A stretch of DNA of 64,000 nt from a virus. Taxonomy: Duplodnaviria; Heunggongvirae; Uroviricota; Caudoviricetes. Shown one piece after another: positions 1-64,000 of this stretch. Where the stretch lies: IMG/VR virus record IMGVR_UViG_2675903433_000022; one strand, 5' to 3'. Numbering within the stretch: the stretch's first letter is position 1; the number at the start of each line of letters is the position of its first letter. Below the pieces are notes generated by a model, which saw only the letters and a program-made list of their open reading frames with translations, did not search any database and was not told the DNA's origin. A program made the position numbers and the translations under genes.

Positions 1-189
1 ATTACATACAAGTTGGCGAAAGAGGTTCAAGAGTTTCGAAAAGTCAGTGTCGAATCAGAGTCTACCAAAGCCGCAATAAACACTCTTATTCGCATGGGGT
101 TCACATGGGACGGTGGAGCTTACTGGCAAGCACCTCAACCCATTTTATCCGGCAATTAGGCGCTACAAATCCTTCTGCATGAATAAATA

Positions 190-210
190 AAGGCCATAAC
201 TTATGGCCTT
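190..210 (+). terminator. Stem-loop aaggccataacttatggcctt, first of three related aaggcca...tggcctt hairpins
   Basis: Inverted repeat read directly; related copies at 5432-5452 and 14574-14596; no strong T-run. Confidence 0.4.
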
Positions 211-297
211 AAATAAATTGTTTTCTACCTTTTCTTATTTGTGAAAATAAACCAGCACTTGGTAGTGCTTATGTAACAGCAAAGAAGAGAAAAACAC

Positions 298-747
298 ATG
301 AGTAACAAAATCGAAAACCCCGTAGTTCTCATTCACAAGCGTGAGAACCACGACTCCTATGCCGTGACGATCACCAATGGGAGTCACGATTTTTACGATG
401 GTCTGCTAATGGCCTCAGTGTCGCCTGATGAGGCAGACAACTCTTTTGCCGTCTTCGCTATGGTTGGTTACTACATGGCTGCCGAAATTGAGAAGTTGCG
501 GGCGCAGAGAGAAGCATTAGCGGCGGAGAATGCAGCCCTGAAAGAATCTGAGCGAGCATTCGATGCGATGTGTGCCGAGGAACACGGAGATAATTGGGTT
601 AGCGAATTAACGGAAGCCCCTGCTACCGACGCTTTTCTGGCTGAGATACGAGCGCAGGGCGTGGAGATGTTTGCTGAGTGCGCATACACACTTGAACATC
701 ATGATCACGCAGTAGCCTTCGCCGCTGAGCTTCGCAAAGGAGCATGA
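298..747 (+). CDS. Hypothetical phage early protein
   Basis: 149 aa ORF, first gene of a tightly packed plus-strand operon; stop is 1 nt from next start. Confidence 0.6.
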   Translation: MSNKIENPVVLIHKRENHDSYAVTITNGSHDFYDGLLMASVSPDEADNSFAVFAMVGYYMAAEIEKLRAQREALAAENAALKESERAFDAMCAEEHGDNWVSELTEAPATDAFLAEIRAQGVEMFAECAYTLEHHDHAVAFAAELRKGA

Positions 748-748
748 T

Positions 749-994
749 ATGGCAACCAATAAAACGTTAGAAGCCGCCAACTTATGGCAGATTGAGCGTG
801 CAAGGTTTGAAGCGGAACACCCGGATTTGCGAATAATGCTTAACCGTGTCGAAGAGCAACTGCATTGCAATATTATGGCGTCGGTCATCATGCTTAATGA
901 CCTTTCTTATACCGTTCGAGAAGTTAAGCGCAAAGCTAACGCGAAAGAAGTAAATAGCTCACCGAATACAAATGGTGATGTGAAATGCAGATAG
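749..994 (+). CDS. Hypothetical protein
   Basis: 81 aa ORF; RBS-like aaaggagca upstream; coupled to preceding gene. Confidence 0.5.
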   Translation: MATNKTLEAANLWQIERARFEAEHPDLRIMLNRVEEQLHCNIMASVIMLNDLSYTVREVKRKANAKEVNSSPNTNGDVKCR

Positions 995-1154
995 TGTTCT
1001 TCGGCTTGCTTCCACACCCAATTCGCCTTTGGGCGTCAACATCACTCATAAAGCCGCATGTCTTTTCTGATGGAACCGGTATTCCTGCATCAAAGCGTCG
1101 TACCGGTATCGCGGCGGCACGGCGTGCAGCAAGGAAACGCAGGAGAGCAAAACG

Positions 1155-1325
1155 ATGAAAAACCGTAAAGCAAAGATTCTATTAGTTCGTAGAAACGACC
1201 CTCGAGTCTTGCAATGGACAAGAATCAGCAACAGGAGAACGGGATTGTTCACTCATGTTGGTCAGATTATGCACTCATTTCGGGATGGTGGATTTTGGTT
1301 AAATCATGATCGTGTCGAAAATTAA
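1155..1325 (+). CDS. Small basic hypothetical protein (56 aa)
   Basis: ATG preceded by gcaggagagcaaaacg (AGGAG, 9 nt spacing); below the ORF-track size cut-off; translated by hand. Confidence 0.3.
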   Translation: MKNRKAKILLVRRNDPRVLQWTRISNRRTGLFTHVGQIMHSFRDGGFWLNHDRVEN

Positions 1326-1336
1326 GGTGAAAGAAG

Positions 1337-1660
1337 ATGACCACATCGCATTCTGCTATTACCCAGGAAAAAGCCTTCCACATACTCGAACGATTAGAGG
1401 CGCTTGCTACGGAGGAAGATATATCACTGGAGAAACTGGTTGAGTTCAGCCGTGTGATATTGCGTCGCAAGAACGATATGGAGCGACTGACATCTGGCGC
1501 TCAATCCTTATCAGTCAGGCGAACACTTTGTTGCAGCTTCTGCAACAAATCCCAGTACGCCGTCAAAAAGTTAATTGCTGGGGACGCCGTTTTCATCTGC
1601 GACGAGTGTGTGGATGTGTGCAACAGAATTATCCGGGGAGAGAAAGAGGGATCAGCATGA
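1337..1660 (+). CDS. Protein with C-terminal ClpX-type C4 zinc-finger domain
   Basis: C-terminus [35 protein letters not shown] closely resembles the ClpX N-terminal zinc-binding domain; RBS aaggtgaaagaag before ATG. Confidence 0.6.
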
Positions 1661-2178
1661 AATTTTCCAAATTTTCTGAGTTGGTGAATCGTATTTTGTC
1701 CAACAACCACAGCCATCGTCGCGATATGGATGTAACGATCGTTGTTCATTCGCCTGGTCGCATCGGTTCAACACCATCAGTTGAGGTTCAGTCAATTCAG
1801 GCGGGTTTTGATTGGGATGCCGGGAAAGTGATGATTTTTCCAGCACAGCCACTGACCACGCTAACACCGGAGCAGGTTGCTGATATTACTGAAAGTGTGC
1901 ACAAAGGCCAGTCATGGCACGCGTATCAGGAATACAAGAAGCATAAAGAGCAGTTGGAAAAATTGTCGATGGAGTTGGAAGCCGCTAAACAGAGGGAAAA
2001 AGATCTGTTTATGGAAAATGTTCGACTTAAGTCAGGTATAGCCGGTCTGATACACCTCGGTATTCGATATGCGGATGTTGAGGTCATGAAAATTGCTGGA
2101 GATGCCCAGCTTTCTACTCCATGCACTGACAGCATCATAAACAGCATTGCAACAGGCATTCGCATTACAGCAGAGTGA
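1657..2178 (+). CDS. Hypothetical protein
   Basis: ATG at 1657 overlaps previous stop (ATGA); RBS gagaaagaggga; the track ORF from 1528 is an in-frame upstream extension overlapping the previous gene. Confidence 0.55.
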
Positions 2179-2381
2179 GTGATATGGATAAAAATACCCC
2201 TGCTTACTGGAGTTTATCACTTGATACCGAATGCCCAAAATGCGGTCACAATTTCGATCTGCTTTGTGATGCTGATTTTTGGGAGTTTTCTGGAGCGAAA
2301 CAGGCGTGTGAAGAAATAGAAGGTTACGAAACATGCTGTCCAGAATGCAACCATGAATTTAAAACAGATTTTGTGTATTGA
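2175..2381 (+). CDS. Small zinc-ribbon protein
   Basis: Two CxxC pairs (CPKCGH...CCPECNH); GTG at 2175 overlaps upstream stop, alternative ATG at 2184. Confidence 0.5.
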   Translation: MSDMDKNTPAYWSLSLDTECPKCGHNFDLLCDADFWEFSGAKQACEEIEGYETCCPECNHEFKTDFVY

Positions 2382-2391
2382 AGCATAGCAA

Positions 2392-2913
2392 ATGACCACC
2401 TTTACCAAAGAACAACTAATTGATCATATTAATGATCGCAAAGATGTCCGTCAGAGAATGTTGGATACCGCAACGATTTCTTCTGGATTCCGAGAATATC
2501 TTGAAAGAGAGCTTGCCACCGATCAGATTGCCCTAGCGTCGCTGGAAGCTGAACCTGTTCTGTATCAGTCCTGCACTCGCCCCACTTGGAATAGCGGTGT
2601 TCCGTGGACGGAATGGAAAGAACGTAGTCGTGAGGGCTACGAAAACGATTTGCGCTTTACAGACACGCCTGACCATGCCGGTTGGATAAACAAATGTCGA
2701 AAACTATATACCACTCCGCCAGCGTCACTGCTACCTGACGGACTGGTTAAAGCCGTGCGCTTCTATGAACAGGTTAAGCGTGAAAATCCGCCAGTCGAAA
2801 CCGGAGCATGGAAAGACGCGGTTGACTGGGTGCTTAAAGAGGCTTTCCAGGCTGTATCAGTGTTGGAAAGCAGTAGAGAACACGAAGTTATTAGCCAGCA
2901 GGAGAAGGCATGA
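2392..2913 (+). CDS. Hypothetical protein, N-terminal paralogue of the 3108-3812 product
   Basis: 173 aa; starts MTTFTKEQLI, same as the ORF at 3108. Confidence 0.6.
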   Translation: MTTFTKEQLIDHINDRKDVRQRMLDTATISSGFREYLERELATDQIALASLEAEPVLYQSCTRPTWNSGVPWTEWKERSREGYENDLRFTDTPDHAGWINKCRKLYTTPPASLLPDGLVKAVRFYEQVKRENPPVETGAWKDAVDWVLKEAFQAVSVLESSREHEVISQQEKA

Positions 2914-3098
2914 GACAACTTTACACCATTGTTATCGCATTTGTTTTTGGTTTTGGCGGCATTTGCGTCGGTGAGAGTGCTGGCTATAACCGTGGATTAA
3001 GTGAAGGAGTTGCTATCAGCAAGGGGGATAAGTGGGATTGTGCTTACTCATACGTGACTGGATTCCTTATGTGTGATCGAACCCCAAAATATAAGTAG
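2910..3098 (+). CDS. Small membrane protein
   Basis: 62 aa, hydrophobic N-terminal segment IVIAFVFGFGGICVG; ATGA overlap with upstream stop. Confidence 0.45.
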   Translation: MRQLYTIVIAFVFGFGGICVGESAGYNRGLSEGVAISKGDKWDCAYSYVTGFLMCDRTPKYK

Positions 3099-3107
3099 AG
3101 GCTATCA

Positions 3108-3812
3108 ATGACCACCTTTACCAAAGAACAGTTAATCTCCCATGCACGCGAAAGCGTTAGTTATCTGGAAAACTTGAAAGGACGTGTTAGCAAAGAAGGT
3201 GCGGACTGCAAAGTTGTTATTGAGATGGTTGCACGAGATCTAAAACTGGCTCGAATTGCACTGACCTCACTTGAGACAAAACCAATAGGTGCATTCCACA
3301 TTGCAGAACAGCAAGTTGACGGTACAAGTGACTACATCAAGGATGGAGAGTGGCCTATTGATAATGGGACAATTGAAGTATACGCCGCCCCTCCAGTGCC
3401 AGTAGTACCGGAAGAAAAACCAATGCCTAATCCTCTTAGCATGTACGCGGTTGATGCTGTTGCCGCTATTGCAGAGGTGAGAGGCTGGAACGCCTGTCGT
3501 GCCGCTATGCTTCAGAGTCAAGATAATTGCATTAAGGATGGTTGGATAAGCTGTAGTGAGCGAATGCCTGTAATCGGCGAGCTAAATTGGAGAACTGGTT
3601 TTCCTTTGCTGATTACGTGTGAGATCGGCGTTATACCAGCTTATTACGGCTTTGTGAGCGTTAATGGGGATAAGCATTATGGTTTTATGGAAAGTTTTAA
3701 ATACGGAGACGATCGCGGCGGCCATCCTAAAACTAATGAATATGGTCTGATTAGCAATGTCACACACTGGATGCCGCTACCAGAACCTCCGCAGGAGTCG
3801 AAGAGTGAATAA
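3108..3812 (+). CDS. Hypothetical protein (paralogous N-terminus)
   Basis: 234 aa; MTTFTKEQLI start shared with the 2392 product. Confidence 0.6.
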   Translation: MTTFTKEQLISHARESVSYLENLKGRVSKEGADCKVVIEMVARDLKLARIALTSLETKPIGAFHIAEQQVDGTSDYIKDGEWPIDNGTIEVYAAPPVPVVPEEKPMPNPLSMYAVDAVAAIAEVRGWNACRAAMLQSQDNCIKDGWISCSERMPVIGELNWRTGFPLLITCEIGVIPAYYGFVSVNGDKHYGFMESFKYGDDRGGHPKTNEYGLISNVTHWMPLPEPPQESKSE

Positions 3813-4026
3813 AGCAGAGTTATTTCAGAAAATATCGGCTCTCGCGACTGAATGCCACGCTATAGCATCTGAGCTTGATGTTGGCGATGAACGAACCGAG
3901 ATGTTCGAAATATACAGTGTGCTGCGCAATCTCTGTCGGCGTGGCTACGCCACTCAAGTAGGGCGAATGACTAACCCACTACTCTCATCCTGTGATGAGG
4001 ATGACTCGGATGAGGATGACGAATGA
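3805..4026 (+). CDS. Small protein with acidic C-terminal tail
   Basis: GTG at 3805 preceded by AGGAG at 3793-3797; C-terminus DEDDSDEDDE; track ORF from 3757 overlaps upstream gene. Confidence 0.4.
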   Translation: MNKAELFQKISALATECHAIASELDVGDERTEMFEIYSVLRNLCRRGYATQVGRMTNPLLSSCDEDDSDEDDE

Positions 4027-4877
4027 TGCATAAATCAGTAGCCGGTGAGTTTCAGAAGGAAGTCGATAATACTACCGTTCTATTGGACGATATTTTAAGC
4101 ATTCTCGCGCTGCTTGAGGCTGGCGATTGGTCAGAACATTGCACTAAAACAGAGCTAGGCGGTCGGCTTGAAAGAGAGATTACACGACTTATTGGTGATG
4201 CGCAGGAAGCTACAGTCACTAGTTATGAGTTAATCGCTGAAGCCTGGCGTTTGATGGATGGACAAGATCCTAAAACCAGCGATTGGCATAGCAAGGCTTC
4301 GAAGTATTTAAATTCCAATAGGGTAGAAAAAGTTGATGATGTGAAACCGAAGCCAGTAGATCACGGTTTCCGCGATAACTGCGAATGCTCTAGTTGCCAG
4401 ACCACGGCCCGTATTTGTTCCGAATTGACAGATAAGTCCAGCCTAATCTACGAAGTTAATGTAGGCGGTAATACATGGGTCGAATGCACAAGAGCTGCAT
4501 ACGTAAGAGCAAAAGACAAGGGTGAATTAACCAGAGTTGTTACCCATCACCCAAATAATGAGCTTAAAGATCACCAGATTCGAGAACTAGTGAACGAGTT
4601 GCGGGATATTGCGGTTACGTATCACGGAACGCAGCAATTGCGGGAGAAAATTGCCAGAGCAGTGAACAACTCGCTCAAAGGTGGACAATCCCAACCGAAA
4701 CGTATACGAATTACACATATAGGTGAAAACGGAACAGAAATCCCCCAATTTTCTGTTGGGGACATCTTTGATGTACATGGAGAAGAGTTTGGTGAGCCTC
4801 ACATCACTATGCCTAGTGGCCATGTTTACTGGCTAAGAGCTATGGAGAAATATGGTGATAAATGGGAAGTGTTATGA
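4023..4877 (+). CDS. Hypothetical protein
   Basis: 284 aa; ATGA-coupled start. Confidence 0.6.
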   Translation: MMHKSVAGEFQKEVDNTTVLLDDILSILALLEAGDWSEHCTKTELGGRLEREITRLIGDAQEATVTSYELIAEAWRLMDGQDPKTSDWHSKASKYLNSNRVEKVDDVKPKPVDHGFRDNCECSSCQTTARICSELTDKSSLIYEVNVGGNTWVECTRAAYVRAKDKGELTRVVTHHPNNELKDHQIRELVNELRDIAVTYHGTQQLREKIARAVNNSLKGGQSQPKRIRITHIGENGTEIPQFSVGDIFDVHGEEFGEPHITMPSGHVYWLRAMEKYGDKWEVL

Positions 4878-5415
4878 GGGATGCGAAGTTATGACCAAAT
4901 TTGGAAAGCTGGAAGCTCATTTGCTGACTCGTAACTACCGCCATGATATACACCCATATAGACAGTGGATTGATGAAAGCGAAGGAGTTGTTACATTCCC
5001 TCTATACAGGTTTGATGGGATGTTGGCCGGGTATCAGACATACAGACCAGGCGCTCCTAAGCAGCATAGCAATCCGAAGATGGCCCGGTATTTCACACGA
5101 GCGCACGGCAGACAGCTACTATGGGGTACCTATCTTCCTTTAAAAGATGGACCGATATGGATAACTGAGTCGATTTTTAAAAGTGCAGCAGTGCACAACG
5201 CGGGCGGAAATTCGTGGGCGCTGTTAGGCTCGACTTTCTCAGCAGGATTACGTCGTCAACTGGCAATGCTGCCGTATGACTTTCGTGTAATAGGTGACAA
5301 TGATGCGGCTGGCGAATCACTTGTGAAGTCTTTCGGAAAAGGTTTTGTGGCACCGGATCTTGACGAGCTACAACCACATGAAGTGTCTAATTTGATTTTT
5401 AGCCATAGCCAATAA
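4852..5415 (+). CDS. Hypothetical protein
   Basis: Track ORF; alternative ATG at 4891 with GAGGGA RBS. Confidence 0.55.
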   Translation: MVINGKCYEGCEVMTKFGKLEAHLLTRNYRHDIHPYRQWIDESEGVVTFPLYRFDGMLAGYQTYRPGAPKQHSNPKMARYFTRAHGRQLLWGTYLPLKDGPIWITESIFKSAAVHNAGGNSWALLGSTFSAGLRRQLAMLPYDFRVIGDNDAAGESLVKSFGKGFVAPDLDELQPHEVSNLIFSHSQ

Positions 5416-5431
5416 GTATCACTTCTCCATT

Positions 5432-5452
5432 AAGGCCACAACTAGTGGCCTT
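5432..5452 (+). terminator. Stem-loop aaggccacaactagtggcctt at end of early operon
   Basis: Perfect inverted repeat immediately followed by the AAACAAtTTGTTT palindrome. Confidence 0.5.
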
Positions 5453-5465
5453 AAACAATTTGTTT
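5453..5465. promoter_or_regulatory. 13-bp palindrome AAACAAtTTGTTT (recurrent early-region motif)
   Basis: One of at least 11 intergenic copies read in the sequence. Confidence 0.45.
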
Positions 5466-5538
5466 TCTACGTTTTCTTATTTGAGAAAATCACGTTGTTG
5501 GCAGCTCATAGGCTTGTTGTTATACATAGCTGTATAGA

Positions 5539-5895
5539 TTATGAGCGTAAATTATTAGCGGATTTTAAGCCATATTCACCGTTATAGTAATTACTCGCGT
5601 TCCATTCATTGGGAAGCTCTTGTCTGTCCAATGTATAGTGGCGCACGATGTAACGACCTGCATCTTCTTCGAGGTACAGGCGGACATAGCCAATGTGAAT
5701 TACCGGTATGGGCGGCGTTCGTATTGCATAGATGTCGCGGAGATATACCGGTAGCTCGACAAATGCATCAGGTGCATCTGTGATGCTCGTTTTTTCACAG
5801 TATTCATATAACGCATCGTTGATATCGTTAAGGGATTCATGATCGTATATTTCCAGGTAATTACCCCGATCGCGATGGTACTCGATTTTAGCCAT
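5539..5895 (-). CDS. Hypothetical protein
   Basis: 118 aa, start adjacent to upstream stop (TGAATG on minus strand). Confidence 0.55.
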   Translation of the reverse strand: MAKIEYHRDRGNYLEIYDHESLNDINDALYEYCEKTSITDAPDAFVELPVYLRDIYAIRTPPIPVIHIGYVRLYLEEDAGRYIVRHYTLDRQELPNEWNASNYYNGEYGLKSANNLRS

Positions 5896-6480
5896 TCAAA
5901 ATCCCCTATTATCGTTTTGCATTTCTCTAATCCGGTCCAGAACAACTTCATGTTGGGCTTGGATAGCGGCTTTTTCGTTTTCAAGCCGGGCAATAGACTT
6001 CTCTAATTCTTTGCTGTACCAGGCAAGTTGGGTAAGGTTCATCCGGTTGTGATCGAGAGTTGGCGACACCTCGACGTGATCCCCTTCTTCCTGCCTTAAT
6101 GAGAAGAGATTCATCTCATCCCTTGAGGAAAATTCAGCAACAATTTCTTGTTGATGATCCGGTCGCTGCGGCATCCTTGCCAGTATAAATGGCGGTTCTA
6201 TTGAAAACATGAATGACGGTTTAGACCGTGTTTTGACCCATCTAGCTTGCTGTCTTTCGGCAAGTTCACAGGCTTCATCATAGTTATCTACAAAACCAAG
6301 CACGGATGGACGGTCCCACGCGCCACCATTCAGACAATAAACAACAATTTTCCCGTCAGGTTCTGTAACTCCATAGGGATGGTCCCACCAGGCGTCCAGC
6401 TGGGCTTTGGAGCGTTTCTCGTTAGGAGTGCAGTCAAAATTTTTGGGCAATGCAGGATCGAGAGGAATGCGGGCAGGCAT
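5896..6480 (-). CDS. Hypothetical protein
   Basis: 194 aa; RBS aaggaa 6 nt before ATG on minus strand. Confidence 0.55.
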   Translation of the reverse strand: MPARIPLDPALPKNFDCTPNEKRSKAQLDAWWDHPYGVTEPDGKIVVYCLNGGAWDRPSVLGFVDNYDEACELAERQQARWVKTRSKPSFMFSIEPPFILARMPQRPDHQQEIVAEFSSRDEMNLFSLRQEEGDHVEVSPTLDHNRMNLTQLAWYSKELEKSIARLENEKAAIQAQHEVVLDRIREMQNDNRGF

Positions 6481-6614
6481 GGCTAATTCCTTATTAATTG
6501 ATTAGTAACGAGGTTACGCTGATCCAGCGGTGATGAATAGTAGCAAAGCGCACAAAGTCATCAGAGGGGTTAAGACCCATAACGCGTTTGCACCAAAGGT
6601 GCATCTTTAATGTA

Positions 6615-6634
6615 TACTGTATGGATAAACAGTA
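6615..6634. promoter_or_regulatory. LexA (SOS) box tACTGTatggataaACAGta
   Basis: CTGT-N8-ACAG match to the SOS-box consensus TACTGTATATATATACAGTA, 19 nt upstream of the UmuD'-like start, overlapping a TATACT -10-like hexamer. Confidence 0.6.
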
Positions 6635-6652
6635 TTTTGAGGTGAAAACGCT

Positions 6653-7042
6653 ATGGGCTTCCCTTCTCCTGCGGCGGATTATGCTGAGAGCCGTATTTCT
6701 CTTGATCAGCAGATAATTAGACATCCTTCAGCGACCTACTTCATGAGGGCAGCTGATAGCCATCATCGTGAGGGAATATTACAGGGTGCATTGCTGGTGG
6801 TCGATTCCTCACTTACCCCGGTTGATGGTTCTCTGCTTGTATGCGCTCTGGATGGGGAATATCGCGTAAAAAGATACCGGAAGTATCCACGTCAGCATCT
6901 GGAGGATTTAAGAACCGGTAAGAAGGAAGCATTGCCAAAGGATGACGATGGATGCACGGGCAGCAATGCCGTGTTTGGTGTGATCACTCACATTATCAAC
7001 GACGCAAGAAGTGGCGAGTTTGATGATTGTCCCGTGATGTAG
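6653..7042 (+). CDS. UmuD'-like S24 peptidase-family protein, lacking the N-terminal arm
   Basis: Begins MGFPSPAADY, matching UmuD just after its self-cleavage site as remembered; conserved HPSATYF and VK motifs; RBS GAGGTGA; no umuC downstream. Confidence 0.7.
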   Translation: MGFPSPAADYAESRISLDQQIIRHPSATYFMRAADSHHREGILQGALLVVDSSLTPVDGSLLVCALDGEYRVKRYRKYPRQHLEDLRTGKKEALPKDDDGCTGSNAVFGVITHIINDARSGEFDDCPVM

Positions 7043-7054
7043 GAGAACTGATTA

Positions 7055-7078
7055 GGCGGTGCAATGCACCGCCTTTTT
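7055..7078. terminator. Bidirectional rho-independent terminator
   Basis: ggcggtgcaatgcaccgcc hairpin plus T-run, between convergent UmuD'-like gene and apbC. Confidence 0.6.
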
Positions 7079-7079
7079 A

Positions 7080-8180
7080 TCACACTGCGCGGAATGCGAT
7101 TTCGCCAGGTATTACTTCACCTTGCCAATACATTTGGGCAGCAACGCGATCTGCGAGGTCACGATAAATAGCCGTAAATTCGCTATCTGGACGACTAATA
7201 ACGGTTGGTGTTCCGTTATCCAGATCTTCACGAAGAGAGATATGAAGTGGCATTTGGCCTAACAACTGCGTGTTGTATTTCTCGGCCAGTTTCTGTGCGC
7301 CACCGGTGCCAAAAATTGGCTCGTGATGACCGCAGTTACTGCAAATATGCATACTCATGTTCTCGACAATACCGAGCACCGGAACCTCGACTTTCTCGAA
7401 CATCACAATGCCTTTTTTCGCATCGATCAACGCGATGTCCTGCGGCGTAGTTACCACAACCGCACCAGTTACAGGAATGTTCTGCGCCAGCGTCAATTGA
7501 ATATCACCAGTGCCCGGCGGCATATCGAGAACGAGATAGTCCAGATCAGGCCATAGAGTTTCCTGCAACATCTGCATTAACGCCTTGCTCGCCATCGGAC
7601 CACGCCACACCATCGCATTGTCGTCAGTTACCAGATAACCAATTGAATTGGTTGCCAGTCCATGAGACATAATCGGTGCCATGTGAGTACCGTCCGGTGA
7701 GGTTGGACGTTGGTTTTCCGCGCCAAGCATGGTTGGAATTGATGGCCCGTAGATATCGGCATCCAAAATACCAACTTTCGCACCTTCAGCAGCCAACGCC
7801 AGTGCCAGGTTTACCGCCGTGGAGGATTTACCAACGCCGCCCTTGCCTGAGCTGACGGCGATAATGTTCTTAACGCCATTAATGCCTGGTTGGTTTTTGA
7901 CGCGCTTAAGCGTGGCAATGTTGTACGACAGCTTCCAGTCGATAGCCTTTGCGCCAGTGATACGGAGCAGATCACCACTACATTGCTCTTTCAGGTCTTC
8001 AAAAGGCTTATTCCACACGAAAGGCATGATTAGTTCGACATGCAGTGTGTCATCCATCAACGCAACATGGTGTAACGCTTTAAGCGTAGTCAGGTTGTGT
8101 TTCAGGGTTGGGTGCTGAAAATTAGCCAGCGTACCGGCTACCATTGCTCTCAGGGCATCCGGCGATTTGGACTCGCTCAT
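7080..8180 (-). CDS. apbC: Fe-S cluster carrier ATPase ApbC/Mrp
   Basis: 366 aa; SSGKGGVGKSSTAVNLALALA Walker A, CSNCGHHEPIFG motif; ortholog-level similarity to enterobacterial Mrp; divergent from metG as in enterobacterial chromosomes. Confidence 0.9.
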   Translation of the reverse strand: MSESKSPDALRAMVAGTLANFQHPTLKHNLTTLKALHHVALMDDTLHVELIMPFVWNKPFEDLKEQCSGDLLRITGAKAIDWKLSYNIATLKRVKNQPGINGVKNIIAVSSGKGGVGKSSTAVNLALALAAEGAKVGILDADIYGPSIPTMLGAENQRPTSPDGTHMAPIMSHGLATNSIGYLVTDDNAMVWRGPMASKALMQMLQETLWPDLDYLVLDMPPGTGDIQLTLAQNIPVTGAVVVTTPQDIALIDAKKGIVMFEKVEVPVLGIVENMSMHICSNCGHHEPIFGTGGAQKLAEKYNTQLLGQMPLHISLREDLDNGTPTVISRPDSEFTAIYRDLADRVAAQMYWQGEVIPGEIAFRAV

Positions 8181-8337
8181 CCCGTCTCCTTTATTTTAAT
8201 TTGCGCAATTGTCGCCTTGTAGTGTACTCCAGCTACGGCATTTAATCATTTATGAGAAATGCTGTTATCACATGGCAGACATAAGGCCATTTTGTTACTA
8301 TCAAGCCCCTTTTCACTACAAAGAAGTAATGCCTACT

Positions 8338-10371
8338 ATGACCCAAGTCGCGAAGAAAATTCTGGTGACGTGCGCGCTGCCGTACGCTAACGGCTCAATC
8401 CACCTCGGCCATATGCTGGAGCACATCCAGGCTGATGTCTGGGTTCGTTACCAGCGAATGCGCGGCCACGAGGTTAATTTCATCTGTGCCGACGATGCCC
8501 ACGGTACGCCGATCATGCTGAAAGCACAGCAGCTTGGTATCACACCGGAGCAGATGATTGGCGAAATGAGTCAGGAACACCAGACTGATTTCGCAGGCTT
8601 TAACATCAGCTATGACAACTATCACTCGACGCACAGCGAAGAGAACCGTCAGTTGTCTGAGCTTATCTATACTCGCCTGAAAGAGAACGGTTTTATTAAA
8701 AATCGTACCATCTCTCAGCTGTACGACCCGGAAAAAGGCATGTTCCTGCCGGACCGTTTTGTAAAAGGCACCTGCCCTAAATGTAAAGCGCCAGATCAAT
8801 ACGGCGATAACTGTGAAGTCTGCGGCGCGACTTACAGCCCGACTGAACTGATCGAGCCGAAATCGGTAGTTTCTGGTGCTACGCCGGTAATGCGTGATTC
8901 CGAACACTTCTTCTTTGATCTGCCTTCTTTCAGCGAAATGTTGCAGGCATGGACCCGCAGCGGTGCGTTGCAGGAGCAGGTGGCAAACAAAATGCAGGAG
9001 TGGTTTGAATCTGGCCTGCAACAGTGGGATATCTCCCGTGACGCACCTTACTTCGGTTTTGAAATTCCGAACGCGCCGGGCAAATATTTCTACGTCTGGC
9101 TGGACGCGCCGATTGGCTACATGGGTTCCTTCAAGAATCTGTGCGACAAGCGCGGTGATACCACCAGCTTCGATGAATACTGGAAGAAAGACTCCACCGC
9201 CGAGCTGTACCACTTCATCGGTAAAGATATTGTTTACTTCCACAGCCTGTTCTGGCCTGCCATGCTGGAAGGCAGCAACTTCCGCAAGCCGACCAACCTG
9301 TTTGTTCATGGCTATGTGACGGTGAACGGCGCAAAGATGTCCAAGTCTCGCGGCACCTTTATTAAAGCCAGCACCTGGCTGAATCATTTTGACGCTGACA
9401 GCCTGCGTTACTACTACACTGCGAAACTCTCTTCGCGCATTGATGATATCGATCTCAACCTGGAGGATTTCGTTCAGCGCGTGAATGCCGATATCGTGAA
9501 CAAAGTGGTTAACCTGGCCTCCCGTAATGCAGGCTTTATCAACAAGCGTTTTGACGGCGTGCTGGCAAGCGAACTGGCTGACCCGCAACTGTACAAAACC
9601 TTTACTGATGCCGCTGAAGTGATTGGTGAAGCATGGGAAAGCCGCGAATTTGGTAAAGCGATTCGTGAAATCATGGCGCTGGCTGATCTGGCTAACCGCT
9701 ATGTCGATGAACAGGCTCCGTGGGTGGTGGCGAAGCAGGAAGGACGCGATGCCGATCTGCAGGCGATTTGCTCTATGGGCATTAACCTGTTCCGCGTGCT
9801 GATGACGTACCTGAAACCGGTACTGCCGAAACTGACTGAACGTGCAGAAGCATTCCTGAATACAGAACTGACCTGGGATGGTATCCAGCAACCGCTGCTG
9901 GGCCATAAAGTGAATCCGTTCAAGGCACTGTATAACCGTATCGATATGAAACAGGTGGAAGCACTGGTGGAAGCATCCAAAGAAGAAGTGAAAGCCACAG
10001 CTGCACCGGTAACTGGCCCACTGGCTGACGACCCGATTCAGGAAACCATCACCTTTGACGACTTCGCCAAAGTTGACCTGCGTGTGGCGCTGATTGAAAA
10101 CGCGGAGTTTGTCGAAGGTTCTGACAAACTGCTTCGCCTGACGCTGGATCTCGGTGGTGAAAAGCGTAATGTCTTCTCAGGCATCCGTTCCGCTTATCCA
10201 GATCCACAGGCACTGATTGGTCGTCACACCATTATGGTGGCTAACCTGGCTCCGCGTAAAATGCGCTTCGGTATCTCTGAAGGCATGGTGATGGCTGCTG
10301 GCCCCGGCGGGAAAGATATCTTCCTGTTAAGCCCGGATGCTGGTGCTAAACCTGGCCACCAGGTTAAGTAA
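8338..10371 (+). CDS. metG: Methionyl-tRNA synthetase
   Basis: 677 aa from [29 protein letters not shown] (HIGH motif), KMSKS present, C-terminal tRNA-binding domain; track ORF 8209 is an upstream in-frame extension. Confidence 0.95.
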
Positions 10372-10393
10372 TTAAACAACCTCTCTTCGCAAT

Positions 10394-10418
10394 GCCCGGC
10401 AACACGCCGGGCATTTTT
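10394..10418 (+). terminator. Rho-independent terminator after metG
   Basis: gcccggcaacacgccgggc hairpin followed by TTTTT. Confidence 0.7.
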
Positions 10419-10456
10419 CATATAGACACAATCCCTTCTGATTTACACAGTACCTA

Positions 10457-10469
10457 AAACAATTTGTTT
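10457..10469. promoter_or_regulatory. AAACAAtTTGTTT palindrome
   Basis: Perfect copy ~40 bp after the metG terminator; second copy at 10508-10520. Confidence 0.45.
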
Positions 10470-10533
10470 TCTGCCTTTTGTTGATGGAGATAATAAACCA
10501 CATAAGAAAACAACTTGTTTTGGAGTGGTTGAA

Positions 10534-10833
10534 ATGTTGAACATTACCCAAGCCTACCAGGTGGCATTGATCAGCTCATCTCATACATCAGAGGAAGATG
10601 CTCGCCGATTCATGATCGCAAGCAATGAGCTGGATTGGGTTTCACAAATTGAGTACGGTTGCATTGTCCACGCCGGGTTACAGGACGATGACTGGAAAGA
10701 TGAGTTGCGTCGATATGGTATATCCGAGGGCGCGATTGCGAACATTCAGAAAGTACTTGATGTAGGCTTTGACTCTGTACATTTTGATTGTGGCGCACCG
10801 GTCGTTGAAGGGCTTGAGTGCTGGCAATGGTAA
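10534..10833 (+). CDS. Hypothetical protein
   Basis: ATG with GGAG 8 nt upstream; 99 aa. Confidence 0.55.
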   Translation: MLNITQAYQVALISSSHTSEEDARRFMIASNELDWVSQIEYGCIVHAGLQDDDWKDELRRYGISEGAIANIQKVLDVGFDSVHFDCGAPVVEGLECWQW

Positions 10834-10869
10834 TCCGGCAATCGCTTCATACTAGATAACGGAGAATTT

Positions 10870-11055
10870 ATGCTTAAAGAAGACTCATATCTACTAAAGG
10901 CGCTTGAAATGCGTGGCGTTGAACCTACAGTGAAAAACGCTCACGATATCTACCTTCAGTTTTCGCCAGAGCTGAAACAGCTCATAAATAAATATGGAGT
11001 GAATGACTCCAGCGTCAAAGCCATGATAGATGATGAATTAGACCATCTCATCTAA
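10870..11055 (+). CDS. Hypothetical protein
   Basis: 61 aa; RBS acggagaattt before ATG. Confidence 0.5.
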   Translation: MLKEDSYLLKALEMRGVEPTVKNAHDIYLQFSPELKQLINKYGVNDSSVKAMIDDELDHLI

Positions 11056-11159
11056 CCAAACCGTTGATAATGGCGGTCACAATTTGATTCTTTTCTATAA
11101 GAATCCGTTGATCGCCACTACTCCCCTTCCATACCTGCAATCATATCCTTAAATATCAA

Positions 11160-11950
11160 TAGGTTATAGTTGTTTGCACAAACAAGAAAACAACTGAATA
11201 ACAGATCAACGAAACGTCAACGCTTTCTCCCGATTTGGTCTAAAAAATTGACGTTTTCACACATCACTTCTTATACCCGTAATTCTACGCAGCAGATAGC
11301 GCCACAGCGTTCAATTTTCACCACAGACGACTCAACACACTACCAACAAAAACACACGCTCAAAATCGCTCCCGTTGCGTTACACAACCATATAAACAAC
11401 TTATTTTCAGGTATAACAAAACAACTAAATAACACATACGCCATTACCAAAAACAACCAACCTCTTTATGGCAGGCTACCGAAAAGACCCACCTCTTCTT
11501 CCCAGGCTACCGGACAGCCAACCTAACTTTCACAGGCAATCCGAAAACATTCATACGCGCGATACCCACGACACGCCATTACCCAAACATCGAAGAAACA
11601 CCAGAATCACTGAAACCCCAACGAAGTCTGTAACCGCAAGGCTTCTCTCAATCCCAAAAGACACGAAACATAACAATCACGGGAAACGCCATTACCCAAT
11701 ACACGAATAACTACAAAAGCCCTTCACACACTCCAGACAAACAACTCAAACACAATAACGAAAGGAATAGCCCACCTGCCATTACTCCATATACGGAGAA
11801 GAACAATAACCATAACGACGAGAACACCCCATAGAAGAACCACCGCAAAACGAACGAAACCACATACACCGACAGAGAAAACAACACACCCAATCCACCA
11901 ACAGAAATAGTCGCCCTATAGAACGTTCTGGTAGGAGTGAGCATTAACGC
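11160..11950 (+). other. ORF-poor, strongly C+A-rich (G-depleted on plus strand) tract; possible non-coding RNA or origin-proximal region
   Basis: No ORF with an RBS; plus-strand composition skew visible by eye; terminator hairpin at 12035-12058. Confidence 0.3.
11457..11557. repeat. Three tandem ~30-bp direct repeats (CAGGCTACCGAAAAGACCCACCT-type), family 1
   Basis: Units read at 11472, 11503, 11533; related set at 14618-14705. Confidence 0.5.
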
Positions 11951-12034
11951 CTATAGAGAGGTTGAGACAGATAAAACACGAAGAAAACACAACATGTATA
12001 GCGAAGAAGCCAGGTATGTATAAGTGGGGAGGGA

Positions 12035-12058
12035 AGGAGGGGTGTCGCCTCCTTTTTC
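12035..12058 (+). terminator. Rho-independent terminator
   Basis: aggagg-ggtgtcg-cctcct hairpin followed by TTTTT. Confidence 0.5.
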
Positions 12059-12120
12059 GTATTTATTCAACTCCTGATTTTATCCCCCGTAACACCCCTA
12101 CGGTCAGCCTTCGGTCCATA

Positions 12121-12268
12121 CAGGGAAAAGGTTGCATCCCGCTACAGAAACGGCTGGATTGCCTTCGGGGAACGGCTGGAGGTTTTCAGGGAAACGGTCG
12201 AGCTGCCTTTGTGGATTTCGGGAAAAGGCTCGATGCCGGTTCAGGAACGGTGGCGTACCGGTATAGCG
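12121..12268. repeat. Six tandem ~22-25-bp direct repeats with core GGGAAA(C/A)GGCTG (iteron-like), family 2
   Basis: Cores at 12123, 12147, 12168, 12190, 12221, 12245; related set at 15304-15385. Confidence 0.5.
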
Positions 12269-12612
12269 AGAGAGAGTTGCGGCTACCCACCTGTAATGTG
12301 CGGTAAGAAGAGAGGCGCTCACGTGCAGGCGAACTTACTTACCGCTGGATTCCCTCTGAATGCCCAGCTACAGCGTAATTGTGCCAGACAGTCAGCGGGT
12401 CACAATCGATTTCAGTAGGTTTTCGGGGAGGGGATTATTCTGCCCACCAGCCATCTTCGGCCATTAAATCAGAATAATGTAAAAAGTGTACTCGGTACTG
12501 AACCTGAAAACTCACTGCCAAAACCACATTCACCGGAATAAAATCCTTTTTAGCCTTTGCGTTATTGCGATAATAACACCATCAAGAAAACATGTTGTTT
12601 AAGGATTGCTTT

Positions 12613-12942
12613 ATGTTTGCAAATATCGACATCAACCAAATCAAGAAAATGACTCAAAAAGAGTTTGACCAGTTTTATGAGCTGGAAGGTTGGTCTTCCA
12701 CTCTGATTAATTCAAGATGGGTGCTGGAACTGATGACTCGTGATGACGCACCTGCTTTGATGATCAGCGACCTGGGTGAAGATGCTGACTTTATGGATAT
12801 GAGCGAATTTTGTGTGGACACATACAACCGCAGCCAGAAGTACTACTTCACATGCGATAGCGAAAATGACGTGATTTCTAAGGTCTATCTTCACCTCGTC
12901 CAGCATTGGGACGTTCAGGAGTTTCTTGAAGTATTCGAGTAA
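12613..12942 (+). CDS. Hypothetical acidic protein
   Basis: ATG preceded by AAGGA (7 nt); track start 12592 falls inside the palindrome motif. Confidence 0.55.
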   Translation: MFANIDINQIKKMTQKEFDQFYELEGWSSTLINSRWVLELMTRDDAPALMISDLGEDADFMDMSEFCVDTYNRSQKYYFTCDSENDVISKVYLHLVQHWDVQEFLEVFE

Positions 12943-13096
12943 ACCCAACCAAAGCCAGCAATGCTGGCTTAACTTCATCTGTAGCCGCAGGGAAGAACCT
13001 GCATATCGCTCATGCGCCTGATCAATATGCTTTGTAGCCGTTTTCTTACTGGTATTATTTACGCCATTGAGAAAACAAGTTGTTTACGGAGTTGTG

Positions 13097-13408
13097 ATGA
13101 AAAAATCATTGGTTCTTGGTCTGGACAAAGACCAGAAGAGAAAAGAGAAGCCTGCACTGGTTGCTCAATTAACTTTGCTGGACATCGTTGCCAATGGGAC
13201 CTCTATTCGTCTGTTCCGTGAAACAGCGGTGTCTTTCGATAAAAACACCTTTACTCGTTATGTAATGAATGTTCGTCGCCAGCGTGGAAAAGGCTGGGTG
13301 GCATTTCAAAGAATGTGGCCGGAACATCAGCTCGAACTGGCTTTGATGGAAGTAAACCGCGTGGCCCAGCAAGAGATTCAGAGAGCATCAGTGATGGCAA
13401 TAGCCTGA
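13097..13408 (+). CDS. Hypothetical protein
   Basis: ATG with GGAG RBS, preceded by palindrome AAACAAgTTGTTT at 13073-13085. Confidence 0.55.
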   Translation: MKKSLVLGLDKDQKRKEKPALVAQLTLLDIVANGTSIRLFRETAVSFDKNTFTRYVMNVRRQRGKGWVAFQRMWPEHQLELALMEVNRVAQQEIQRASVMAIA

Positions 13409-13443
13409 TAATGTGCAAGTGGTAATTAGTCGACCGTACGACA

Positions 13444-13470
13444 GCCCCGCCATCCTTACGGGGCTTTTTT
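13444..13470 (+). terminator. Rho-independent terminator
   Basis: gccccg...cggggc hairpin plus TTTTTT. Confidence 0.6.
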
Positions 13471-13534
13471 GTATTGTAAGTACATACTTACGATCATAGA
13501 ATATAAAAATAACCAAGACACTACGGAGAGTGAA

Positions 13535-13930
13535 ATGACCGTTAAACGCGAAAAACTGACAGTTGATGTTTACTATGCCTCTGAAACCGCCGAAGGTAAG
13601 AATGTGGCAAAAATCACCGTTGTTACGTACAACACCGAAACTGGTGCCGAAGTACAGGCCAGTACGATCGTGCGTAAAGGTGATGCCTCCGGCGGCGAGT
13701 ACGCGACTCAATACCAGTCCATTCTCGATGCAACTGACCCGCTGCTGCTGAAAATCGAGAACTACTTCCGCCAGGTTGATGAAGAGGTGTTTGAAACCAT
13801 GATGAATATGGTTAACACAGTATTCGCCTCCAGCCTGAATACCAACACTACCTGGATTGGTCAGTACGGCCTGCGCATTACCTCCGGCATTCCTGCTGAC
13901 ACCTTAATCCCTGAAAGCGTATTCGCTTAA
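13535..13930 (+). CDS. Hypothetical protein
   Basis: ATG after ctacggagagtgaa RBS; track ORF start 13469 lies inside the terminator. Confidence 0.6.
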   Translation: MTVKREKLTVDVYYASETAEGKNVAKITVVTYNTETGAEVQASTIVRKGDASGGEYATQYQSILDATDPLLLKIENYFRQVDEEVFETMMNMVNTVFASSLNTNTTWIGQYGLRITSGIPADTLIPESVFA

Positions 13931-13941
13931 TCTTCTTTGAA

Positions 13942-13966
13942 TGGCGCGTAAACCGCGCCATTTTTT
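13942..13966 (+). terminator. Rho-independent terminator
   Basis: tggcgcg-taaac-cgcgcca hairpin plus TTTTTT. Confidence 0.6.
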
Positions 13967-14046
13967 ATGCCCGATAACAATTTGTTTTCTACCTTATCTG
14001 ATTTGTGAAAATGATTTCACTGAAGCAACTTAATAAGGAAACCATC

Positions 14047-14421
14047 ATGGGACTTGATATCTATATCGAGACACAGCCTAAAAACGATCTGAATAACGAG
14101 GCATCCAGAAAGCAGGTTGCTTACTTCCGTAAGTTCAATGCGCTCGTTGGGTGGATGGAGCGCAACGTAGGTGAAGTCGAAAATTGTGAGCTTTTAGAAT
14201 TAACGATGAATGACATTTGTTTTCTGAAGGCTCATTTGATGCACATAAACGAAAGTAATTGCGAAGAGTACTTGCCTACCCGGGAAGGCTTTTTCTTCGG
14301 CAGTCAGGAGTACGATGAAGGTTACTGGCATGACGTGGACAAGCTGAAAAAACTTGTGGAAGACCTGATCAGGAACCACGACTTTCACAATAACAGACTG
14401 ACGTTCTGCGCCTGGTGGTAA
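14047..14421 (+). CDS. Hypothetical protein
   Basis: ATG with AAGGAA RBS; track start 14005 lies in the promoter-like motif. Confidence 0.55.
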   Translation: MGLDIYIETQPKNDLNNEASRKQVAYFRKFNALVGWMERNVGEVENCELLELTMNDICFLKAHLMHINESNCEEYLPTREGFFFGSQEYDEGYWHDVDKLKKLVEDLIRNHDFHNNRLTFCAWW

Positions 14422-14573
14422 ATATGGGCGATTTCAAGAAACGCCTGAAGGAAAGAGCCGAGATGGTCAGAAAGCAAAACGCCTCTTCTGTCATCAGATA
14501 TGCAAGGCAGTTTAGTCGCAACAACAAATCAGTTGAGGAAAAGATCCTTAGCGTAATCGGGCGATAATTATTA

Positions 14574-14596
14574 AGGCCATCAGCATTGGTGGCCTT
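14574..14596 (+). terminator. Stem-loop aaggccatcagcattggtggcctt
   Basis: Third copy of the aaggcca...tggcctt hairpin family. Confidence 0.5.
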
Positions 14597-14617
14597 AAAT
14601 GACCATCCTGTTTCCCG

Positions 14618-14705
14618 CAGGCTAAAAACACCAACCTCTTACCTCCAGGCAACCGACAAACCCACCTGTTCCCGTCCGGCTACCGCAACTTTCCACTTTG
14701 ACGCC
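14618..14705. repeat. Three tandem ~30-bp direct repeats, family 1 (second locus)
   Basis: caggctaaaaacaccaacct / caggcaaccgacaaacccacct / cggctaccgcaac units. Confidence 0.5.
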
Positions 14706-14771
14706 TTATTCGTACAACGATAATTAACACCAACAAGAAAACAATTTGTTATTTACGATAAGGAATTAATC

Positions 14772-15254
14772 ATGAATTTTATCGCTACTGTAAACGCACC
14801 CGCACATGGCAATATCGTTGTAACGTTCTCTGACATTGAAAAACGAGTACTTGGTGCCTGGCGTCACAATGAGACGGTAGAACTGTCAGAACAAGAAAAA
14901 TGCATTATTTCACGCGACATCATTGGCAATCGTCGTTACTCGCGGGTATTTGAGAAAGCGTATGTGGTAAATTCTGGATTCGGAACGTTCGTCTTTCCGG
15001 TGCGCTCCGGGCGATTCTGCCAGTCCAAGCTGATTGAGTTCGCTACGCAGATTTCTGTCTGGATTAAAACTCAATCGTCGTTCAAATTTTCCGACGATGA
15101 AGCAGTATCGCAGGGGATGCGGATCGCCAACAATGCGATTAAATGCAAAAACATTACGTATACCGCTGGCGTTGATACATGGAAACTGTTTTGCGCTAAC
15201 TTTATGCTGAATGTATACGCAAGCAACCGCATCCACATCCTTGATGGCGTGTAA
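14772..15254 (+). CDS. Hypothetical protein
   Basis: 160 aa; RBS ataaggaattaatc; preceded by palindrome site 14739-14751; followed by terminator. Confidence 0.6.
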   Translation: MNFIATVNAPAHGNIVVTFSDIEKRVLGAWRHNETVELSEQEKCIISRDIIGNRRYSRVFEKAYVVNSGFGTFVFPVRSGRFCQSKLIEFATQISVWIKTQSSFKFSDDEAVSQGMRIANNAIKCKNITYTAGVDTWKLFCANFMLNVYASNRIHILDGV

Positions 15255-15263
15255 CTGAGAAGA

Positions 15264-15285
15264 GGGCCAGAAACGGCCCTTTCTC
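15264..15285 (+). terminator. Rho-independent terminator
   Basis: gggccagaaacggccc hairpin plus T-rich tail; the hairpin itself contains the GAAACGGCC core. Confidence 0.55.
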
Positions 15286-15303
15286 TATAGCCACCAGCTG
15301 CCG

Positions 15304-15385
15304 CAGGGAAATTTTCAGAAACGGCGAGGAACGCATTCATGAGCCGACGGGAAACGGCCAGGATTTTTTCGGGAAACGGCTGCAT
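15304..15385. repeat. Tandem GGGAAACGGC-core repeats, family 2 (second locus)
   Basis: Cores at 15306, 15319, 15350, 15372. Confidence 0.45.
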
Positions 15386-15870
15386 TCGCCTTTGTGTAGA
15401 AAAAAACATCGGGAAGCTGGTGGAATCCAACCAGCGGTTGTCGGACAGGTGAGCGGGGAAAATTATGATGACTTTCGTCGCCTGAGACATCCAGATTTCT
15501 TTCGTAGCGTAATCACATACGTGATTAAGTGGTGTGATTATGTGAAAAATCACGCGCACATAATACGCGAGCGGATACGGAACAAAACAAAATGCCGATC
15601 CGCGCCGACAATTAAACGCGGACACATAGCAAGAATAAAAGCCAATGATTAACCATACACCATAACGCAATATAACGCGATTTAAGCGCGTTAATGCGCT
15701 AAGTAATGGGTATGTACTGGTAAGGATATAAAAGCGCGTCTATGGCGTTATTTTGGCGCTTATTTTTATGTTGTTGGCTTGAGTCAAAGACAATAAAAAA
15801 AGCGCCATCATTGGCGCGTTATGGTGGAAGTATTGGAAACGAAAAAAGCGCCCATAGTGGGCGCTCGATT

Positions 15871-16101
15871 TTATTTGTGTAAACTGATTTTAAATCCCAT
15901 TTCTACAAACGCTTTTAACATTAAAAATATATCAGCGTCGTTCACGTCTGCTTTTTTTCGCTCCTGGTCGCTCAATAAGTCAATTTTGCGCGTCGTTTCA
16001 TCTATAAGCTCGACTGCGCGCCCAGCGTAACCAGCGATCCCAGCGATGCGATTAACATAATATTCATTATGGACGTTAACGCCAGCGATAAGAACAAACA
16101 T
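15871..16101 (-). CDS. Hypothetical small protein in AT-rich island
   Basis: 76 aa; RBS ttaaggagcttaatc before ATG on minus strand. Confidence 0.5.
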   Translation of the reverse strand: MFVLIAGVNVHNEYYVNRIAGIAGYAGRAVELIDETTRKIDLLSDQERKKADVNDADIFLMLKAFVEMGFKISLHK

Positions 16102-16120
16102 GATTAAGCTCCTTAAAAAA

Positions 16121-16324
16121 TTAAATAGAATTTTGAAGTTTTCCGATTAATGCGCTTAAACGTAAGTATTCACGTTTACGCTTGCAATCTCGCTTGTTGT
16201 TAAGCAAATCAGAAAACGTAAAATTTAATTGGTCGCGTTGCGCGATCAAATCATCGATTAATTCCAGTTTATAAGCGCGATACTTTGCGCGATATTCCGC
16301 GCGGATCTTGTCATAGCTGACCAT
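16121..16324 (-). CDS. Hypothetical small basic protein in AT-rich island
   Basis: 67 aa from MVSYDK; RBS aaaggag 8 nt upstream; track ORF extends to 16369. Confidence 0.45.
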   Translation of the reverse strand: MVSYDKIRAEYRAKYRAYKLELIDDLIAQRDQLNFTFSDLLNNKRDCKRKREYLRLSALIGKLQNSI

Positions 16325-16372
16325 CTTTAAAGCTCCTTTAAAGCGCCCACTATGGGCGCTTGATTCCATTAA

Positions 16373-17023
16373 TTACGCTTTGAAAGCATCAGCTAAATAA
16401 TTGTAGAAATCATTTTTAATGAAGCGATATTGCTGAGTACCAGCTTTCGCACTCCCAGCTCCTTTGACTTTTTCAACAAGTCCAAGACGTTCGCAAAGAT
16501 TGATCAACTGGTTGGCTTGAGTATAGCCAGCGTCCAATTTAATTTCACACGCTTTTTTAGCTTCATTCATTAAATCGAAAACAGCGCCATTGGTGAACGT
16601 GTCGATCTCGTCGTTAATCATATCGATTAAAGCGAATACACGAGATCCAGACATATCAGCGATGGAATAAACGCATTTACCAGATTTAATTGATTTAACC
16701 AGATAAACCAGTTTTTCCAGAGAATAACTATTAGTCATTGCATCACGGAAAAATACTTCTGGCGCTTGTTTGCTTGCTTTAATCGCATAGTAGAAAACAG
16801 AGCATAATTTTTCGTCTTCAACAGCGTTTACAACGTTGTTGATGAAGTAAGCAAGTTTAGTGGTCGCAGCTTGCATATTTGCTTTGTCTGCTTTAGTGTG
16901 CGTACCATTTTTATAATGTTCGTTATATGTTTGAGTTGCCAGATCTGCTTTTTCGCGCAGTTCATCGGATACAATGGAAGCAGCTTCAATGATGGATTTT
17001 TTAGAAATGATAATGTTAGCCAT
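16373..17023 (-). CDS. Hypothetical protein in AT-rich island
   Basis: 216 aa; RBS aaggaaaaattatc; locally low GC. Confidence 0.6.
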   Translation of the reverse strand: MANIIISKKSIIEAASIVSDELREKADLATQTYNEHYKNGTHTKADKANMQAATTKLAYFINNVVNAVEDEKLCSVFYYAIKASKQAPEVFFRDAMTNSYSLEKLVYLVKSIKSGKCVYSIADMSGSRVFALIDMINDEIDTFTNGAVFDLMNEAKKACEIKLDAGYTQANQLINLCERLGLVEKVKGAGSAKAGTQQYRFIKNDFYNYLADAFKA

Positions 17024-17306
17024 GATAATTTTTCCTTATGTAAATTTAAAATTTATTGTCGTTAGCGTCTTCGCTTTCGACGAGTTCAATTATCGATACA
17101 CGAAAAAAGATTGCAAGTGTTTTTTTAAAATTTTTTGCAGGGATGAAAGTCCTAGAAATAAAAGCGAGATCGTCGAAGGTGTTCCCTAAATAAATAATCG
17201 ATTCCGACTTTCGACCTTATATATATTTAGATTATTTGATTTATAGATATAAAGAAGTGATGTGAAAAATAATAACCGGACTTAGCCGGTTATTAACCTT
17301 ATAGAT

Positions 17307-17615
17307 TTATTGAACAGACTCTACAGCCTTACGATTGGTGTCAAATAGCGCATCAACGAACTGTGCCGATGACTCGCTAGATTCGCAATCCAACATTGCC
17401 CGTTCTTCATTTGCCACTTTCTTACACAGTTCCACATTCTCACCTATCGCTTTTCCTGCTTTTACGGCTGCCGAAAATTGATACATGCAAACTGATACAT
17501 TCTGAGACGTTGAGCACACGTCATTCATCAGCGACTGAATGACAGGCTTATAGTCCATTGCATTTGCCGCAACTGAGCAAAGTAAAAATAATGGTGGTAA
17601 CAATATCGATTTCAT
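17307..17615 (-). CDS. Small secreted (signal-peptide) protein
   Basis: N-terminus MKSILLPPLFLLCSVAANA resembles a Sec signal peptide; several Cys in the mature part. Confidence 0.55.
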   Translation of the reverse strand: MKSILLPPLFLLCSVAANAMDYKPVIQSLMNDVCSTSQNVSVCMYQFSAAVKAGKAIGENVELCKKVANEERAMLDCESSESSAQFVDALFDTNRKAVESVQ

Positions 17616-17618
17616 AAC

Positions 17619-18143
17619 TCAAAAAGGCAAAATTCGCTCAACCCAATCGAACAAAACAACTATTTTTCTACCGTTCTCGACACGTAGTGTAACCTGACAA
17701 GCATCTGCGCCTGCTGACACTCCCTCAATTTCACGGCCATCCGCCATGTACACCCTTATAGATTTGTTTGCTTTGTAGGCTTGGTTGCAAATTGCAAAAA
17801 AATCGCGGCGTGATGGCCGATTATCGACATAATCAGGGTGAACTGTTAGTCGACCTTTGAAATCGTGAGCGATACTGTCAACCACACCTGATTCAATTGT
17901 ACTAATGCGTTCAAGTGGGAGCCTTATACGATTTTCTTTATCAAAAGGGGCTGGGCAAAGGTCAACTTTGTTACGAGATGGCATGAGGCCATAAACGTAC
18001 ATGCAAAACGCCTGGCCATCTTCGAGAGTGACCCTTACAGGAATTTGTTCTCTGCGCCAGAACATCAGTAGTTTTTCAACGTTAGTGTAATCTCGCGGCC
18101 AGAGTTCAGCTTGGATACCGTAGGTAATATCTTTGGTTGTCAT
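17619..18143 (-). CDS. Hypothetical protein
   Basis: Start MTTKD directly after the upstream stop; track ORF to 18221 overlaps the upstream gene. Confidence 0.5.
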   Translation of the reverse strand: MTTKDITYGIQAELWPRDYTNVEKLLMFWRREQIPVRVTLEDGQAFCMYVYGLMPSRNKVDLCPAPFDKENRIRLPLERISTIESGVVDSIAHDFKGRLTVHPDYVDNRPSRRDFFAICNQAYKANKSIRVYMADGREIEGVSAGADACQVTLRVENGRKIVVLFDWVERILPF

Positions 18144-18147
18144 GTCA

Positions 18148-18612
18148 TCACAGAGTTGTTGGCAGAATGTCGATGTCACCAGAATTGCTGGTGAACACCC
18201 TGAACGCTTTTGTGTCTCCATTCTTCAGAGTCGTTTCTCGCTCTTGACGAGCGGGGTTTAGAGCACATAAACCTGCACCTTCAAGAGATGCACCCACAAT
18301 TAATTCTCCGGCATTTAAATGGAAAGTCGCTTTTTCGCCTGTAGCCAGTTTTGCGACAGTTTCGCCGTTGATGAAAATGGAAGCATCACATCCAGCTCCT
18401 ACAAAACCTGTGTCTCTCATTACCACCAACGTAGCTGGCGCTGCGCTTTGATACTTGAACACTTTGGCCTGCGGTGCTGGTTTGGCGTCATGGATTGATA
18501 TTGGGCGTGATTGGCACGCGGTAAGCATCAACACTGGTAACGTTAGTAGAGGGAGAAGCGAGTATTTCATGATAGTTTTAGAACAGAAAGTGAACAGTAT
18601 GGGAGACTTCAT
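18148..18612 (-). CDS. Putative lipoprotein
   Basis: Signal peptide with lipobox LTAC (…LPLLTLPVLMLTAC); RBS agggagacaaag before the first ATG; a shorter start at MKYSLL is possible. Confidence 0.6.
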   Translation of the reverse strand: MKSPILFTFCSKTIMKYSLLPLLTLPVLMLTACQSRPISIHDAKPAPQAKVFKYQSAAPATLVVMRDTGFVGAGCDASIFINGETVAKLATGEKATFHLNAGELIVGASLEGAGLCALNPARQERETTLKNGDTKAFRVFTSNSGDIDILPTTL

Positions 18613-18638
18613 CTTTGTCTCCCTAATTGATAGCGTGA

Positions 18639-18917
18639 TTATTTTAATCTGCTTAATAGCGTTTCGAGATCTTCCTTTGTCATATTAGAGTTCTCATAGA
18701 TACGCATGATTTTCTCACGAGTCTTAGCGGAAGCCCCGACAGAAGATATAACCTTGTCAAAGTCGGCCATTGTCAATTGTTCCAGAATGGTATTTATGAC
18801 TTCAGCCTTAGACATTTTGATATTTTTTTCTTTTAGTTTCACTTGAAACTTTCCAAGTTTGTCATTGGCCTTATCAGACAATGCTACCTGACAATAAGTT
18901 GTTTTCTTTTCACTCAT
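18639..18917 (-). CDS. Hypothetical small protein
   Basis: 92 aa, immediately downstream of the helicase gene on the minus strand. Confidence 0.5.
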   Translation of the reverse strand: MSEKKTTYCQVALSDKANDKLGKFQVKLKEKNIKMSKAEVINTILEQLTMADFDKVISSVGASAKTREKIMRIYENSNMTKEDLETLLSRLK

Positions 18918-18919
18918 AA

Positions 18920-20479
18920 CTAATCTCGTTTCAGAACTCCAAAATCGAATGCTCCATCAATAGGCAATACACCTTCTGCAAAGCCAGGTGTGGTGTCGAT
19001 GATGTGTTTTCGCTCATAAGAGTGAGACAACAGGTATTTGTTGCTAATGTCAATGAAATCAGTGATAAAACACACGTTTGCCTGATTTTTTTTGGCTCGT
19101 AAGCCACGACCGACACGCTGCCTCATTTCAACTTCTGCTTTCCCACCACCAGCAAGAATGACCGCACCAACGCTTGGCACATCAACACCGACATCCAGAA
19201 TAGTCGAGCCTATTAAAACATCTATTTCTCCAGACGCTAAACTGTTCAGCTTTGCTTGCCTTGTCGCCTGGTTAGATTCCCCATAGATGAAGTCAACTCT
19301 AAGGCCGGACTCTTTCATCATTTCCATCAGGATTTGCCCGTGGCGTTTAAGACGAACCAGAGTCATACAATTGAGAGAATGTTGCTTATAGAGCAATGCT
19401 TCGCGAACAATGGCCTCGTTACGTCCCAAATTATACACGATCCCCAACTGATAAGCCTTTTGGTAGGCGGTGCTCATACCAACTCTAAAATTGAGGTGTT
19501 TGTTGGCAAGTTCGGCCTTGATTCTGGCCTCGTCTGGCTTGTAGGCAACTTTATGATAAAGGAAGTACGGCTTTGCCAGAATGCCTCGATCAATCAGGTA
19601 CTTTTCTGTGACTTTAATTTCAATTCGCCCGGCCACCGCCATCAGGCGCATGTTGGCTTCCGTCGAATCCTTCATGAACGGCGTGGCTGTAAGCGCCAGA
19701 CGATAGTCTGCGTTCACACATAATCTGGCGATGTCATAGAAATTTGAGCCTGAAGACTCATGCGCCTCTTCCAGAATAAGAAGAGAGACACTTGAAAGGA
19801 AGCGTTTCACCAACTCCCGACGTTTGAGGTGGTAGCTTTTCTTATCTGGTGTTGCATCGCGTGGTGGTTCTTCGAGGAAACTTGCAAGAGTTTGAACTGT
19901 AGCGACGTTGATATGTCGTGATACCTGGAACTCACCCGAGCCAATGACTCCAACCTTTTGGTCTTTTAACCACGGTTCGCCATTTTCGGCGCGGTAGTCG
20001 ATGGATCTCTGGAAGTTTTCGGCCATTTGAAACATCAGAACAGAGCGGGTTGTTAAAAATAATGTCATTCGACCGATACGTGCAGCTGCTTTGCAGGCAA
20101 CGTTAGATTTCCCGCCACCAGTAGCGATCTGCGCAATCATCATTCCCTCTCGAACCAGTGTTTCCACAGTCTGATCCTGATACGCATAATCAGGATTGTA
20201 TGGGAATGGGTTAACCGCCGGATTTGGTTTACCAAGCGCCGGGGCTTTGTCTTTGCGGATATGAACACATTTGATGCCCGCCTTGTTCAAGTTCGCCGCT
20301 ACAGGCTTGGCAAAGCCAGCAGGGAACGAGTTTTTACTCCAGTTGAACATCGTGCTTGTGCCCTTCCAGTCGCCAGTCTCGACTTCGTAGCTCAACATTT
20401 GCTGCACCAGTTGCTTTACCTTGTCATCTGCGCCAGAAATAAGCGCATTTACTGCGTTAGATACAATCCGAACAGTCAT
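18920..20479 (-). CDS. Superfamily-2 DEAD/DEAH-box helicase
   Basis: Walker A IATGGGKS, DEAH-type LILEEAHE, TATP motif, C-terminal helicase motifs (GRGLR). Confidence 0.8.
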   Translation of the reverse strand: MTVRIVSNAVNALISGADDKVKQLVQQMLSYEVETGDWKGTSTMFNWSKNSFPAGFAKPVAANLNKAGIKCVHIRKDKAPALGKPNPAVNPFPYNPDYAYQDQTVETLVREGMMIAQIATGGGKSNVACKAAARIGRMTLFLTTRSVLMFQMAENFQRSIDYRAENGEPWLKDQKVGVIGSGEFQVSRHINVATVQTLASFLEEPPRDATPDKKSYHLKRRELVKRFLSSVSLLILEEAHESSGSNFYDIARLCVNADYRLALTATPFMKDSTEANMRLMAVAGRIEIKVTEKYLIDRGILAKPYFLYHKVAYKPDEARIKAELANKHLNFRVGMSTAYQKAYQLGIVYNLGRNEAIVREALLYKQHSLNCMTLVRLKRHGQILMEMMKESGLRVDFIYGESNQATRQAKLNSLASGEIDVLIGSTILDVGVDVPSVGAVILAGGGKAEVEMRQRVGRGLRAKKNQANVCFITDFIDISNKYLLSHSYERKHIIDTTPGFAEGVLPIDGAFDFGVLKRD

Positions 20480-20543
20480 AAACCTCTTTCCTTAGTGCCT
20501 TTTGTATGTTATTTGGCTATTATAATAAGTAAGTGATTACTTA

Positions 20544-21242
20544 GTGGATTGTAGCAATAAAATGGATGTAAAAATCACGATTTTGCAGGTTGATGTTGCC
20601 AACCTTCGCCCGAATACCTGGAACACCAATTCGGTTGGTGCGCAGAATTTTGAAAAACTGAAAGGTTCTATCGAAAAATTGGGCTTTTTTAAGCCAATTT
20701 TGGCTCGTGAACTTGAAGATGGATTTTTTGAAATCCTCGGCGGCGAACATCGCTGGCGTGCTGCTATTGAGCAAGGAATTTCAACGGTTCCGGTGCTTTC
20801 TGTGGGCAAAATTAGCGATGTCGTAGCTAAACAGATGTCACTGGTGGACAACGAGCGATACGGTGAAGACGACCAAATCGCATTGCAACGCTTCATTGAA
20901 GAAATTCAGTCAGAACTTGACTATCAACTGTCTGAAATCGCCCCGTATGACGACGAAATCTCGATGGTTTTAGCAAAAGAGGCGGCAATCGACCTTGAAG
21001 CACTGGAGGCGTTGTCTCGTGGTAGTGATGAGCCTGTCGATACCGACAAACGAGAGAAAACCGAACGTGTGGGGGCGGAACATCAGACCATGCGCTTCAA
21101 AGTAACTTTCGATGCGTCAGATCGTGTTGCAGAAACCATAAAAAACATCATCAAAGAGCAGGCTATTAACACCGGTAATGAAATGGAGAACGCTGGTGAG
21201 GCTCTGGTGTGGCTGGTCGACTACTACAAGGAGCGTATGTAA
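20544..21242 (+). CDS. ParB/Srx-fold (ParB N-terminal domain) protein 1
   Basis: VANLRPNTWNTN and GGEHRWRAA motifs typical of the ParB nuclease-like domain; start ambiguous (GTG 20544 or ATG 20562). Confidence 0.7.
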   Translation: MDCSNKMDVKITILQVDVANLRPNTWNTNSVGAQNFEKLKGSIEKLGFFKPILARELEDGFFEILGGEHRWRAAIEQGISTVPVLSVGKISDVVAKQMSLVDNERYGEDDQIALQRFIEEIQSELDYQLSEIAPYDDEISMVLAKEAAIDLEALEALSRGSDEPVDTDKREKTERVGAEHQTMRFKVTFDASDRVAETIKNIIKEQAINTGNEMENAGEALVWLVDYYKERM

Positions 21243-21910
21243 TGACCAAAAAGTTTGAAATCGTATATCGCGACCCGGCAGATCTTATTCCCTATGAGAT
21301 GAATGCCAAAAAGCATGATGAACAGCAGATCCGAGATCTGGCCGCAGCCATTAAAAAGCGCGGATTTGACCAGCCAATTACGGTCGATAAGAACGACGTA
21401 ATTATTACTGGCCACGGCCGCCGTGAGGCTGCAATTTTTGCTGGACTTGAGCGCGTGCCGGTTATTGTTCGCGATGATCTCAGTGATGACGAGGTTCGTG
21501 CGAAGCGCCTTGAAGATAACCGACTTGCCAGCATTGATTACGATGCAATTAAGCTACAGAAAGAGCTTGAGTCGCTTGTTCTGGACGATATCGAGGTTTT
21601 CGGCTTTGAAGAGCGTGAGTTGAATGTTCTCGTTGGCAGTATGACAGAAGAAATGGACACCGACTCGCTAGTTATCGATCTTGGCGAAGAAACTAAACGA
21701 CAGAAGGATGAACACACCGAGATCAGTCGCGAAGTTGCAGCGGAAGAAGTACGTGTTGTCGACGTATTGGGCTTTAAAACGCTTCCTGCTGGCTCTGCCA
21801 TTGTTGTTGGTGATTTGCTTGCCCACATGGAAGAAATGACGGGAGAGAGCGGGGTAGACGCATTTGTGGCATATGCGGAGAAGATCTCTTCCGGGGAGAT
21901 GGCTGCATGA
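21242..21910 (+). CDS. ParB/Srx-fold (ParB N-terminal domain) protein 2
   Basis: LIPYEMNAKKH...GHGRREAA motifs; ATG overlaps upstream stop (TAATG); RBS AAGGAG. Confidence 0.7.
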   Translation: MTKKFEIVYRDPADLIPYEMNAKKHDEQQIRDLAAAIKKRGFDQPITVDKNDVIITGHGRREAAIFAGLERVPVIVRDDLSDDEVRAKRLEDNRLASIDYDAIKLQKELESLVLDDIEVFGFEERELNVLVGSMTEEMDTDSLVIDLGEETKRQKDEHTEISREVAAEEVRVVDVLGFKTLPAGSAIVVGDLLAHMEEMTGESGVDAFVAYAEKISSGEMAA

Positions 21911-22572
21911 GCAAATACATCATCAACGTATCGTTTCAGACTCGCGTAAATAAAACCACGCGCACATTGGAAATCGCTGAGTCGTTCGGGCTTGGCCTGG
22001 ACGAAAAAGAGTGGACGCTTTACGACAATCTGGAGCTGGAAGTGAAGCAGGGCGATGTGGTGTACATCACCGGCCAATCCGGTTCCGGCAAATCCGTTGT
22101 GCTGCGCGAGTTGCAACGACAGATGAAGGATGAAGGGCTGTCTGTAGCCTCCATCGATGATTTTACCTTCGATAATGAGGTTAACGTCATCGATCAGTTG
22201 GGCAAAACGACCAGTGATGCGCTTGGGTTGTTATCTATGGCTGGTCTGAACGATGCATATCTGTTTGTTCGCAAGCCTTCTGAAATGTCAGACGGCCAGA
22301 AATATCGTCTCAAGATTGCCAAACTGATTGAGTCAGGCGCTAAAGTGTGGGCTGCTGACGAGTTCGGCGCTGTTCTCGACCGTGTAACCGCTCAGGTTGT
22401 GGCGTCTAACCTCCAGCGTGCCGCTCGAAAGGTTGGTGCGACGGTAATGGTGGCGACGACTCACGAAGACCTGAAGAACGCGCTGCGCCCGGATATGCAG
22501 ATCACCAAGCACTACAAAGAACGCGTGAAGGTGGAATATCACAATGGTAGTCATGATGAGGTCCATTCATGA
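21907..22572 (+). CDS. ABC-type ATPase (no transmembrane partner)
   Basis: Walker A GQSGSGKS, signature-like MSDGQKYRL, Walker B VWAADEF, H-loop TTHE; ATGA-coupled. Confidence 0.7.
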   Translation: MSKYIINVSFQTRVNKTTRTLEIAESFGLGLDEKEWTLYDNLELEVKQGDVVYITGQSGSGKSVVLRELQRQMKDEGLSVASIDDFTFDNEVNVIDQLGKTTSDALGLLSMAGLNDAYLFVRKPSEMSDGQKYRLKIAKLIESGAKVWAADEFGAVLDRVTAQVVASNLQRAARKVGATVMVATTHEDLKNALRPDMQITKHYKERVKVEYHNGSHDEVHS

Positions 22573-23459
22573 CGGACATCATCATTAAACGCTACCGCCC
22601 TGAAGAGTTTCCGCGTCATCTGGACTTTCTGGAGCGAATGACTGTTACAAAGGGAACTGTAGAGGACTGGCACGCTCTTAAGTCGCTTCACTACAAAACA
22701 GACGGCAAACCTTTCGCGCCAACTTACTATCGCTGCGAACTTGATGACCGTCTGGTGGGCGTCGTGGTTATGGCTTACCCGAAACTACTGTTGGCACCTC
22801 GCCACCGCATGTTTCCTAAGTTGAAACCAACCACTAATACCACCGTGGCTAACCAGTACTGGGGTCGGTACGTGAATAACAACTTTGCGGTGATCAGTCG
22901 CTCAGTTGTGGATACTCAGTATCGTGGCGTAGGCGTCTCTTATCGAATGATTAACCTGGTTAGCAGGATGCATGACCGGCCAATCATTGAGATCCAGTCC
23001 TCGATGAGCAAATACAATCCCTTCGCCATGAAAGCAGGGTTTAAGTTCATCCGCCCTGAGCGACCGAAGAGCTATGAAAGTGCACTGCGTGTATTCCAGC
23101 GCCATTTCCGTTCCGACCCGGGTGATAACGAGGCGATCGTCAAAGAGTTGTTCGCAATGAGCGAGTCTCGTCGTCGCCGTGCACTGCGTGATCTGGTGGC
23201 GGACTACCACAAGAACAGTTCCCTGGCAAAAGCTGGGCGGAATCGTGGCACTACGATTCAGGACATTGCCGACAGTCTGGTGGACGAGGCCAGCATTGTG
23301 AAGCTGCTCAAGGACATTCACAACCTGAGCTTTACGTCTCCGTTGTATGGTGTGTACCGAAACCCTGACTTTGGCCGTCGACTGCCTGACACGCTGCCAC
23401 TGCTGGCATTCGACAAACAACCTTTGGATAAACCGTTAGAAATTGCTTTACCGGCATAA
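22569..23459 (+). CDS. Hypothetical protein with GNAT-like acetyltransferase motif
   Basis: VVDTQYRGVGVSYRMINLV resembles GNAT motif A; ATGA-coupled to the ATPase gene. Confidence 0.5.
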   Translation: MTDIIIKRYRPEEFPRHLDFLERMTVTKGTVEDWHALKSLHYKTDGKPFAPTYYRCELDDRLVGVVVMAYPKLLLAPRHRMFPKLKPTTNTTVANQYWGRYVNNNFAVISRSVVDTQYRGVGVSYRMINLVSRMHDRPIIEIQSSMSKYNPFAMKAGFKFIRPERPKSYESALRVFQRHFRSDPGDNEAIVKELFAMSESRRRRALRDLVADYHKNSSLAKAGRNRGTTIQDIADSLVDEASIVKLLKDIHNLSFTSPLYGVYRNPDFGRRLPDTLPLLAFDKQPLDKPLEIALPA

Positions 23460-23468
23460 GGATTTGCC

Positions 23469-23735
23469 ATGACGTTAACCGACAAACAAAAGGACATCAT
23501 CAAAACGCTCAATCTCGGTTATGAGCGAGGTCATCTACTTGATCTGGACGAATTGCTTGAAGTTTTGCCGTACAAGACAACCAAGCAAAGTATCCAGTTC
23601 TCAATTCGCGCTCTGATAAAAAAGGGGCTGGTGGAGAAAGGGCATACGCGCCAACGCAGTGACAATCGCTATCACCGCCGGACTCTTGGGTTAACCACTT
23701 TAGGTCGAGCCAAAGCGAAGTTACTGGTGATGTAA
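23469..23735 (+). CDS. Small basic putative DNA-binding protein
   Basis: 88 aa; RBS AAGGA; sits immediately upstream of the packaging genes. Confidence 0.5.
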   Translation: MTLTDKQKDIIKTLNLGYERGHLLDLDELLEVLPYKTTKQSIQFSIRALIKKGLVEKGHTRQRSDNRYHRRTLGLTTLGRAKAKLLVM

Positions 23736-23758
23736 TCGGTCTGGGAGCTTATTTAAAG

Positions 23759-23815
23759 ACCTGCTTCTGTATATATAAATAATAAGTAACTTATTAAATA
23801 TATACGGAAGCAGGC
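23759..23815. repeat. ~56-bp imperfect palindrome, copy 1 (cctgcttctg-core-cggaagcagg)
   Basis: Second copy at 56808-56866 has an identical 36-bp core with the flanking stems reverse-complemented. Confidence 0.6.
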
Positions 23816-23877
23816 TTCGTAAGACATGCCAGACCTAATTAAACACCCCAGAAAACAAGTTGGTTAGCAGATGCAGT

Positions 23878-23890
23878 AAACAAGTTGTTT
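23878..23890. promoter_or_regulatory. AAACAAgTTGTTT palindrome upstream of terS
   Basis: Perfect copy, with an imperfect copy at 23853-23865. Confidence 0.45.
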
Positions 23891-23930
23891 TAGAGCGCAT
23901 GGACGCGCTCTGTGTGTTTTAGAGGGATCT

Positions 23931-24563
23931 ATGACGGTCGAAAAAGACGAGGTAAAAACTCGCCTGACACCAGCGGAGTGGGCCGAAGCTGAAGCCAAAT
24001 GGACGTCAGGCGAATATACACTCTCAAAGCTGGAGGAAGAGTACGGCATTCGTCGTGAAACACTCTCCAGACATTTCAAAAAGCGAGGATTAGAGAAAGG
24101 CGCGGACTCTGTTGGGAAGATGGTTCGTGAGTCTCTTAAATCTGACGCAGAGCTTCGCGCTAAAGCCCGTGCGGAAAAGATAGAAGAACGTCGTACACGT
24201 TATGACGGCTGGGCGTATGCGTTGGGGCAGATGGTGATGGTCGAAGTCACTACGGCCAAACGTGAGGGTAAGCCTTTAGGGGCGATTGAGGATTCTCTCA
24301 AGAGCTTACAGAGAGCCAGTAATACCCTTGCAAAATGCTTTGAAGTTTCGTCCAAAGCATTGGGCATGGATCATGCGGAAAATGACGAGGAAGAAATTCC
24401 GAACCTGGTATTTGGTGAGCTTACGCCTTCCCAGGTGGCGAAATTACGTCAGGAAGACGACGAGCCTGAAATCATCGATGACGAATTGCTTGAGACGTTG
24501 GAAGAAGAAGCTCTAAGCGAATTTGATGCGACAGATGATGGAATTGAAGGGGAGGACGAATAA
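23931..24563 (+). CDS. Terminase small subunit (putative)
   Basis: 210 aa directly upstream of and overlapping terL; HTH-like LSKLEEEYGIRRETLSRHF; acidic C-terminus. Confidence 0.6.
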   Translation: MTVEKDEVKTRLTPAEWAEAEAKWTSGEYTLSKLEEEYGIRRETLSRHFKKRGLEKGADSVGKMVRESLKSDAELRAKARAEKIEERRTRYDGWAYALGQMVMVEVTTAKREGKPLGAIEDSLKSLQRASNTLAKCFEVSSKALGMDHAENDEEEIPNLVFGELTPSQVAKLRQEDDEPEIIDDELLETLEEEALSEFDATDDGIEGEDE

Positions 24564-25819
24564 TGGCAATCCCGTCCTCGCTCAGTCTTGTGCAACTGCA
24601 TTCTGGACAGATGAAAGTCTTCCAGTCTCCGCATCGATTTAAAGTTGTTTGTGCTGGTCGACGCTGGGGAAAATCCCGGTTGTCGATCTCCACTATTATT
24701 CGTGCGGCGGCAAAGGAAAAAAAGCAAAGAGTCTGGTATGTCGCTCCTACTTACCAGATGGCTCGCCAGATTTTGTGGGACGATCTACAGGAAGTTCTGC
24801 CTCGTAAGTGGGTTAGGAAAAAGAACGACACCACGATGACAATCGTGTTGAAGAACGGTTCGGAGATCGCCCTCAAAGGTGCTGATAAGCCTGACACTCT
24901 GCGCGGCGTAGCGTTGCATTTTGTAGTGCTTGATGAATTTCAGGATATGAAGGCTGACACCTGGTACAAGGTGTTACGACCTACTCTTTCATCGACACGC
25001 GGCGGTGCACTGATCATTGGTACGCCAAAAGGCTTCTCGGAATTTCACAAACTGTGGACTATAGGCCAGAACGTAGAGCTGCAAAGAAAGGGACAGTGGA
25101 AGAGCTGGCAGTTTGTAACTGCCGATTCTCCGTTTGTACCTACGGCGGAAATTGAAGCTGCTAAGAATGATATGGACCCGAAATCGTTCGCTCAGGAGTA
25201 CCTGGCGAGCTTTGAGAACATGTCCGGGCGCGTTTACTACCCGTTCGATCGTAACGTGCATGTAAAACCGCTTCAGTTCAACCCTCGGTTGCCTATATGG
25301 GTAGGGCAGGACTTCAACATTGACCCGATGTCTTCAGTAATTTTGCAACCTCAGCCAAATGGTGAGCTATGGGCAATTGATGAATTGGTGCTCTTTTCCT
25401 CTAACACGGCAGAGGTTTGTGATGAGCTTGAGAGACGCTTCTGGCGCTGGAAATCACAGATAACGGTATTTCCAGATCCGGCAGGTGCTTATCGCCAACA
25501 TGCTCGCGGGGAGTCTGACGTCGACATATTCAAAGAGAAGGGATTCTTACGTGTCGATTATTCGAAAAAGCACCCGCCAATTGCGGATCGTGTTAATGCT
25601 GTTAACCGAATGCTGATGACCGCATCTGGAGATATCCGGTTGTATATCGATCCGAAGTGCAAGCATTTGATTGATTCACTGGAAAAAGTCATCTACAAGC
25701 CTGGAACACGAGATATGGATAAGACAGGTGGCATTGAGCATAGTGCAGACGCATTGGGCTATCCAGTACATCGTAGGTATCCAGTCAAAAACCGTGTTAT
25801 TCTTGGTGGTTCTCGATAG
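24563..25819 (+). CDS. Terminase large subunit
   Basis: 418 aa; Walker A-like VVCAGRRWGKS; gene order terS-terL-portal. Confidence 0.8.
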   Translation: MAIPSSLSLVQLHSGQMKVFQSPHRFKVVCAGRRWGKSRLSISTIIRAAAKEKKQRVWYVAPTYQMARQILWDDLQEVLPRKWVRKKNDTTMTIVLKNGSEIALKGADKPDTLRGVALHFVVLDEFQDMKADTWYKVLRPTLSSTRGGALIIGTPKGFSEFHKLWTIGQNVELQRKGQWKSWQFVTADSPFVPTAEIEAAKNDMDPKSFAQEYLASFENMSGRVYYPFDRNVHVKPLQFNPRLPIWVGQDFNIDPMSSVILQPQPNGELWAIDELVLFSSNTAEVCDELERRFWRWKSQITVFPDPAGAYRQHARGESDVDIFKEKGFLRVDYSKKHPPIADRVNAVNRMLMTASGDIRLYIDPKCKHLIDSLEKVIYKPGTRDMDKTGGIEHSADALGYPVHRRYPVKNRVILGGSR

Positions 25820-25834
25820 GTAAGTAATTATCTA
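25817..25834. promoter_or_regulatory. TAGGTAAGTAATTATCTA, copy of late-region ATAAGTAAGTA-type motif
   Basis: Intergenic between terL and portal; one of at least 14 related copies. Confidence 0.4.
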
Positions 25835-25845
25835 AGGTTATTCAA

Positions 25846-27420
25846 ATGGAATTGAACGACAAACAAATTAAGGATCTGGTGGCGCGACGCCACCCGGAAT
25901 ACGAAAAGAAAAAAGAACATTGGGACTTCCTCGCCAGCACTTACGCTGGCGGGCGTGGTTGGTTTACAGACAATATCTTTCGTTACTTTAAAGAGGGAGA
26001 TCAGGAGTTTAAGGAGCGAGTTGAGCGTGCTTATCGCTTCAACCACACTCGTGAGGTGGTAAACCTCATCAACAAATATCTCTTTAAAGAAGACATTCAT
26101 AGAAATATCGAAGAGGCACCAGAGCAGATCCGCAATTTCTGGAAACGTGCGACTCGCCAGAATGCCTCTATTGACTCATTTATGGCCGCTATTGATTTGC
26201 AGTCGTCTATTTACGGTCGCATATGGGTTGTTGTCGATAGCACGATGAGTGGTGATGTTGAGTCAGTAGCTGACGAGAAAAAGAAAGATGCTCGCGCCTA
26301 CGCCTACTGGATTTCACCTCAGCAAATGCTGGATGTGGCATGGGACGACGACGGGAATATGTTGTGGGCGTTAATTGTGGAAGTCGCTCGTGATGACGCA
26401 GATCCTTTTACTTCTACAGGTCAGGAATACCAACGTTATCGTCTGTGGACACAAAACGAGTGGTATCTGTTCCGTGAGGAAGTGAAGAAGGGCGCTGGTG
26501 GAGCAGGTCGCCGTCAGGCAAAAGTTATTTTAGAGGATAGCGGTGAGCATAATCTCGGCGTAGTTCCTGTGTTTCCTGTTGATTGTATTGGAGAAAGTGA
26601 ATCACCGTATTTCAGCCCATCGTTGATCGATGATATCGCTTATCTTGATCGTGCGGTTGCAAACTATCTGTCAAACCTTGATGCCATTATTCAGGATCAG
26701 ACATTTAGCCAGTTGGCTATACCGGTACAGTCGCTTTTACCTGGTGATGAAAACCACACTAAAGTGCTTGAAATGGGCACAAAGCGAGTCTTCACCTACG
26801 ATTCTGAAGGTGGAAACCAGCCGTTTTATCTGTCACCAGACCCGAAACAAGCTCAGATGATCATCACTACGATTAAGACGGTGATTAACGAAATCTACCA
26901 TTCAGTTGGTGTAGCTGGTGAGCGAACGAAGCAGGACAACGCACAGGGAATCGATAACTCATCTGGTGCCGCAAAAATGTATGACTTCCAGCGTGTAAAT
27001 AGCTTGCTTGTCACAAAAGCAGAGCGTCTGGAAAGGGCTGAACGCCAAATCATGCTACTGGTTGCGAAATGGATGGGGGTAGATCTGGACGAAGACCACT
27101 CTTTAATTGCGTATCCAGAAAGTTTCGATATTCGTGGCCTTACAGATGAATTTTCTGTTGCCGAGAAACTGTCATTACTTCAGGCACCGGACTCTGTACG
27201 TCGTCACCAGATGGAAATGCTTATTGAGAAGATTTTCCCGAACATTACTGAGGCGATGAAAAAGGAATTTGATAAAGATCTCTTGAATTTTCCGCCAAAA
27301 AATGATCTAAATACCCTTGAAAATAAGTCAGTACTTACTTATGATCGTGGTACAGCCCAAGAAAGCGGGCAAGATCAACCCCGAGGGAATGGGGACTCAT
27401 CTACTCAAGAGAACGAGTGA
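25846..27420 (+). CDS. Portal protein (putative)
   Basis: 524 aa, immediately after terL and before scaffold and capsid genes. Confidence 0.7.
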   Translation: MELNDKQIKDLVARRHPEYEKKKEHWDFLASTYAGGRGWFTDNIFRYFKEGDQEFKERVERAYRFNHTREVVNLINKYLFKEDIHRNIEEAPEQIRNFWKRATRQNASIDSFMAAIDLQSSIYGRIWVVVDSTMSGDVESVADEKKKDARAYAYWISPQQMLDVAWDDDGNMLWALIVEVARDDADPFTSTGQEYQRYRLWTQNEWYLFREEVKKGAGGAGRRQAKVILEDSGEHNLGVVPVFPVDCIGESESPYFSPSLIDDIAYLDRAVANYLSNLDAIIQDQTFSQLAIPVQSLLPGDENHTKVLEMGTKRVFTYDSEGGNQPFYLSPDPKQAQMIITTIKTVINEIYHSVGVAGERTKQDNAQGIDNSSGAAKMYDFQRVNSLLVTKAERLERAERQIMLLVAKWMGVDLDEDHSLIAYPESFDIRGLTDEFSVAEKLSLLQAPDSVRRHQMEMLIEKIFPNITEAMKKEFDKDLLNFPPKNDLNTLENKSVLTYDRGTAQESGQDQPRGNGDSSTQENE

Positions 27421-27441
27421 TAAGTAACAAAGGGAATTTTT

Positions 27442-28329
27442 ATGAAACTGTGGCAAATGCTTTTGGCCCGTCGTGGTCTGATGGATGTTGCTGAAGCGCA
27501 TGAGCGTGGGGGCGCTGGCGGTGTAGCTGCTGATAATGAGCAGAGTACACAAGATCCTGACAAGCAGGGTGAACAAAAAGAGCAGCCGAAGGGTGATGAC
27601 GAATACGCTGGCATGACTCATGAAGAGTTACTGGTCGAACTTCGCAAAACCAAGAAAGCTGGTGCTGAACTGCTGAAAGAGAACATGAAGCGCAAAGAGA
27701 AAGAGCGCACATTGGCCGATCAGCTTGCTCAGTACGGTGATATCGACCCGGCGCGTGCTCGCCAGCTTTTAGAAGCTGAACAGGCCGCAGAAAACGCACG
27801 TCGTGAGGCGGAGCAAGCTGAACTGGAGCGTCGTGGTGAGTTCGATGCTGTTAAAAAACAGATGATCGAAGCACACCAGGCAGAGCTGGCACAGCGTGAC
27901 GAACGTTATGCAGCACTGGAAAGTGAAAACGCATCACTGAAATCTCAATTAGTCGAGATGACCGTGGGCGCTTCCTTCAGTAACTCTCTCTTCCTACGTG
28001 ACAAAGTTCTGATGACTCCGGCAAAAGCCCGCGTGATCTACGGTTCTCATTTTGAAGTGGGTGAAGACGGTAGCGTAGTGGGTTATGACAAACCGGCAGG
28101 TCATAAAGAACGAGCTGTTCTGGTTGACGGTGAAGGTAAGCCGTTGCCGTTTGAATCCGCGATTGAACGCATTGTGCGGGCAGATCCGGAAGCTGACGCA
28201 TTGATGCGTAGCGAAGCCAAGCAGGGTGTAGGCTCACATTCCAAATCGACCTACACAATATCCCAACCGAAGAACAAGTCGACTATGGATAAGTTGGCCT
28301 CCGGTCTGGGGAAAATTGGACTTAAGTAA
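27442..28329 (+). CDS. Head scaffolding protein (putative)
   Basis: 295 aa, charged helical sequence with coiled-coil character, between portal and major capsid. Confidence 0.6.
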   Translation: MKLWQMLLARRGLMDVAEAHERGGAGGVAADNEQSTQDPDKQGEQKEQPKGDDEYAGMTHEELLVELRKTKKAGAELLKENMKRKEKERTLADQLAQYGDIDPARARQLLEAEQAAENARREAEQAELERRGEFDAVKKQMIEAHQAELAQRDERYAALESENASLKSQLVEMTVGASFSNSLFLRDKVLMTPAKARVIYGSHFEVGEDGSVVGYDKPAGHKERAVLVDGEGKPLPFESAIERIVRADPEADALMRSEAKQGVGSHSKSTYTISQPKNKSTMDKLASGLGKIGLK

Positions 28330-28354
28330 CATCTAAATCAAAGGGAATTGATAG

Positions 28355-29230
28355 ATGCCATTACTGCGTGAAGAAGCTGAAAAGCTGTCTAACAACGAAC
28401 TTGAACAGGGTGTGATCGAAACTATCATCGATCGCGATGACCTGTTTGCCATCCTGCCTTTTATGAAAATTAATTCAAAGGCATATCTGTACAACCGTGA
28501 AAAAACGCTGAGTGAAGCTACCTTCATCGACGTTAACGACACCATCCCGGAAGGTGCAGCAACCTTCGAAGAATGCGTTGCGAAACTGCGTATTCTGGCT
28601 GGTGACGTAGACGTTGATAAATTCCTGGCAACCACTATGGCCGACACCAATAACCAGTTGGCTATTCAGGTTCGTCAGAAAGTTAAAGGTCTGGCTCGTG
28701 CGTTCCGTCGCAATCTGATTTTGGGTGACTCCAGCACCAACAACAAAGCGTTTGACGGCATTCCACGCCTGATGCACGCAGATCAGAAGATCGATATCGC
28801 CGGTGCATCTATGACTTTCTCTATGTTCGACGAACTGGTCGATGCGGTGAAAGATCTTGGTGCTGACTGCATCATGATGCGTTCAGAGCACCTTCGTGCT
28901 TACCGTGCGCTGCTGCGTACAGTAAACGTAGGTCCGTCTGAAATCATGATGGAGAACTTCGGTCGTCCGATGCTGTGTCATAACGGCGTTCCGTTCATCA
29001 TCAACGACTTCATCCCGACCGATGCTGGCAAAGCAAGCATCTACTGCCTGCATCTGTCAGAAGAGAACGGCGTTACTGGTCTGTATGGCGGCGACAACGC
29101 AGGTATCGTTGTTGAAAACATTGGTACTGTACAGAACAAAGACGCAGTACGTACCCGTGTGAAGTGGTACTGCTCTCTGGCGAATAAGCACGATAAGGCT
29201 ATCGCTGCACTGACCAATGTAAAAATTTAA
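28355..29230 (+). CDS. Major capsid protein
   Basis: 291 aa after scaffold; strong RBS; followed by a strong terminator as expected for an abundant late product. Confidence 0.75.
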   Translation: MPLLREEAEKLSNNELEQGVIETIIDRDDLFAILPFMKINSKAYLYNREKTLSEATFIDVNDTIPEGAATFEECVAKLRILAGDVDVDKFLATTMADTNNQLAIQVRQKVKGLARAFRRNLILGDSSTNNKAFDGIPRLMHADQKIDIAGASMTFSMFDELVDAVKDLGADCIMMRSEHLRAYRALLRTVNVGPSEIMMENFGRPMLCHNGVPFIINDFIPTDAGKASIYCLHLSEENGVTGLYGGDNAGIVVENIGTVQNKDAVRTRVKWYCSLANKHDKAIAALTNVKI

Positions 29231-29262
29231 TCAGTGTAGTAGATAGGTAGTTATCTATGTTA

Positions 29263-29290
29263 AAGGGTGGGCTATACGCCCACCCTTTTT
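29263..29290 (+). terminator. Rho-independent terminator after capsid gene
   Basis: aagggtgggctatacgcccaccctt hairpin plus TTTTT. Confidence 0.6.
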
Positions 29291-29303
29291 GTAGGAGCGA
29301 GAA

Positions 29304-30224
29304 ATGCCAGAACAAAAGATGAAGATTACGGAAGAGGCATTTTCGGATTTTACGGGGCATATGTGCCGTGCCGGATTTACCAATTCTATCTCCGATGAAC
29401 CTTTAACCGAGCGGCAACAAAGTCAGCTATCTGCTTGTTTGCAGGCGGTTCCCCTCTCCCAATCCGTAAACATAACCCCGGCTTCACCGTCAGTTTTGGT
29501 TGGGAAAACTGTTCAACTTAGTGCAGGTATTAGTATGGGTAAGAGTGCCAGTTCATTCACCTGGAAGTCAGCCAATGACCAAATTGCAACCGTTAACGGC
29601 ACTGGATTAGTAACTGGCGTAGCACCAGGCAAAGTAAAAATTACTGCAACTGATCAGGAAACCCAGCTTTCCGCTTCAGTGGAAGTCACCGTAAATCCGG
29701 TAGCCGTTCAATCCGTAACGGTAACGCCAGAATCAACGTCTGTTGAGAAAGGGAAATCAGTCAGTCTGAAAGCGAATGTTCAGCCGTCAAATGCGACGAA
29801 TAAGGCTGTTACCTGGTCTTCCAAAAATGAAGATAAGGCAACGGTAGACCAGAGCGGGAACGTAACTGGTGTAGAAGTTGGCACTGCGACGATTGAGATC
29901 GTTTCCCAAGATGGTAGCAAAAAGGCAACTGCAACGGTGGAAGTAACTGCGCCTGTTGTGGCTGTTACCGGCGTCGAAATCGACCCAAATAGCACAACCG
30001 TTGAGGCAAACAAAACTGTTCAGCTGACCGCAAATGTCGAGCCGGCAGGAGCCACAAATAAAACCGTTACTTGGGAATCCAAAAATACCGAGTTTGCAAC
30101 GGTTGACAGCGAAACCGGTGTTGTAACTGGTGTTGCGGCTGGTACTGCCACAATCGAGGTTACTACCCAAGATGGTAGCCACAAAGCGACAGCAACTGTA
30201 GAAGTTACTGCCGCACAGGAATAA
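29304..30224 (+). CDS. Ig-like (Big_2-type) domain protein, probable head decoration protein
   Basis: Three tandem ~80-aa Ig-like repeats (VTVTPESTSVEKGKSV..., VTGVEIDPNSTTVEANKTV...). Confidence 0.65.
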   Translation: MPEQKMKITEEAFSDFTGHMCRAGFTNSISDEPLTERQQSQLSACLQAVPLSQSVNITPASPSVLVGKTVQLSAGISMGKSASSFTWKSANDQIATVNGTGLVTGVAPGKVKITATDQETQLSASVEVTVNPVAVQSVTVTPESTSVEKGKSVSLKANVQPSNATNKAVTWSSKNEDKATVDQSGNVTGVEVGTATIEIVSQDGSKKATATVEVTAPVVAVTGVEIDPNSTTVEANKTVQLTANVEPAGATNKTVTWESKNTEFATVDSETGVVTGVAAGTATIEVTTQDGSHKATATVEVTAAQE

Positions 30225-30268
30225 CCGATATTGGGCGGCGAAAGCCGCCCAAGTGGAGAGAAAGCGTT

Positions 30269-30703
30269 ATGAAACCAGCAAAAATTGTTTTATTAGAACC
30301 GCAATTTTCCGGTTATTCGGGAATGCTGTGTGGCGTTCAGTTCGAGAACGGGGTATCCGTAGCAGAGTTGCCTTTTATCGACCAGCAGAGGATTTGTGCT
30401 TCAATGCGAGCGTCAACAGTAGAGGGCAAAAATGTTTCTCCGTCTGCCGCATACAGTGATCGTGGTGAATTGACAGCAGACCTGATTACCGAGCCAGCAG
30501 CGCCTGACATTGTGCCAATGAAACGTGGGACACCAGATGAACCGGCCAAACAGATCCAGACTTTCACACGAGAAGAGCTGGAGTCAATTGCAGACAACGA
30601 AGGTATTGCCGGTCTACGAGTTATTGGTAATCAGGTTGGTGTCAAAGCGAAAGGAATTGTCGAAATGATTGAAGGCATCCTGAAAGCACAAGGCGGTGAG
30701 TAA
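30269..30703 (+). CDS. Hypothetical head protein
   Basis: 144 aa; RBS GGAGAG. Confidence 0.5.
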   Translation: MKPAKIVLLEPQFSGYSGMLCGVQFENGVSVAELPFIDQQRICASMRASTVEGKNVSPSAAYSDRGELTADLITEPAAPDIVPMKRGTPDEPAKQIQTFTREELESIADNEGIAGLRVIGNQVGVKAKGIVEMIEGILKAQGGE

Positions 30704-31536
30704 TGGCGCAGATCGACTCGTATCGTAGCGGTGAAGCTGTTTCTCTTTCATTTGCCTTCAACGTGCTGGATATCGAATCTGCCACCTACACAGTAAAGGA
30801 CAGCACCGGGGCTATTCTCGTTGATGGCGAGCCGCTAGAAATTACCAGCGGTCAAATGTCGATTCCGGTTGTCGTGTCGGCTGAATATAACCAGCTCTCT
30901 GAGAAAGAGCGAGATCTGCGGTACGTCATTGTGAAGGCTGTTGCATCGGGCCTGACGCATGAAGAGCGTCAAATGTATGTTCTGCTGAATAGTTTTGAAC
31001 TGTCGATACCAGAACAGTCGTTTGCAACTGTCGCTGATGCTCAAATGCAGGCGATCGATATGCTGAATGGGGACACTTTGCTGTCGGATGGTGAAGGCTT
31101 AATGCGCAAGCGTCTCATTGAGGCTACCAGACGAATTAAAACTTTACCGTTCTCAATCCGCAAAATTCTACGTATCGACTTTGACCGATACGATCGCCCT
31201 CAAAATATGCTGAATGTGTATGACATTCCGTGGGGAGCAGATGGAGCGTACCGGCATGATTTAGTCGATTGGGAAAAGATGACGCAGGAGAAGTTTGAAG
31301 AGTTCCCTGACTACTTCAAAGAAGCGTTGATGCTTGCCGTTGTCAACGAAGCGTGTGAGATCGCAAATGGCAATGATGTTGCCGCAGCACGAGAAGATGG
31401 CATTTTGTCAGAGTCCATCGGTGAAACAACCAACATGTACCGTACCGGCAAAGCTGCAAACGTGCATGTGGCTCGCAGTACCTGGCGCTTGCTGGTCAGT
31501 TACATCAACAACCGTATGATTGTTCGCCGTGCGTAA
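30703..31536 (+). CDS. Hypothetical head/connector protein
   Basis: 277 aa; TAATG coupling. Confidence 0.5.
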   Translation: MAQIDSYRSGEAVSLSFAFNVLDIESATYTVKDSTGAILVDGEPLEITSGQMSIPVVVSAEYNQLSEKERDLRYVIVKAVASGLTHEERQMYVLLNSFELSIPEQSFATVADAQMQAIDMLNGDTLLSDGEGLMRKRLIEATRRIKTLPFSIRKILRIDFDRYDRPQNMLNVYDIPWGADGAYRHDLVDWEKMTQEKFEEFPDYFKEALMLAVVNEACEIANGNDVAAAREDGILSESIGETTNMYRTGKAANVHVARSTWRLLVSYINNRMIVRRA

Positions 31537-31615
31537 CGCCAGTCGCATTATTTACTTTTGGTCGAAAGGTTTTTTGGCCAGTAATGAGAGCGACCGACAA
31601 CAACAGGGAGAGAGC

Positions 31616-31960
31616 ATGAATATTTCATGGCAAACAGAAATTGCGATCTACCGCTTTGGCGCAAAGAACGTTTACGGTGAGGCGCAATTACAATTCGTCA
31701 GGAAGACGAATGTCGGCGTGGTTAAGTTCGAACAGAGTAATGAGAAATCGTCAGTTCGTGCTGATAGCTCTGGTAGTCGTGGTAAGGCGAGTCTGGAGCT
31801 GTTTGATGCTGTGTTAGTTGTCCCTTTAGAAGCGGCTGTACAACTTGATGATGTGCTGATCCTTGAAGGTCAAAAATTAAAGGTGTCCAGTGTTCATCGT
31901 CGCTGGGGGCTACGAGGAAGACCAGGGCATCTTGAAGTGGGGGCGAATATATGGGTCTGA
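31616..31960 (+). CDS. Head-tail adaptor (putative)
   Basis: ATG with GGGAGAGAG RBS; small protein in connector region. Confidence 0.5.
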   Translation: MNISWQTEIAIYRFGAKNVYGEAQLQFVRKTNVGVVKFEQSNEKSSVRADSSGSRGKASLELFDAVLVVPLEAAVQLDDVLILEGQKLKVSSVHRRWGLRGRPGHLEVGANIWV

Positions 31961-32424
31961 AATACGATGCGCATCAGTTCAAACGTGCGGGGAATAGACT
32001 CAACAACAGCCAGAAAGCATTTAAGCGATATCTTATTCGGGACATGGAAAAGCTGGCGCGCTTGGTTGAGCGTCTTAGCCGTGCAATGGCCCCGCTGGAA
32101 ACCGGATCTCTGGAGACAGCCATCTTTGCCAGGGTGATTAAAGAAGGTTATTCAGGGCTGCGCATTGAGCTTTCTGTGTCTGGAGCAAAACCACGTCAGG
32201 GGCATCCGGGTGTAGAAGTAGGTGACTATGCTAAGTACATGGAGCTGGGTAAATACCGACTCGGTTATCTTTCTCGAATGAAGAACGTGACAAACCCACC
32301 AATTGCCGGTGTTAAACCCCGTGTTGGGCCACACTTTCTGGAAAGAGCGGTGGAAATTAGCGAGAAGCAGTTCTCAGAAGCGATTCTTGAGGCTGCCAGA
32401 AAAGCCGGTTTTACGAGAGGTTAA
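31951..32424 (+). CDS. Head-tail joining / tail-completion protein (putative)
   Basis: 157 aa, overlaps upstream stop. Confidence 0.5.
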   Translation: MGLKYDAHQFKRAGNRLNNSQKAFKRYLIRDMEKLARLVERLSRAMAPLETGSLETAIFARVIKEGYSGLRIELSVSGAKPRQGHPGVEVGDYAKYMELGKYRLGYLSRMKNVTNPPIAGVKPRVGPHFLERAVEISEKQFSEAILEAARKAGFTRG

Positions 32425-32425
32425 T

Positions 32426-32809
32426 GTGTTTATCGAAGCGTTTGCAAGTTTGATGCAGAAGGCAAAGATTGGCACGGTCGGGGCTGACATTTTCTGTCAC
32501 TACTTGCCTGCCAATGTGAAATCTGGCGTCCTGCTTATTAACCCAAATACCGGTATCAGCATCGATCATGAGCTACAGGGCTTTTACCACGAATCATTCA
32601 CAATAATTGTACGTGGTTCGTCAATCACTACGACGGTTGAGAAAGCCAATAAAATCATTGAGATGTTTCCAGTAGAGGAAACGGAATCTGGTGGTGTTTA
32701 TTTTCGACTGGTACGACCGATGGCGATGCCAATCATTTATCCCAAAAATGATGGAGCATTAATAGAAGCAGGCATTCCTGTTGAATTTGCTGGCTATTTA
32801 TTGAATTAA
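32426..32809 (+). CDS. Tail component (putative tail terminator)
   Basis: GTG start after upstream stop with GAGAGG RBS; track ORF from 32303 overlaps the previous gene. Confidence 0.45.
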   Translation: MFIEAFASLMQKAKIGTVGADIFCHYLPANVKSGVLLINPNTGISIDHELQGFYHESFTIIVRGSSITTTVEKANKIIEMFPVEETESGGVYFRLVRPMAMPIIYPKNDGALIEAGIPVEFAGYLLN

Positions 32810-32815
32810 CTCAAT

Positions 32816-32835
32816 TAGTAAGTATATACTTACCA
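32816..32835. promoter_or_regulatory. TTAGTAAGTATATACTTACC, late-region motif copy
   Basis: Directly upstream of the major tail gene. Confidence 0.4.
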
Positions 32836-32883
32836 TTAGCGCAATGAATGCGTAGAATTAACGGAAAAAGGAGTTTTCCATCA

Positions 32884-33630
32884 ATGTCTAATACCCATGT
32901 AAAAAACATCAAACTTGGTGCCTGTAAGGTGTCGTTTGGTGGTGTGGATTTGGGTTACACCAAAGGTGGTGTTCAGGTTGAAGTAGCCACTGAAACGCTG
33001 AAAGTCACCGTCGATCAGTTGGGGCAGACCGTAATTTCCGAATTAGTTCAGGGGCGCAACATTACCATCACCGCGCCTCTGGCTGAGTCTGTACTCCAAA
33101 ACATGGTTGACCTGATGCCTGGTTCTACTCTGAGCGAAGATGACAACTCTGTCACGATCACATCTGCACAGGGCGTTAACCTGATTGATGTGGCGAAGGA
33201 GCTGGTTCTGACTCCGCAGGACACCACCGACTATGTGTTGACCATCCCGAAAGCGGCAACCGCGGGCAACTTCACTATGACCTACCAGTCTGATGATGTT
33301 CGTGTGTTCTCTGTTCAGTTCAGCGCATACCCGGATGATGAAGGCGTTCTGGGCAAAATGAGCGGTCCTAAACCGGTAAAAACTGTGTCGATCTCACCGG
33401 AATCTCCAACCGTAAAAGCTGGAGAAACTGTGCAACTGACAGCCGAAATCACTCCAGCTGATGCCGCAGACAAAACCGGTGTTTGGGAATCCGAAGACCA
33501 GGAAAAGGCCACGGTAGATCAAACGGGTCTTGTGCGCGGTGTGGCGCAGGGTACTGCAAACATCTCCTTCACCAGCAATAGCGGTTCTAAGAAGGCAACT
33601 AAGTCAGTAACGATTAACCCCGCAGATTAA
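32884..33630 (+). CDS. Major tail protein with C-terminal Ig-like domain
   Basis: ATG with AAGGAG RBS; C-terminal Big_2-like domain; positioned before chaperone and tape-measure genes. Confidence 0.65.
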   Translation: MSNTHVKNIKLGACKVSFGGVDLGYTKGGVQVEVATETLKVTVDQLGQTVISELVQGRNITITAPLAESVLQNMVDLMPGSTLSEDDNSVTITSAQGVNLIDVAKELVLTPQDTTDYVLTIPKAATAGNFTMTYQSDDVRVFSVQFSAYPDDEGVLGKMSGPKPVKTVSISPESPTVKAGETVQLTAEITPADAADKTGVWESEDQEKATVDQTGLVRGVAQGTANISFTSNSGSKKATKSVTINPAD

Positions 33631-33643
33631 TCAGTAATTAAGC

Positions 33644-33669
33644 AGAGGCTCAGGATGGGCCTCTCTTTT
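33644..33669 (+). terminator. Rho-independent terminator after major tail gene
   Basis: agaggc...gcctct hairpin plus CTTTT. Confidence 0.5.
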
Positions 33670-33685
33670 AAAAGGATTTTAACCA

Positions 33686-34003
33686 ATGACCAAATTACTC
33701 GATCTAGATTCCATTCTGCCTCCGAAGAAAAGCATCAAATTTGGCGGTCAGGAATATCCCATCGTTGAAATGACGGTAGGTCTGTTCGTTTCCATCAAGC
33801 AGATGGAAGGAAAAGATCTCATGAACATGTCTCCTGTTGAGCAAGTGACAGCTTATGCAGATCTGGTTCGTAAGGTTATCCCTTCAGTGCCTGATGAAGT
33901 TCTTGAAAAACTGACTGTTCCGCAACTCCAGCAGATCTTCACCTTCGCTATGGAAGTGATTGATGAAGAAAACGAAAAAGCGGCTGGCGAAGGGGCAAAG
34001 TAA
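33686..34003 (+). CDS. Tail assembly chaperone (lambda G-like)
   Basis: 105 aa directly upstream of the tape-measure gene. Confidence 0.6.
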   Translation: MTKLLDLDSILPPKKSIKFGGQEYPIVEMTVGLFVSIKQMEGKDLMNMSPVEQVTAYADLVRKVIPSVPDEVLEKLTVPQLQQIFTFAMEVIDEENEKAAGEGAK

Positions 34004-34353
34004 TTTCCCGCGATGAATCCGGGACAAGGACCGTCTCAATAGATCTCGGATTCTATTTCAGTCGTGTAGTTGCTCACTACGCCGTGTCGCCATTAGAGCT
34101 ACTGAACGTTCCTCTCACGATGTTCTGGATGCTCAGTCGCAATATAGACCGTCTGCGTGCGGAAGAGGATGTCCGCAACTTACAAGTCGCTCGTGCGTCC
34201 CAGGCGGATGGCGAGGCTGTGAAGGCGTTCATGGAGGGTTTGCAACTCAGGATTGGAAGACCAGTCGTAACAGATAAAGTCTACGATCCAAGCCAGGATA
34301 AGGCAGACCCTGACGCCAAAGAGCAACTGATGCAAATATTTGGCAGAGGATGA
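33686..34353 (+). CDS. Tail assembly chaperone frameshift product (G-T-like), -1 slip near 33974-33980
   Basis: The -1 frame is open from 33967 to 34353 and overlaps the G frame only at 33967-34003, which contains the A-run GAAAAAG. Confidence 0.45.
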
Positions 34354-34360
34354 CAAGGGA

Positions 34361-37300
34361 ATGTCACAAAACGTAGAGTTTATCCTGTCGCTGGAAGACA
34401 AACAGTTTACAGCGTCAATCGATCGTGCGGGGAAACTGCTTACTCGATTTGGTGAGCAGGTAACAAAGCCTGCTCAAAAAATCCAAACCTTTGAACGCTC
34501 TTTGGGTTCGGTCGCCCGTATCACTGGCGTTCTGGAAAGCAAGCTCGATTCTACGGCAGATAAACTACAGGATGTAGCTGCCGGTTTTGAGCTTGCTTCA
34601 GATGCTACGCGTAAAATGCGTGGCAACATCACCAGCCTCAATTCTGGTCTTAAAGCCCTGATTGAGCGCGTCGATACGACAACTTCTTCAGTAGATAAAC
34701 TCACCGCGTCATTACGTAAAGTGCAATCAGAGCTAAATGATTTCTCTGATTGGGCGACCTATGCAAGCAAAAGCGCAAGCCGCTTTGGTACGGAGGTCAA
34801 AGAAGCCTCTGCGTCCGTGAGTGGCATGAATACGCGCCTTAATACCACGACGAAGCGACTCAGTAATTGGGGTGTCACAACGAGTCAGGCTGCCGAGGGA
34901 CTGAAAAAGGTTCGTGAGCAGATGGACGAAGTTATCGGACGTCAGCAACTGATTAGCAAGCCGGTACGCGTTCGTACATCTGGAAGTGGCGATGGTGGTA
35001 GCGGGCGGCGTAGCGGCGCTTCTGGCCATAGCGGTAAAAGTAACGAAGGAGGTATGTTCTCTGGCCTTCGTGGCAACATTTTCCTGCTTGGCGAGATCGG
35101 AGATGCAGCCAGAACGGTTACTGACATCATGTTTGGGTGGCAGAAGCCTATTGTTGAAGCTGCGGCCGAAATGGAACGTATGCGGGTGATGCTTCGAGGG
35201 TTGAATAAGGAGAAGTCCAACCCGGGCCAGGCTGCCGCTGATGATATGAAGTACATCGTAGACATGGCTCAAAATGCGCCGTTCGCGATGCAGGCGTTAA
35301 CAGACTCCTTCGTGAAGTTTCGTTCTGCTGGCTTAGATCCAACCGATGGTTCTCTGAAGGCGCTGGTGGACTCCGTTGCTCGTTTTGGTGGTGATAGTGA
35401 GCTGTTGAAACGTGCGGCTGTGGCCGTTCAGCAGATGTCCGGTAAGGGCGTTGTGTCAATGGAAGAGCTACGTCAGCAATTAGGTGAAGCCGTTCCTAAC
35501 GCGATGCAGGCAATGGCAGACGCCGCAGGCATCACTATGGGGGAACTGACTAAAGCCGTTGCCAGCGGTACGGTTGAGGCAAAACAGGCGTTGTCTCTGA
35601 TGTTTGTTGGTCTGCGTGCGGAGAATGAGAACGCAGCGAAAGACATGATGCAAACCTACACAGGTGCGCTGGCGCAACTTCAGACGTCATTCACGTTATT
35701 TGCTGATCGGGTTGGTCAGGCCGGATATCTGGATTCTCTATCGAAGGGGATGAAAGAACTGGCTTCAATCATGAATAGCGCCGAAGGGATTTCGTTTGCC
35801 AATTCTTTAGGCTCGGGGTTAACGACGGCAATTGATGGGTTGCGTCAGCTTGCTCAATGGTTAGCAAAGAACCAAGAGCTGGTAATTAATCTCGGTAAGG
35901 TCGTGGCCGCGATGGTTGCGTTCAAACTGATGCGAGCAGGGATCATGGGGGTAGTTGGCGCAGGCAGCCAGATGGTTAGCACCTTTGCCACGATGGCGAC
36001 CGCCATACAGACTCCATTTAACCTCGGCGCTACAGCAGTAACCCGATTCAATCGTGCGGCACGTATGGGGCTGGCTCCGATCCCCTCTCTTATTTTCGCC
36101 ATCCGTGGGGCGATTACTGGGCTTAAAGGCGCTTTTGCTGGATTAACGGCGTTCATTGCAGCAAACCCTATAGGGGCAGCATTTACAGTTGCCACTGTAG
36201 CTGTTGCTGGCCTAATCACGTACATGACCATGCTCCGCAGCGAAACTTCAAAGGTCGTTGACGAGATTAGGAAAATACCAGAGGCGATGACGGCGGCCAA
36301 ACGTGCACAAATGGCCGACCGCGCAGAAAAGCTCGAAAAGCAGATTCTTGCTGATCAACGAGCATTAAAAACTGGTGAGGGTGTTAATTACGTATCTAAC
36401 TCTGCCGGTGTTATTACTCACAAAGAGTCGAAGGCTGACATCGAAGCACGCCTGAAAAAAAATCAGGAAGAGTATCAAAAGATAACCGGCACGATAGCTC
36501 TTGGTGACGGCGCTGTAGCAAAGCGTTTGGCTAAAGAGGCTGCCGAATCTCAGATTGAGAAAATTCGAGCGGAAAACCAGATTTTCGCGGCAACATTCGT
36601 GAAAGCCCGGCAGGAGGCTCTGGAGAAGATCCAGAAAATCAATGATGACGGTTCACTTTCAGATGACGAAAAGAACAAGCTATTGGCACCGTTACGTGAA
36701 ACGGTAAACAAAAGCTATCTGGAGCCTGCGCAAAAACTGGTTGATTCACTTTCTTCTCGTAAGAATGCGACCGAGAAGCAAATCGCGACTCTTAATGATC
36801 AGCTTGAAAAAGCCAAAAAGGATGGAAATACCGAGCAGATCCAGAAACTGCAAGGCAGTATTCGTGGTTATCAGGAGCATTTGGAAGCCGTTGCTCAGGA
36901 GCTGACTCAGGCAGAGTTCGAGAGAGATAACGCGGCCAAAACTGGTAAGGGCGTAATGTCAAACCAGGGGACTGTTCTTGGGTTAGGTACAACTGATAAA
37001 GCTGCTCAGAAGGCGCTGGCGCAATATATGCGAAACCAGATGGATTCTGCGACTTATCAGCGTACTTTGCCTGACGGCACTCCGATGATGGACTTCGAAG
37101 GTAAGCCGATTATTGGGCCTAAACAACTCAAGACGCAGCTTAATTTGCAGAAAGCATCCAGTGCCAGCTCTCTGGAGAAAATGAGCGATGAAGAGCGTGC
37201 CGCAGCCATTGCTGCACTGACTAAAGCTCGTGAACAGGATGCAGCAGCTGCCGAGAAAGCAGCCCAACGATCAGCTAACGCCTCGCAGCGTGCGGCCAAG

Positions 37301-38914
37301 AAGGAACAGGCAGCGCAACAGAAACTGGCAGCCGGATACCAGAAGGCTCTGGACAAAGCCGATCAGCTTATGGGGCAAATGGGTGAAAGCTCTAAGGCTA
37401 CGGTATCGTTTGATCAGTCTCTTCGCGATACAACGAAATCGCTGACAGATTTGGCTAATGCGGTTCCTAACGAGTTCATCACTCAAGAGATGATCGACAA
37501 GGCGAAAAAACGTCTTGAGGACCTCAAAAATGCGACACCTGAATATCGCGAGATGTTTAATCGCCGCAATGTTGAGCAGATGATCTCCACTTGGGCACCG
37601 GAGGCGGATTCCATTATTAGTGCTGGCTATACGCCGTCTCGTGAAGAGAAAGTTGCTGATTTCGAAGACACCTACAACCGCAATCTTAAAGCGTTGATAG
37701 AACTTCGTGATAAGGCGTCTGATCCTAAAGTCGTGGCGCTTTATACAAAGAAAATCAATCAACTTATTGCTGCTGGCAATACCGCGCTTATTAAAGAGAC
37801 GGGGACTGCGACGCAGAAGTTGGCACTGGAATACGAAAACCTGGCAGAGCAGATCGAAAGCACCTGGACTGATTTGTTTAGTGGCTTAACTGATGTCCTG
37901 ACTGATTTCGTTATTAACGGGAAGATGAGCTTCTCCAGCCTATCTCAGTCCATTTTGAAAGATATCACCAATATGGTCGTGAAGTCGCAGATCACGCTGC
38001 CTCTAATGAACATGTTGGGGATGGGAACCACCGCAGCTGGTAGTTCACAGAGTGATAATTTGCTGACCGGGGTTGCTTCCGCCGTTGCCAATCAAGGTGT
38101 ACGAATGGGTAACACTGTTAACGGCGACAAATCAGTAGGAGAAGCAACGAAGGAGACGTCCAGTTCGGTAACTGGATTGGGGCAAACAACACAGCAGACC
38201 ACCAGCGCAATTGGCACAGCAACAAATGCGATTGGTAGCTGGGTATCAGGGCTATTTGATAGCACTGAAGCCAAAGATGCTGAGACAAAAGCAGTGAAGG
38301 ATTCCATCTTCTCGATGCAGAACCTCAGCTCTGTTACCGGCGCGCTGTCTGCCGCGTTTGCAATGCTTGGAGCTAATGCTTCCGGCTCTGGTAATAAGTG
38401 GTTGAGTTTTGGAGCAACGGTTGCATCTGGTCTTGTTTCAGCTTGGGCTGGCGGTGGTTTCGACAGCGTGACATCAAGCTCTGCTAAAACCGCAACCAGC
38501 AGTGTGGCTGACGGAACTAAAGGTATTCCTGCAATCCCGAAGTTTGCAAATGGAGGAATATTCGGAAAAGACGGCGTGATCCCGCTCCGGGCATACCAGA
38601 AAGGCGGTATTGCTAACTCACCTCAATTGGCGTTGTTTGGGGAAGGTTCTATGAATGAGGCGTATGTTCCATTGCCTGATGGTCGAACAATCCCTGTAAC
38701 GCTCAGTACCGATGGTATGAGTGGAGGAGGAAATGTTCTTTCTCCGGTATCAATTGAGATCAACGTCCATAGTGACGGTAGCACAACTGAATCCGGCGAT
38801 ACAGAAAGCATATGGAACAATGCCGCTCAACGGATGAAAGCAATCGCGCTTGAGACTATCGCTCAAGAGAAACGCCCTGGCGGATCACTCAACCCAAACA
38901 CTCAACGTAACTAA
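34361..38914 (+). CDS. Tail tape-measure protein
   Basis: About 1520 aa, helical N-terminal half, Gly/Ala-rich hydrophobic middle; alternative TTG start at 34340. Confidence 0.85.
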   Translation: MSQNVEFILSLEDKQFTASIDRAGKLLTRFGEQVTKPAQKIQTFERSLGSVARITGVLESKLDSTADKLQDVAAGFELASDATRKMRGNITSLNSGLKALIERVDTTTSSVDKLTASLRKVQSELNDFSDWATYASKSASRFGTEVKEASASVSGMNTRLNTTTKRLSNWGVTTSQAAEGLKKVREQMDEVIGRQQLISKPVRVRTSGSGDGGSGRRSGASGHSGKSNEGGMFSGLRGNIFLLGEIGDAARTVTDIMFGWQKPIVEAAAEMERMRVMLRGLNKEKSNPGQAAADDMKYIVDMAQNAPFAMQALTDSFVKFRSAGLDPTDGSLKALVDSVARFGGDSELLKRAAVAVQQMSGKGVVSMEELRQQLGEAVPNAMQAMADAAGITMGELTKAVASGTVEAKQALSLMFVGLRAENENAAKDMMQTYTGALAQLQTSFTLFADRVGQAGYLDSLSKGMKELASIMNSAEGISFANSLGSGLTTAIDGLRQLAQWLAKNQELVINLGKVVAAMVAFKLMRAGIMGVVGAGSQMVSTFATMATAIQTPFNLGATAVTRFNRAARMGLAPIPSLIFAIRGAITGLKGAFAGLTAFIAANPIGAAFTVATVAVAGLITYMTMLRSETSKVVDEIRKIPEAMTAAKRAQMADRAEKLEKQILADQRALKTGEGVNYVSNSAGVITHKESKADIEARLKKNQEEYQKITGTIALGDGAVAKRLAKEAAESQIEKIRAENQIFAATFVKARQEALEKIQKINDDGSLSDDEKNKLLAPLRETVNKSYLEPAQKLVDSLSSRKNATEKQIATLNDQLEKAKKDGNTEQIQKLQGSIRGYQEHLEAVAQELTQAEFERDNAAKTGKGVMSNQGTVLGLGTTDKAAQKALAQYMRNQMDSATYQRTLPDGTPMMDFEGKPIIGPKQLKTQLNLQKASSASSLEKMSDEERAAAIAALTKAREQDAAAAEKAAQRSANASQRAAKKEQAAQQKLAAGYQKALDKADQLMGQMGESSKATVSFDQSLRDTTKSLTDLANAVPNEFITQEMIDKAKKRLEDLKNATPEYREMFNRRNVEQMISTWAPEADSIISAGYTPSREEKVADFEDTYNRNLKALIELRDKASDPKVVALYTKKINQLIAAGNTALIKETGTATQKLALEYENLAEQIESTWTDLFSGLTDVLTDFVINGKMSFSSLSQSILKDITNMVVKSQITLPLMNMLGMGTTAAGSSQSDNLLTGVASAVANQGVRMGNTVNGDKSVGEATKETSSSVTGLGQTTQQTTSAIGTATNAIGSWVSGLFDSTEAKDAETKAVKDSIFSMQNLSSVTGALSAAFAMLGANASGSGNKWLSFGATVASGLVSAWAGGGFDSVTSSSAKTATSSVADGTKGIPAIPKFANGGIFGKDGVIPLRAYQKGGIANSPQLALFGEGSMNEAYVPLPDGRTIPVTLSTDGMSGGGNVLSPVSIEINVHSDGSTTESGDTESIWNNAAQRMKAIALETIAQEKRPGGSLNPNTQRN

Positions 38915-38956
38915 CTATCGACTGCCCCGGTCGGGGCAGTCTCACAAGGATGTGAG

Positions 38957-39292
38957 ATGGAAAGACAAACGTTTAATTGGTATCCAGATTACGAATCTGA
39001 AAAAAGCGTAAAACCGAATGTAACTGTACTTAATTTTGGTGATGACTACGAGCAGCGACAGGCTCAAGGTCTTAATCGTATTAAAGAAGAATGGTCGTTA
39101 ACCTTTACCAGATCATACAACGAAATTAATGCAATCGATGACTTCCTGACTGAGCGATCAGGCGTTGAATCGTTCTATTGGGTTAATCCAAGAGGCAAGC
39201 AGATTGTAGTTGTATGTGACAGTCATACGGTCAAGCGATATCAGGGGTACTGTGTCTTAACAGCTACATTCAGACAAGTATTTGAAGCTTAA
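38957..39292 (+). CDS. Minor tail protein (lambda M-like)
   Basis: 111 aa immediately after tape-measure gene. Confidence 0.6.
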   Translation: MERQTFNWYPDYESEKSVKPNVTVLNFGDDYEQRQAQGLNRIKEEWSLTFTRSYNEINAIDDFLTERSGVESFYWVNPRGKQIVVVCDSHTVKRYQGYCVLTATFRQVFEA

Positions 39293-39298
39293 GTATCT

Positions 39299-39324
39299 GG
39301 ATAAGTAAGTACTAATTTACTATC
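39299..39324. promoter_or_regulatory. GGATAAGTAAGTACTAATTTACTATC, late-region motif copy
   Basis: Intergenic before the L-like gene. Confidence 0.4.
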
Positions 39325-39374
39325 ATTGTGGCGCTGACAGGATGTTAGCGCCTACTTATTTCAAGGATGAAACA

Positions 39375-40073
39375 ATGGGAATTAAAGCTGATATTCAGAG
39401 CTTATCTCCCTCTGCACTCATTGAGTTGTTCGTACTGGATATGTCGAACACAACTTCAGGGGGGAAGCTATTCTTCCACGCCGGAACAAACGAACTGATG
39501 CAACCGGTCGTCTGGCAAGGGGTGACATACGAGCCGTGGCCAATCAAAGCATCAGGCTTTGACAAAACGGGCCAGGGAACGTTGCCACGTCCAAAAATTC
39601 AGGTATCGAACTTTGCCGGAACCGTCTCTGCGGAAGTTCAGGCGAACGACGATCTTGTTGGCTGCCGCATTATTCGCAAGATGACGCTGGCTCGCTTCCT
39701 CGATGCCGTTAATTTTAAAGACGGCAACCCAACAGCAGATCCAAACCAACATTTCCCGGATGAAATGTGGTTTATCGAACAGAAAACTCTCGAAACTCAT
39801 CAGGTTGTCGAGTTTGAATTGTCCAGTGTGTTCGATTTGATGGGGGTGCAACTGCCGTATCGTCAGATCATTAAAAACACCTGCCCGTGGAAATACCGAG
39901 GGCCAGAATGCGGCTATACCGGTCCATATTTCGACAAAAATAACCAGCAGACGTCTATGTCTGGTGCTGATTACTGCACAAAACGTTATGACGCCTGTAA
40001 TGCGCGTCGGAATTATTTTGCCAACGGAGTGATCCATTTTGGCGGGTTTATTGGAGCTACGCGATATGGGTAA
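39375..40073 (+). CDS. Minor tail protein (lambda L-like)
   Basis: 232 aa from MGIKADIQ; AAGGA RBS; Cys-rich C-terminus. Confidence 0.65.
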   Translation: MGIKADIQSLSPSALIELFVLDMSNTTSGGKLFFHAGTNELMQPVVWQGVTYEPWPIKASGFDKTGQGTLPRPKIQVSNFAGTVSAEVQANDDLVGCRIIRKMTLARFLDAVNFKDGNPTADPNQHFPDEMWFIEQKTLETHQVVEFELSSVFDLMGVQLPYRQIIKNTCPWKYRGPECGYTGPYFDKNNQQTSMSGADYCTKRYDACNARRNYFANGVIHFGGFIGATRYG

Positions 40074-40863
40074 TAAAGCAATCCCTGAGCTTGGCTCTGA
40101 CGTTATGCAGCAAATCTATCTCTGCGCCATAAATCGCTACCCTAATGAAGCGTGTGGCTTTCTGGTTAGAACTAATGGCGACAAATATCGCTTTATGGAA
40201 GCGCGGAATGTTTCGGAGAACCCGCAGAACACTTTTGTAATGCACGTTGACGACATTATGGCGGCAGAGGATGCGGGTGATGTTATCGCAATCTGGCATT
40301 CACATACTGATGAATCAGCAGAAGCATCTGATGTCGATCGTGCAGGCTGCGAAGCGACGGAAGTTCCGTGGATGATTCTGGCTATTCGCAAGAATGTTGA
40401 GGGAGATGCCCCTTTCCATTTTAGCGAGATGAATGTGATCACACCTGATGGTTTCGAAATGCCATACCTGGGCAGACCGTATGTATTTGGCGTATTCGAT
40501 TGCTGGATGTTGTGTCGGGATTATTTGAAGCGTGAGTTTAACGTCGAACTAAACCCGAACGCACACCTGCATATTCCATCGTGGTACACCGGCGATAACG
40601 ACATTCTCGATCAGAACTACCGTAACGAGGGATTGGTGCGTCTTGCGCCCGGAACAGAGCCTCAACGTGGGGACGTATTCTTTATCCAATACGGGAAAAT
40701 GCCTGACCACTGCGCGGTTTATATCGGCGATGGAATGATTCTTCATCACCAGATCGACCGCCTAAGTTGTCGTGCTTATTACGGCGGAATGTATCAGAAA
40801 CATACGACGCATCACTTGCGTCACAGAGACTTGCTCAAGGGAGATGAGACGTGTCTGAGTTAG
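40066..40863 (+). CDS. Tail tip assembly protein (lambda K-like: MPN/JAB plus NlpC/P60-type domains)
   Basis: HSHTDESAEASDVD (JAMM-like) and NlpC/P60-like Cys/His region; ATG overlaps the L-like stop. Confidence 0.7.
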   Translation: MGNKAIPELGSDVMQQIYLCAINRYPNEACGFLVRTNGDKYRFMEARNVSENPQNTFVMHVDDIMAAEDAGDVIAIWHSHTDESAEASDVDRAGCEATEVPWMILAIRKNVEGDAPFHFSEMNVITPDGFEMPYLGRPYVFGVFDCWMLCRDYLKREFNVELNPNAHLHIPSWYTGDNDILDQNYRNEGLVRLAPGTEPQRGDVFFIQYGKMPDHCAVYIGDGMILHHQIDRLSCRAYYGGMYQKHTTHHLRHRDLLKGDETCLS

Positions 40864-41441
40864 TTCATGTGCAGCTTGGCGGCCCTATGGCCAAACATTT
40901 TGGCCGCCACTGGCATCTAAAGGTGCGTAATACAAAACAGGCTCTGGATTTAATTGAGGCCAACAAGCCTGGGTTTAAAGCATGGATGAAGCGCAATATC
41001 AAAACCTATGACAGATACCACATCCAGATCACCAATAAACAGGGCCACAAGTGGTCTGTGGACGAGAGTGAATATCAGATGATGGGGCAGTCTGACAACA
41101 TAGCCAAAATCCGCATTACCCCTGTTCCGCGAGGAAGCGGCGGTTCTGCTTTTGGGTGGTTTCAGACGGTTGTTGGAGCAGTATTAATGGTTGCCTCGAT
41201 ATGGGTGCCCGCTCTTGCGCCTCTCGGTTTGTCACTGATGATGGGCGGTATAGCGCAAATCATATCTCCGCAAGCCACTAACGAAAGTGTGAGGCAGGCG
41301 GATAACTCGAACTCTTATTACTTTGATGGACCTCAAAACACAACAAACCAGGGGAACCCTGTACAGCTTATCTATGGCGAGGAAATTTTAGTTGGCTCAC
41401 AGGTCGTGAGTTCTTCTATCACCATCGACCAGCTTATGTAA
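40851..41441 (+). CDS. Tail assembly protein (lambda I-like)
   Basis: 196 aa with hydrophobic C-terminal half; GTG start with AAGGGAG RBS. Confidence 0.6.
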   Translation: MSELVHVQLGGPMAKHFGRHWHLKVRNTKQALDLIEANKPGFKAWMKRNIKTYDRYHIQITNKQGHKWSVDESEYQMMGQSDNIAKIRITPVPRGSGGSAFGWFQTVVGAVLMVASIWVPALAPLGLSLMMGGIAQIISPQATNESVRQADNSNSYYFDGPQNTTNQGNPVQLIYGEEILVGSQVVSSSITIDQLM

Positions 41442-41458
41442 TCAAGGATTTTTTGGAC

Positions 41459-44400
41459 ATGGAACAGTTCAAGAAGAAAAAATTACCGCTTTTTATTGCC
41501 GGTGCTGGTGGCAAGAAAAGTAAAAGCTCCAGCCGTACCCCGGTTGAAGCTGATGATACTGTCAATTCTCGTGCTATGGCAGCCATCCTCGACCTTCTTG
41601 GCGAGGGGGTTATCGGTGGCCTGGTAAATGGCGCAAAGTCGATCTTCATCGACGATTTACCGATCTTGAATGAAGATGGCTCTTCCAACTTCAGCGGTAT
41701 TACATGGGATTTTCGTGACGGCTCACAAGACCAGACGCCAATGGCTGGTTTTGATTTTGTCGAAACGCCTAAGTCCGTAAATATTCAGCTTAAAAAAACA
41801 CACGACGTTACGGTTTCAATCGATAACGATGAAGCTGATCGCGTTCGTGTCATCATGAAATTCCCCTCTTTACGTAGCGTTGATAAAAGCTCTGGCGATA
41901 CAAATGGCACTACGGTGAAGTACAAATTCCAGATCGCCAACGGAGACGCAACATTTTCTGATGTAGTGGCAGAAGGTGAGAAAAGCGTTGATATCACGCT
42001 AACGGCAAAGAAAACCGGCGTGTATTACCGTAGCTATGAGCTGAAACTACCTAAGCCTGGTCGTGCATACAAGGTTAGGGTGATTCGTCTTACAGATGAT
42101 AACAGTAGCCAGTACCTCTACAACGACACATGGGTTGATTCCATAGGTGAGATTGTCGACACGCCAATGAACTACCCTAACTCTGCTCTTGTTGGCTTGA
42201 AGGTCAATTCAGAGCAGTTTGGTAGCACAATGCCTTCCCGTTCGTATTTGGTGCGCGGTATCAAAATCCGAGTACCGTCAAACTACAACGAATACACCAA
42301 TACTTATGTCGGCGTATGGGACGGTACTTTTAAGCTGTTGTCTTCTTCAAACCCTGCGTGGATTCTCTACGATTTGCTTACCAATACTCGGTATGGTCTT
42401 GGGCAATTTGTGTCGGAATCCATGATTGACCTCGGCCAGCTCTACCAGATTGGTCGATATTGTGACGAAGAGGTCGATGATGGCTTTGGGGGTAAAGAGA
42501 AACGCTTTGCAATCAATACGCAGATCACCAGTCGACAAGACGCATACCGATTAATTCAGGATATTGCCGGTGCATTCCGCGGCATGGTGTTTTGGGCTGG
42601 TGGCATGGTTAACATCATGCAGGATAGCCCATCAGATCCAGTAATGATGTTTACCAACTCCAACGTCAAAGATGGACTGTTTACCTATAAAGGTTCTGCG
42701 CGTAAAGATCGCCCATCCGTTGCGCTCGTAACCTACAACAACAAGGAGGACGGTTATAAGCAAAACATCGAGTACGTTGAAGATCAGGACGCAATGCGCC
42801 GTTATGGTGAGCGTAAAACAGAAGTCGTAGCATTTGGATGTACAAGCCGAGGCCAGGCTCACCGAGTTGGTTTGTGGCTTTTGTATACCGCCAGAATGGA
42901 GTCGGATGTAATTACATTTACTGCCGGCTTAGACGCCTCATTTCTGATGCCCGGTGAAACCGTTCTGATTCAGAACAAATATCGTGCAGGTAAACGTAAC
43001 TCCGGTCGAATTGTGGAGTTTACCAAAAACAGCATCACTCTCGATGCGCCTGTGTCGTTAGCTAAAAGCGGCAGCTTTATTCGGATATTGAATCAGGAAG
43101 GCAAAATCGTTGAGCGCGATGTTCTTGAAACTGGCGAAAACATAACAAAGGTTACGTTTTCAAAAGCTCTGTCGTCAGCGGAAACGCCTGTTTTGAACGG
43201 TGTCTGGACAATTACAGAACCAGATCTCGAACCTATGCGCGTTCGCATCGTTAACATCGCTCAGGGGGAAACGTCGGGTAGCTTTGACATCACCGCTGTT
43301 GAGAACAATCCGTCTAAATATGAGGCAATCGACAATGGTGCAACGCTTATCCCGCAGAATACGACGGTATTGGACCCGACTTACTCTAAGCCATCTAATT
43401 TGCAAATCACTGAAGGGACTTATCTCTCAAGCCCGGGCAACCTGTCAGTAAAACTGACTGCAACATGGGAAGGAAAATCTCCAGAGTATTGGATTAGTTG
43501 GCGACGTTCTGATGAAAACAATGTATCGAACTGGCAATCGGCGCGTGTAACCGAAGAGCAATACGAAATCGTTAATGTCGCGGAGAATGGACGCTACGAC
43601 TTCCAACTGTATGCGGTTTCATTCAACGGTAAAAAAACAGAGATTATCAGTACCGTTTATCAGGTGTTGGGCACAATGACACCGCCGGATGCCCCAACGT
43701 CATTAACGGCCGTTGGAGACTATCGTAATGTGATACTGAATTGGGTTAATCCAGATTCGGTAGACCTTGATCACATTAATGTTTACGCATCCCAGACCAA
43801 CAATCTGGATACAGCGAAACTGATCGCAGAGTCTGCAAGCACCACCTTTACACATGCTGGTCTTGGGGATAGCGAAACGTGGTATTACTGGGTTCGAGCA
43901 TCGAACAAGCGAGGTATGTTAAGCCCTCCGAACTCAAACTTGGGTACAGAGGCGACAACTCGCGATGTACTGTCGTTCCTGGCTGGCAAAATTACATCTT
44001 CCGAGCTTGGTCAGGCTCTGCTTGAGGACATCAACAGCAAAGCCTCTCAAGAAGCAGTTGACGAGTTAAATGAGCATATCAACCAGAGCGTCGAATCTTT
44101 GGAGGGGTCGGTAAACGACGTTAAGGAAGATATAGCTGAATTAGATAAGCAGTTCAGCGATAACCTCGCGGGTTTTGAAATAAAATTCAACGAGCGTAGC
44201 GATGCTTTGGAGAACGCACAAACCGAGCTTAAAGGTGAGGTTTCGGCAACGATCGACAAGGTCAATGAAGCGTTTGAAAAAATTGATGCTGCTGATGCTG
44301 CAATTGTTGAAATCGAAAACACCGTATCTGAACACGATAAAGCTCTCGCTAATACAGTCGAGGCAATAAAGGCTGCAAGAGACGAAGCGGCGGCTCTTAT

Positions 44401-46183
44401 TGCTAAGGAAAGCGAGGCTCGTGTAGAAGGTGATGCCGCAAACGCTAAACAACTGGAAGTGTTGCAGTCGACGGTAGAGGAAAGTTCCGCAGCCGTTGAA
44501 GAAATGAAAAAGACGGTTGCAGAGGTCGATCGTGCCAGTGCAGAACTGACTACGAACATTGAGGCGTTAGCCAAAACAAATATTGACCTGGCTCTTCGTC
44601 AAGATGAAGACCAGCACAAGCAGATGGTCAATAACGCGAAGATCGCAACAACACAGAAAACCTTTGCTGATGATATGTCTGCAATGGCCACGAAGGTTGA
44701 GGAAATTCGCGTAGAAATTGGCGAAGACATTAAGGCCAGTATTCTGGAAGAGTCCACCGCTCGTGCCGATGGCGATGAAGCGTTGGCAAAGCGTGTCACT
44801 CAGCTGCAATCTAAGTTTGAAGGAGATATCAGCGCGGCGATTAGTACAGAACAGGAGGCTCGTACATCTGCCGATGAAGCTTTGACGAAACAAATAACTC
44901 AGCTTGAGTCGAAAGTAAGCAACGATATTGTCGCAGCCATTAAGGAAGAGCAAGAAGCCCGAGCAACGGAAGATTCGGCTCTGGCAAGCCAGATCACCCA
45001 ACTTCAGGCAAAAGTTGATGATGATATTTCTGCTGCAATACGCAGTGAGCAGGAGGCGCGTGCGAGCGGAGACTCTGCGTTAGCTAAACAAATAAACCAG
45101 CTTCAAGCAAAGGTTGACGGTGATATATCCGCCGCCATCACTCAGGAGCAGGAGGCCAGAGCAAGTGCTGACGAGGCGCTCTCACGAGAAATTAACAGCC
45201 TGCGGGCGCAGACCGGAACTGACATTGCCGCAGCCGTTGCTGTAGAGACAAAGGCAAGGACTGACGCCGATAGTGCATTGTCCAGCCAGATTACATCTCT
45301 TACAGCAAAAGCTAATGATCTCGAGGCGTCTCTTGCCAAAGAAACAACGGCTCGTGCAGATGGCGATACCGCTTTAACAAAAGAGGTTTCAAGTTTAAAA
45401 GCACAGACAGCGAAAGATATTAGTGCGGCCGTTGCAGTGGAAACGCAGGCTCGAACTGATGCTGACTCGGCGCTATCGTCTCAGATCACCAAGCTGACCT
45501 CTCAATACAAAGAGGATATTAAAGCGGCTGTAGCAACCGAAACGAAAACGCGTACAGAGCAAGATGCGGCACTGGCGACTCAAATCACAAACTTAGAGTC
45601 TCAAACAGCAGCCAACATTTCTGCGGCGGTCACAACTGAAACGACAGCGAGAACGCAGGCAGATAATGCACTAAGTGGGCGAATCGATACTCTGAAAGCA
45701 GAGGTGGATGGAAATACCGCGACAATTCAACAGCAGGCAACAGCCATTGCTGATACCAACAAAAAAGTCTCAACCGCGTGGACGTTGAAAATGGAGACTT
45801 CAACGAGCGGAGGGCAGAAGTATGTTGCCGGTATTGCGCTTGGTATCGACACCACCGGTCTTTCTCAGTTTTTGGTGCAGGCGGACAGATTTGGTTTGGT
45901 CAACTCTGTTAACGGGAAGATCACCACGCCATTTGTTATCGAAAACAGTATCGCCTATATGAATGGTGCGTATATCAAGGATGGCACAATCACCAATGCA
46001 AAAGTAGGCGATCTGCAATCTACCAATTTTGTTAGCGGTAGATCTGGATGGCGGTTCGGCAAAAATGGAACGCTTGAGATCAACGGTAATAGCGGCGGCA
46101 ATGGGCGATTGGTTATAAATGGTCAGCGGATTGACGTTTATGACGATAACAACGTCCTACGAGTAAGAATTGGCCTTCTGTGA
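41459..46183 (+). CDS. Tail tip / host-specificity protein (lambda J-like) with internal coiled-coil repeat array
   Basis: About 1570 aa following M-L-K-I-like genes; fibronectin-type region; ten or so 33-aa repeats. Confidence 0.8.
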   Translation: MEQFKKKKLPLFIAGAGGKKSKSSSRTPVEADDTVNSRAMAAILDLLGEGVIGGLVNGAKSIFIDDLPILNEDGSSNFSGITWDFRDGSQDQTPMAGFDFVETPKSVNIQLKKTHDVTVSIDNDEADRVRVIMKFPSLRSVDKSSGDTNGTTVKYKFQIANGDATFSDVVAEGEKSVDITLTAKKTGVYYRSYELKLPKPGRAYKVRVIRLTDDNSSQYLYNDTWVDSIGEIVDTPMNYPNSALVGLKVNSEQFGSTMPSRSYLVRGIKIRVPSNYNEYTNTYVGVWDGTFKLLSSSNPAWILYDLLTNTRYGLGQFVSESMIDLGQLYQIGRYCDEEVDDGFGGKEKRFAINTQITSRQDAYRLIQDIAGAFRGMVFWAGGMVNIMQDSPSDPVMMFTNSNVKDGLFTYKGSARKDRPSVALVTYNNKEDGYKQNIEYVEDQDAMRRYGERKTEVVAFGCTSRGQAHRVGLWLLYTARMESDVITFTAGLDASFLMPGETVLIQNKYRAGKRNSGRIVEFTKNSITLDAPVSLAKSGSFIRILNQEGKIVERDVLETGENITKVTFSKALSSAETPVLNGVWTITEPDLEPMRVRIVNIAQGETSGSFDITAVENNPSKYEAIDNGATLIPQNTTVLDPTYSKPSNLQITEGTYLSSPGNLSVKLTATWEGKSPEYWISWRRSDENNVSNWQSARVTEEQYEIVNVAENGRYDFQLYAVSFNGKKTEIISTVYQVLGTMTPPDAPTSLTAVGDYRNVILNWVNPDSVDLDHINVYASQTNNLDTAKLIAESASTTFTHAGLGDSETWYYWVRASNKRGMLSPPNSNLGTEATTRDVLSFLAGKITSSELGQALLEDINSKASQEAVDELNEHINQSVESLEGSVNDVKEDIAELDKQFSDNLAGFEIKFNERSDALENAQTELKGEVSATIDKVNEAFEKIDAADAAIVEIENTVSEHDKALANTVEAIKAARDEAAALIAKESEARVEGDAANAKQLEVLQSTVEESSAAVEEMKKTVAEVDRASAELTTNIEALAKTNIDLALRQDEDQHKQMVNNAKIATTQKTFADDMSAMATKVEEIRVEIGEDIKASILEESTARADGDEALAKRVTQLQSKFEGDISAAISTEQEARTSADEALTKQITQLESKVSNDIVAAIKEEQEARATEDSALASQITQLQAKVDDDISAAIRSEQEARASGDSALAKQINQLQAKVDGDISAAITQEQEARASADEALSREINSLRAQTGTDIAAAVAVETKARTDADSALSSQITSLTAKANDLEASLAKETTARADGDTALTKEVSSLKAQTAKDISAAVAVETQARTDADSALSSQITKLTSQYKEDIKAAVATETKTRTEQDAALATQITNLESQTAANISAAVTTETTARTQADNALSGRIDTLKAEVDGNTATIQQQATAIADTNKKVSTAWTLKMETSTSGGQKYVAGIALGIDTTGLSQFLVQADRFGLVNSVNGKITTPFVIENSIAYMNGAYIKDGTITNAKVGDLQSTNFVSGRSGWRFGKNGTLEINGNSGGNGRLVINGQRIDVYDDNNVLRVRIGLL
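44750..45700 (+). repeat. About ten tandem ~99-bp (33-aa) repeats inside the J-like gene
   Basis: Periodic units ALxxQIxQLQAKVxxDISAAIxxEQEARASxD read in the translation. Confidence 0.5.
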
Positions 46184-46211
46184 TGGTAGAAAAAAATATT
46201 TATATCGGTAA

Positions 46212-46236
46212 AAATAAGTAGGTAATTACTTAATGG
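46212..46236. promoter_or_regulatory. AAATAAGTAGGTAATTACTTAATGG, late-region motif copy
   Basis: Intergenic before the tail-fibre gene. Confidence 0.4.
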
Positions 46237-46276
46237 TGGGCAAGAATAGCCCACCAAATCAAGGAGCATATTCAAC

Positions 46277-49200
46277 ATGTGGTACAGGGAAGGTACTATC
46301 ACATTTACACAGGGCAGCAATACTCTGGTTGGGGCAGGGACAGCCTGGAACGTAACAGCTAATGGTGTGTTGCCGGGGATGATCGTCATTGGCCCCGACA
46401 ACAAGCTGTATGAGATCAAGCGCGTAACCAGTGATACGAACATTGTTCTCTCAGAACCTTATACCGGCGAAACTCAGTCTGAAGTTCCGTGCCGAATCAT
46501 TACGACCTATGAAGGCGACTTAACACAGTTTAGCGCGCGCTTTACTGCACTAATGTCGCGTATGTCGGCTGATTCCAAGTCCATGCGCAGTTGGTTGACT
46601 GCTCTGGATGAGGTGACAATCGAGCGTGAAGACGGTACAGAAGTGACCGTTAAGCCGCTAATGCAGATCGTCAACGAGCACAACGAAAACGTTGAGTGGT
46701 ATAAAAATAACACTGACGCGATTAATGCTGCTGGCGACAAAGCTAGTGAGGCGGCGGCCAGTGCTGCCGCAGCAGCAGAAAGCGCCAATACCGCTGGAGA
46801 AAAAGCCTCTCAAGCGTCTCAAAGTGCATCCGCTGCGGCATCTTCACAAAGTGCTGCAAGTGCGAGCGCAACTGCTGCGAAAAAATCTGAAACGAACGCA
46901 CAAGCTGCAAAAGAAGCGGCAGCAGAATCAGCATCTGTAGCGTCGGCCAAAGCATCGGAGGCAGCAACATCTGCGTCCAGTGCCTCTGCGTCTAAGGATG
47001 CAGCCAAAGCATCAGAGACTAACGCTTCATCGAGTGCAAACGCGGCGGCATCATCGGCAACAGAAGCTGCAAATTCGTCTAAGGCAGCAAAAACGTCAGA
47101 GACAAACGCAAAAGCATCTGAAACGGCAGCCGAACAAAGTGCATCGTCTGCAAACAGTTCGAAATCTGCGGCAGAAGCATCAGCGAGCGCAGCCTCAGCA
47201 AGTGCGGTTAGTGCTTCATCAAGTGCAACAGCGGCAGGAAAATCTGCGGATAGTGCATCGTCATCAGCGACAATAGCTACCACAAAAGCGACAGAGGCGA
47301 CAAGTCAGGCTACAGCTGCTAAAAATTCAGCATCGGCAGCAAAAACCTCTGAAACAAATGCAAAGGTCTCAGAAGACAATGCGGCTTCCTCTAAGGCGGC
47401 AGCTGCTGAATCTGCAAGTTCTGCGTCTGCATCAGCCACCTCAGCATCCGCTTCAAAAGATGAGGCGACCAAGCAGGCATCAGCAGCGAAGGGTAGTGCT
47501 TCAACGGCATCCACGAAAGCAACAGAGGCGGCAGGCAGTGCGACGGCTGCATCTCAGAGCAAAGCTGCTGCTGAATCCGCTGCGACCCGTGCAGAAGCTG
47601 CCGCTGATCGTGCTGAAGAGATTGCCGGTGCAGTTGCGATGGAAGATGCAAGCCTTACCACCAAAGGTGTTGTGAAACTTAGCAGTGCTGTCGACAGCAC
47701 CAGTGAATCTTTAGCCGCGACACCAAAAGCAGTTAAGACCGCATATGATAATGCTGAAAAACGACTACAGAAGGATCAGAATGGTGCTGATATCCCCGAC
47801 AAGGGCCGCTTCCTGAATAACATTAATGTTTACAGCAAAGGTGAAGTGGATAAGAAAAAGGGGATGCGATACGTTGTGGTAAATGCCCCGGCGGGTGTCC
47901 AGGAAGGTAAATATTATCCGTTAGTGATAAAAAGGAATGACAGCCATCGGGCATCCCGCGTTGTCATTTCAACGCCAAGTCGCACAGCTAATCACAGAAT
48001 GAATAACTGTGAGTTTAATGGTTTTGTTTGCGCAGGCGGCTGGACGGACCGGGGTAGCTATGCCTGTGGTATGTTCTGGGCTTATTCATCATCGGAACGC
48101 GCTATTCATTCCATTCTGATGAGTAATAAAGGCGATACCGTAGACAGCGTATTCTATATAGAAGGTGGGGCATTTCCCGTAGAGGTCTTTTTAGAAGAAG
48201 GACTCTCCGTTACTGCACCTGCTTCTGATTATGTTGTTGCTGAAACGACTTATAAATTTGGCGCAACTGATCCTTATTCTGAATCAGTTGCGGTAAATTT
48301 AATTTTAGATTTTAAACAAGGCAATGGATTTTATAGTTCGTATCCTGTTTTGAGTAAGTCAGACATTAGCGGTAATAAGGTTTACGCTAATGATGAAGTT
48401 ATTGTCCGTAGTCAGAATGCGTTAAGGATGATTGCTGGCGATTACGGTGTCATATGGCGAAATGATGGAGCAAATACTTACTTGCTGATGACTGATAAAG
48501 GCGACCAGTACGGTGGCTGGAACGGTCTTCGACCATTTGCTGTAGATAACGCAACAGGTGAAGTTACGATCAATACACCACTTAATTCTCCAAAAGGGGT
48601 TAAGGGGAATTCTGATACAGCTACGAAACTTCAGACTGCAAGAAAAATATCCGGTGTTCCATTTGATGGCTCTACTGATATCACTTTAACCGCCGCGCAT
48701 GTTGCCGCTTTCGCAAGAAGAGCAACAGGGTCATATGCGGATGCTGATGGTGGCGTGCCGTGGAATGCTGAATCTGGTGCTTACAATGTAACTAGAACAG
48801 GCGACAGTTATATTCTTGCCAACTTTTATACCGGTGTAGGTAGTTGCCGTACGCTTCAAATTAAAGCTCACTATAAAAATGGTGGTCTGTTCTACCGTTC
48901 CTCAAGAGATGGCTATGGTTTTGAAAGTGGTTGGGAGCAGGTTTACACGACTGGATTTATGCCTCAGCCGGCTGATATAAACGCACCAACCGCTGCCGCT
49001 GGATGGTTAAATAGTGGTAACGGAACGGCATTTACGACTGCTCAATTTATAACTTGGCTAAATAATCAGGGGGCATTTACAAACAAACATTGGATCGCAC
49101 GGTGCTCATGGACTTACGCCAACAATAATTATATAGACGACACTGGTTGCGGTAGGATCGATCTATCTGGTTCCGTGATTGAGGTGTTTAGTAATAAGGC

Positions 49201-50695
49201 AACAAGCCACTACACTATTCGTGTTACAACGACAACAACATCAGGTCATGGTGGTGTTAATAATGCGGAATTTATTTATGTGTACAATGGGAGTGATTAT
49301 GCGCCAGGCTGGCGTCGTTCTTATAACACCAGAAACAAACCAACAGCTTCTGATGTAGGAGCATTACCGCTTTCAGGTGGCACATTATCTGGGGGGTTAA
49401 CGTCTTCTGGTGAGATCGTTTCAAAATATGCAAATGGTTTCCGCATTGCTTACGGTAACTATGGGTTCTTTATCCGTAATGACGGCGGCAGCACATATTT
49501 CATGCTAACAGCATCAGGAGATACGTTAGGTTCATGGAACAGTTTGCGACCGATTACAATTAATAATACCAGCGGTGTTGTGTCTATTGGTAATGGACTA
49601 AATGTTACTGGTGGCGTAAATGGTAGCTTGAATGGCAATGCTTCAACAGCTACGAAGTTACAAACAGCGAGAAACATCAATGGTGTTAAGTTTGATGGTT
49701 CAGGCGATATCAATATTAATACATTGGTTTCTCGTGGCCGAGTTACGGCTTTAAGCGGTTCTACTCAAGGTACTGCTGGCATTCAAATGTACGAGGCGTA
49801 CAACAATAGCTACCCGACCACGTATGGCAACGTATTGCACATGAAAGGGGCGAGTGCTGCTGGTGAGGGCGAGTTGCTTATTGGCTGGAGTGGTACGAGC
49901 GGTGCACATGCGCCGGTTTTCATTCGCTCCCGAAGAGATACCACTGATGCGGCATGGTCAGCGTGGGCGCAGGTATATACTGCTAAGGATTCAATTCCTG
50001 GTGTGAATACAACCGGTAATCAGAACACTACTGGTAATGCCGCAACCGCCACAAAATTGCAGACAGCAAGGAAAATTGCTGGTGTGGCGTTTGATGGCTC
50101 TGCCGATATTACTTTGACTGCGGCTAACCTTAATGCCTATACGAAAACAGAGGTAACAAACCTTCTAAGTTCCTATGCAACCAGATCATCACTGACAGGC
50201 TATAGTGGCAACCTGGATATTATTGCTGAAACACTGGTTGTCAAATCAGGCGGTAGTGGAGGGTTTGCTATATGGGATATTGGCACAACTACTAGCGGTG
50301 CCAATATGTACATTGATCCAAACCCAGGTATCAATACAGTTTGGCGTTCAACATCTTCAAGGCGCTATAAAAAGGATATTGAAACATTACAAGATCGATA
50401 TGCTGATGAACTTTTGTCATTAAGACCTGTTTGGTATCGTTCAATTTGTCGAGGTGACCGAAAGGATTGGGGGTATTACGGCCTTATTGCTGAAGAGGTT
50501 GGTGAGATTGCCCCGCAATATGTCCATTGGCGTGAACCAACAAATAATGATTCTCCAGAAGATATTTCCTCAAATGGTATGGTCGCTGAAGGGGTGATGT
50601 ATGAGCGTTTGGTTGTACCACTCATTCATCATATTCAGCAATTGACCAAAAGGGTTGAGGAGCTTGAAACGAAGTTAAATTCACCTAAAGAATAA
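46277..50695 (+). CDS. Long tail fibre with C-terminal intramolecular chaperone (S74-type)
   Basis: 1472 aa; Ala/Ser-rich low-complexity region; three ATKLQTARKIxGVxFDGSxDI repeats; C-terminal YKKDIETLQDRYADELLSLRPVWYR resembles self-cleaving chaperone domains. Confidence 0.8.
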   Translation: MWYREGTITFTQGSNTLVGAGTAWNVTANGVLPGMIVIGPDNKLYEIKRVTSDTNIVLSEPYTGETQSEVPCRIITTYEGDLTQFSARFTALMSRMSADSKSMRSWLTALDEVTIEREDGTEVTVKPLMQIVNEHNENVEWYKNNTDAINAAGDKASEAAASAAAAAESANTAGEKASQASQSASAAASSQSAASASATAAKKSETNAQAAKEAAAESASVASAKASEAATSASSASASKDAAKASETNASSSANAAASSATEAANSSKAAKTSETNAKASETAAEQSASSANSSKSAAEASASAASASAVSASSSATAAGKSADSASSSATIATTKATEATSQATAAKNSASAAKTSETNAKVSEDNAASSKAAAAESASSASASATSASASKDEATKQASAAKGSASTASTKATEAAGSATAASQSKAAAESAATRAEAAADRAEEIAGAVAMEDASLTTKGVVKLSSAVDSTSESLAATPKAVKTAYDNAEKRLQKDQNGADIPDKGRFLNNINVYSKGEVDKKKGMRYVVVNAPAGVQEGKYYPLVIKRNDSHRASRVVISTPSRTANHRMNNCEFNGFVCAGGWTDRGSYACGMFWAYSSSERAIHSILMSNKGDTVDSVFYIEGGAFPVEVFLEEGLSVTAPASDYVVAETTYKFGATDPYSESVAVNLILDFKQGNGFYSSYPVLSKSDISGNKVYANDEVIVRSQNALRMIAGDYGVIWRNDGANTYLLMTDKGDQYGGWNGLRPFAVDNATGEVTINTPLNSPKGVKGNSDTATKLQTARKISGVPFDGSTDITLTAAHVAAFARRATGSYADADGGVPWNAESGAYNVTRTGDSYILANFYTGVGSCRTLQIKAHYKNGGLFYRSSRDGYGFESGWEQVYTTGFMPQPADINAPTAAAGWLNSGNGTAFTTAQFITWLNNQGAFTNKHWIARCSWTYANNNYIDDTGCGRIDLSGSVIEVFSNKATSHYTIRVTTTTTSGHGGVNNAEFIYVYNGSDYAPGWRRSYNTRNKPTASDVGALPLSGGTLSGGLTSSGEIVSKYANGFRIAYGNYGFFIRNDGGSTYFMLTASGDTLGSWNSLRPITINNTSGVVSIGNGLNVTGGVNGSLNGNASTATKLQTARNINGVKFDGSGDININTLVSRGRVTALSGSTQGTAGIQMYEAYNNSYPTTYGNVLHMKGASAAGEGELLIGWSGTSGAHAPVFIRSRRDTTDAAWSAWAQVYTAKDSIPGVNTTGNQNTTGNAATATKLQTARKIAGVAFDGSADITLTAANLNAYTKTEVTNLLSSYATRSSLTGYSGNLDIIAETLVVKSGGSGGFAIWDIGTTTSGANMYIDPNPGINTVWRSTSSRRYKKDIETLQDRYADELLSLRPVWYRSICRGDRKDWGYYGLIAEEVGEIAPQYVHWREPTNNDSPEDISSNGMVAEGVMYERLVVPLIHHIQQLTKRVEELETKLNSPKE
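46720..47650 (+). repeat. Low-complexity Ala/Ser/Lys-rich repeat region within the tail-fibre gene
   Basis: Repetitive ASxAAxSA units; generates spurious ORFs on both strands. Confidence 0.4.
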
Positions 50696-50755
50696 ACAAC
50701 TTCAATCGGGGCTGGAACTAAACCAGCCCCTGCTTAAAAGTATAAGGATATATTT

Positions 50756-51010
50756 ATGAGCTATGGTGCACAGGTATGGTCGCCATCAAGACAGGAGATG
50801 GTCGATGCGTTGGCCCCTGTTTATTACCTCGATTATTTTACTCCCTCTGGTTCTGGAAGTAGAACATATGAGGTTGAGGCGGGATTGGGAATCGACTATT
50901 ACATAATGGACGTAACCAATGGGAAATACACAAGTCTTACGGTTTCTGGAAATACCATTTCATGGTCTGGAGCTAGTGGCAATTTAAACATATTGGTTTT
51001 TCAAAAATAA
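50756..51010 (+). CDS. Hypothetical tail-fibre-associated protein
   Basis: 84 aa; AAGGA RBS. Confidence 0.5.
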   Translation: MSYGAQVWSPSRQEMVDALAPVYYLDYFTPSGSGSRTYEVEAGLGIDYYIMDVTNGKYTSLTVSGNTISWSGASGNLNILVFQK

Positions 51011-51618
51011 TGTACGGAAGCAAGATATATCGATCTGACGGGAAGGTCTGGATGTCTCCTTCTTTGTCTCCTATCGTTTTTCAGAGAAAGCAGGTTGTTT
51101 CTTTGTCTGGCGGGACAGAGTTTAACACCCAAATATCTCCAGATCGTTCACCGATGATTTTTGTTGCCTATTCGAAAGCTGTTTCATTAATAGCCAACAG
51201 AATAGTGCGTAACAACCAGGTGATTTACAGTTTCGGAGGTCAGGGTAGCGACTCTAGTGCCACGATATACGTATTTTCGAAAGGTATAGCCAAAAAAGAA
51301 ACTTGGGGCATGAGTTTTTTCAATGCGCGAGGAGAGGAGATCTATAATACGGCAAATATCCCACTTTCATTTACCTTTCTTAATAATACGGAGTGGAACA
51401 GTTCTGGAGGGCATGTTTTTGATTACCCGCCAGCGATAATCCCAACATATGCAAATGTGTTCGCGGTTCCAGTACCGGGCGGGGCCATGACAATGGTTTA
51501 TGGATATGCGGCATATGGAAATACTGTTAGTTCCATATTCGTAAACCAACTTAATGGCGGCCATAGTTTTAGCGTAAATGGCAGAGTACCGGTAATAAAT
51601 AGAAATCTGTATAACTGA
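51010..51618 (+). CDS. Hypothetical tail-fibre-associated protein
   Basis: 202 aa; TAATG coupling. Confidence 0.5.
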   Translation: MYGSKIYRSDGKVWMSPSLSPIVFQRKQVVSLSGGTEFNTQISPDRSPMIFVAYSKAVSLIANRIVRNNQVIYSFGGQGSDSSATIYVFSKGIAKKETWGMSFFNARGEEIYNTANIPLSFTFLNNTEWNSSGGHVFDYPPAIIPTYANVFAVPVPGGAMTMVYGYAAYGNTVSSIFVNQLNGGHSFSVNGRVPVINRNLYN

Positions 51619-51628
51619 TGAGTAAACG

Positions 51629-51859
51629 ATGAAAAGATTATTTCTAACAATAGCTGTTGTTCTCTCTCTTACTGGCTGTCAGAAATTGCCGACACCCATA
51701 TGTTATGGTGAGGCTATCATTGGTGGACAGGAGACAGTCATACCTATATATGCTGTTAAAAAGGTTAACGGCTATACCTTATACAAAGCGGGTAGCATCT
51801 ATAACTGGCGATGGGTTGGAGTAGGTGCTTTCTCATCAGTGCGTTGCAATGCTGAATGA
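51629..51859 (+). CDS. Small lipoprotein, candidate superinfection-exclusion (Llp/Cor-like position)
   Basis: 76 aa with signal peptide and lipobox LTGC; located directly downstream of the fibre genes. Confidence 0.6.
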   Translation: MKRLFLTIAVVLSLTGCQKLPTPICYGEAIIGGQETVIPIYAVKKVNGYTLYKAGSIYNWRWVGVGAFSSVRCNAE

Positions 51860-51879
51860 TAAGTAAGTACATACCTACA
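51859..51879. promoter_or_regulatory. GATAAGTAAGTACATACCTAC, late-region motif copy
   Basis: Intergenic before the lysis cassette. Confidence 0.4.
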
Positions 51880-51940
51880 ACAAGAAGGTGAAATGTGATA
51901 TAAATCCGCCATCCCGATTTGACTTTTCATGGAGGAAAAC

Positions 51941-52264
51941 ATGTCGAACGAGATGGCGGGCGTTACAACAGAGCAAGTTGAGCGTATTGCCGCGATCGTT
52001 GCTCGGGAGGTTGTTGGCAAATTAGGCAAAGAGCTACGTGAAGAAATTGGCCAGGAGGTCAATGATCAGCTGAAAACCTACTTTGGTGATATGACCCCGG
52101 CGCAACATAGTATTCAACACTCCAACCTGGACAAGCTCCTTAACCGGTTAGATTCCATCTCCAGTGGGTTCTTTGGCGGCATTGTTTCTAAAATAACGTC
52201 GTTCATTATTACCGCACTGCTTTTGGGGTTAGCCGCGTATGGCGTAAAAAATGGACTGCAATAA
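51941..52264 (+). CDS. Membrane protein with single C-terminal TM segment (possible holin-like protein)
   Basis: GGAGG RBS 5 nt before ATG; C-terminal ITSFIITALLLGLAAYGV. Confidence 0.45.
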   Translation: MSNEMAGVTTEQVERIAAIVAREVVGKLGKELREEIGQEVNDQLKTYFGDMTPAQHSIQHSNLDKLLNRLDSISSGFFGGIVSKITSFIITALLLGLAAYGVKNGLQ

Positions 52265-52277
52265 CAGGAGATCAAGG

Positions 52278-52970
52278 ATGAAGACTCCGAGAGGCATTCG
52301 TAATAATAACCCCGGTAATCTTGATAAAGGATCACCGTGGCAAGGTCTGGTTGCGAATCCAGACGAACCGCGTTTTTGCACGTTTAAAGACCCTGTTTGG
52401 GGGATTCGTGCGCTGGCGGTGACTCTAATTACCTACCACGACAAACGTCGCGCAAAAGACGGCTCAAGTATCGATACCATTCGTGAAGTTATTGAACGTT
52501 GGGCACCGCCGAATGAAAACAACACTGACGCCTACATTAATGAGGTGTCTAAAGCCGTTGGTGTAACCGCAGACATGATCATCGATCTGCATGATTACGA
52601 CATCCTTCGACCTTTGGTTGAGGCAATCATTCGCCACGAGAATGGCCGGGGTCCGCTAAAAACGCTGAACACCTGGTATGCGGCAGAAGTTATTGAGGAA
52701 GGTCTGCGTCGAGCTGGCGTTGTTAAGCCGGTGAAAACCGTGAAGGCTGTTCCTGTAACTAAAGAAACAGCAGGCGCAACTGTTACAGCAGGTATTGGTC
52801 TGGCGCAACTGGCCGATGTTATGCCGCAGGTTTCCGCTGCTATGGATAAGGCACAAGGCCATATCTCTAGCGGGGATACAGTACGCATCATCTTCGGTAT
52901 TGCCACTATTGTTGTGGCCGGATTCATTGCCTGGTCGCAGGTAAGAAAACACCAGAAAGGGATGGTCTAA
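52278..52970 (+). CDS. Lysis-module protein, possible cell-wall hydrolase with C-terminal membrane anchor
   Basis: AGGAG RBS; hydrophobic C-terminus IIFGIATIVVAGFIAW; position between putative holin and spanins. Confidence 0.5.
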   Translation: MKTPRGIRNNNPGNLDKGSPWQGLVANPDEPRFCTFKDPVWGIRALAVTLITYHDKRRAKDGSSIDTIREVIERWAPPNENNTDAYINEVSKAVGVTADMIIDLHDYDILRPLVEAIIRHENGRGPLKTLNTWYAAEVIEEGLRRAGVVKPVKTVKAVPVTKETAGATVTAGIGLAQLADVMPQVSAAMDKAQGHISSGDTVRIIFGIATIVVAGFIAWSQVRKHQKGMV

Positions 52971-52971
52971 T

Positions 52972-53223
52972 ATGCTAGGCAGCCTGATGACAAAGCTAAA
53001 AGTTGCTTTGATTACGCTGGCTGCCGTTCTTTTCGTTCTGGTCGGCGCTTACACGATGGGCGGGAATGCAGCACGACGAGCAATGGAAGAGAAGGCAAAA
53101 CAGGAAGACAGAAAACGACTTCAAAGCACAGTGGACGTCAAAAATGAAACACTTGATGAGTTACGGCGCAAGGATGCTTCTTCTGTTCATCATGAGTTGC
53201 ACAATAAGTGGTTGCGTGATTAA
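52972..53223 (+). CDS. i-spanin (Rz-like)
   Basis: 83 aa, N-terminal TM helix then charged coiled region. Confidence 0.6.
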   Translation: MLGSLMTKLKVALITLAAVLFVLVGAYTMGGNAARRAMEEKAKQEDRKRLQSTVDVKNETLDELRRKDASSVHHELHNKWLRD

Positions 53224-53374
53224 GCCTCAACCCGCTGGTGTGCTTTTCTGCGATGCGGCTACACCGCTATACATCAGCCGTGATGATCTCATGACCGAAG
53301 AGACTGAAAGAGAGGTGCTTTTTCACAATATGATAGGGGAGCGATTGTGTGGATGGGGCAGAAAAGTACCATAA
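53144..53374 (+). CDS. o-spanin (Rz1-like lipoprotein), overlapping the i-spanin gene in the +1 frame
   Basis: MKHLMSYGARMLLLFIMSCTISGC signal with lipobox; start lies inside the Rz-like gene. Confidence 0.55.
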   Translation: MKHLMSYGARMLLLFIMSCTISGCVIKPQPAGVLFCDAATPLYISRDDLMTEETEREVLFHNMIGERLCGWGRKVP

Positions 53375-53551
53375 CAGAAGAGGAGTTTTCTAACATAAAA
53401 TTTGCATATTATTAGAGCACAAGGTAGATTTGGCACATGGATGTCAAGTAAATCATCCCTTGCATTAATGCTGCGACGCATACTCGTAGCCTCTAAACCC
53501 TGACAAGGGTCGCCGCTATGACATTAAGTTAATACCGGCTAAGGTGGACAC

Positions 53552-53935
53552 ATGCTGAACGAAAAACGTTCTATACAAACAATTCGCGATTGCACGAGTG
53601 TTATCGCAACTCATGTGCTGAATAAGCGCAAACTTGAGGTGCGTAAACTTAACAACGATGCGACTGCGCCAAAAGACACTCGCTTCATCGTAACTTTCAA
53701 AGACGATGTTGAGAATGCTGGTGCCAGTGTAAAACCGTTGGCTGAAGCGATTTTCCTGAACGATCGTGTTCGTTTCATTGTGAAGCCAGCAAAACAATAC
53801 CCTGAATTAGCACGGTTTAGTGACCAATTCTCTGAAATTATTGAGAGTGCAATTCGCCGCTTTCTTAATACTCATGGTAGCATTGTCAGCAATACAACTG
53901 CTGATGGTACTGCTCTAAGATGGCACCTACACTAG
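53552..53935 (+). CDS. Hypothetical protein
   Basis: 127 aa; RBS ctaaggtggac. Confidence 0.5.
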   Translation: MLNEKRSIQTIRDCTSVIATHVLNKRKLEVRKLNNDATAPKDTRFIVTFKDDVENAGASVKPLAEAIFLNDRVRFIVKPAKQYPELARFSDQFSEIIESAIRRFLNTHGSIVSNTTADGTALRWHLH

Positions 53936-54672
53936 AACGCACATACTCTAAAAATCTTTATGAGTTTCCTCACCGTGGGGAAACTCGCGTTTCACGTTTT
54001 GGCTACCTCATCAACGAAGCATCGCTTTTCAAAATATCTGAAATAACCATTATCGAGCCTGATGATGATATCTGTCTGTATATCCTGATGGAGAAAGTTG
54101 GAGCACGAGATCAGGGTGAACTGATGGACTTCATTCTGGACAGAGGCGAAGATGGAATGTCTGATTCGGACATTATTCAAGCAATTCTGCGTTCCGACAT
54201 GCTCGATCAGAGCAGAAACACGATAGCAGGCAGAATTGCCTTGCGTGAATACACATTCATCGAGGATGGGGTAGAGATTGACTGCTATCAGATTGCAGGT
54301 GTTGAAACAGAAAGAGCAATAAGGCAAAGGGGACTGTGCAACCTCACGTATCGCTTCCTCCTTCATTGGTACGAACATCTTGTCTGTGATTACAATCAGA
54401 CCATTCCTGGCGCAAAAATCTGGGCCGGTCCATTAATGCGAACAGGTGATGTAAGAATTTACAACGCAAAAACTGAGACGTTCGAGGATGTGTTAGGCGA
54501 ATATGGGATGGGAAAAGAAACCGGCTTTTTGCCGTGGAACAGAGGATTGTTACTTGATCCAGAATTAAGCTCTTGGTTTCCAAATAAGGTGCAAGTTAAC
54601 GTTGAGAAATTTATCGTACTTATCATCTCCCGCAAAACAAGAACCCCAGTTGGTTTATATCTAAAAGATTAA
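53920..54672 (+). CDS. Hypothetical protein
   Basis: 250 aa, overlaps upstream gene by 16 nt. Confidence 0.55.
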   Translation: MAPTLERTYSKNLYEFPHRGETRVSRFGYLINEASLFKISEITIIEPDDDICLYILMEKVGARDQGELMDFILDRGEDGMSDSDIIQAILRSDMLDQSRNTIAGRIALREYTFIEDGVEIDCYQIAGVETERAIRQRGLCNLTYRFLLHWYEHLVCDYNQTIPGAKIWAGPLMRTGDVRIYNAKTETFEDVLGEYGMGKETGFLPWNRGLLLDPELSSWFPNKVQVNVEKFIVLIISRKTRTPVGLYLKD

Positions 54673-54677
54673 CAATT

Positions 54678-54700
54678 AGGCGACTTCTGTCGCCTTTTTT
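54678..54700 (+). terminator. Rho-independent terminator
   Basis: aggcgac-ttct-gtcgcct hairpin plus TTTTTT. Confidence 0.65.
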
Positions 54701-54800
54701 GTTAACAGCCATTGATTCTCGCCTAAAAATTCTAAGGCAGCACCTACCATTTAACCTTTACACAGCAGCCGTAGGCATTTAGGCTATATCACATATAAGA

Positions 54801-54813
54801 AAACAAGTTGTTT
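54801..54813. promoter_or_regulatory. AAACAAgTTGTTT palindrome upstream of parA-like gene
   Basis: Perfect copy 36 nt before the ATG. Confidence 0.45.
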
Positions 54814-54848
54814 CAGACAATAATAATAGACGCAAAGGGAACTCTCCA

Positions 54849-55517
54849 ATGACCAAGATCTTTGTGGTTGGCGGCACAAAGGGCGGGCCTGGCAAATCCA
54901 CTGTTGCCCAGCAAATTGCCGTTTGCCTGAAAGTCAAAAAGAAGAAGAAGGTTTATATCACTGATATAGATATTCAGCGCACGACAACAAGCTGGTGTGA
55001 AGACCGTCGACAGAACGAAGACCTTGAGCTGATTCCTTTTGCCTACGTTCAGGATGACATCATTAAGCACCTAAAATCGCTTCAGGGTAGAGCTGAGTTT
55101 GTAGTGGTAGATGCTGGTGGCTTTGACTCCGAAATTCAGCGACAAGCGATGCTGATGGCCGACGTTATCATTATCCCGCTGCGTCCTAAGCGTCGTGATT
55201 TGAAATCTCTGCGTGACATCGATCCTATTATCGACAATGTTCGTAATGTAAACGATAAAGTGAAGGTCCGCGCGGTCATGAACCAGTGCCCGGCTTTGCC
55301 ATCACAAGTGTCTCGCATTCTGGCGGCTAAAGAGATTGTCGAGACGTTTGGCATCGAGTCTGCGCCAGTCAATCTATATAACCGCAACGTCTACGATGAT
55401 GCGGAAGAGTCTGGTCGTTCTATCTTCGAAATGACCGGTAGCGAGCGCGACAAAAAGGCTGAAGCCGAGTTTGAAGAATTTGTAGATTATCTGTTGAGTC
55501 TGGAGGAAGAAGAATAA
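54849..55517 (+). CDS. ParA/ParF-family partition ATPase
   Basis: Deviant Walker A KIFVVGGTKGGPGKST; 222 aa (small type Ib ParA size). Confidence 0.85.
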   Translation: MTKIFVVGGTKGGPGKSTVAQQIAVCLKVKKKKKVYITDIDIQRTTTSWCEDRRQNEDLELIPFAYVQDDIIKHLKSLQGRAEFVVVDAGGFDSEIQRQAMLMADVIIIPLRPKRRDLKSLRDIDPIIDNVRNVNDKVKVRAVMNQCPALPSQVSRILAAKEIVETFGIESAPVNLYNRNVYDDAEESGRSIFEMTGSERDKKAEAEFEEFVDYLLSLEEEE

Positions 55518-55876
55518 TGTCCATGAAAATGGGTGACCTAGCAAAGCGCAAAGAGCCTGATGCACCGGCTAAGAACACAACTCCTTTGCGCCAACCAGTC
55601 AGACCACAGGGACGCCCGACTCGTGGCAAAGAGAAAATTAAGAGCCGCACGATGTCACTGGAGGACGAATACTTCGAACTGCTGGAGATGATGAAGTTCA
55701 TCCCTCGTTTCGAGAAATTCACCCGTTCAGACGTGATTCGCGCAGCCATTTTCCATCTGGCAGAGAAGTCACCGCAGGAAATCGAGGACATCGTGAAACT
55801 TAACGAGGCGATCACAGCTGCCGATGTCACGATGCGTACCGATGAAATCAAACGAGAGTTGATGAAAAAAGGTTAA
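55517..55876 (+). CDS. ParG-like small partition / centromere-binding protein (putative RHH)
   Basis: 119 aa, basic disordered N-terminus, TAATG-coupled to ParA-like gene. Confidence 0.55.
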   Translation: MSMKMGDLAKRKEPDAPAKNTTPLRQPVRPQGRPTRGKEKIKSRTMSLEDEYFELLEMMKFIPRFEKFTRSDVIRAAIFHLAEKSPQEIEDIVKLNEAITAADVTMRTDEIKRELMKKG

Positions 55877-55928
55877 AAATCATGCATTGGCGCAATGTAC
55901 GCGCCAATGCATAACTACAGTGTCAGCT

Positions 55929-56696
55929 TTATGCCGCGCTAACACTATGTTCAGTCCTAACCACCCCAACCTTCACAAAAGGGCTACCGTAGCTTGGTGG
56001 CTTCTTGATTAATTTGCCTACATACAGTTTTCTAATATGCTCATCGGCTATTCTGCCAACAAATTCATAACGTTTTGTGTCGGGGCCAAGAGCTATATCC
56101 CTTGTAAAGTACTGCTGAGAACCGGCTTTGACCCAGCATTCAATCCGATAAACTTCCATTATCAGCCCACCATATGTAGCGTAGGCATATTTGAGATTCT
56201 CGTCTCTTGGAACCTTTGCCCATACGCCACGCGTAGCTTCATATAATGCCAGAGCGGACATTCCTGACTTGTAGGTGCTGTTTAGCAGGAAGGCAAGACC
56301 GGCGTGCTCAGGAGCAATTTCAGTTTCCTCTTGCAGCACTAAGTGATGGTAGGCGTCCAGTGATATTCTGCCCATCATGGAACCACTTCCTCGTACCTTA
56401 TTCGTAAGCTCTCCGACCCCCATAAGGTCGATGCATGTCGCCTCAACAAGTTTGGCTGTGGTTTCATCCATACCATGACGAAGTATATCTATGCCTAATT
56501 TTTTATTAGCCAAAAGTTCTTTGATCCGCATGGATTTGGGAGAGTCATCGGGATACTTGATGTGATCGAGACAACGAGTCGATTTGCCTTTTCCTATGTA
56601 AAACGGTCTTTTCATCTTGTCTTCTGTATCATAGAGACAGTAAACATAGTATTTAGCCTTATCCAATGATCTCGCGTATACCGATAAATCGTCCAT
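55929..56696 (-). CDS. GIY-YIG nuclease-domain protein
   Basis: N-terminal YVYCLYD...PFYIGKGKSTRCLDHIK matches the GIY-(10-11)-YIG pattern; lone minus-strand gene. Confidence 0.65.
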   Translation of the reverse strand: MDDLSVYARSLDKAKYYVYCLYDTEDKMKRPFYIGKGKSTRCLDHIKYPDDSPKSMRIKELLANKKLGIDILRHGMDETTAKLVEATCIDLMGVGELTNKVRGSGSMMGRISLDAYHHLVLQEETEIAPEHAGLAFLLNSTYKSGMSALALYEATRGVWAKVPRDENLKYAYATYGGLIMEVYRIECWVKAGSQQYFTRDIALGPDTKRYEFVGRIADEHIRKLYVGKLIKKPPSYGSPFVKVGVVRTEHSVSAA

Positions 56697-56807
56697 TATT
56701 GCATCTCTTAGCTACTGACTAATGCGTTCTATTTTACACATAAGTTTTTAATCAATTTAACAGGCTCAAAGTGTAGAGCTTCTGGGCGTCTAAGACGACA
56801 AGTTATG

Positions 56808-56866
56808 CCTGCTTCCGTATATATAAATAATAAGTAACTTATTAAATATATACAGAAGCAGGTCTT
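56808..56866. repeat. ~56-bp imperfect palindrome, copy 2
   Basis: Core tatatataaataataagtaacttattaaatatatac identical to copy 1; stems reverse-complemented. Confidence 0.6.
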
Positions 56867-56945
56867 TTAAAAGACACCACCAGAACAACTCCCTTCCGTT
56901 TCCACTTCCAAAAACTGCCACCAGTCGCTATCATCCGCTCATTGT

Positions 56946-56967
56946 GATAAGTAAGTAACTACCTACC
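56946..56967. promoter_or_regulatory. GATAAGTAAGTAACTACCTACC, late-type motif copy
   Basis: Immediately upstream of the 56979 gene. Confidence 0.4.
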
Positions 56968-56978
56968 AGGTGAGCCAC

Positions 56979-57719
56979 ATGAGCCAAATCTTTTTCGATA
57001 CCATCGACAACGACCAGTACGACTTCATGACAGAGTGGAATACCGCTGTTATGGACAAGTGGGTCGCTGAAAACATTGGTTTGTCGCGCTGTAAAGACGA
57101 GGCTGAACTCTTCGAGACGAAGTGGTTTGATTATCGCGACATGCATCCTCTCATGGCCACCTGTCTTTTTACGGAGGCATACAAACGTCAGTACTCAAAT
57201 ATCATGCTGACGCACGGTCGCGAACACTTTGAAACAGCTCCGTTCACCACCGGGTTAAAACGCCTGCCTTATCAGGAGTTGTCGACTGCCAATAAAACGT
57301 CGCTATGGAAAGCACGCCAGTTTGCTGACCGCTATTGCTGCTCATACGACTACTTTATCTCCACCGTTCTTTCCGCAGCTGCACGACGACTGTGGGACAA
57401 GCTGCCGCGTCCGCAGCATTTGTGGCAGCCAGAACTGATTGAGATATTCGAAGATAAATTAGCCAGACGCGCAACAACCCGTCTGGATGACTCTCTGGTT
57501 AGCTTTAAGCATATGGGAGACATGCAGTTCAACCCGATTCAGGAAAGCTATTTTGAGTGGATTCTTGAGCGTTTACGCGCCATCCCCCGCAGCAAGCGCA
57601 TACGCGCAATTTTCTCCGCTATCTGGCTAATGGAAATCGTTCCAGAGCGCCTTATTTCCGCCCACTTTCCAGAAGAACTGGAAGAAGCACGGCGGTTTAT
57701 TGATCCCCTATCTAATTAA
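56979..57719 (+). CDS. Hypothetical replication-module protein
   Basis: ATG with AGGTGA RBS; upstream of the helicase gene. Confidence 0.55.
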   Translation: MSQIFFDTIDNDQYDFMTEWNTAVMDKWVAENIGLSRCKDEAELFETKWFDYRDMHPLMATCLFTEAYKRQYSNIMLTHGREHFETAPFTTGLKRLPYQELSTANKTSLWKARQFADRYCCSYDYFISTVLSAAARRLWDKLPRPQHLWQPELIEIFEDKLARRATTRLDDSLVSFKHMGDMQFNPIQESYFEWILERLRAIPRSKRIRAIFSAIWLMEIVPERLISAHFPEELEEARRFIDPLSN

Positions 57720-57730
57720 CTAATACTAGA

Positions 57731-57743
57731 AAACAATTTGTTT
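57731..57743. promoter_or_regulatory. AAACAAtTTGTTT palindrome upstream of helicase gene
   Basis: Perfect copy 20 nt before the ATG. Confidence 0.45.
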
Positions 57744-57762
57744 AAAAAACAAAGGAAAGCAC

Positions 57763-59103
57763 ATGACCGAACTTTGCCATACAGGACGCGGGCTGTCCGA
57801 AGAGTTTGATGAAGATTTCCAGAACAGACTGACGGCATATTTTTGTCGTGATCACGAGTTTCTTACTCGTGCGGGAGATCTGGTTGTGCCTAGCCAATTT
57901 GCCAATGCGGCCAATGCCATATTGGTTAATATGGTTTCGGGCTATTACCGTATGTACAAGAGCGCGCCCTCTTCATCTGCAATTCTGGATATGCTTAAGC
58001 GTGCGAAACGCGATAAGACTATCCGTGAGGAACTATTCGCCGATGTTGTTGCTGCGTTTAAGCGCATCCTTGCAGAAAAATTGTCCGATACCTCGTACAT
58101 GGTTGACCAGGTATCAACCTTCGCAAAAAGCGTAGCGTTTGATGATGCTCTGATTAAGGCTGCTGAACTGAAAGAGAAAGGCGACTTTCAGGGGGCGATG
58201 GCAATCATGGCCAAGGTTCAGCAGATTGGATCGAACGAAGCGACCGGAATCTATGACTACTACACCTCCGCAAGTGAGCGATTGAAAGCGCGTGAATATG
58301 AGGCTTCAGAGGAGTATGTGCCAAACAGCATTACAACTGGACTCCCTCTGCTCGATAGGTTGCTGTACCAAAAAGGCTGGGCGAAGCGTGAAATGGTGCT
58401 CTTCATGGGGTTCGCTAAATCCGGTAAATCGACCGCAATGGGTGAATTTTCCATAAACGCAACGCTTGCTGGCTACAATGTTCTGTATCTCTCGCTGGAG
58501 GTTCACACCACCATTTTATCCGACCGTTTTGATGCAAGATTGTCGGAGACAGAAATGTCCAAGCTGGTGGAACGGCGCGATGAGGTTCATCGTAAGTTGG
58601 CAGAGTTGGGAGCCACGAAGGGGATTGGTAGTTTGTGGGTGGTTGAGCGTCCGTCAGGAAGTATGTCACCGGCAGATCTGGACCGTATGCTTAACAGCAT
58701 GAAAGCCAACGGCATGGTGCCTGACATGGTTGTTGTCGACTACGCAGATTTGATGCGTGCCAGTTATGACCTTCGTGATGATCGCGCCAACATTCGTAGT
58801 ATCTACACCGATTTGCGCGCTCTTTATGACAAGCATAACGTTGCTGGTATCACGGCATCGCAGACAAACCGTGAAGGTGGCGCGTCAGAAGTTGCCACAA
58901 TGATGCACGCTGCCGACAACATCGAAAAAGTACGTATTGCTGACCTGGTAATAACGATCAACAAAACCGAAGAAGAAGAAGCGAAAGGAGAGGCTCGTCT
59001 CTACTTTGCTGGTTCACGTAACCAGCAGGGAGGGATCAGCATTCGCGTTAAACAAAACCTCGAACAAATGCGCTTCATTGAGCGAATCTTAGACGTTACC
59101 TAA
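57763..59103 (+). CDS. DnaB-like replicative helicase (RecA-fold)
   Basis: Walker A GFAKSGKST and DnaB C-terminal-domain-like motifs; adjacent to the primase gene. Confidence 0.7.
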   Translation: MTELCHTGRGLSEEFDEDFQNRLTAYFCRDHEFLTRAGDLVVPSQFANAANAILVNMVSGYYRMYKSAPSSSAILDMLKRAKRDKTIREELFADVVAAFKRILAEKLSDTSYMVDQVSTFAKSVAFDDALIKAAELKEKGDFQGAMAIMAKVQQIGSNEATGIYDYYTSASERLKAREYEASEEYVPNSITTGLPLLDRLLYQKGWAKREMVLFMGFAKSGKSTAMGEFSINATLAGYNVLYLSLEVHTTILSDRFDARLSETEMSKLVERRDEVHRKLAELGATKGIGSLWVVERPSGSMSPADLDRMLNSMKANGMVPDMVVVDYADLMRASYDLRDDRANIRSIYTDLRALYDKHNVAGITASQTNREGGASEVATMMHAADNIEKVRIADLVITINKTEEEEAKGEARLYFAGSRNQQGGISIRVKQNLEQMRFIERILDVT

Positions 59104-59184
59104 AAAATAAGCGTGGAGAACACCTCCACGCTTGATTCATTGGTGAAACAACTTTTCTTTTGCCAAACCACAAAAGAAAAACAC

Positions 59185-60366
59185 ATGAGCCTTTATGTTA
59201 TATCAACATTTAGGTTGGTCACAATATTGCCTGTTAAAAGTGGAATTATCGTGAGCGAGCTGAAAGAGCTAATTACCGAATTAGATTTTGAACAATGGTT
59301 GGACACTGAAGGTATCGTTTATCGACGTGGAGGCGTGAGTGCTCGCGGTCGTGAAGTGAATATCAAGGAGTGTCCGGTATGCGGCAGCTCCAACTGGAAG
59401 GTATATTTCAATCTGACCAGTGGTGTCGGCAAATGCTTCGCTGGTGATCATCCCGAAGAGATTCAGTTTAATAAGCTGGTCTTCCTCAAGCACTACAGCG
59501 GTAAATCACGACGACAGTTCGAGGAATATGTGCAGAACGCTCTTCTTTCCCAGGGGTGGGCACCAAAGAAAGAAGAGATAGTGCTTGCAAGCACAGTCGA
59601 GTTAGAGGGACCACTTGCACTCCCTCGTCATTACGAACTTCCTATAGATGGCCGTCTTCCAGACTATCTGGTTGAACGAAACATATCGCCTGAAATGGCA
59701 AAGTATTTTGACCTACGATACTGCGTCGAAGGCAAGCACGCTTATGTAGATCCGTATACAGATCAGGTTAAAGGACAGATATTCGATATGCGAATACTGA
59801 TACCGGTTTACGATCTGGATGGGGTAATGAAGACATTTCAGGGACGAGACATTACCGGTACAGCAGAACGCCGCTACCTCTTTCCTATGCAGCTTCCAGC
59901 TTCAGGTAAGTTTCTCTACAACGGCCATAATGCGGTCGGCAAACAGACTGTAGTTGTCTGTGAGGGGGCATTCGATGTTATGGGGGTTAAACGAGCTATT
60001 TTTGATGAAGAAACATTACGTGATTACGTGGAACCAATAGGAACGTTCGGGATGCATCTATCTGGTAACACCACTCAGGATGCAGAAGATCAGTTAGGCG
60101 CGTTCCTGACGCTCAAGGCGCGTGGGTTACGTAATGTGATCATGATGTGGGATAGTGAAAAGCAAGCTATACGCAACACTATGGCCGCAGCCAGGCGACT
60201 GACCAGTATCGGTCTTAATGTCAAAGTGGCGTGTTTGGGCGAGGAAGGACTCGACCCGGGCGATGCAACGCCAGAGCAAATCATCAAAGCCTATTATCGG
60301 GCAAAACCGTATACCAAGCAGTTGGAGTTACAAAGCAAGGTTTTGGGCATTAAGGCTCTATCATAA
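59185..60366 (+). CDS. DNA primase (zinc-ribbon plus TOPRIM)
   Basis: CPVCGSSNW...CFAGDH zinc ribbon; VVVCEGAFDVMG TOPRIM; start uncertain (ATG 59185 or GTG 59251); track start 59113 lies in a hairpin. Confidence 0.7.
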   Translation: MSLYVISTFRLVTILPVKSGIIVSELKELITELDFEQWLDTEGIVYRRGGVSARGREVNIKECPVCGSSNWKVYFNLTSGVGKCFAGDHPEEIQFNKLVFLKHYSGKSRRQFEEYVQNALLSQGWAPKKEEIVLASTVELEGPLALPRHYELPIDGRLPDYLVERNISPEMAKYFDLRYCVEGKHAYVDPYTDQVKGQIFDMRILIPVYDLDGVMKTFQGRDITGTAERRYLFPMQLPASGKFLYNGHNAVGKQTVVVCEGAFDVMGVKRAIFDEETLRDYVEPIGTFGMHLSGNTTQDAEDQLGAFLTLKARGLRNVIMMWDSEKQAIRNTMAAARRLTSIGLNVKVACLGEEGLDPGDATPEQIIKAYYRAKPYTKQLELQSKVLGIKALS

Positions 60367-60379
60367 CAATCACCTTTAA

Positions 60380-60401
60380 AATAAGTAGATGATTACTTAT
60401 C
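60380..60401. promoter_or_regulatory. AATAAGTAGATGATTACTTATC, late-type motif copy
   Basis: Intergenic after the primase gene. Confidence 0.4.
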
Positions 60402-60441
60402 TTTCTGTGAGAATACTTTCATCTGTTAGCTAGGAGTTGGT

Positions 60442-61224
60442 ATGAAAGACGAAATTCAGAAATTAGCCTGCGACATCATTGATAAAACTGGTTTAGAAAT
60501 CAGCGAGAGCAATCGGCTAGACATCATTGAAAAAGCCGTAAAAACAGCAATGGATCATATCGCCACTCGTTTGGTCGAGATCCCGCTACCGGGGCTACCT
60601 TATCTGAAGGTTAAGTTACACGTATGGGGTGAACCTTCTTGTGCACGGCGTTCTGCATTAGTTGTTTTTATTAGCAAAGAAAACCCGATCAGTCTTAAAG
60701 TGCAGGTTGGGGCATGGATGGATGGCAAAGTGATCTACACAAATACCGTTTTTTGTGCGTCAAATGACAGTATTATTGAAGAGGCTATTCAAGAATCACT
60801 TCTAACTATGCATAGCTTAGTTTTGCTGGAAGACAAGCAAAACTACGAAGAGTACTTACGGTCGATAAAAGGTGAGAGAACATTGTCACTTAAAGCCGAT
60901 TTCGTTACCCCGACAAACCTGTTGGAAGTCTTGCTTAATAAAGGGGCTAATGATGCCGTAAATGTAATCAGAGAGAGTGAGTATGCGTCTCTTTGCGACA
61001 TGTGCAAAAGCCAGTTGGATCTGGTGCATATCGTTATTGATGCTGGGAAGGCATGTGATGGCGTAATGGCGGAATTTGCTGGGAAGATGGTCAGGATTGC
61101 TAACGAATTACCGATGATAGAGCAAGAGGCTAAATCATACGCCACCAATCATGTCACAGAGCTTCTTGTCCCCTATCGCTTAGAAAGCAATCAGCGCAAG
61201 ATGATTAGCTGGGGAAGTTGGTAA
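60442..61224 (+). CDS. Hypothetical protein
   Basis: 260 aa; TAGGAG RBS. Confidence 0.55.
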   Translation: MKDEIQKLACDIIDKTGLEISESNRLDIIEKAVKTAMDHIATRLVEIPLPGLPYLKVKLHVWGEPSCARRSALVVFISKENPISLKVQVGAWMDGKVIYTNTVFCASNDSIIEEAIQESLLTMHSLVLLEDKQNYEEYLRSIKGERTLSLKADFVTPTNLLEVLLNKGANDAVNVIRESEYASLCDMCKSQLDLVHIVIDAGKACDGVMAEFAGKMVRIANELPMIEQEAKSYATNHVTELLVPYRLESNQRKMISWGSW

Positions 61225-61281
61225 TCTCTCCGCGCGTCGTTTTTTTTACGCAAACAATGATAGGTAAGTACAAGATTATTT

Positions 61282-61764
61282 ATGGCGATAGTTGTGAAAG
61301 CTGATTTGTCAAAAATCCCCTCTATTTCAGGAAATAATGGTTATTCACTTCGTTGTGAGGAAGTAAAGATAAACGGTGAGTCGGCATATTGCAGTTACTC
61401 CGTTTGCCAGCACACCATTCTTGCCTTCAAAGAAAGCCGTCTTCCTCGAACTTCTTTCCAGTCGTGCGCAACCGCTATTAAAGCAGGCAAATGCAAGGCG
61501 TTAAAAATGATGGTTGAAGAGATTCGTAAAGGAGAATCTCTGTATTTCGAAGATATGACCGCACTCATTAAGGAGGTTGAAGAACGGAATAAACAAGCCA
61601 GAACTATAAAACGAAAACGTGACAGTGTAACGATTAATAGCATGGTTAAGAAGAGCGCCACATCACAAACAGCGATCACTGACGTGTATGCGGCGTTGCT
61701 TGAAGAAACAACAAAAGAAACACATGAGCAAATCGATCAACATATGGAGGCAAAACAACAATGA
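61282..61764 (+). CDS. Hypothetical protein
   Basis: 160 aa; ATGA-coupled to the ligase gene. Confidence 0.5.
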   Translation: MAIVVKADLSKIPSISGNNGYSLRCEEVKINGESAYCSYSVCQHTILAFKESRLPRTSFQSCATAIKAGKCKALKMMVEEIRKGESLYFEDMTALIKEVEERNKQARTIKRKRDSVTINSMVKKSATSQTAITDVYAALLEETTKETHEQIDQHMEAKQQ

Positions 61765-63083
61765 AAAAGTTGATCGCACTTAAGCATAAGCTGGACGAAA
61801 TGAAAGCTATGGGAACCAATGCAAAAAAAGAGGCATTGGCCAACATGGATGACTTTGAACAAAGCATGGTTTCATTGATGCTCAACCCTTTCATCCGTTT
61901 TGGGGTAAAGAAATACAAAGTGGCAGAGCCGCTTAGTGAGTCCGTCCTAAGTGACGAAAAAGCCATTGATGTACTGAATAAGCTGGCCTCTCGCGAGCTG
62001 ACGGGGAGCGCAGCAATAGTTGCTGTTGAGTCTATCGTGGCGTCAATGTGCGCCGATGGGCAGGACGTCTTCCGTCGTTTCCTCTTAAAAGATCCGAAAG
62101 CTGGCGTTGGGATTAGCCTATGTAACAAGGTTTTTGAAAATCCCATTCCGAAATTCGAGGTGCAGCTGGCGTCACCGTATAAAGAAAAAGGCGACAAATA
62201 CCCCTTCAAGCCAAATCCTAAAGCCAAATGGCCGATGATTGGCAGCCTTAAGCTCGATGGTTTGCGAGTAATTTGTGAGGTTATTGTTGACGAGGAAGAG
62301 GTTAACTTCCTTTCTCGTACTGGTAATCCAATCACGTCTCTCGATCACCTAAAGCCAGCCATGCTCGAATTAGGCAAACTTTCAGGCCACAAACACATCT
62401 TCTTCGATGGTGAAGGAACAGCCGGTTCATTTAACCAGTCCATATCTGCATTGCGCAAAAAGAACGTGCAGGCAATTGGCGCTATTTATCATGTTTTCGA
62501 CTTCTTCCTACCGGAATGGCGAGCACAGGCTAAATCCAAAGAGTATGCAAAGACAGGTATGAAGCTGAAAGAGCGCCTGGCTATGCTGGTGGCGTTGTTC
62601 AAAAACGATCGCAGTGAAGGCTACACACAAGACATTCACCTGCATCCGTTCTATATCATCCATAGCCACGAAGACTTCATCGAACGCTTCATGAAACGCC
62701 TGGACGATAACGAAGAAGGGGAGATGGGCAAAGATCCGAACTCTGTTTACGAGTTTAAACGTACCCGCAGCTGGTGGAAGTTAAAAGACGAAGATTCAGA
62801 AGATGGTGAAATTATCGACTTTGAGCCGGGCGACCCGGACTCTGGTTTTGCCAACACACTTGGAAAAATTGTTATTCGTCTTGAAAACGGCGTCATCGTT
62901 CGTGCGAGCGGCATTAAGCATAAATATCTGGACGAGATCTGGAACAACAAAGAGAAGTACCGTGGTCGTATTGTCGAGGTTCATTGTCACGAGAAAACAC
63001 CGGACGGCAGCTTACGCCACCCACGACTGAAATGGCCGCGTTGCTTACGCGATACAGAAGATCGAATCGGAGATAAAGAATGA
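61761..63083 (+). CDS. ATP-dependent DNA ligase
   Basis: Motif I KLDGLR, motif III FFDGEG, C-terminal DPNSVYEFKRTRSWWKLK resembling T7-type ligase motifs. Confidence 0.85.
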   Translation: MKKLIALKHKLDEMKAMGTNAKKEALANMDDFEQSMVSLMLNPFIRFGVKKYKVAEPLSESVLSDEKAIDVLNKLASRELTGSAAIVAVESIVASMCADGQDVFRRFLLKDPKAGVGISLCNKVFENPIPKFEVQLASPYKEKGDKYPFKPNPKAKWPMIGSLKLDGLRVICEVIVDEEEVNFLSRTGNPITSLDHLKPAMLELGKLSGHKHIFFDGEGTAGSFNQSISALRKKNVQAIGAIYHVFDFFLPEWRAQAKSKEYAKTGMKLKERLAMLVALFKNDRSEGYTQDIHLHPFYIIHSHEDFIERFMKRLDDNEEGEMGKDPNSVYEFKRTRSWWKLKDEDSEDGEIIDFEPGDPDSGFANTLGKIVIRLENGVIVRASGIKHKYLDEIWNNKEKYRGRIVEVHCHEKTPDGSLRHPRLKWPRCLRDTEDRIGDKE

Positions 63084-63259
63084 TGCTCGGCTGGATGATT
63101 GCATTTTTAGCGGTTGGTTTTTTAATCGGTATTGTGGTGATGTCCAGTTGCATCAATGACTACATTAAAAGCGGTGTTATAGAACGACGCGGTCGTATTT
63201 ATCGCATTGTAGAAATAACCCACACAGTGAAGGAGATTAAGGATGATCGTATTAAGTAA
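63080..63259 (+). CDS. Small membrane protein (59 aa)
   Basis: ATG overlapping the ligase stop; hydrophobic MIAFLAVGFLIGIVVM; paralogous to the 63455 ORF; translated by hand. Confidence 0.3.
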   Translation: MMLGWMIAFLAVGFLIGIVVMSSCINDYIKSGVIERRGRIYRIVEITHTVKEIKDDRIK

Positions 63260-63458
63260 GCGGGAGAAGGAAACGCTTCATGAAATCAGTAAGTGGCCGG
63301 AGTTCCCTGAGTACTGGAAGCCTAAAACGCGAGCTAAGTTAGAGCGTTTAGGGTTGGTTGCAAACGTTTCTGAAACGAAGTGTTCGGCCAACTACCAGTT
63401 AACTGATAAAGGGAAAGTATTGCTACAGCAATTAGTAGAATCAGGAGTGTTAAAATGA
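63243..63458 (+). CDS. Hypothetical protein
   Basis: 71 aa; AGGAG RBS 7 nt upstream. Confidence 0.5.
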   Translation: MIVLSKREKETLHEISKWPEFPEYWKPKTRAKLERLGLVANVSETKCSANYQLTDKGKVLLQQLVESGVLK

Positions 63459-63607
63459 TTCCATACATCTCATTAGCTTTTATGGGTGGCTTCCTTATTG
63501 GCTTCGGCATCTGTCGTGATTTAATTAAGCAGGAACTTAAAACCAAAACACTGTGCATCGGAAAGCGTGTGTATCGGGTAGTTCATGAAACAAAGGTTAG
63601 AAAATGA
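63455..63607 (+). CDS. Small membrane protein (50 aa)
   Basis: AGGAG RBS; hydrophobic LAFMGGFLIGFGIC; ATGA coupling on both sides. Confidence 0.3.
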   Translation: MIPYISLAFMGGFLIGFGICRDLIKQELKTKTLCIGKRVYRVVHETKVRK

Positions 63608-63894
63608 TCAATTTAACTTCTTGGAACTGGTGGTTGGCCACCTATTTCTTAGCGGCCGGAGTCGCATTCGCCTTTTACGTAGGTCAGTTAGTCGTAAAAC
63701 TGTTGCTGATTAAATTTGCTAGTCATAAACGTATCGATGATGGTCTGTGGCGTCTTGGCACCTTGGTGGAAACTCGCTACGGGCAACTTAAGGAGAACGA
63801 AACCATTACTATCCAAGCGAAACGATTCACTGCCACCATCACAAGAACACCTAGTCGTAGAGTGGCCTTGATCAAAAAAGTTACAACCGAATAA
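63604..63894 (+). CDS. Membrane protein
   Basis: 96 aa, N-terminal TM WWLATYFLAAGVAFAFYV. Confidence 0.5.
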   Translation: MINLTSWNWWLATYFLAAGVAFAFYVGQLVVKLLLIKFASHKRIDDGLWRLGTLVETRYGQLKENETITIQAKRFTATITRTPSRRVALIKKVTTE

Positions 63895-64000
63895 AAATAC
63901 AATGATAAGTATTTACTTACTTATCATTTATGTATAAGATGACTTTGTTTTCGTTGAGACGCGACTGTTTGAACTTAAATACAAGTGCAAACGAAGAAGT

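What the first reader, a model, noticed from the sequence alone, without database searches (positions are those of the whole stretch)
54801..55876. Plasmid-type ParA/ParG partition module, suggesting a phage-plasmid lifestyle
A 222-aa ParA/ParF-type ATPase (deviant Walker A KGGPGKST) is translationally coupled to a 119-aa basic protein of ParG size. This is a type Ib partition system typical of low-copy plasmids. With the replication genes, the iteron-like arrays and no integrase in 64 kb, the element may be maintained as an extrachromosomal phage-plasmid. An SSU5-like element is my guess.
Basis: partly seen in the sequence, partly recalled or inferred. Interest (0 to 1): 0.58.

Follow-up and report, generated by a model that had tools for sequence, protein, structure and literature searches.

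The report
Phage-plasmid ParA partition operon, SSU5 type
This is the two-gene segregation operon (a small ParA ATPase and a small DNA-binding partner) of a well-known family of E. coli phages that live as plasmids; it is ordinary, except that the partner protein has never been named and the DNA site it holds is still unidentified.

Summary
A 222-aa ParA ATPase with a deviant Walker A motif (54849-55517) overlaps by one base a 119-aa basic protein (55517-55876).

The window is an E. coli member of the SSU5 phage-plasmid supergroup: 98% identical to phage PhiR41_1 and 84% to SSU5 itself. The operon occurs in 264 of 5,426 complete E. coli genomes, at 279 places, all on plasmids and none on a chromosome.

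The ATPase is closest to the type Ib protein ParF of TP228. It has no N-terminal DNA-binding extension.

The partner is unnamed everywhere: no Pfam family, PHROG "unknown", NCBI "hypothetical". It is not a ParG-family member by sequence. Weak signals from several independent searches indicate a ribbon-helix-helix domain behind a basic tail with a conserved MGDLAKR motif. The structure models did not confirm the fold.

The same two-gene module sits next to replication genes on ordinary Pseudomonas and Acinetobacter plasmids. There it is flanked by obvious centromere-like repeats.

Here I could not identify a centromere. The 13-bp palindrome upstream of parA is a genome-wide promoter element. 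It persists in pMT1, which lacks both genes, so a different protein probably binds it.

Verdict: a new member of a known kind, of modest interest.

The parts
54678..54695 (+). Intrinsic terminator of the upstream gene (53920-54672). It marks the upstream limit of the par transcription unit.
   Evidence: a 7-bp stem with 5 GC pairs, followed by TTTTTTG.
54742..54848 (+). Conserved par promoter and leader. It has a -35-like TTTACA (54759-54764), a TAGGC-N3-TAGGC direct repeat (54772-54784) overlapping the -10 region, the 13-bp palindrome, and the RBS. It is the most likely place for the partner's operator or centromere, but this is unproven.
   Evidence: About 76 bp (54749-54818) are almost invariant between the E. 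coli window, SSU5 and Klebsiella L008, although ParA is only 74-90% identical and the partner about 50%. In many E. coli plasmids the match to the cassette starts at query position 70, which is 54742.
54801..54813 (.). 13-bp palindrome AAACAAGTTGTTT, ending 35 nt before the parA ATG. It is one copy of a genome-wide promoter-associated operator. The RHH partner is probably not the protein that binds it.
   Evidence: 30 strand matches in the window against 3.35 expected. 18 sites in PhiR41_1 and 20 in SSU5, against <1 expected. 6 sites are kept in pMT1, which lacks parA and the partner.
54849..55517 (+). parA: a 222-aa ParA/MinD-superfamily ATPase of the small (type Ib-like) class. Motifs: Walker A KGGPGKST, Walker A' ITDIDIQ, Walker B FVVVDAGG.
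55517..55876 (+). Partner gene, 119 aa, the candidate centromere-binding protein. Layout: conserved N-terminal MGDLAKR motif, variable linker, basic PQGRPTRGK stretch, predicted strand KSRTMSL, helix EDEYFELLEMM, helix TRSDVIRAAIFHLAE, then two further C-terminal helices.
   Evidence: Alignments. RHH signals. PHROG 5111 'unknown function'.
55882..55912 (.). Perfect 12-nt inverted repeat ATGCATTGGCGC-N7-GCGCCAATGCAT between the convergent partner gene and the GIY-YIG gene. It is most likely a terminator; read on the minus strand a T-run follows it. It is not part of the conserved cassette.
   Evidence: (I22) and the sequence. In many E. coli plasmids the match ends at about 55872-55880.

Best explanation
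This is the active-partition operon of an SSU5-supergroup phage-plasmid. It is a type Ib-like system.

Proposed mechanism:
- ParA-ATP dimers coat the nucleoid.
- Dimers of the 119-aa partner bind plasmid DNA through a ribbon-helix-helix domain (residues about 42-85).
- The partner's flexible basic N-terminal tail, with the conserved MGDLAKR motif, stimulates the ParA ATPase. Plasmid copies are then pulled apart along the ParA gradient (diffusion-ratchet).
- The partner probably also represses its own promoter.
- The promoter additionally carries one copy of a phage-wide 13-bp operator, so expression is also tied to the phage's global regulatory circuit.

Shown: the two coupled genes, the ATPase motifs and homology, conservation of the gene pair, and its plasmid-only distribution.

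Inferred: the RHH fold, the tail function, autoregulation, and the position of the centromere (unidentified, most likely within 54742-54848).
For: ATPase:
- Walker A, A' and B motifs align with TP228 ParF.
- It matches NCBIfam ParA_partition over the full model and PHROG ParA-like.

Conserved pair:
- ParA is always followed by an overlapping or adjacent gene of about 100-146 aa. This holds in SSU5, Klebsiella, Xenorhabdus, a Providencia-like lineage and Moellerella phage-plasmids.
- It also holds in non-phage plasmids of P. syringae, P. aeruginosa and Acinetobacter, directly beside rep genes.
- The partners are homologous. A profile search links them: 161 proteins at E<=1e-3.

Centromere-like repeats in the plasmid homologues:
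- Pseudomonas modules have TAACTTAYRTAAGTTA palindromes both upstream and downstream.
- The Acinetobacter module is followed by 8 tandem ATAACTTC units.
- This is the classic type Ib layout.

Ribbon-helix-helix signals:
- NCBIfam aCcr1 (an RHH family, on my own knowledge), E 2.3e-4.
- 18 of 57 family members hit Pfam RHH_3 or RHH_1, the two top-ranked families.
- A family profile aligns with CopG over strand, helix A and helix B: PDB search E 0.28, hhalign P 0.001.
- JGI names the Pseudomonas homologues 'Arc/MetJ-type RHH'.

Lifestyle:
- 0 chromosomal and 279 plasmid places in 5,426 complete E. coli genomes.
- 704 PLSDB plasmid records, most of them 100-115 kb and non-mobilizable.

Module swap:
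- pMT1 lacks this pair and carries a P1-type ParAB instead. This fits the pair filling the partition role.
Against: - No experiment on this module turned up in the four literature searches I ran.
- No module-specific repeat array lies next to the operon. The centromere, a defining part of any partition system, is not identified.
- Every RHH sequence signal is below the curated thresholds.
- The parA promoter carries the same operator as the helicase and terminase-region promoters. If that operator belongs to the lysogeny repressor, expression in the plasmid state would be reduced, which is unexpected for a maintenance function.
Confidence: 0.8

Rival explanations
1. The partner protein binds the dispersed palindrome AAACAAnTTGTTT itself. 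It would then be both a global repressor of phage operons and a centromere-binding protein with about 20 scattered sites. Precedents are pSM19035 omega, RK2 KorB, and the dispersed centromeres of phage-plasmid N15.
For: - The palindrome sits at the same distance from the parA start (about 35 nt) as the TAACTTA..TAAGTTA palindromes of the homologous Pseudomonas modules.
- It is strongly over-represented at operon starts.
- AAACAA half-sites are mildly enriched upstream of parA in lineages that lack the full palindrome (P 0.002-0.03).
- The N15 Sop system's role in late gene expression is listed in the reference list of PMC11652158; the dispersed N15 centromere sites are from my own knowledge.
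Against: - pMT1 has no homologue of ParA or the partner (tblastn, E<=1e-3). It still keeps 6 near-perfect palindromes at homologous promoters, against 0.2 expected, amid diverged flanks.
- The Xenorhabdus, Providencia-like and Moellerella lineages have an almost identical predicted DNA-reading strand (IKSRTVSMEDEY against IKSRTMSLEDEY). Yet they have no such palindrome at their parA or dnaB promoters.
Confidence: 0.08
2. The true partner of ParA is one or both of the ParB N-terminal-domain proteins encoded 33 kb away (20544-21242 and 21209-21910). The 119-aa protein would then be only a transcriptional regulator.
For: - Both carry Pfam ParB_N (E 3e-13 and 1.5e-8) and match PHROG 'ParB-like partition protein' families.
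- SSU5_125 is annotated as 'ParB-like partition protein'.
- A 2025 preprint uses 'parB' as an SSU5 marker gene.
Against: - The ParB_N pair is retained in pMT1 (86-90% identity), where the small ParA is absent and a complete P1-type ParAB is present. The pair therefore does not travel with this ParA.
- It sits with ABC-like ATPases directly upstream of the terminase genes. It also resembles the N-terminal domains of phage methyltransferases and nucleases.
- Non-phage plasmids carry the ParA plus small-partner pair with no ParB_N gene nearby.
Confidence: 0.04
3. The pair is not a partition system in this element. It might position or regulate something else, for example during lytic growth, or act as an incompatibility or exclusion determinant.
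For: - The promoter shares the operator of lytic-type operons.
- No centromere array was found.
- A homologous pair sits in a housekeeping context on Agarivorans chromosomes, between pilZ and hslVU. This shows that the module can serve non-plasmid cargo.
Against: - Within E. coli the pair occurs only on plasmids.
- In ordinary plasmids it lies next to rep genes and is flanked by repeats.
- No other ParA-type partition system is seen in the window, in the SSU5 annotation or in the PhiR41_1 annotation. These are low-copy replicons of about 110 kb, which would be expected to need one.
Confidence: 0.06

Closest known systems
TP228 ParF-ParG-parH (type Ib partition)
   Same: A small ParA-type ATPase without an N-terminal DNA-binding domain; ParF is the best solved relative (E 1.2e-10). 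It is followed by a small dimeric-type DNA-binding partner with a flexible basic N-terminal tail and a probable RHH domain. The operon order is ATPase, then partner.
   Different: The partner is 119 aa rather than 76 aa. It has no detectable sequence relationship to ParG (no Pfam ParG hit; hhalign null) and carries two extra C-terminal helices. No parH-like array of short repeats lies upstream.
Uncharacterised ParA plus small-partner modules of Pseudomonas (pPT23A-type and P. aeruginosa) and Acinetobacter plasmids
   Same: True homologues of both proteins: ParA 42-47% identical, and partners linked by a profile search. Gene order and overlap are the same. A palindrome lies about 32-35 nt upstream of parA.
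   Different: Those modules are flanked by their own TAACTT-type repeats, and in Acinetobacter by 8 tandem copies. The predicted DNA-reading strand differs (V/K-R-T/L-T-F-S-L against K-S-R-T-M-S-L). They sit beside rep genes, not inside a phage genome.
pSM19035 delta-omega, and RK2 IncC-KorB
   Same: In these systems the partition DNA-binding protein is also a global repressor with several operator/centromere sites. The KorB operator is likewise a 13-bp palindrome (on my own knowledge).
   Different: Here the dispersed palindrome survives in pMT1 without the partner gene. The resemblance is therefore probably superficial.
P1 ParAB-parS and N15 SopAB (phage-plasmid partition, type Ia)
   Same: The same biological role: segregating a low-copy plasmid prophage.
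   Different: Those systems use large ParA proteins with an N-terminal HTH and ParB proteins with an HTH. The SSU5-supergroup member pMT1 uses a P1-type system instead of this one.

Membership tests
ParA/MinD deviant Walker A ATPases (type I partition ATPases) | Deviant Walker A xKGGxxK[ST] with the signature lysine | tested here: met
   TKGGPGKST, with K11 and K16. It aligns with KGGSGKTT of ParF.
ParA/MinD deviant Walker A ATPases (type I partition ATPases) | Walker A' aspartates and the Walker B hydrophobic strand ending in Asp | tested here: met
   ITDIDIQ aligns with VVDTDPQ, and FVVVDAGG aligns with FAIVDGAG of ParF.
Type Ib partition system | Small ATPase (about 200-230 aa) without the N-terminal HTH domain of type Ia | tested here: met
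   The protein is 222 aa. The alignment to the 206-aa ParF starts at residue 9 against residue 8. The NCBIfam ParA_partition model (203 positions) is covered from 6 to 202.
Type Ib partition system | Small centromere-binding protein with a ribbon-helix-helix fold, encoded directly downstream | tested here: inconclusive
Type Ib partition system | Centromere made of repeats next to the operon, which also serve as its operator | tested here: inconclusive
   There is no tandem array near the operon. The only features are a TAGGC-N3-TAGGC repeat and a 13-bp palindrome that is not specific to the module. Homologous plasmid modules do have such repeats.
NCBIfam NF041546 ParA_partition (equivalog) | Score at or above the curated cut-off of 180 bits | tested here: not met
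   115.7 bits, E 1.9e-33. It is a diverged relative, not an equivalog.
ParG family (Pfam PF09274) | Sequence match to the ParG model or to ParG itself | tested here: not met
   No Pfam hit at E<=10 for the window protein or for 8 relatives. ParG is not among the 16 Pfam families hit at E<=0.1 by the 57 family members.
SSU5 supergroup phage-plasmids | Nucleotide or protein similarity and shared gene order with SSU5 and its plasmid relatives | tested here: met
   84% identity to SSU5, with the order lysis genes, parA, partner, helicase, primase. 98% to PhiR41_1. The first 20 kb matches the same plasmids at 96-98%.
SSU5 supergroup phage-plasmids | Maintained as an extrachromosomal plasmid | tested here: met
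   This holds for the family: 279 plasmid and 0 chromosomal places in complete E. coli genomes, and circular records of 100-115 kb. It cannot be tested for this particular contig, because no topology or coverage is given.

The most novel reading that the evidence does not exclude
The 119-aa partner founds an unrecognised family of centromere-binding proteins. The family is shared by SSU5-type phage-plasmids and many Pseudomonas and Acinetobacter plasmids. In the phage-plasmids it would act on the dispersed AAACAAnTTGTTT sites, coupling plasmid segregation to global silencing of phage operons, as KorB or omega do on their plasmids.
Probability: 0.08. Interest if true: 0.65.

Novelty: new member of a known kind. 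Interest (0 to 1): 0.3.

Why it matters
SSU5-type phage-plasmids are common. This module is in about 5% of complete E. coli genomes. According to the literature seen here, these elements carry resistance genes.

How they are stably inherited has not been studied in any paper I found. Their partner protein is 'hypothetical' in every database checked. Naming it as the likely centromere-binding protein links it to a wider plasmid family with visible centromere repeats. That gives a concrete target for stability, incompatibility and curing experiments.

This does not change the general understanding of partition systems.

Tried and rejected
- **Sequence search of the PDB** with the single protein. 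It found nothing meaningful.
- **Centromere search.** I used direct and inverted repeats and TRF around the operon and across the whole PhiR41_1 genome. No array was found. The only strong array, at about 105.3-105.7 kb of PhiR41_1, belongs to the Rep initiator, outside the window.
- **The 13-bp palindrome as the partner's operator or centromere.** Largely rejected after the pMT1 test and the lineage comparison.
- **An early inference that I dropped.** I first thought the Providencia- and Moellerella-type lineages had swapped one global operator for another (TAGGTAT-N4-ATACCTA). A related motif (TAAGTAAGTAnnTACCTA) also exists in this window, so that idea fails.
- **ParB_N proteins as the partner.** Rejected on co-occurrence.
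- **The 12-nt inverted repeat at 55882-55912 as parS.** Rejected. It lies outside the conserved cassette and looks like a terminator for the GIY-YIG gene.
- **Literature.** Four searches found no study of the SSU5 partition module. The paper by Gilcrease and Casjens (2018) is not held.

Full report
**Observation**

The two ORFs are exactly as described. parA runs 54849-55517 (+, 222 aa) and begins MTKIFVVGGTKGGPGKSTV. The second ORF runs 55517-55876 (+, 119 aa). Its ATG shares one base with the parA stop codon (GAATAATG), and a GGAGGA sequence lies just upstream. The second protein is basic overall (pI 9.56). The charge is concentrated in residues 1-47 (pI 11.4), and the C-terminal 72 residues are acidic.

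**What the element is**

- The 4.3 kb around the operon is 98% identical to Escherichia phage PhiR41_1 and 84% identical to Salmonella phage SSU5. In SSU5 the same genes are SSU5_033 ('ParA-like partition protein') and SSU5_034 ('hypothetical protein'). The SSU5_034 annotation is 23 codons short of the conserved start.
- 704 PLSDB plasmids match this region, mostly non-mobilizable replicons of 100-115 kb from Escherichia, Klebsiella, Enterobacter and Salmonella.
- The first 20 kb of the window, including the host-like apbC and metG cargo, lies on the same plasmids.
- In 5,426 complete E. coli genomes the operon occurs in 264 genomes, at 279 places. All are on plasmids and none is on a chromosome.
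- The window has no integrase and no plasmid Rep initiator. In PhiR41_1 the Rep gene and its iterons lie at about 104.4-105.7 kb, outside the stretch this window covers.
- Relatives carry a tyrosine recombinase a few kb past the ligase gene and are still plasmids. An integrase just outside the window would therefore not show that the element integrates.

**The ATPase**

- Pfam gives MipZ, AAA_31 and CbiA.
- NCBIfam ParA_partition covers the whole model at E 2e-33 but scores below the equivalog cut-off.
- PHROG 164 is 'ParA-like partition protein'.
- The best solved relatives are TP228 ParF (4dzz) and the TP228 ParA entry 5u1g. They align from residue 9, with Walker A, A' and B conserved and no N-terminal extension.
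- This places it in the small, type Ib class.

**The partner**

- It has no Pfam family, belongs to PHROG 5111 'unknown function', and is 'hypothetical' in NCBI records.
- The close family is tiny: 18 representatives among 1.84 billion proteins.
- Alignments show a fixed layout. It starts with an invariant N-terminal MGDLAK(R/K) motif and a variable linker. A basic PQGRPTRGK stretch follows. Then comes IKSRTMSLEDEY (a strand followed by the start of a helix), and then F-T-R-S-D-V-I-R-A-A-I, which matches the usual start of the second helix of ribbon-helix-helix proteins.
- Independent weak signals agree on an RHH domain:
  - NCBIfam aCcr1, an RHH family on my own knowledge (E 2.3e-4).
  - RHH_3 or RHH_1 hits for 18 of 57 wider family members; these are the two top-ranked families.
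  - CopG as a PDB profile hit over the whole domain (E 0.28).
  - hhalign against CopG, P 0.001.
  - ORF56 of pRN1 as a weak PDB profile hit, E 0.64; pRN1 as its source is from my own knowledge.
  - JGI's name 'Arc/MetJ-type RHH' for the Pseudomonas homologues.
- The structure route failed. The monomer models (pLDDT 63 and 77) are helical and gave no useful fold match.
- There is no detectable link to ParG itself.
- My conclusion is that the partner resembles ParG in architecture but is not a member of the ParG family.

**The pair is a module**

- ParA homologues down to 42% identity are always followed by an overlapping or adjacent gene of about 100-146 aa. This holds in Klebsiella, Xenorhabdus, Providencia-like and Moellerella phage-plasmids.
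- It also holds in ordinary P. syringae, P. aeruginosa and Acinetobacter plasmids, where the pair lies beside the replication initiator.
- In those plasmids the pair is flanked by repeats of a common half-site. Pseudomonas has TAACTTAYRTAAGTTA palindromes upstream and downstream. Acinetobacter pAS80-1 has eight tandem ATAACTTC units just after the partner gene. This is the usual type Ib centromere layout.
- Agarivorans chromosomes also carry a homologous pair.

**The centromere here**

- No array exists near the operon or elsewhere in the window.
- The conserved cassette runs from about 54742 to the partner's stop codon.
- About 76 bp of the promoter are almost invariant between the E. coli, SSU5 and Klebsiella versions, although the proteins diverge. 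This stretch holds a TAGGC-N3-TAGGC repeat and the palindrome AAACAAGTTGTTT (54801-54813).
- The palindrome is not private to the operon. It recurs at 13 or more intergenic sites in the window: 30 strand matches against 3.35 expected. There are 18 sites in PhiR41_1 and 20 in SSU5.
- It typically lies about 11-13 nt after a -10 box, or overlaps a -35 box. It stands in front of the helicase gene, the terminase-region operon and many small-gene operons.
- Two tests argue that the partner does not bind it:
  - Y. pestis pMT1 has neither ParA nor the partner, and has a P1-type ParAB instead. It still keeps six near-perfect copies at homologous promoters, against 0.2 expected.
  - Lineages with a nearly identical predicted DNA-reading strand lack the palindrome at their parA and helicase promoters.
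- A mild excess of AAACAA half-sites upstream of parA in those lineages keeps a small door open.
- I therefore treat the palindrome as the operator of an unidentified global phage regulator. The centromere remains unidentified, most probably within 54742-54848.

**The ParB-like genes**

- Two ParB_N proteins (20544-21910) sit with ABC-like ATPases upstream of the terminase genes. SSU5's copy is annotated as a partition protein.
- They persist in pMT1 without the small ParA, and they are absent from the non-phage plasmid modules. They are unlikely partners for this ParA.

**Verdict**

This is a type Ib-like partition operon of a known phage-plasmid family. Two things are new, both modest. The partner belongs to an unnamed, probably RHH, family shared with many Pseudomonas and Acinetobacter plasmids. 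The operon's promoter is wired into a phage-wide operator network. Nothing here has been tested experimentally.

Noticed in passing
window 211, 5453, 10457, 10508, 11394, 12588, 13073, 13975, 14739, 23853, 23878, 54801, 57731: A 13-bp palindrome, AAACAAnTTGTTT, marks most plus-strand operon starts. It lies about 11-13 nt after a -10 box or overlaps a -35 box. There are 18-20 copies per genome in PhiR41_1 and SSU5, and it is kept in pMT1. It is probably the operator of an unidentified global phage regulator.
   Followed up: partly
window 25817, 39290, 51860, 56948, 63906: A second dispersed motif, TAAGTAAGTAnnTACCTA, lies just upstream of gene starts (for example the gene at 51929, which by position corresponds to the SSU5 holin, and the 249-aa gene). 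A related TAGGTAT-N4-ATACCTA motif is found in Providencia- and Moellerella-type relatives (L013, L014). It could be a late-promoter or processing signal.
   Followed up: partly
window 56808-56862: A 55-bp AT-rich palindrome (17-nt arms plus an inner palindrome) lies between the GIY-YIG gene and the 249-aa gene that precedes the helicase. It is conserved in SSU5 and Klebsiella. L013 and L014 have 14-nt inverted arms at the same place, with compensatory changes. It is a candidate origin or regulatory structure.
   Followed up: partly
window 55929-56696 (-): The slot directly after the partner gene is a cargo hotspot. Here it holds a LEM-3-like GIY-YIG protein. SSU5 has three other genes there, including a DUF2971 protein. 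Phage Cyrano's annotation lists a RelE/ParE toxin within the matched region around the par genes. Xenorhabdus (L007) has PAAR, TsiV and VgrG genes there.
   Followed up: partly
window 7080-8180 (-) and 8209-10371 (+): Host-like apbC/mrp (Pfam NUBPL-type ParA, E 2e-102) and metG are carried as cargo. They are annotated the same way on about 110-kb E. coli, E. albertii and Shigella plasmids.
   Followed up: partly
window 17619-18221 (-): A protein with a strong match to 'Repressor of phase-1 flagellin' (FljA; Pfam PF03614, E 2.5e-84) is encoded on the phage-plasmid.
   Followed up: no
window 20544-23459 (+): Two ParB N-terminal-domain proteins, an ABC-type ATPase and a fourth protein filed under a PHROG 'ABC transporter ATP-binding subunit' family form a block upstream of the terminase genes. 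The block is conserved in SSU5 and pMT1. Its function is unknown and is probably not plasmid partition.
   Followed up: partly
L015 about 3480-3550; L016 and L017 on both sides of the par pair: The homologous plasmid modules have clear candidate centromeres: eight tandem ATAACTTC units in Acinetobacter pAS80-1, and TAACTTAYRTAAGTTA palindromes upstream and downstream in Pseudomonas plasmids.
   Followed up: partly
L006 6001-6979 (Agarivorans chromosome): A homologous ParA plus 107-aa partner pair sits between pilZ and hslVU on Agarivorans chromosomes of 4.3-4.7 Mb. One source names the small protein 'RepA'. The cargo it acts on is unknown.
   Followed up: no
L002 (NZ_CP146657.1): The closest full-length plasmid match is a 198-kb record typed IncC plus rep_cluster_488, with MOBH and MPF_F. 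This suggests a cointegrate of a conjugative IncC plasmid and an SSU5-type phage-plasmid.
   Followed up: no

Follow-up and report, generated by a model that had tools for sequence, protein, structure and literature searches.

The closest described relative of the gene analysed here is CMoRE (Liu et al. 2026, PMC12923530), the renamed PD-T4-3, a type IV restriction endonuclease that consists of a single protein and that, according to the same study, was first found by Vassallo et al. 2022. The CMoRE/PD-T4-3 sources are E. coli ECOR68, APEC O1 and O157:H7, and the structures are available as PDB 9U7U, 9U7Z, 9U75 and 9U8D (PMC12923530). The C-terminal domain binds 5hmC or glucosyl-5hmC, and the N-terminal GIY-YIG domain cuts at CN11/N9G, leaving 3′ overhangs of 2 nt; DNA carrying 5hmC or 5ghmC is cleaved with no strict sequence specificity, while DNA with C or 5mC is spared (PMC12923530). 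The functional form is a homotetramer built as a dimer of dimers, which guards against T2, T4 and T6 by direct degradation of their DNA in a non-abortive manner (PMC12923530). A further hallmark, present in most family members, is an autoinhibitory loop, part of a 15-residue insertion, with four consecutive acidic residues (DDDE or DDDD), and neutralising this loop led to higher activity, cleavage of ordinary DNA and toxicity (PMC12923530).

PD-T4-3 has been found to work in a native E. coli host (bioRxiv 2024.12.20.629700). For the E. coli and Shigella phage-plasmids that make up SSU5 clade J, DefenseFinder lists PD-T4-3 along with PD-T7-5 (bioRxiv 2025.09.12.675607), so the occurrence of PD-T4-3 in these phage-plasmids is not new. 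The family extends to PD-T4-3Capno of Capnocytophaga, which is 48% identical to PD-T4-3, modification-dependent and able to protect E. coli (Rodriguez-Rodriguez et al. 2025, PMC12366544), and which at high dose also degrades Mu DNA, with its modified adenine (PMC12366544). Because this distant member is still modification-dependent, function appears transferable within the family. Among other type IV restriction enzymes, PvuRts1I and AbaSI likewise fuse a modified-base reader to a nuclease. The protein described here differs from reader-nuclease fusions of the VcaM4I and McrB types in that its nuclease is a GIY-YIG domain, and not HNH, PD-(D/E)xK or McrC.

In this region the window, by which we mean the whole 64,000-nucleotide stretch that was analysed (IMG/VR record IMGVR_UViG_2675903433_000022), matches the Escherichia phages PhiR41_1 and CMS-2020a at 98.5-98.6% identity. 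It is also a relative of Salmonella phage SSU5, and we therefore take it to be an SSU5-like E. coli phage-plasmid. The nuclease gene and its surroundings comprise the following features.

54849-55517, plus strand: ParA-type partition ATPase (Pfam MipZ/AAA_31/CbiA/ParA; PHROG 164, ParA-like, E = 4e-51)
55517-55876, plus strand: gene of a 119-aa protein (PHROG 5111, function not assigned), its start overlapping the parA stop
55877-56807, no strand: exchangeable cassette of 931 bp, from the 119-aa-gene stop codon to the palindrome
55878-55916, minus strand: terminator-like hairpin of the nuclease gene, with a 17-bp stem and a dG of -27.8 kcal/mol
55929-56696, minus strand: nuclease ORF with an ATG start, 255 aa, PD-T4-3/CMoRE-family protein by homology
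56697-56807, minus strand: region upstream of the nuclease gene, within the cassette, carrying an AAGAGA motif
56808-56862, no strand: AT-rich palindrome with GC-rich ends, a backbone element and the right border of the slot
56970-57719, plus strand: conserved 249-aa protein (PHROG 2500) that heads the replication module, right flank
57763-59103, plus strand: DnaB-like helicase, downstream of the 249-aa-protein gene
23761-23813, no strand: second palindrome copy, with 2 mismatches against the copy at 56809-56861

The 119-aa protein, which has no Pfam match, is presumed to be a partition adaptor, and the stop codon of its gene forms the left border of the slot. A primase-like protein is also encoded in the right flank. 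Neighbouring genes at 51010-54672 and 59113-61224 gave no defence-model match save one at chance level on the primase.

A preliminary description of this locus, made from the letters of the window and a list of its reading frames, had proposed a free-standing GIY-YIG nuclease gene on the opposite strand and had stated that no other gene in the right-hand 40 kb lies on the minus strand. The 255-aa ORF is real, and the second statement is true at the level of ORFs: among minus-strand ORFs of 100 aa or more between 24000 and 64000, it alone does not shadow a longer plus-strand ORF, the other uncovered minus-strand ORFs being two small ones of 73-74 aa. The 931-bp cassette has no second genuine ORF: apart from the nuclease gene, a length of 60 aa or more is reached only by a 69-aa shadow inside it, and with no partner gene in the cassette the nuclease is single-component. 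An AAGAGA sequence at 56709-56704 provides a Shine-Dalgarno-like motif 7 nt ahead of the ATG. Our scan of 55400-57200 returned no sigma-70 consensus promoter for the gene (the lone match, at 57159, is irrelevant to it), and promoter candidates picked out by eye in the upstream region were weak. The gene runs against the direction of phage-gene transcription.

At the other end of the gene, the hairpin has perfect 12-nt arms (55882-55893 and 55901-55912) and, when folded as minus-strand RNA, a z-score of -4.98, with none of 200 shuffles folding equally well. On this RNA it is followed by a U-rich tract (GAUUUUUAACCUUUUUU) that reaches the 3′ end of the upstream plus-strand gene. As there is no T-run after the hairpin on the plus strand, it reads as a terminator of the minus-strand gene and is not clearly bidirectional, as the preliminary description had called it; the hairpin noted there is present and non-random. 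It looks like the intrinsic terminator of the nuclease gene, travelling with the cassette.

Pfam PF22945 (LEM-3-like GIY-YIG) matches the protein with 30.1 bits, a borderline score above the cutoff of 27, and the N-terminal pattern that had suggested the family, KYYVYCLYD..RPFYIGKGKSTRCLDH, is present. The PADLOC model for PD-T4-3 (PDLC04031) reaches E = 1.6e-23 and 81.6 bits, aligning aa 11-231 with positions 11-238 of a 256-position profile. With phmmer, the sequences of the crystal structures were aligned over both domains (aa 12-230), with E = 1.9e-15 for 9u7u_A and 3.2e-15 for 9u75_A. When a profile of 40 homologues (subfamily members 51-78% identical to the window protein) was aligned with 9U7U by hhalign, the probability was 99.3% and the E-value 1.3e-20 over 208 columns at 33% identity. 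In this profile alignment the C-terminal domain is of the CMoRE modification-sensing type along its whole length, although Pfam found nothing in the C-terminal 147 aa, even with E up to 10, and no NUMOD, IENR1, HTH or zinc-finger module was detected in the nuclease. NCBIfam has no family for the protein, PHROG 5356 includes it with no function assigned, and RefSeq names it "LEM-3-like GIY-YIG domain-containing protein" or "hypothetical".

Structure prediction agreed with the profile searches. The AF2 monomer model (pLDDT 82.6, pTM 0.76) shows two domains with a linker of low confidence between them (aa 94-107), much as the linker is without density in the CMoRE crystals (PMC12923530). Foldseek with this model returned the four CMoRE entries first (E from 3e-12 to 9e-11, probability 1.00), followed by UvrC GIY-YIG domains. 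The global TM-score against the CMoRE crystals was 0.38 with a high rmsd, probably because the monomer model positions its two domains differently with respect to each other, and these global scores are therefore of no use in their present form. CMoRE is therefore the top match by HMM, by sequence and by fold, and the two share a free-standing single gene of about 250 aa, an N-terminal GIYxY-YIG domain, a flexible linker and the catalytic Y/Y/Y/R/E set. Judged by this homology, the assignment of the nuclease as a full-length PD-T4-3/CMoRE homologue is firm.

For the C-terminal reader alone, the predicted model shows a likeness to VcaM4I and to McrB N-terminal domains that is marginal, being seen in the model only, with no Pfam sequence signal. 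The structure paper described the CMoRE reader as a fold without homologues (PMC12923530). With low probability, the reader might be a diverged PUA-type (YTH/EVE/ASCH-like) fold, which, if true, would tie CMoRE to the classical readers of modified bases.

The catalytic core is intact. Residues Y17, Y19 and Y33 align with CMoRE Y17, Y19 and Y31, which form the "GIYxY-YIG" motif, while R41, H45, E85 and N99 align with R39, H43, E93 and N105; the CMoRE numbers of the latter four are offsets from the PDB chain, as the structure paper names only the three tyrosines. All seven are invariant in 40 of 40 homologues, including the arginine and glutamate whose absence would have spoken against a GIY-YIG nuclease. 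Tetramer-interface residues are partly kept (CMoRE R80 = R73, V92 = V84, L96 = C88), and a CMoRE-like oligomer may form.

Comparison of the alignments also revealed clear differences from CMoRE. Identity to the experimentally tested family members is approximately 26-33%, a 4-aa deletion precedes RHG, and 4 aa are inserted at KSGMS. The autoinhibitory loop falls 5 residues short of its CMoRE counterpart; its sequence, YPDDSP, contains two acidic side chains (DD) as against DDDE or DDDD, so the inserted loop with four acidic residues that is the hallmark of CMoRE is absent. In the AF2 model about 5 loop residues remain between helices 41-47 and 53-63, and across the 40 homologues the loop is short, with variable sequence and variable acidity. 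Members of this widespread subfamily are 245-255 aa long and have two invariant cysteines, C42 and C88, which correspond to V and L in CMoRE; C88 replaces the interface residue L96. The shortened inhibitory loop of the nuclease subfamily is, together with the nucleotide-level definition of the slot given below, what we consider new at this locus.

Judged chiefly by homology, the gene probably encodes a member of the PD-T4-3/CMoRE family that acts as a type IV restriction endonuclease without partner proteins and that the phage-plasmid carries as anti-phage cargo. A defence role was one of the options in the preliminary description, and the full-length homology to PD-T4-3/CMoRE speaks for it, whereas we found no support for the anti-defence role named beside it. 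If the gene is expressed, the C-terminal domain would bind hypermodified bases in incoming phage DNA, the likeliest target being the 5-hydroxymethyl- or glucosyl-hydroxymethyl-cytosine of T-even phages, and the GIY-YIG domain (Y17/Y19/Y33/R41/E85 with a divalent metal) would cut the DNA so bound, while host and phage-plasmid DNA, being unmodified, would be spared. In this way the resident element would shield its host and itself from lytic competitors.

How far the target of CMoRE can be carried over is less clear-cut, since an identity of ~26-33% to the tested members does not allow substrate specificity to be transferred with confidence. We consider it rather doubtful, although worth keeping in mind, that the short-loop subfamily is a functionally distinct branch of CMoRE, directed at other or broader hypermodifications or holding itself in check by something other than an acidic lid. 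Spelled out as a full alternative, in which an enzyme of the same fold acts on another hypermodification (modified adenines, say, or further pyrimidines bearing hydroxymethyl or sugar groups) or on a broader set and protects its own DNA without an acidic lid, this reading is unlikely. The identity of about 30% to tested enzymes is consistent with it, as are the loop that is 5 aa shorter, has 2 acidic residues as against 4 and varies within the subfamily, the subfamily-invariant C42 and C88 at positions of V and L in CMoRE, and the plasticity of PD-T4-3Capno towards Mu DNA. Because neutralising the CMoRE loop gave off-target cutting and toxicity, a nuclease with so short a loop would have to be restrained otherwise or behave differently. 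On the other side, its C-terminal domain aligns over its full length with the 5hmC-binding domain, and all family members tested to date restrict T-even phages. CMoRE, moreover, reads 5hmC via a main-chain carbonyl in the crystal (PMC12923530), so divergence of the sequence need not alter recognition. The shortened loop would in any case be a natural test of the "safety-catch" model of CMoRE.

The surroundings of the gene bear on its role as well. We collected 80 related loci from IMG/VR via the right-flank protein, added three GenBank phages, and examined in each the DNA that separates the 119-aa gene from the right-flank gene. Whatever the type of cassette, homology to the window ended at 55872-55880 and resumed at 56803-56808 in all 11 relatives aligned, with the right breakpoint at 56807-56808 in 10 of the 11. 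Among approximately 77 relatives, this slot had 17 content classes with the same two borders, comprising the GIY-YIG cassette, the empty class and at least 15 other cassettes, of which the main ones are listed with their best defence-model matches.

GIY-YIG cassette: 26 loci and the window
357-aa protein: 13 loci, no defence-model match
KAP-NTPase proteins: PDC-S49, E = 2e-21
DUF2971 proteins: PDC-S31, E down to 1e-40
395-398-aa proteins: PD-T7-5, E = 4.5e-139
Membrane-protein pairs, as in SSU5 itself: no defence-model match
Lipoprotein: no defence-model match
Empty: 5 loci (L005, L027, L032, L072, L075)

That at least 15 unrelated cassettes have the same borders makes the borders a property of the slot. 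Since it is empty in five relatives, the empty sites that a comparison had been suggested to look for, and otherwise holds at least 15 cassettes including PD-T7-5, PDC-S31 and PDC-S49 candidates, we regard the slot as a defence hotspot. The nuclease gene and its own terminator hairpin constitute one 931-bp cassette in this hotspot between the partition operon and the palindrome, and related phage-plasmids have different defence genes, or none, in its place. Defence hotspots in P2 and P4 were reportedly described by Rousset and colleagues in 2022. As in those hotspots and in the defence cargo of phage-plasmids (PMC11652158; bioRxiv 2025.09.12.675607), the cassettes here have fixed, conserved borders, are mutually exclusive and are rich in known or candidate defence genes, with empty variants and exchange between lineages; unlike them, the present site is specific to SSU5-like elements and runs from the partition operon to the 53-nt palindrome ahead of the replication genes. 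In the literature that we searched, no SSU5 hotspot had been reported for this site and there was no description of the slot at the nucleotide level; what came up was an antibiotic-resistance locus in a different part of the elements.

The distribution of the cassette shows recent movement. At loci L046-L053 the cassette shares 98-99% identity with that of the window, against 80-84% for the genes on either side, so the GIY-YIG cassette has moved recently between diverged backbones; the 357-aa cassette, by comparison, diverges in step with its backbone (84%). Loci L051 and L054 are chimeras in which identity drops at the right edge of the cassette, and in a third chimera, L044, it drops inside the right-flank gene. 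Exchange probably takes place by homologous recombination in the conserved flanks. In 5426 complete E. coli genomes, we found the cassette in 107 (~2%), always on plasmids, and the backbone segment in 259. The gene is not universally conserved at this position, as ~106 of ~250 E. coli backbone plasmids carry it. A search of plasmid records gave 178 matches, 135 of them at least 95% identical, mostly on non-mobilizable E. coli plasmids of ~100-110 kb. Lone chromosomal homologues, ~73-76% identical, occur in Salmonella, beside guaA, and in Providencia, in the vicinity of mutS.

The preliminary description had also raised an inserted homing endonuclease, and the protein does share its GIY-YIG catalytic domain with homing endonucleases of the I-TevI and Seg type. 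On this account, a free-standing enzyme would cut empty slots and be copied into them by recombinational repair. Presence of the gene varies among relatives, some of which have an empty site; cassettes that are 98-99% identical lie in backbones of 80-84% identity, while the 357-aa cassette instead tracks its backbone; and depositors have labelled distant homologues in jumbo phages as homing nucleases. Beside the cassette, identity at the 3′ end of the upstream gene is slightly raised as well, at 89.6-92.7%. In lineage-B relatives bearing the 357-aa cassette it is 87.6-88.7%, the reference in each case being the respective lineage-A one, and the rise resembles a co-conversion tract. The recent spread of the cassette leaves the homing account a small probability, and we judge it very unlikely. 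The C-terminal half is homologous to the modification sensor of CMoRE, so that a predicted base-modification reader stands where I-TevI and Seg proteins carry sequence-specific DNA-binding modules, and no such module was detected. The same slot with the same borders accommodates at least 15 unrelated cassettes, many of them without a nuclease, and the close homologues in Salmonella and Providencia stand alone in chromosomes. CMoRE itself is without strict sequence specificity and spares unmodified DNA (PMC12923530).

It is similarly improbable that the nuclease works for the phage-plasmid itself, in its maintenance or its life cycle, be it in degradation of host DNA during lytic growth (as T4 EndoII), as an addiction toxin or in anti-defence, given that over half of the otherwise near-identical backbones lack the gene and carry unrelated defence candidates instead, that the cassette has no partner antitoxin gene, that the gene opposes phage-gene transcription and has its own terminator, and that the two-domain architecture fits a defence enzyme and not EndoII.

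For a PD-T4-3/CMoRE-family restriction endonuclease, the value of the assignment lies in annotation, as the generic RefSeq name masks a relative of a structurally solved anti-T-even restriction enzyme. This matters for the prediction of host range in phage therapy because T4-like phages are common therapeutic candidates. The definition of the slot also offers a handle for finding defence candidates in SSU5-like elements, with the 357-aa protein, the membrane-protein pairs and the lipoprotein as candidates already located in it.

Lastly, the palindrome at the right border was examined in the window and in the relatives. It spans 53 nt (56809-56861), with arms at 56808-56824 and 56846-56862 and an inner palindrome, and the copy at 23761-23813 has no equivalent expected by chance (0 such matches); the element reported next to the nuclease gene, with another copy in the window, is accordingly there and non-random. 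The gene does lie between the two elements, but its description as bracketed by them needs correcting, since the two are not matched ends: the hairpin belongs to the variable cassette and the palindrome to the conserved backbone. We also considered inverted repeats as the ends of an inserted element and rejected them, as the palindrome is also found in empty relatives and the left hairpin, unrelated in sequence, is a terminator. In relatives with an empty slot, the palindrome lies ~33 nt past the stop codon of the upstream gene. It is a backbone feature, found in all relatives including those with an empty slot, and a role as centromere or operator would be our guess.

Homologues of the window protein, a 255-aa member of the PD-T4-3/CMoRE family, were found both in bacterial chromosomes and in lytic jumbo phages. 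The chromosomal homologues are isolated single genes with 73-76% identity to the window protein (L085 6001-6744; L087-L089 6001-6750); that of Salmonella has a DUF5384 gene on one side and guaA on the other, and that of Providencia lies near mutS and adjoins an acetyltransferase gene. Identity is about 25-30% for the matches in jumbo phages of Serratia, Pectobacterium, Klebsiella and Pseudomonas (H13-H29), and for most Serratia and Pectobacterium phages the match runs from aa 10-12 to 227-236, taking in both the GIY-YIG domain and the C-terminal domain. Depositors annotated these jumbo-phage proteins as homing or GIY-YIG endonucleases; instead of homing nucleases, they may be CMoRE-like enzymes directed against competing phages with modified DNA.

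The slot that holds the GIY-YIG gene in the window carries other cassettes in related loci:

L004 4598-6001, minus strand: 357-aa protein, also in 12 further loci
L003, L049, L038 and L082: membrane-protein pairs
L066: 225-aa lipoprotein

The 357-aa protein, the membrane-protein pairs and the lipoprotein had no PADLOC or Pfam match, and their location in a defence hotspot marks them out as candidates for novel defence or exclusion genes.

One border of the slot is an AT-rich palindrome of 53-55 nt with GC-rich ends, of which the window has two copies only:

56808-56862: copy 1
23761-23813: copy 2

As a guess, the palindrome could serve the phage-plasmid as a centromere (parS-like) or an operator site. 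Where the slot is empty in a relative, copy 1 lies 33 nt downstream of the small gene next after parA, counted from that gene's stop codon. The start of this gene overlaps the parA stop codon, and its 119-aa product matched only PHROG 5111, a family of unknown function. The label "RelE/ParE putative toxin" given to the corresponding protein in the phage Cyrano record (CYRAN_29, L001 3118-3477) looks doubtful.

Relatives also differ in the region that separates the lysis genes from parA (window, approximately 53066-54800; Cyrano, L001 1333-2167; L003 2138-3294). Plus-strand genes of unknown function occupy it in the window, PhiR41_1 and SSU5, with no match among defence or Pfam models for the window proteins, while Cyrano has a minus-strand KacT-type acetyltransferase toxin and its antitoxin there. 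This stretch may be a second variable slot.

Follow-up and report, generated by a model that had tools for sequence, protein, structure and literature searches.

The region at positions 56979-63083 of a 64,000-nucleotide stretch of phage DNA (the stretch as a whole is called the window here) encodes a helicase, a primase and a ligase, and it raises the question of how the element to which it belongs is copied. An earlier sequence-only reading had pointed out that neither a DNA polymerase nor an integrase appears in the 64 kb, and had offered two alternatives: either the polymerase lies outside the window, in a genome larger than 64 kb, or the element relies on the host polymerase in a plasmid-like mode. 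The analysis presented here makes it highly probable that the region is the first part of the lytic replication operon of a phage-plasmid of about 110 kb, with the polymerase encoded off-window and with two modes of replication. The features at this locus are:

56808-56862, no strand assigned: 55-bp AT-rich near-perfect palindrome with arms CCTGCTTCYGTATATAT, the left border of the conserved replication operon
56979-57719, plus strand: first ORF of the operon, 246 aa from the ATG at 56979, a start as annotated in relatives (mechanical ORF start GTG 56970)
57763-59103, plus strand: replicative hexameric helicase of the DnaB family, nearest to T4 gp41 (Pfam, PHROG, PDB)
59251-60366, plus strand: probable primase of the DnaG/T4 gp61 type with zinc motif and TOPRIM (mechanical start 59113; PHROG, motifs)
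60442-61224, plus strand: 260-aa ORF (PHROG 4248), from a narrow family with only 9 homologous clusters
61282-61764, plus strand: 160-aa ORF (PHROG 5055), overlapping the ligase start by 4 nt
61761-63083, plus strand: ATP-dependent DNA ligase of the T4 type, with N-terminal DNA-binding, adenylation and OB domains (Pfam, PHROG, PDB)
63080-63894, plus strand: four small ORFs (59, 71, 50 and 96 aa) that extend the operon, also called in relatives and in an identical contig

The gene calls and coordinates of the three enzymes hold, with catalytic motifs found and reading frames intact. The helicase belongs to the Pfam family DnaB_C (PF03796; E 3.6e-13, 49.9 bits against a cut-off of 27) and matches PHROG 19 with an E-value of 5.5e-88. 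It carries the Walker A motif GFAKSGKS at residues 216-223 as well as an MVVVDY motif, and it matches the PDB entries 8due/8dtp, a 475-aa 'DnaB-like replicative helicase' which we take to be T4 gp41 (E 5.5e-12 to 7e-12). The primase is very probably a member of the DnaG/gp61 type, as judged by its match to PHROG 47 'DNA primase' (E 3.7e-65), by the motifs CxxC-x17-CxxxxH, EGAFD and DSE, and by PDB matches to 5guj (the DnaG RNA-polymerase domain, E 6.9e-6) and to the primase in 8dvf/8gao (E 1.8e-3). The Pfam scores were narrowly below threshold for DNAG_N (25.4 bits, cut-off 26) and Toprim_2 (21.9, cut-off 22.1), and the Pfam scan gave no match to zf-CHC2. The most likely start of the gene is the GTG at 59251, giving 371 aa and matching the annotation in relatives; the mechanical start at 59113 falls within a hairpin at 59109-59133.

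The ligase had been described as T7-type, and here the assignment has to be changed. The 440-aa protein is a member of DNA_ligase_A_M (PF01068; E 6.7e-13, 49.2 bits, cut-off 26.2), matches PHROG 114 with an E-value of 1.6e-123 and contains the motifs KLDG (with K164) and FDGE. Its full-length PDB matches are three-domain ligases, namely 6rau (2.2e-26), 6rar (about 2e-26) and T4 ligase 6dt1 (1.4e-24), and its residues 11-125 align with the DNA-binding domain of T4 ligase (5wfy, E 5.6e-6), whereas T7 ligase (1a0i) aligns to residues 307-394 only (E 3.8e-9). The protein does not have the two-domain build of T7 ligase; since an N-terminal DNA-binding domain is present, it is, on its predicted three-domain architecture, of the T4 type. 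The last base of its stop codon is 63083, and the last of the small ORFs that follow ends 106 nt short of the window end.

As for the remaining ORFs, the family of the first one is well-folded and all-helical, with no match in PDB or BFVD; its place at the head of the operon makes it a candidate for a helicase loader or a lytic-origin protein. Neither the 260-aa nor the 160-aa ORF gave a Pfam match or a PDB match by sequence. The 260-aa ORF was considered as a hidden sliding clamp; no clamp-like trait was noticed in it, though the family, with only the 9 clusters, is too narrow and the AF2 model, mostly helices with a pLDDT of 56, was unusable. A scan for iterons or an origin across 55800-63300 gave, apart from the palindrome, only short two-copy chance repeats, and a scan for sigma-70 promoters returned fewer sites than shuffled controls.

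The absence of a polymerase and an integrase from the window was confirmed. Among 64 ORFs (all 68 of at least 120 aa, minus four that overlap other ORFs in antisense), Pfam found no integrase family and no polymerase of family A, B, C, X or Y or of the primase-polymerase kind, and tblastn of the DnaE and integrase of the related phage-plasmid Cyrano against the window gave a best E-value of 0.2. The UmuD-like gene, the sole polymerase-related gene of the window, was rejected as an in-window polymerase: it encodes an S24 peptidase accessory protein, not a catalytic subunit, and stands without UmuC. An 80-nt stretch private to the window had no exact match among genome or viral contigs, but the exact ligase protein led to the contig CYGC01000020.1 (GCA_001283185.1; 110,676 bp). 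This contig, 21 kb of which was read, shows 0 mismatches to the window over 12,240 nt (51761-64000); by arithmetic, the window would span its positions 32001-96000 and dnaE about 103,828-107,346. Past the window end it encodes a tyrosine recombinase (PF00589 integrase) after 2,161 nt and, after 7,828 nt, at window-equivalent position 71828, a 1172-aa DnaE-type Pol III alpha subunit with PHP, DNA_pol3_alpha, finger and HHH_6 domains, both of them 99% identical to their Cyrano counterparts. Three tRNAs, a glutaredoxin, the tyrosine recombinase, a CI-like repressor and CobT/MoxR-like genes lie between the window end and dnaE. This layout was matched in all eight other contigs and also in Cyrano, pAVS0968-B, the F6326-C1 plasmid and SSU5; dnaE itself is present in 781 plasmid records.

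The polymerase is thus missing because the window was cut 7.8 kb short of dnaE, and the first of the two alternatives, a polymerase outside the window in a genome larger than 64 kb, proved correct. The sequence-only reading had proposed to look for polymerase and integrase in the remainder of the contig, where both were found; its view that the matter was not refutable from this window was too pessimistic, as comparison with public sequences settles it. It should be underlined that failing to find a gene in a fixed stretch of 64 kb is uninformative here, since the replicon is 110 kb and the window stops where its DNA-metabolism half starts.

The identity of the whole element is also evident. 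With the replication region as a 6.3-kb query, Cyrano, CMS-2020a and 173 plasmid records covering at least 80% of the query came out at 98% nucleotide identity. Both window ends share 97-98.5% identity with Cyrano, CMS-2020a and more than 170 E. coli plasmids, and 80% with SSU5. These more than 170 plasmids are about 110 kb each, and the rest of the window also matches them. By genome-wide similarity, therefore, the element is a phage-plasmid of the SSU5/pHCM2 type of about 110 kb, a siphovirus persisting as a low-copy plasmid. The window contains a complete siphovirus packaging, head and tail module together with a plasmid partition system, consisting of ParA with a partner ORF and two ParB_N proteins:

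6653-7042: UmuD/HumD-like S24 peptidase (Pfam)
18920-20479, minus strand: UvsW-like DEAD/ResIII helicase (Pfam ResIII, DEAD, Helicase_C; Cyrano CYRAN_118 is annotated as UvsW helicase)
20544-21910: two ParB_N proteins (Pfam)
23760-23814, no strand assigned: second copy of the palindrome, identical to the 56808-56862 copy at 53 of 55 positions
23.9-50.7 kb: terminase, capsid, tail terminator, tape measure, tail L, K and J, and fibre (Pfam)
54849-55517, plus strand: ParA ATPase (Pfam MipZ/AAA_31/CbiA; PHROG 164 'ParA-like partition protein', 4.2e-51)
55517-55876, plus strand: 119-aa ParA partner, second gene of the partition operon 54849-55876

The partition operon is plasmid-mode hardware within the window, while the UvsW-like helicase is part of a T4-like recombination and replication set and is the sole further DNA-replication enzyme in the window. 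The rest of the set was seen in close relatives, where the dnaE-bearing half of the genome also encodes an epsilon-like exonuclease, a gp32-like SSB, UvsY, a RecA/UvsX-like protein, a 5'-3' exonuclease, SbcCD, RuvC, NrdAB, ThyX, DHFR and a Rep3-family RepA initiator. A Pfam check of the relatives' proteins confirmed DnaE, the integrase, gp32, the 5'-3' exonuclease and the Rep3_N initiator; in these relatives RepA (Rep3/IncFIB(pHCM2) type, with a Rep3_N domain) lies about 23 kb past the ligase, and it was not seen in the 21 kb read of CYGC01000020.1. Phage-plasmids of this type are common in Escherichia, Salmonella, Klebsiella and Yersinia and are already known biology, and helicase, primase, ligase, DnaE, integrase and RepA are already listed in annotated SSU5/pHCM2-like genomes. 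No experimental work on the replication enzymes of the SSU5 group was found in the literature; a preprint on a heteroresistance phage-plasmid was set aside as concerning a different family.

What is known of Cyrano bears directly on the second alternative. It exists as a plasmid, with 5.5 copies in each cell, yields virions and can be induced with ciprofloxacin (PMC9928086). RNA-seq of its lysogen gave normalised counts of 133 for RepA, 96 for the repressor, 89 for the homologue of the 119-aa ParA partner and 50 each for ParA and the integrase, with a median of 9.8, and counts of 21 for the helicase, 10.6 for the primase, 5.9 for the ligase, 10.1 for DnaE, 10.7 for the epsilon-exonuclease, 9.1 for gp32 and 7-8 for the terminase (PMC9928086 S1 Table). 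Helicase, primase, ligase and DnaE thus stand at about 0.6-2.2 times the prophage median. As a substitute for an encoded polymerase, the host-polymerase plasmid mode falls, the element encoding DnaE; as a description of the prophage state, that of a RepA/ParA plasmid with its replisome genes near the median, it probably stands. The choice between the two alternatives was a false dichotomy, since the element encodes its own polymerase and yet the plasmid mode probably fits the prophage state.

A two-mode mechanism is therefore likely, as judged by homology and by a single RNA-seq data set from a relative with 98% identity. In the prophage state a theta-type plasmid origin would be fired by RepA, the element would be copied by the host DnaB/DnaG/Pol III replisome, and ParA with its partner would take care of segregation. 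After induction, the phage helicase, primase, DnaE, SSB and ligase would amplify the genome for packaging, assisted by the T4-like recombination proteins.

Other explanations were weighed against this one. If no polymerase were encoded and host Pol III alone copied the element, as in an ordinary plasmid, the lack of any polymerase family among the 64 scanned window ORFs and the presence of ParA would both be accounted for; the DnaE on a contig identical over 12.2 kb, together with dnaE DNA at the equivalent position in each of the 13 further relatives and contigs inspected (with frameshifts in one degraded plasmid), makes this very improbable. We likewise see scarcely any chance that the cluster of helicase, primase and ligase genes, instead of being a working replication module, is a cassette for defence or repair or a degenerate remnant. 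The GIY-YIG nuclease gene and variable accessory genes on its flanks might suggest as much, as might the fact that three of the six main ORFs have no assigned function, but the reading frames are intact with catalytic motifs present, the E. coli elements and SSU5 share the gene order and, at 80% nucleotide identity in the replication operon, the sequence, and the cluster is collinear with the remaining genes of a complete T4-like set for replication and recombination; moreover, SSU5 forms plaques and Cyrano yields virions.

A further explanation concerns the plasmid state only. The phage helicase, primase and DnaE might drive replication there as well, RepA recruiting the element's own replisome so that it is largely host-autonomous at all times. 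The conservation of these genes across hundreds of plasmid records is consistent with such an arrangement, and the helicase, at about 2-fold over the prophage median in the Cyrano lysogen, leaves room for some role in plasmid replication. In contrast, primase, ligase, DnaE, epsilon-exonuclease and gp32 lie at the level of the silent structural genes, with RepA about 14-fold over the median. Rep3/IncFIB-type initiators classically load host DnaB, which also speaks against it, as does a circular 66.5-kb Shigella derivative that persists with its plasmid genes kept and with dnaE and primase disrupted by frameshifts, although these could be sequencing errors. We regard this explanation as unlikely and retain that of host-driven copying in the prophage state with a separate lytic replisome.

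The conserved 55-bp palindrome heads the replication operon and the terminase operon alike. The copy at 56808-56862 lies 108 nt upstream of the first ORF of the replication operon, and the second copy precedes the ATG of the small terminase gene, at 23931, by 117 nt; Cyrano has three copies. Matches to the palindrome arm numbered six, against 0.16 expected. The palindrome is conserved in all relatives, SSU5 included, and in relatives with a different upstream gene the homology starts at about this point. As RNA it would form a hairpin with a dG of -26.2 kcal/mol (z -7.3).

As a tentative extension, which we hold to be possible but rather doubtful as a whole, the lytic replisome may be a hybrid, combining a T4-style primosome and recombination apparatus (gp41-, gp61-, gp32- and UvsX/Y/W-like proteins and a T4-type ligase) with DnaE and its epsilon-like proofreader. 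The ORF at 56979-57719 would be the loader or lytic-origin protein, and the palindrome an operator or insulator, which, thrice repeated, would hold the replication and terminase operons silent in the plasmid state. Since the annotations of relatives showed neither a clamp nor a clamp loader, such a replisome would need the host beta clamp.

Among known systems the closest is Cyrano (pLF82 of E. coli LF82; OV696614 / NC_011917), which is 98% identical in nucleotides over 56900-63200 and has the same gene order, that is, an unassigned ORF, helicase, primase, two unassigned ORFs and ligase. Its structural, lysis and ParA modules also match, whereas a KacT/TacA toxin-antitoxin pair and a different gene replace the ORFs at 53552-54672 and the GIY-YIG nuclease gene, and the accessory genes and tail fibre differ. 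SSU5 (JQ965645 / NC_018843), from the SSU5_pHCM2 group of phage-plasmids (Pfeifer et al. 2021, PMC7969092), shares the replication operon at about 80% nucleotide identity, conserves ParA and the palindrome, and likewise has its DNA polymerase a few kb downstream of the ligase. In contrast to the window, an additional gene on the minus strand separates its primase from the 260-aa ORF, and its interval past the ligase is without the tyrosine recombinase and the adjacent repressor.

Among solved structures, the gp41 helicase, gp61 primase and gp30 ligase of T4 come out best or nearly so as relatives for the element's three enzymes, and the relatives of the element carry T4-like genes for a gp32-like SSB, UvsY, UvsW, a UvsX/RecA-like protein and a gp46/47-like SbcCD, but the sequences of the enzymes resemble those of T4 only remotely (the helicase at E 1e-12, the primase at 2e-3). 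The polymerases differ in kind, the element having a bacterial C-family DnaE with an epsilon-like exonuclease and T4 the B-family gp43, and no counterpart of the T4 gp45 clamp, the gp44/62 loader or a recognisable gp59 was found for the element. P1, the prototype phage-plasmid, is 92% identical to part of the window at 1987-7032, including the humD-like gene; it differs in having no replicative polymerase or primosome of its own, and the gene content of its replication module is unrelated. As a plasmid P1 relies on RepA and ParAB, and once induced it turns to a separate lytic replicon; it is to this division that the two-mode scheme proposed for the present element may, by analogy, be likened.

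The sequence-only reading reported neither a DNA polymerase nor an integrase in the window, and this was borne out when 64 of the 68 window ORFs of at least 120 aa (all except four that overlap in antisense) were scanned against Pfam, as no polymerase or recombinase families were found among them. Four proteins of the Escherichia phage-plasmid Cyrano, the closest annotated relative, served as tblastn queries against the window (DnaE, integrase, the gp32-like protein and RecA) and gave a best E of 0.2, and the 64 kb contains no tRNA genes. Contig CYGC01000020.1 (assembly GCA_001283185.1; 110,676 bp), found by an exact-protein match to the window ligase, shows 0 mismatches to window 51761-64000 over 12,240 nt, which makes it either the window's source or a copy identical to it, and carries the following features past the window end:

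+674 to +1,377 nt: tRNA-Asn, tRNA-Thr and tRNA-Ser
about +1.7 kb (13945-14190 in the compared region L022): glutaredoxin
+2,161 nt: PF00589 tyrosine recombinase
+3,259 nt: 128-aa divergent repressor
+4,208 nt: CobT-like protein
+6,412 nt: AAA_5 (MoxR-like) protein
+7,828 nt: 1172-aa protein with PHP, DNA_pol3_alpha, finger and HHH_6 domains

Both the polymerase and the integrase that were to be sought in the flanking sequence are thus on this contig, the former as a DnaE-type gene in a genome larger than 64 kb. Identity to the Cyrano counterparts is 99.2% for the recombinase (integrase), 98.8% for polymerase residues 1-418 (DnaE) and 100% for the repressor. The same gene order was seen in all eight further contigs carrying the window's last ORF, as well as in Cyrano, pAVS0968-B, the F6326-C1 plasmid and Salmonella phage SSU5, except that SSU5 lacks the recombinase-repressor pair; dnaE DNA is present in 781 plasmid records. 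When mapped on Cyrano, the window corresponds to the accessory third, the structural, lysis and partition third and no more than the initial 7 kb of the part for DNA metabolism. The 47 kb of Cyrano outside this equivalent encode DnaE, UvsY, a gp32-like SSB, a 5'-3' exonuclease, RecA/UvsX, RepA, SbcCD, RuvC, NrdAB, MazG, ThyX, PNK, DHFR, an epsilon-like exonuclease, a methyltransferase and RNase H, several of which were confirmed by Pfam scan. The dnaE gene past the window end and the mapping on Cyrano together show that the 'missing polymerase' is a window-edge artefact.

Cyrano DnaE (locus L001, 35509-39015) combines PHP, polymerase, finger and HHH domains; its final ~215 residues had no Pfam hit, and neither an OB nor a tau-binding region was detected in it. 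The annotations of relatives, Cyrano included, list no clamp or clamp loader, and DnaE presumably gains processivity through the host beta clamp.

Six co-directional ORFs of the replication operon lie at 56979-63083:

56970/56979-57719, +: first ORF, 249 or 246 aa; PHROG 2500, unknown function; no Pfam match
57763-59103, +: helicase, 446 aa; Pfam DnaB_C, E 3.6e-13; PHROG 19 'DnaB-like replicative helicase', E 5.5e-88
59113-60366, +: primase, mechanical ORF of 417 aa; PHROG 47 'DNA primase', E 3.7e-65
60442-61224, +: 260-aa ORF, PHROG of unknown function
61282-61764, +: 160-aa ORF, PHROG of unknown function
61761-63083, +: ligase, 440 aa; Pfam DNA_ligase_A_M, E 6.7e-13; PHROG 114, E 1.6e-123

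The helicase and ATP-dependent ligase assigned earlier are real, and the primase very probably so, as judged by these family matches and by catalytic motifs readable in the sequence, namely Walker A GFAKSGKS and MVVVDY in the helicase, CPVC-x17-CFAGDH, EGAFD and DSE in the primase, and KLDG (K164) and FDGE in the ligase; Pfam DNAG_N and Toprim_2 scored slightly below their respective cut-offs for the primase ORF. The nearest solved structure of the helicase is a 475-aa 'DnaB-like replicative helicase' (8dtp/8due, E 5.5e-12 to 7e-12), the T4 gp41 protein. The primase matched the DnaG RNA-polymerase domain 5guj (E 6.9e-6) and the 342-aa primase of 8dvf/8gao (E 1.8e-3), from the same T4 primosome entries as the helicase match. 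For the ligase, three-domain enzymes gave the matches (6rau/6rar, E ~2e-26; 6dt1, T4 DNA ligase, E 1.4e-24), its N-terminal 125 residues aligned to 5wfy, an N-terminal domain solved on its own (E 5.6e-6), and T7 ligase (1a0i) aligned to residues 307-394 only. The earlier 'T7-type' label does not hold; judged from these alignments, the ligase is T4-type.

Three starts come into question for the primase, GTG 59113, ATG 59185 and GTG 59251, with 371, 379 or 393 aa annotated in relatives; GTG 59251 (371 aa) is most likely. A hairpin (stem 59109-59133; region 59098-59144) begins 6 nt past the stop codon of the helicase, and the primase ORF's first in-frame start falls within it. The 260-aa ORF had too few homologues and its predicted model was unusable, and the 160-aa ORF had no Pfam or PDB match. 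The most distant homologues of the first ORF (loci L014-L018; ~30% identity, 333-339 aa) lie two genes downstream of a tyrosine recombinase, beside type I restriction-modification genes and not beside a helicase.

The element group combines plasmid-type hardware (a Rep3-family RepA, ParA and a ParA partner) with a phage replication set (T4-like primosome, ligase, SSB and recombination mediators) whose polymerase is a C-family DnaE of bacterial type, accompanied by an epsilon-like exonuclease. In E. coli LF82, Cyrano is carried as plasmid pLF82 at 5.5 copies per cell; it produces siphovirus particles, with ciprofloxacin as inducer (PMC9928086). Normalised RNA-seq counts for the LF82 lysogen (S1 Table of PMC9928086) are 133 for RepA, 96 for the repressor, 50, 89 and 55 for ParA, its partner and the next gene, and 50 for the integrase. 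The counts are 6.2 for the operon's first ORF, 21 for the helicase, 10.6 for the primase, 5.9 for the ligase, 10.1 for DnaE, 10.7 for the epsilon-like exonuclease, 9.1 for the gp32-like SSB and 7-8 for the terminase subunits, with a prophage median of 9.8 (PMC9928086). In the plasmid state the phage replisome genes are therefore at 0.6-2.2 times the median, near the silent structural genes.

Gene content and lysogen RNA-seq indicate that the element most likely works in two modes: in the plasmid state RepA would initiate replication and the host replisome would copy the element, and after induction the operon and DnaE would drive lytic amplification. The sequence-only reading had posed an off-window polymerase and a plasmid-like reliance on host polymerase as alternatives; with a RepA plasmid mode and a lytic phage set, both are partly true, at different life-cycle stages. 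The off-window polymerase would serve the lytic stage, and the host-polymerase mode probably describes the plasmid state but fails as an exclusive alternative. The circular Shigella sonnei plasmid CP022461.1 (locus L019; 66.5 kb) is a degraded derivative with most structural genes gone, in which helicase and ligase are intact and dnaE and primase are frameshifted; these frameshifts are either sequencing errors or a hint from nature that neither gene is needed to maintain the plasmid.

A 55-bp AT-rich near-perfect palindrome (56808-56862; arms CCTGCTTCYGTATATAT) precedes the first ORF of the operon by 108 nt and is conserved as far as SSU5; in relatives with a different upstream gene, homology starts at about this palindrome. 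A second copy (23760-23814; 53/55 positions identical) is found upstream of the gene for the small terminase subunit, at a distance of 117 nt, and a scan with the palindrome arm gave six matches where 0.16 were expected. The complete Cyrano genome contains three copies and no more (108342..17, 31159-31211 and 78084-78138), which split it into three blocks; one copy stands before terS, one before the replication operon, and one between a methyltransferase gene and CYRAN_80. The predicted RNA fold of the palindrome has -26.2 kcal/mol (z -7.3), TCTTTT follows the replication copy, and transcripts drop 9-fold across this copy in the Cyrano lysogen. The palindrome is an operon-boundary element, which could act as a terminator/insulator or as an operator.

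Two insertion hot spots flank or interrupt the module. Left of the palindrome, the window has a LEM-3-like GIY-YIG nuclease gene (55929-56696, -), a KAP NTPase stands in L006 and a DUF2971 protein in SSU5 (L012), and different genes are found in Cyrano (L001), L009, L010 and L011. In L006, L008, L009 and SSU5, the gap between primase and 260-aa ORF (60367-60441) is occupied by a minus-strand gene, whose product in L008 and L009 is a Sel1-repeat protein. Window 53357-54741, directly upstream of parA, is another variable slot; its ORFs 53552-53935 and 53920-54672 have no family match, and Cyrano has a KacT/TacA toxin-antitoxin pair in this position. A perfect 12-bp inverted repeat (55882-55912; ATGCATTGGCGC / GCGCCAATGCAT) between the convergent parA-partner and GIY-YIG genes is probably a bidirectional terminator.

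Elsewhere the window encodes DUF551, two ParB_N proteins, lysis-region ORFs, ParA and its partner, and the following:

6653-7042, +: UmuD/HumD-like S24 peptidase, accessory, without a UmuC partner in the window
7080-8180, -: ApbC/Mrp-like iron-sulfur carrier ATPase, a chromosome-type housekeeping gene
8209-10371, +: full-length methionyl-tRNA synthetase with tRNA-binding domain, likewise chromosome-type
17619-18221, -: accessory FljA-family protein (repressor of phase-1 flagellin; PF03614, E 2.5e-84), here on an Escherichia phage-plasmid
18920-20479, -: UvsW-like DEAD-box helicase (Pfam scan)
23.9-50.7 kb: complete siphovirus packaging, head and tail module

The Cyrano ApbC homologue (annotated MinD, CYRAN_99) is expressed 9-fold over background in the lysogen. 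Window 1987-7032 (humD region) is ~92% identical to phage P1, which at the sequence level shows that P1-like and SSU5-like phage-plasmids exchange modules.

The 6.3-kb replication region is 97.9-98.5% identical to Escherichia phage Cyrano and to phage CMS-2020a, with similar identity to 173 plasmid records covering at least 80% of the region (mostly E. coli, 105-117 kb), and 80% identical to SSU5; the window's first 22 kb and last 24 kb match the same elements. Cyrano/SSU5-like elements form the phage-plasmid group SSU5_pHCM2 (PMC7969092), in which RepA is assigned to the IncFIB type (bioRxiv 10.1101/2025.09.12.675607), and the element is a routine member of this known, already annotated group.
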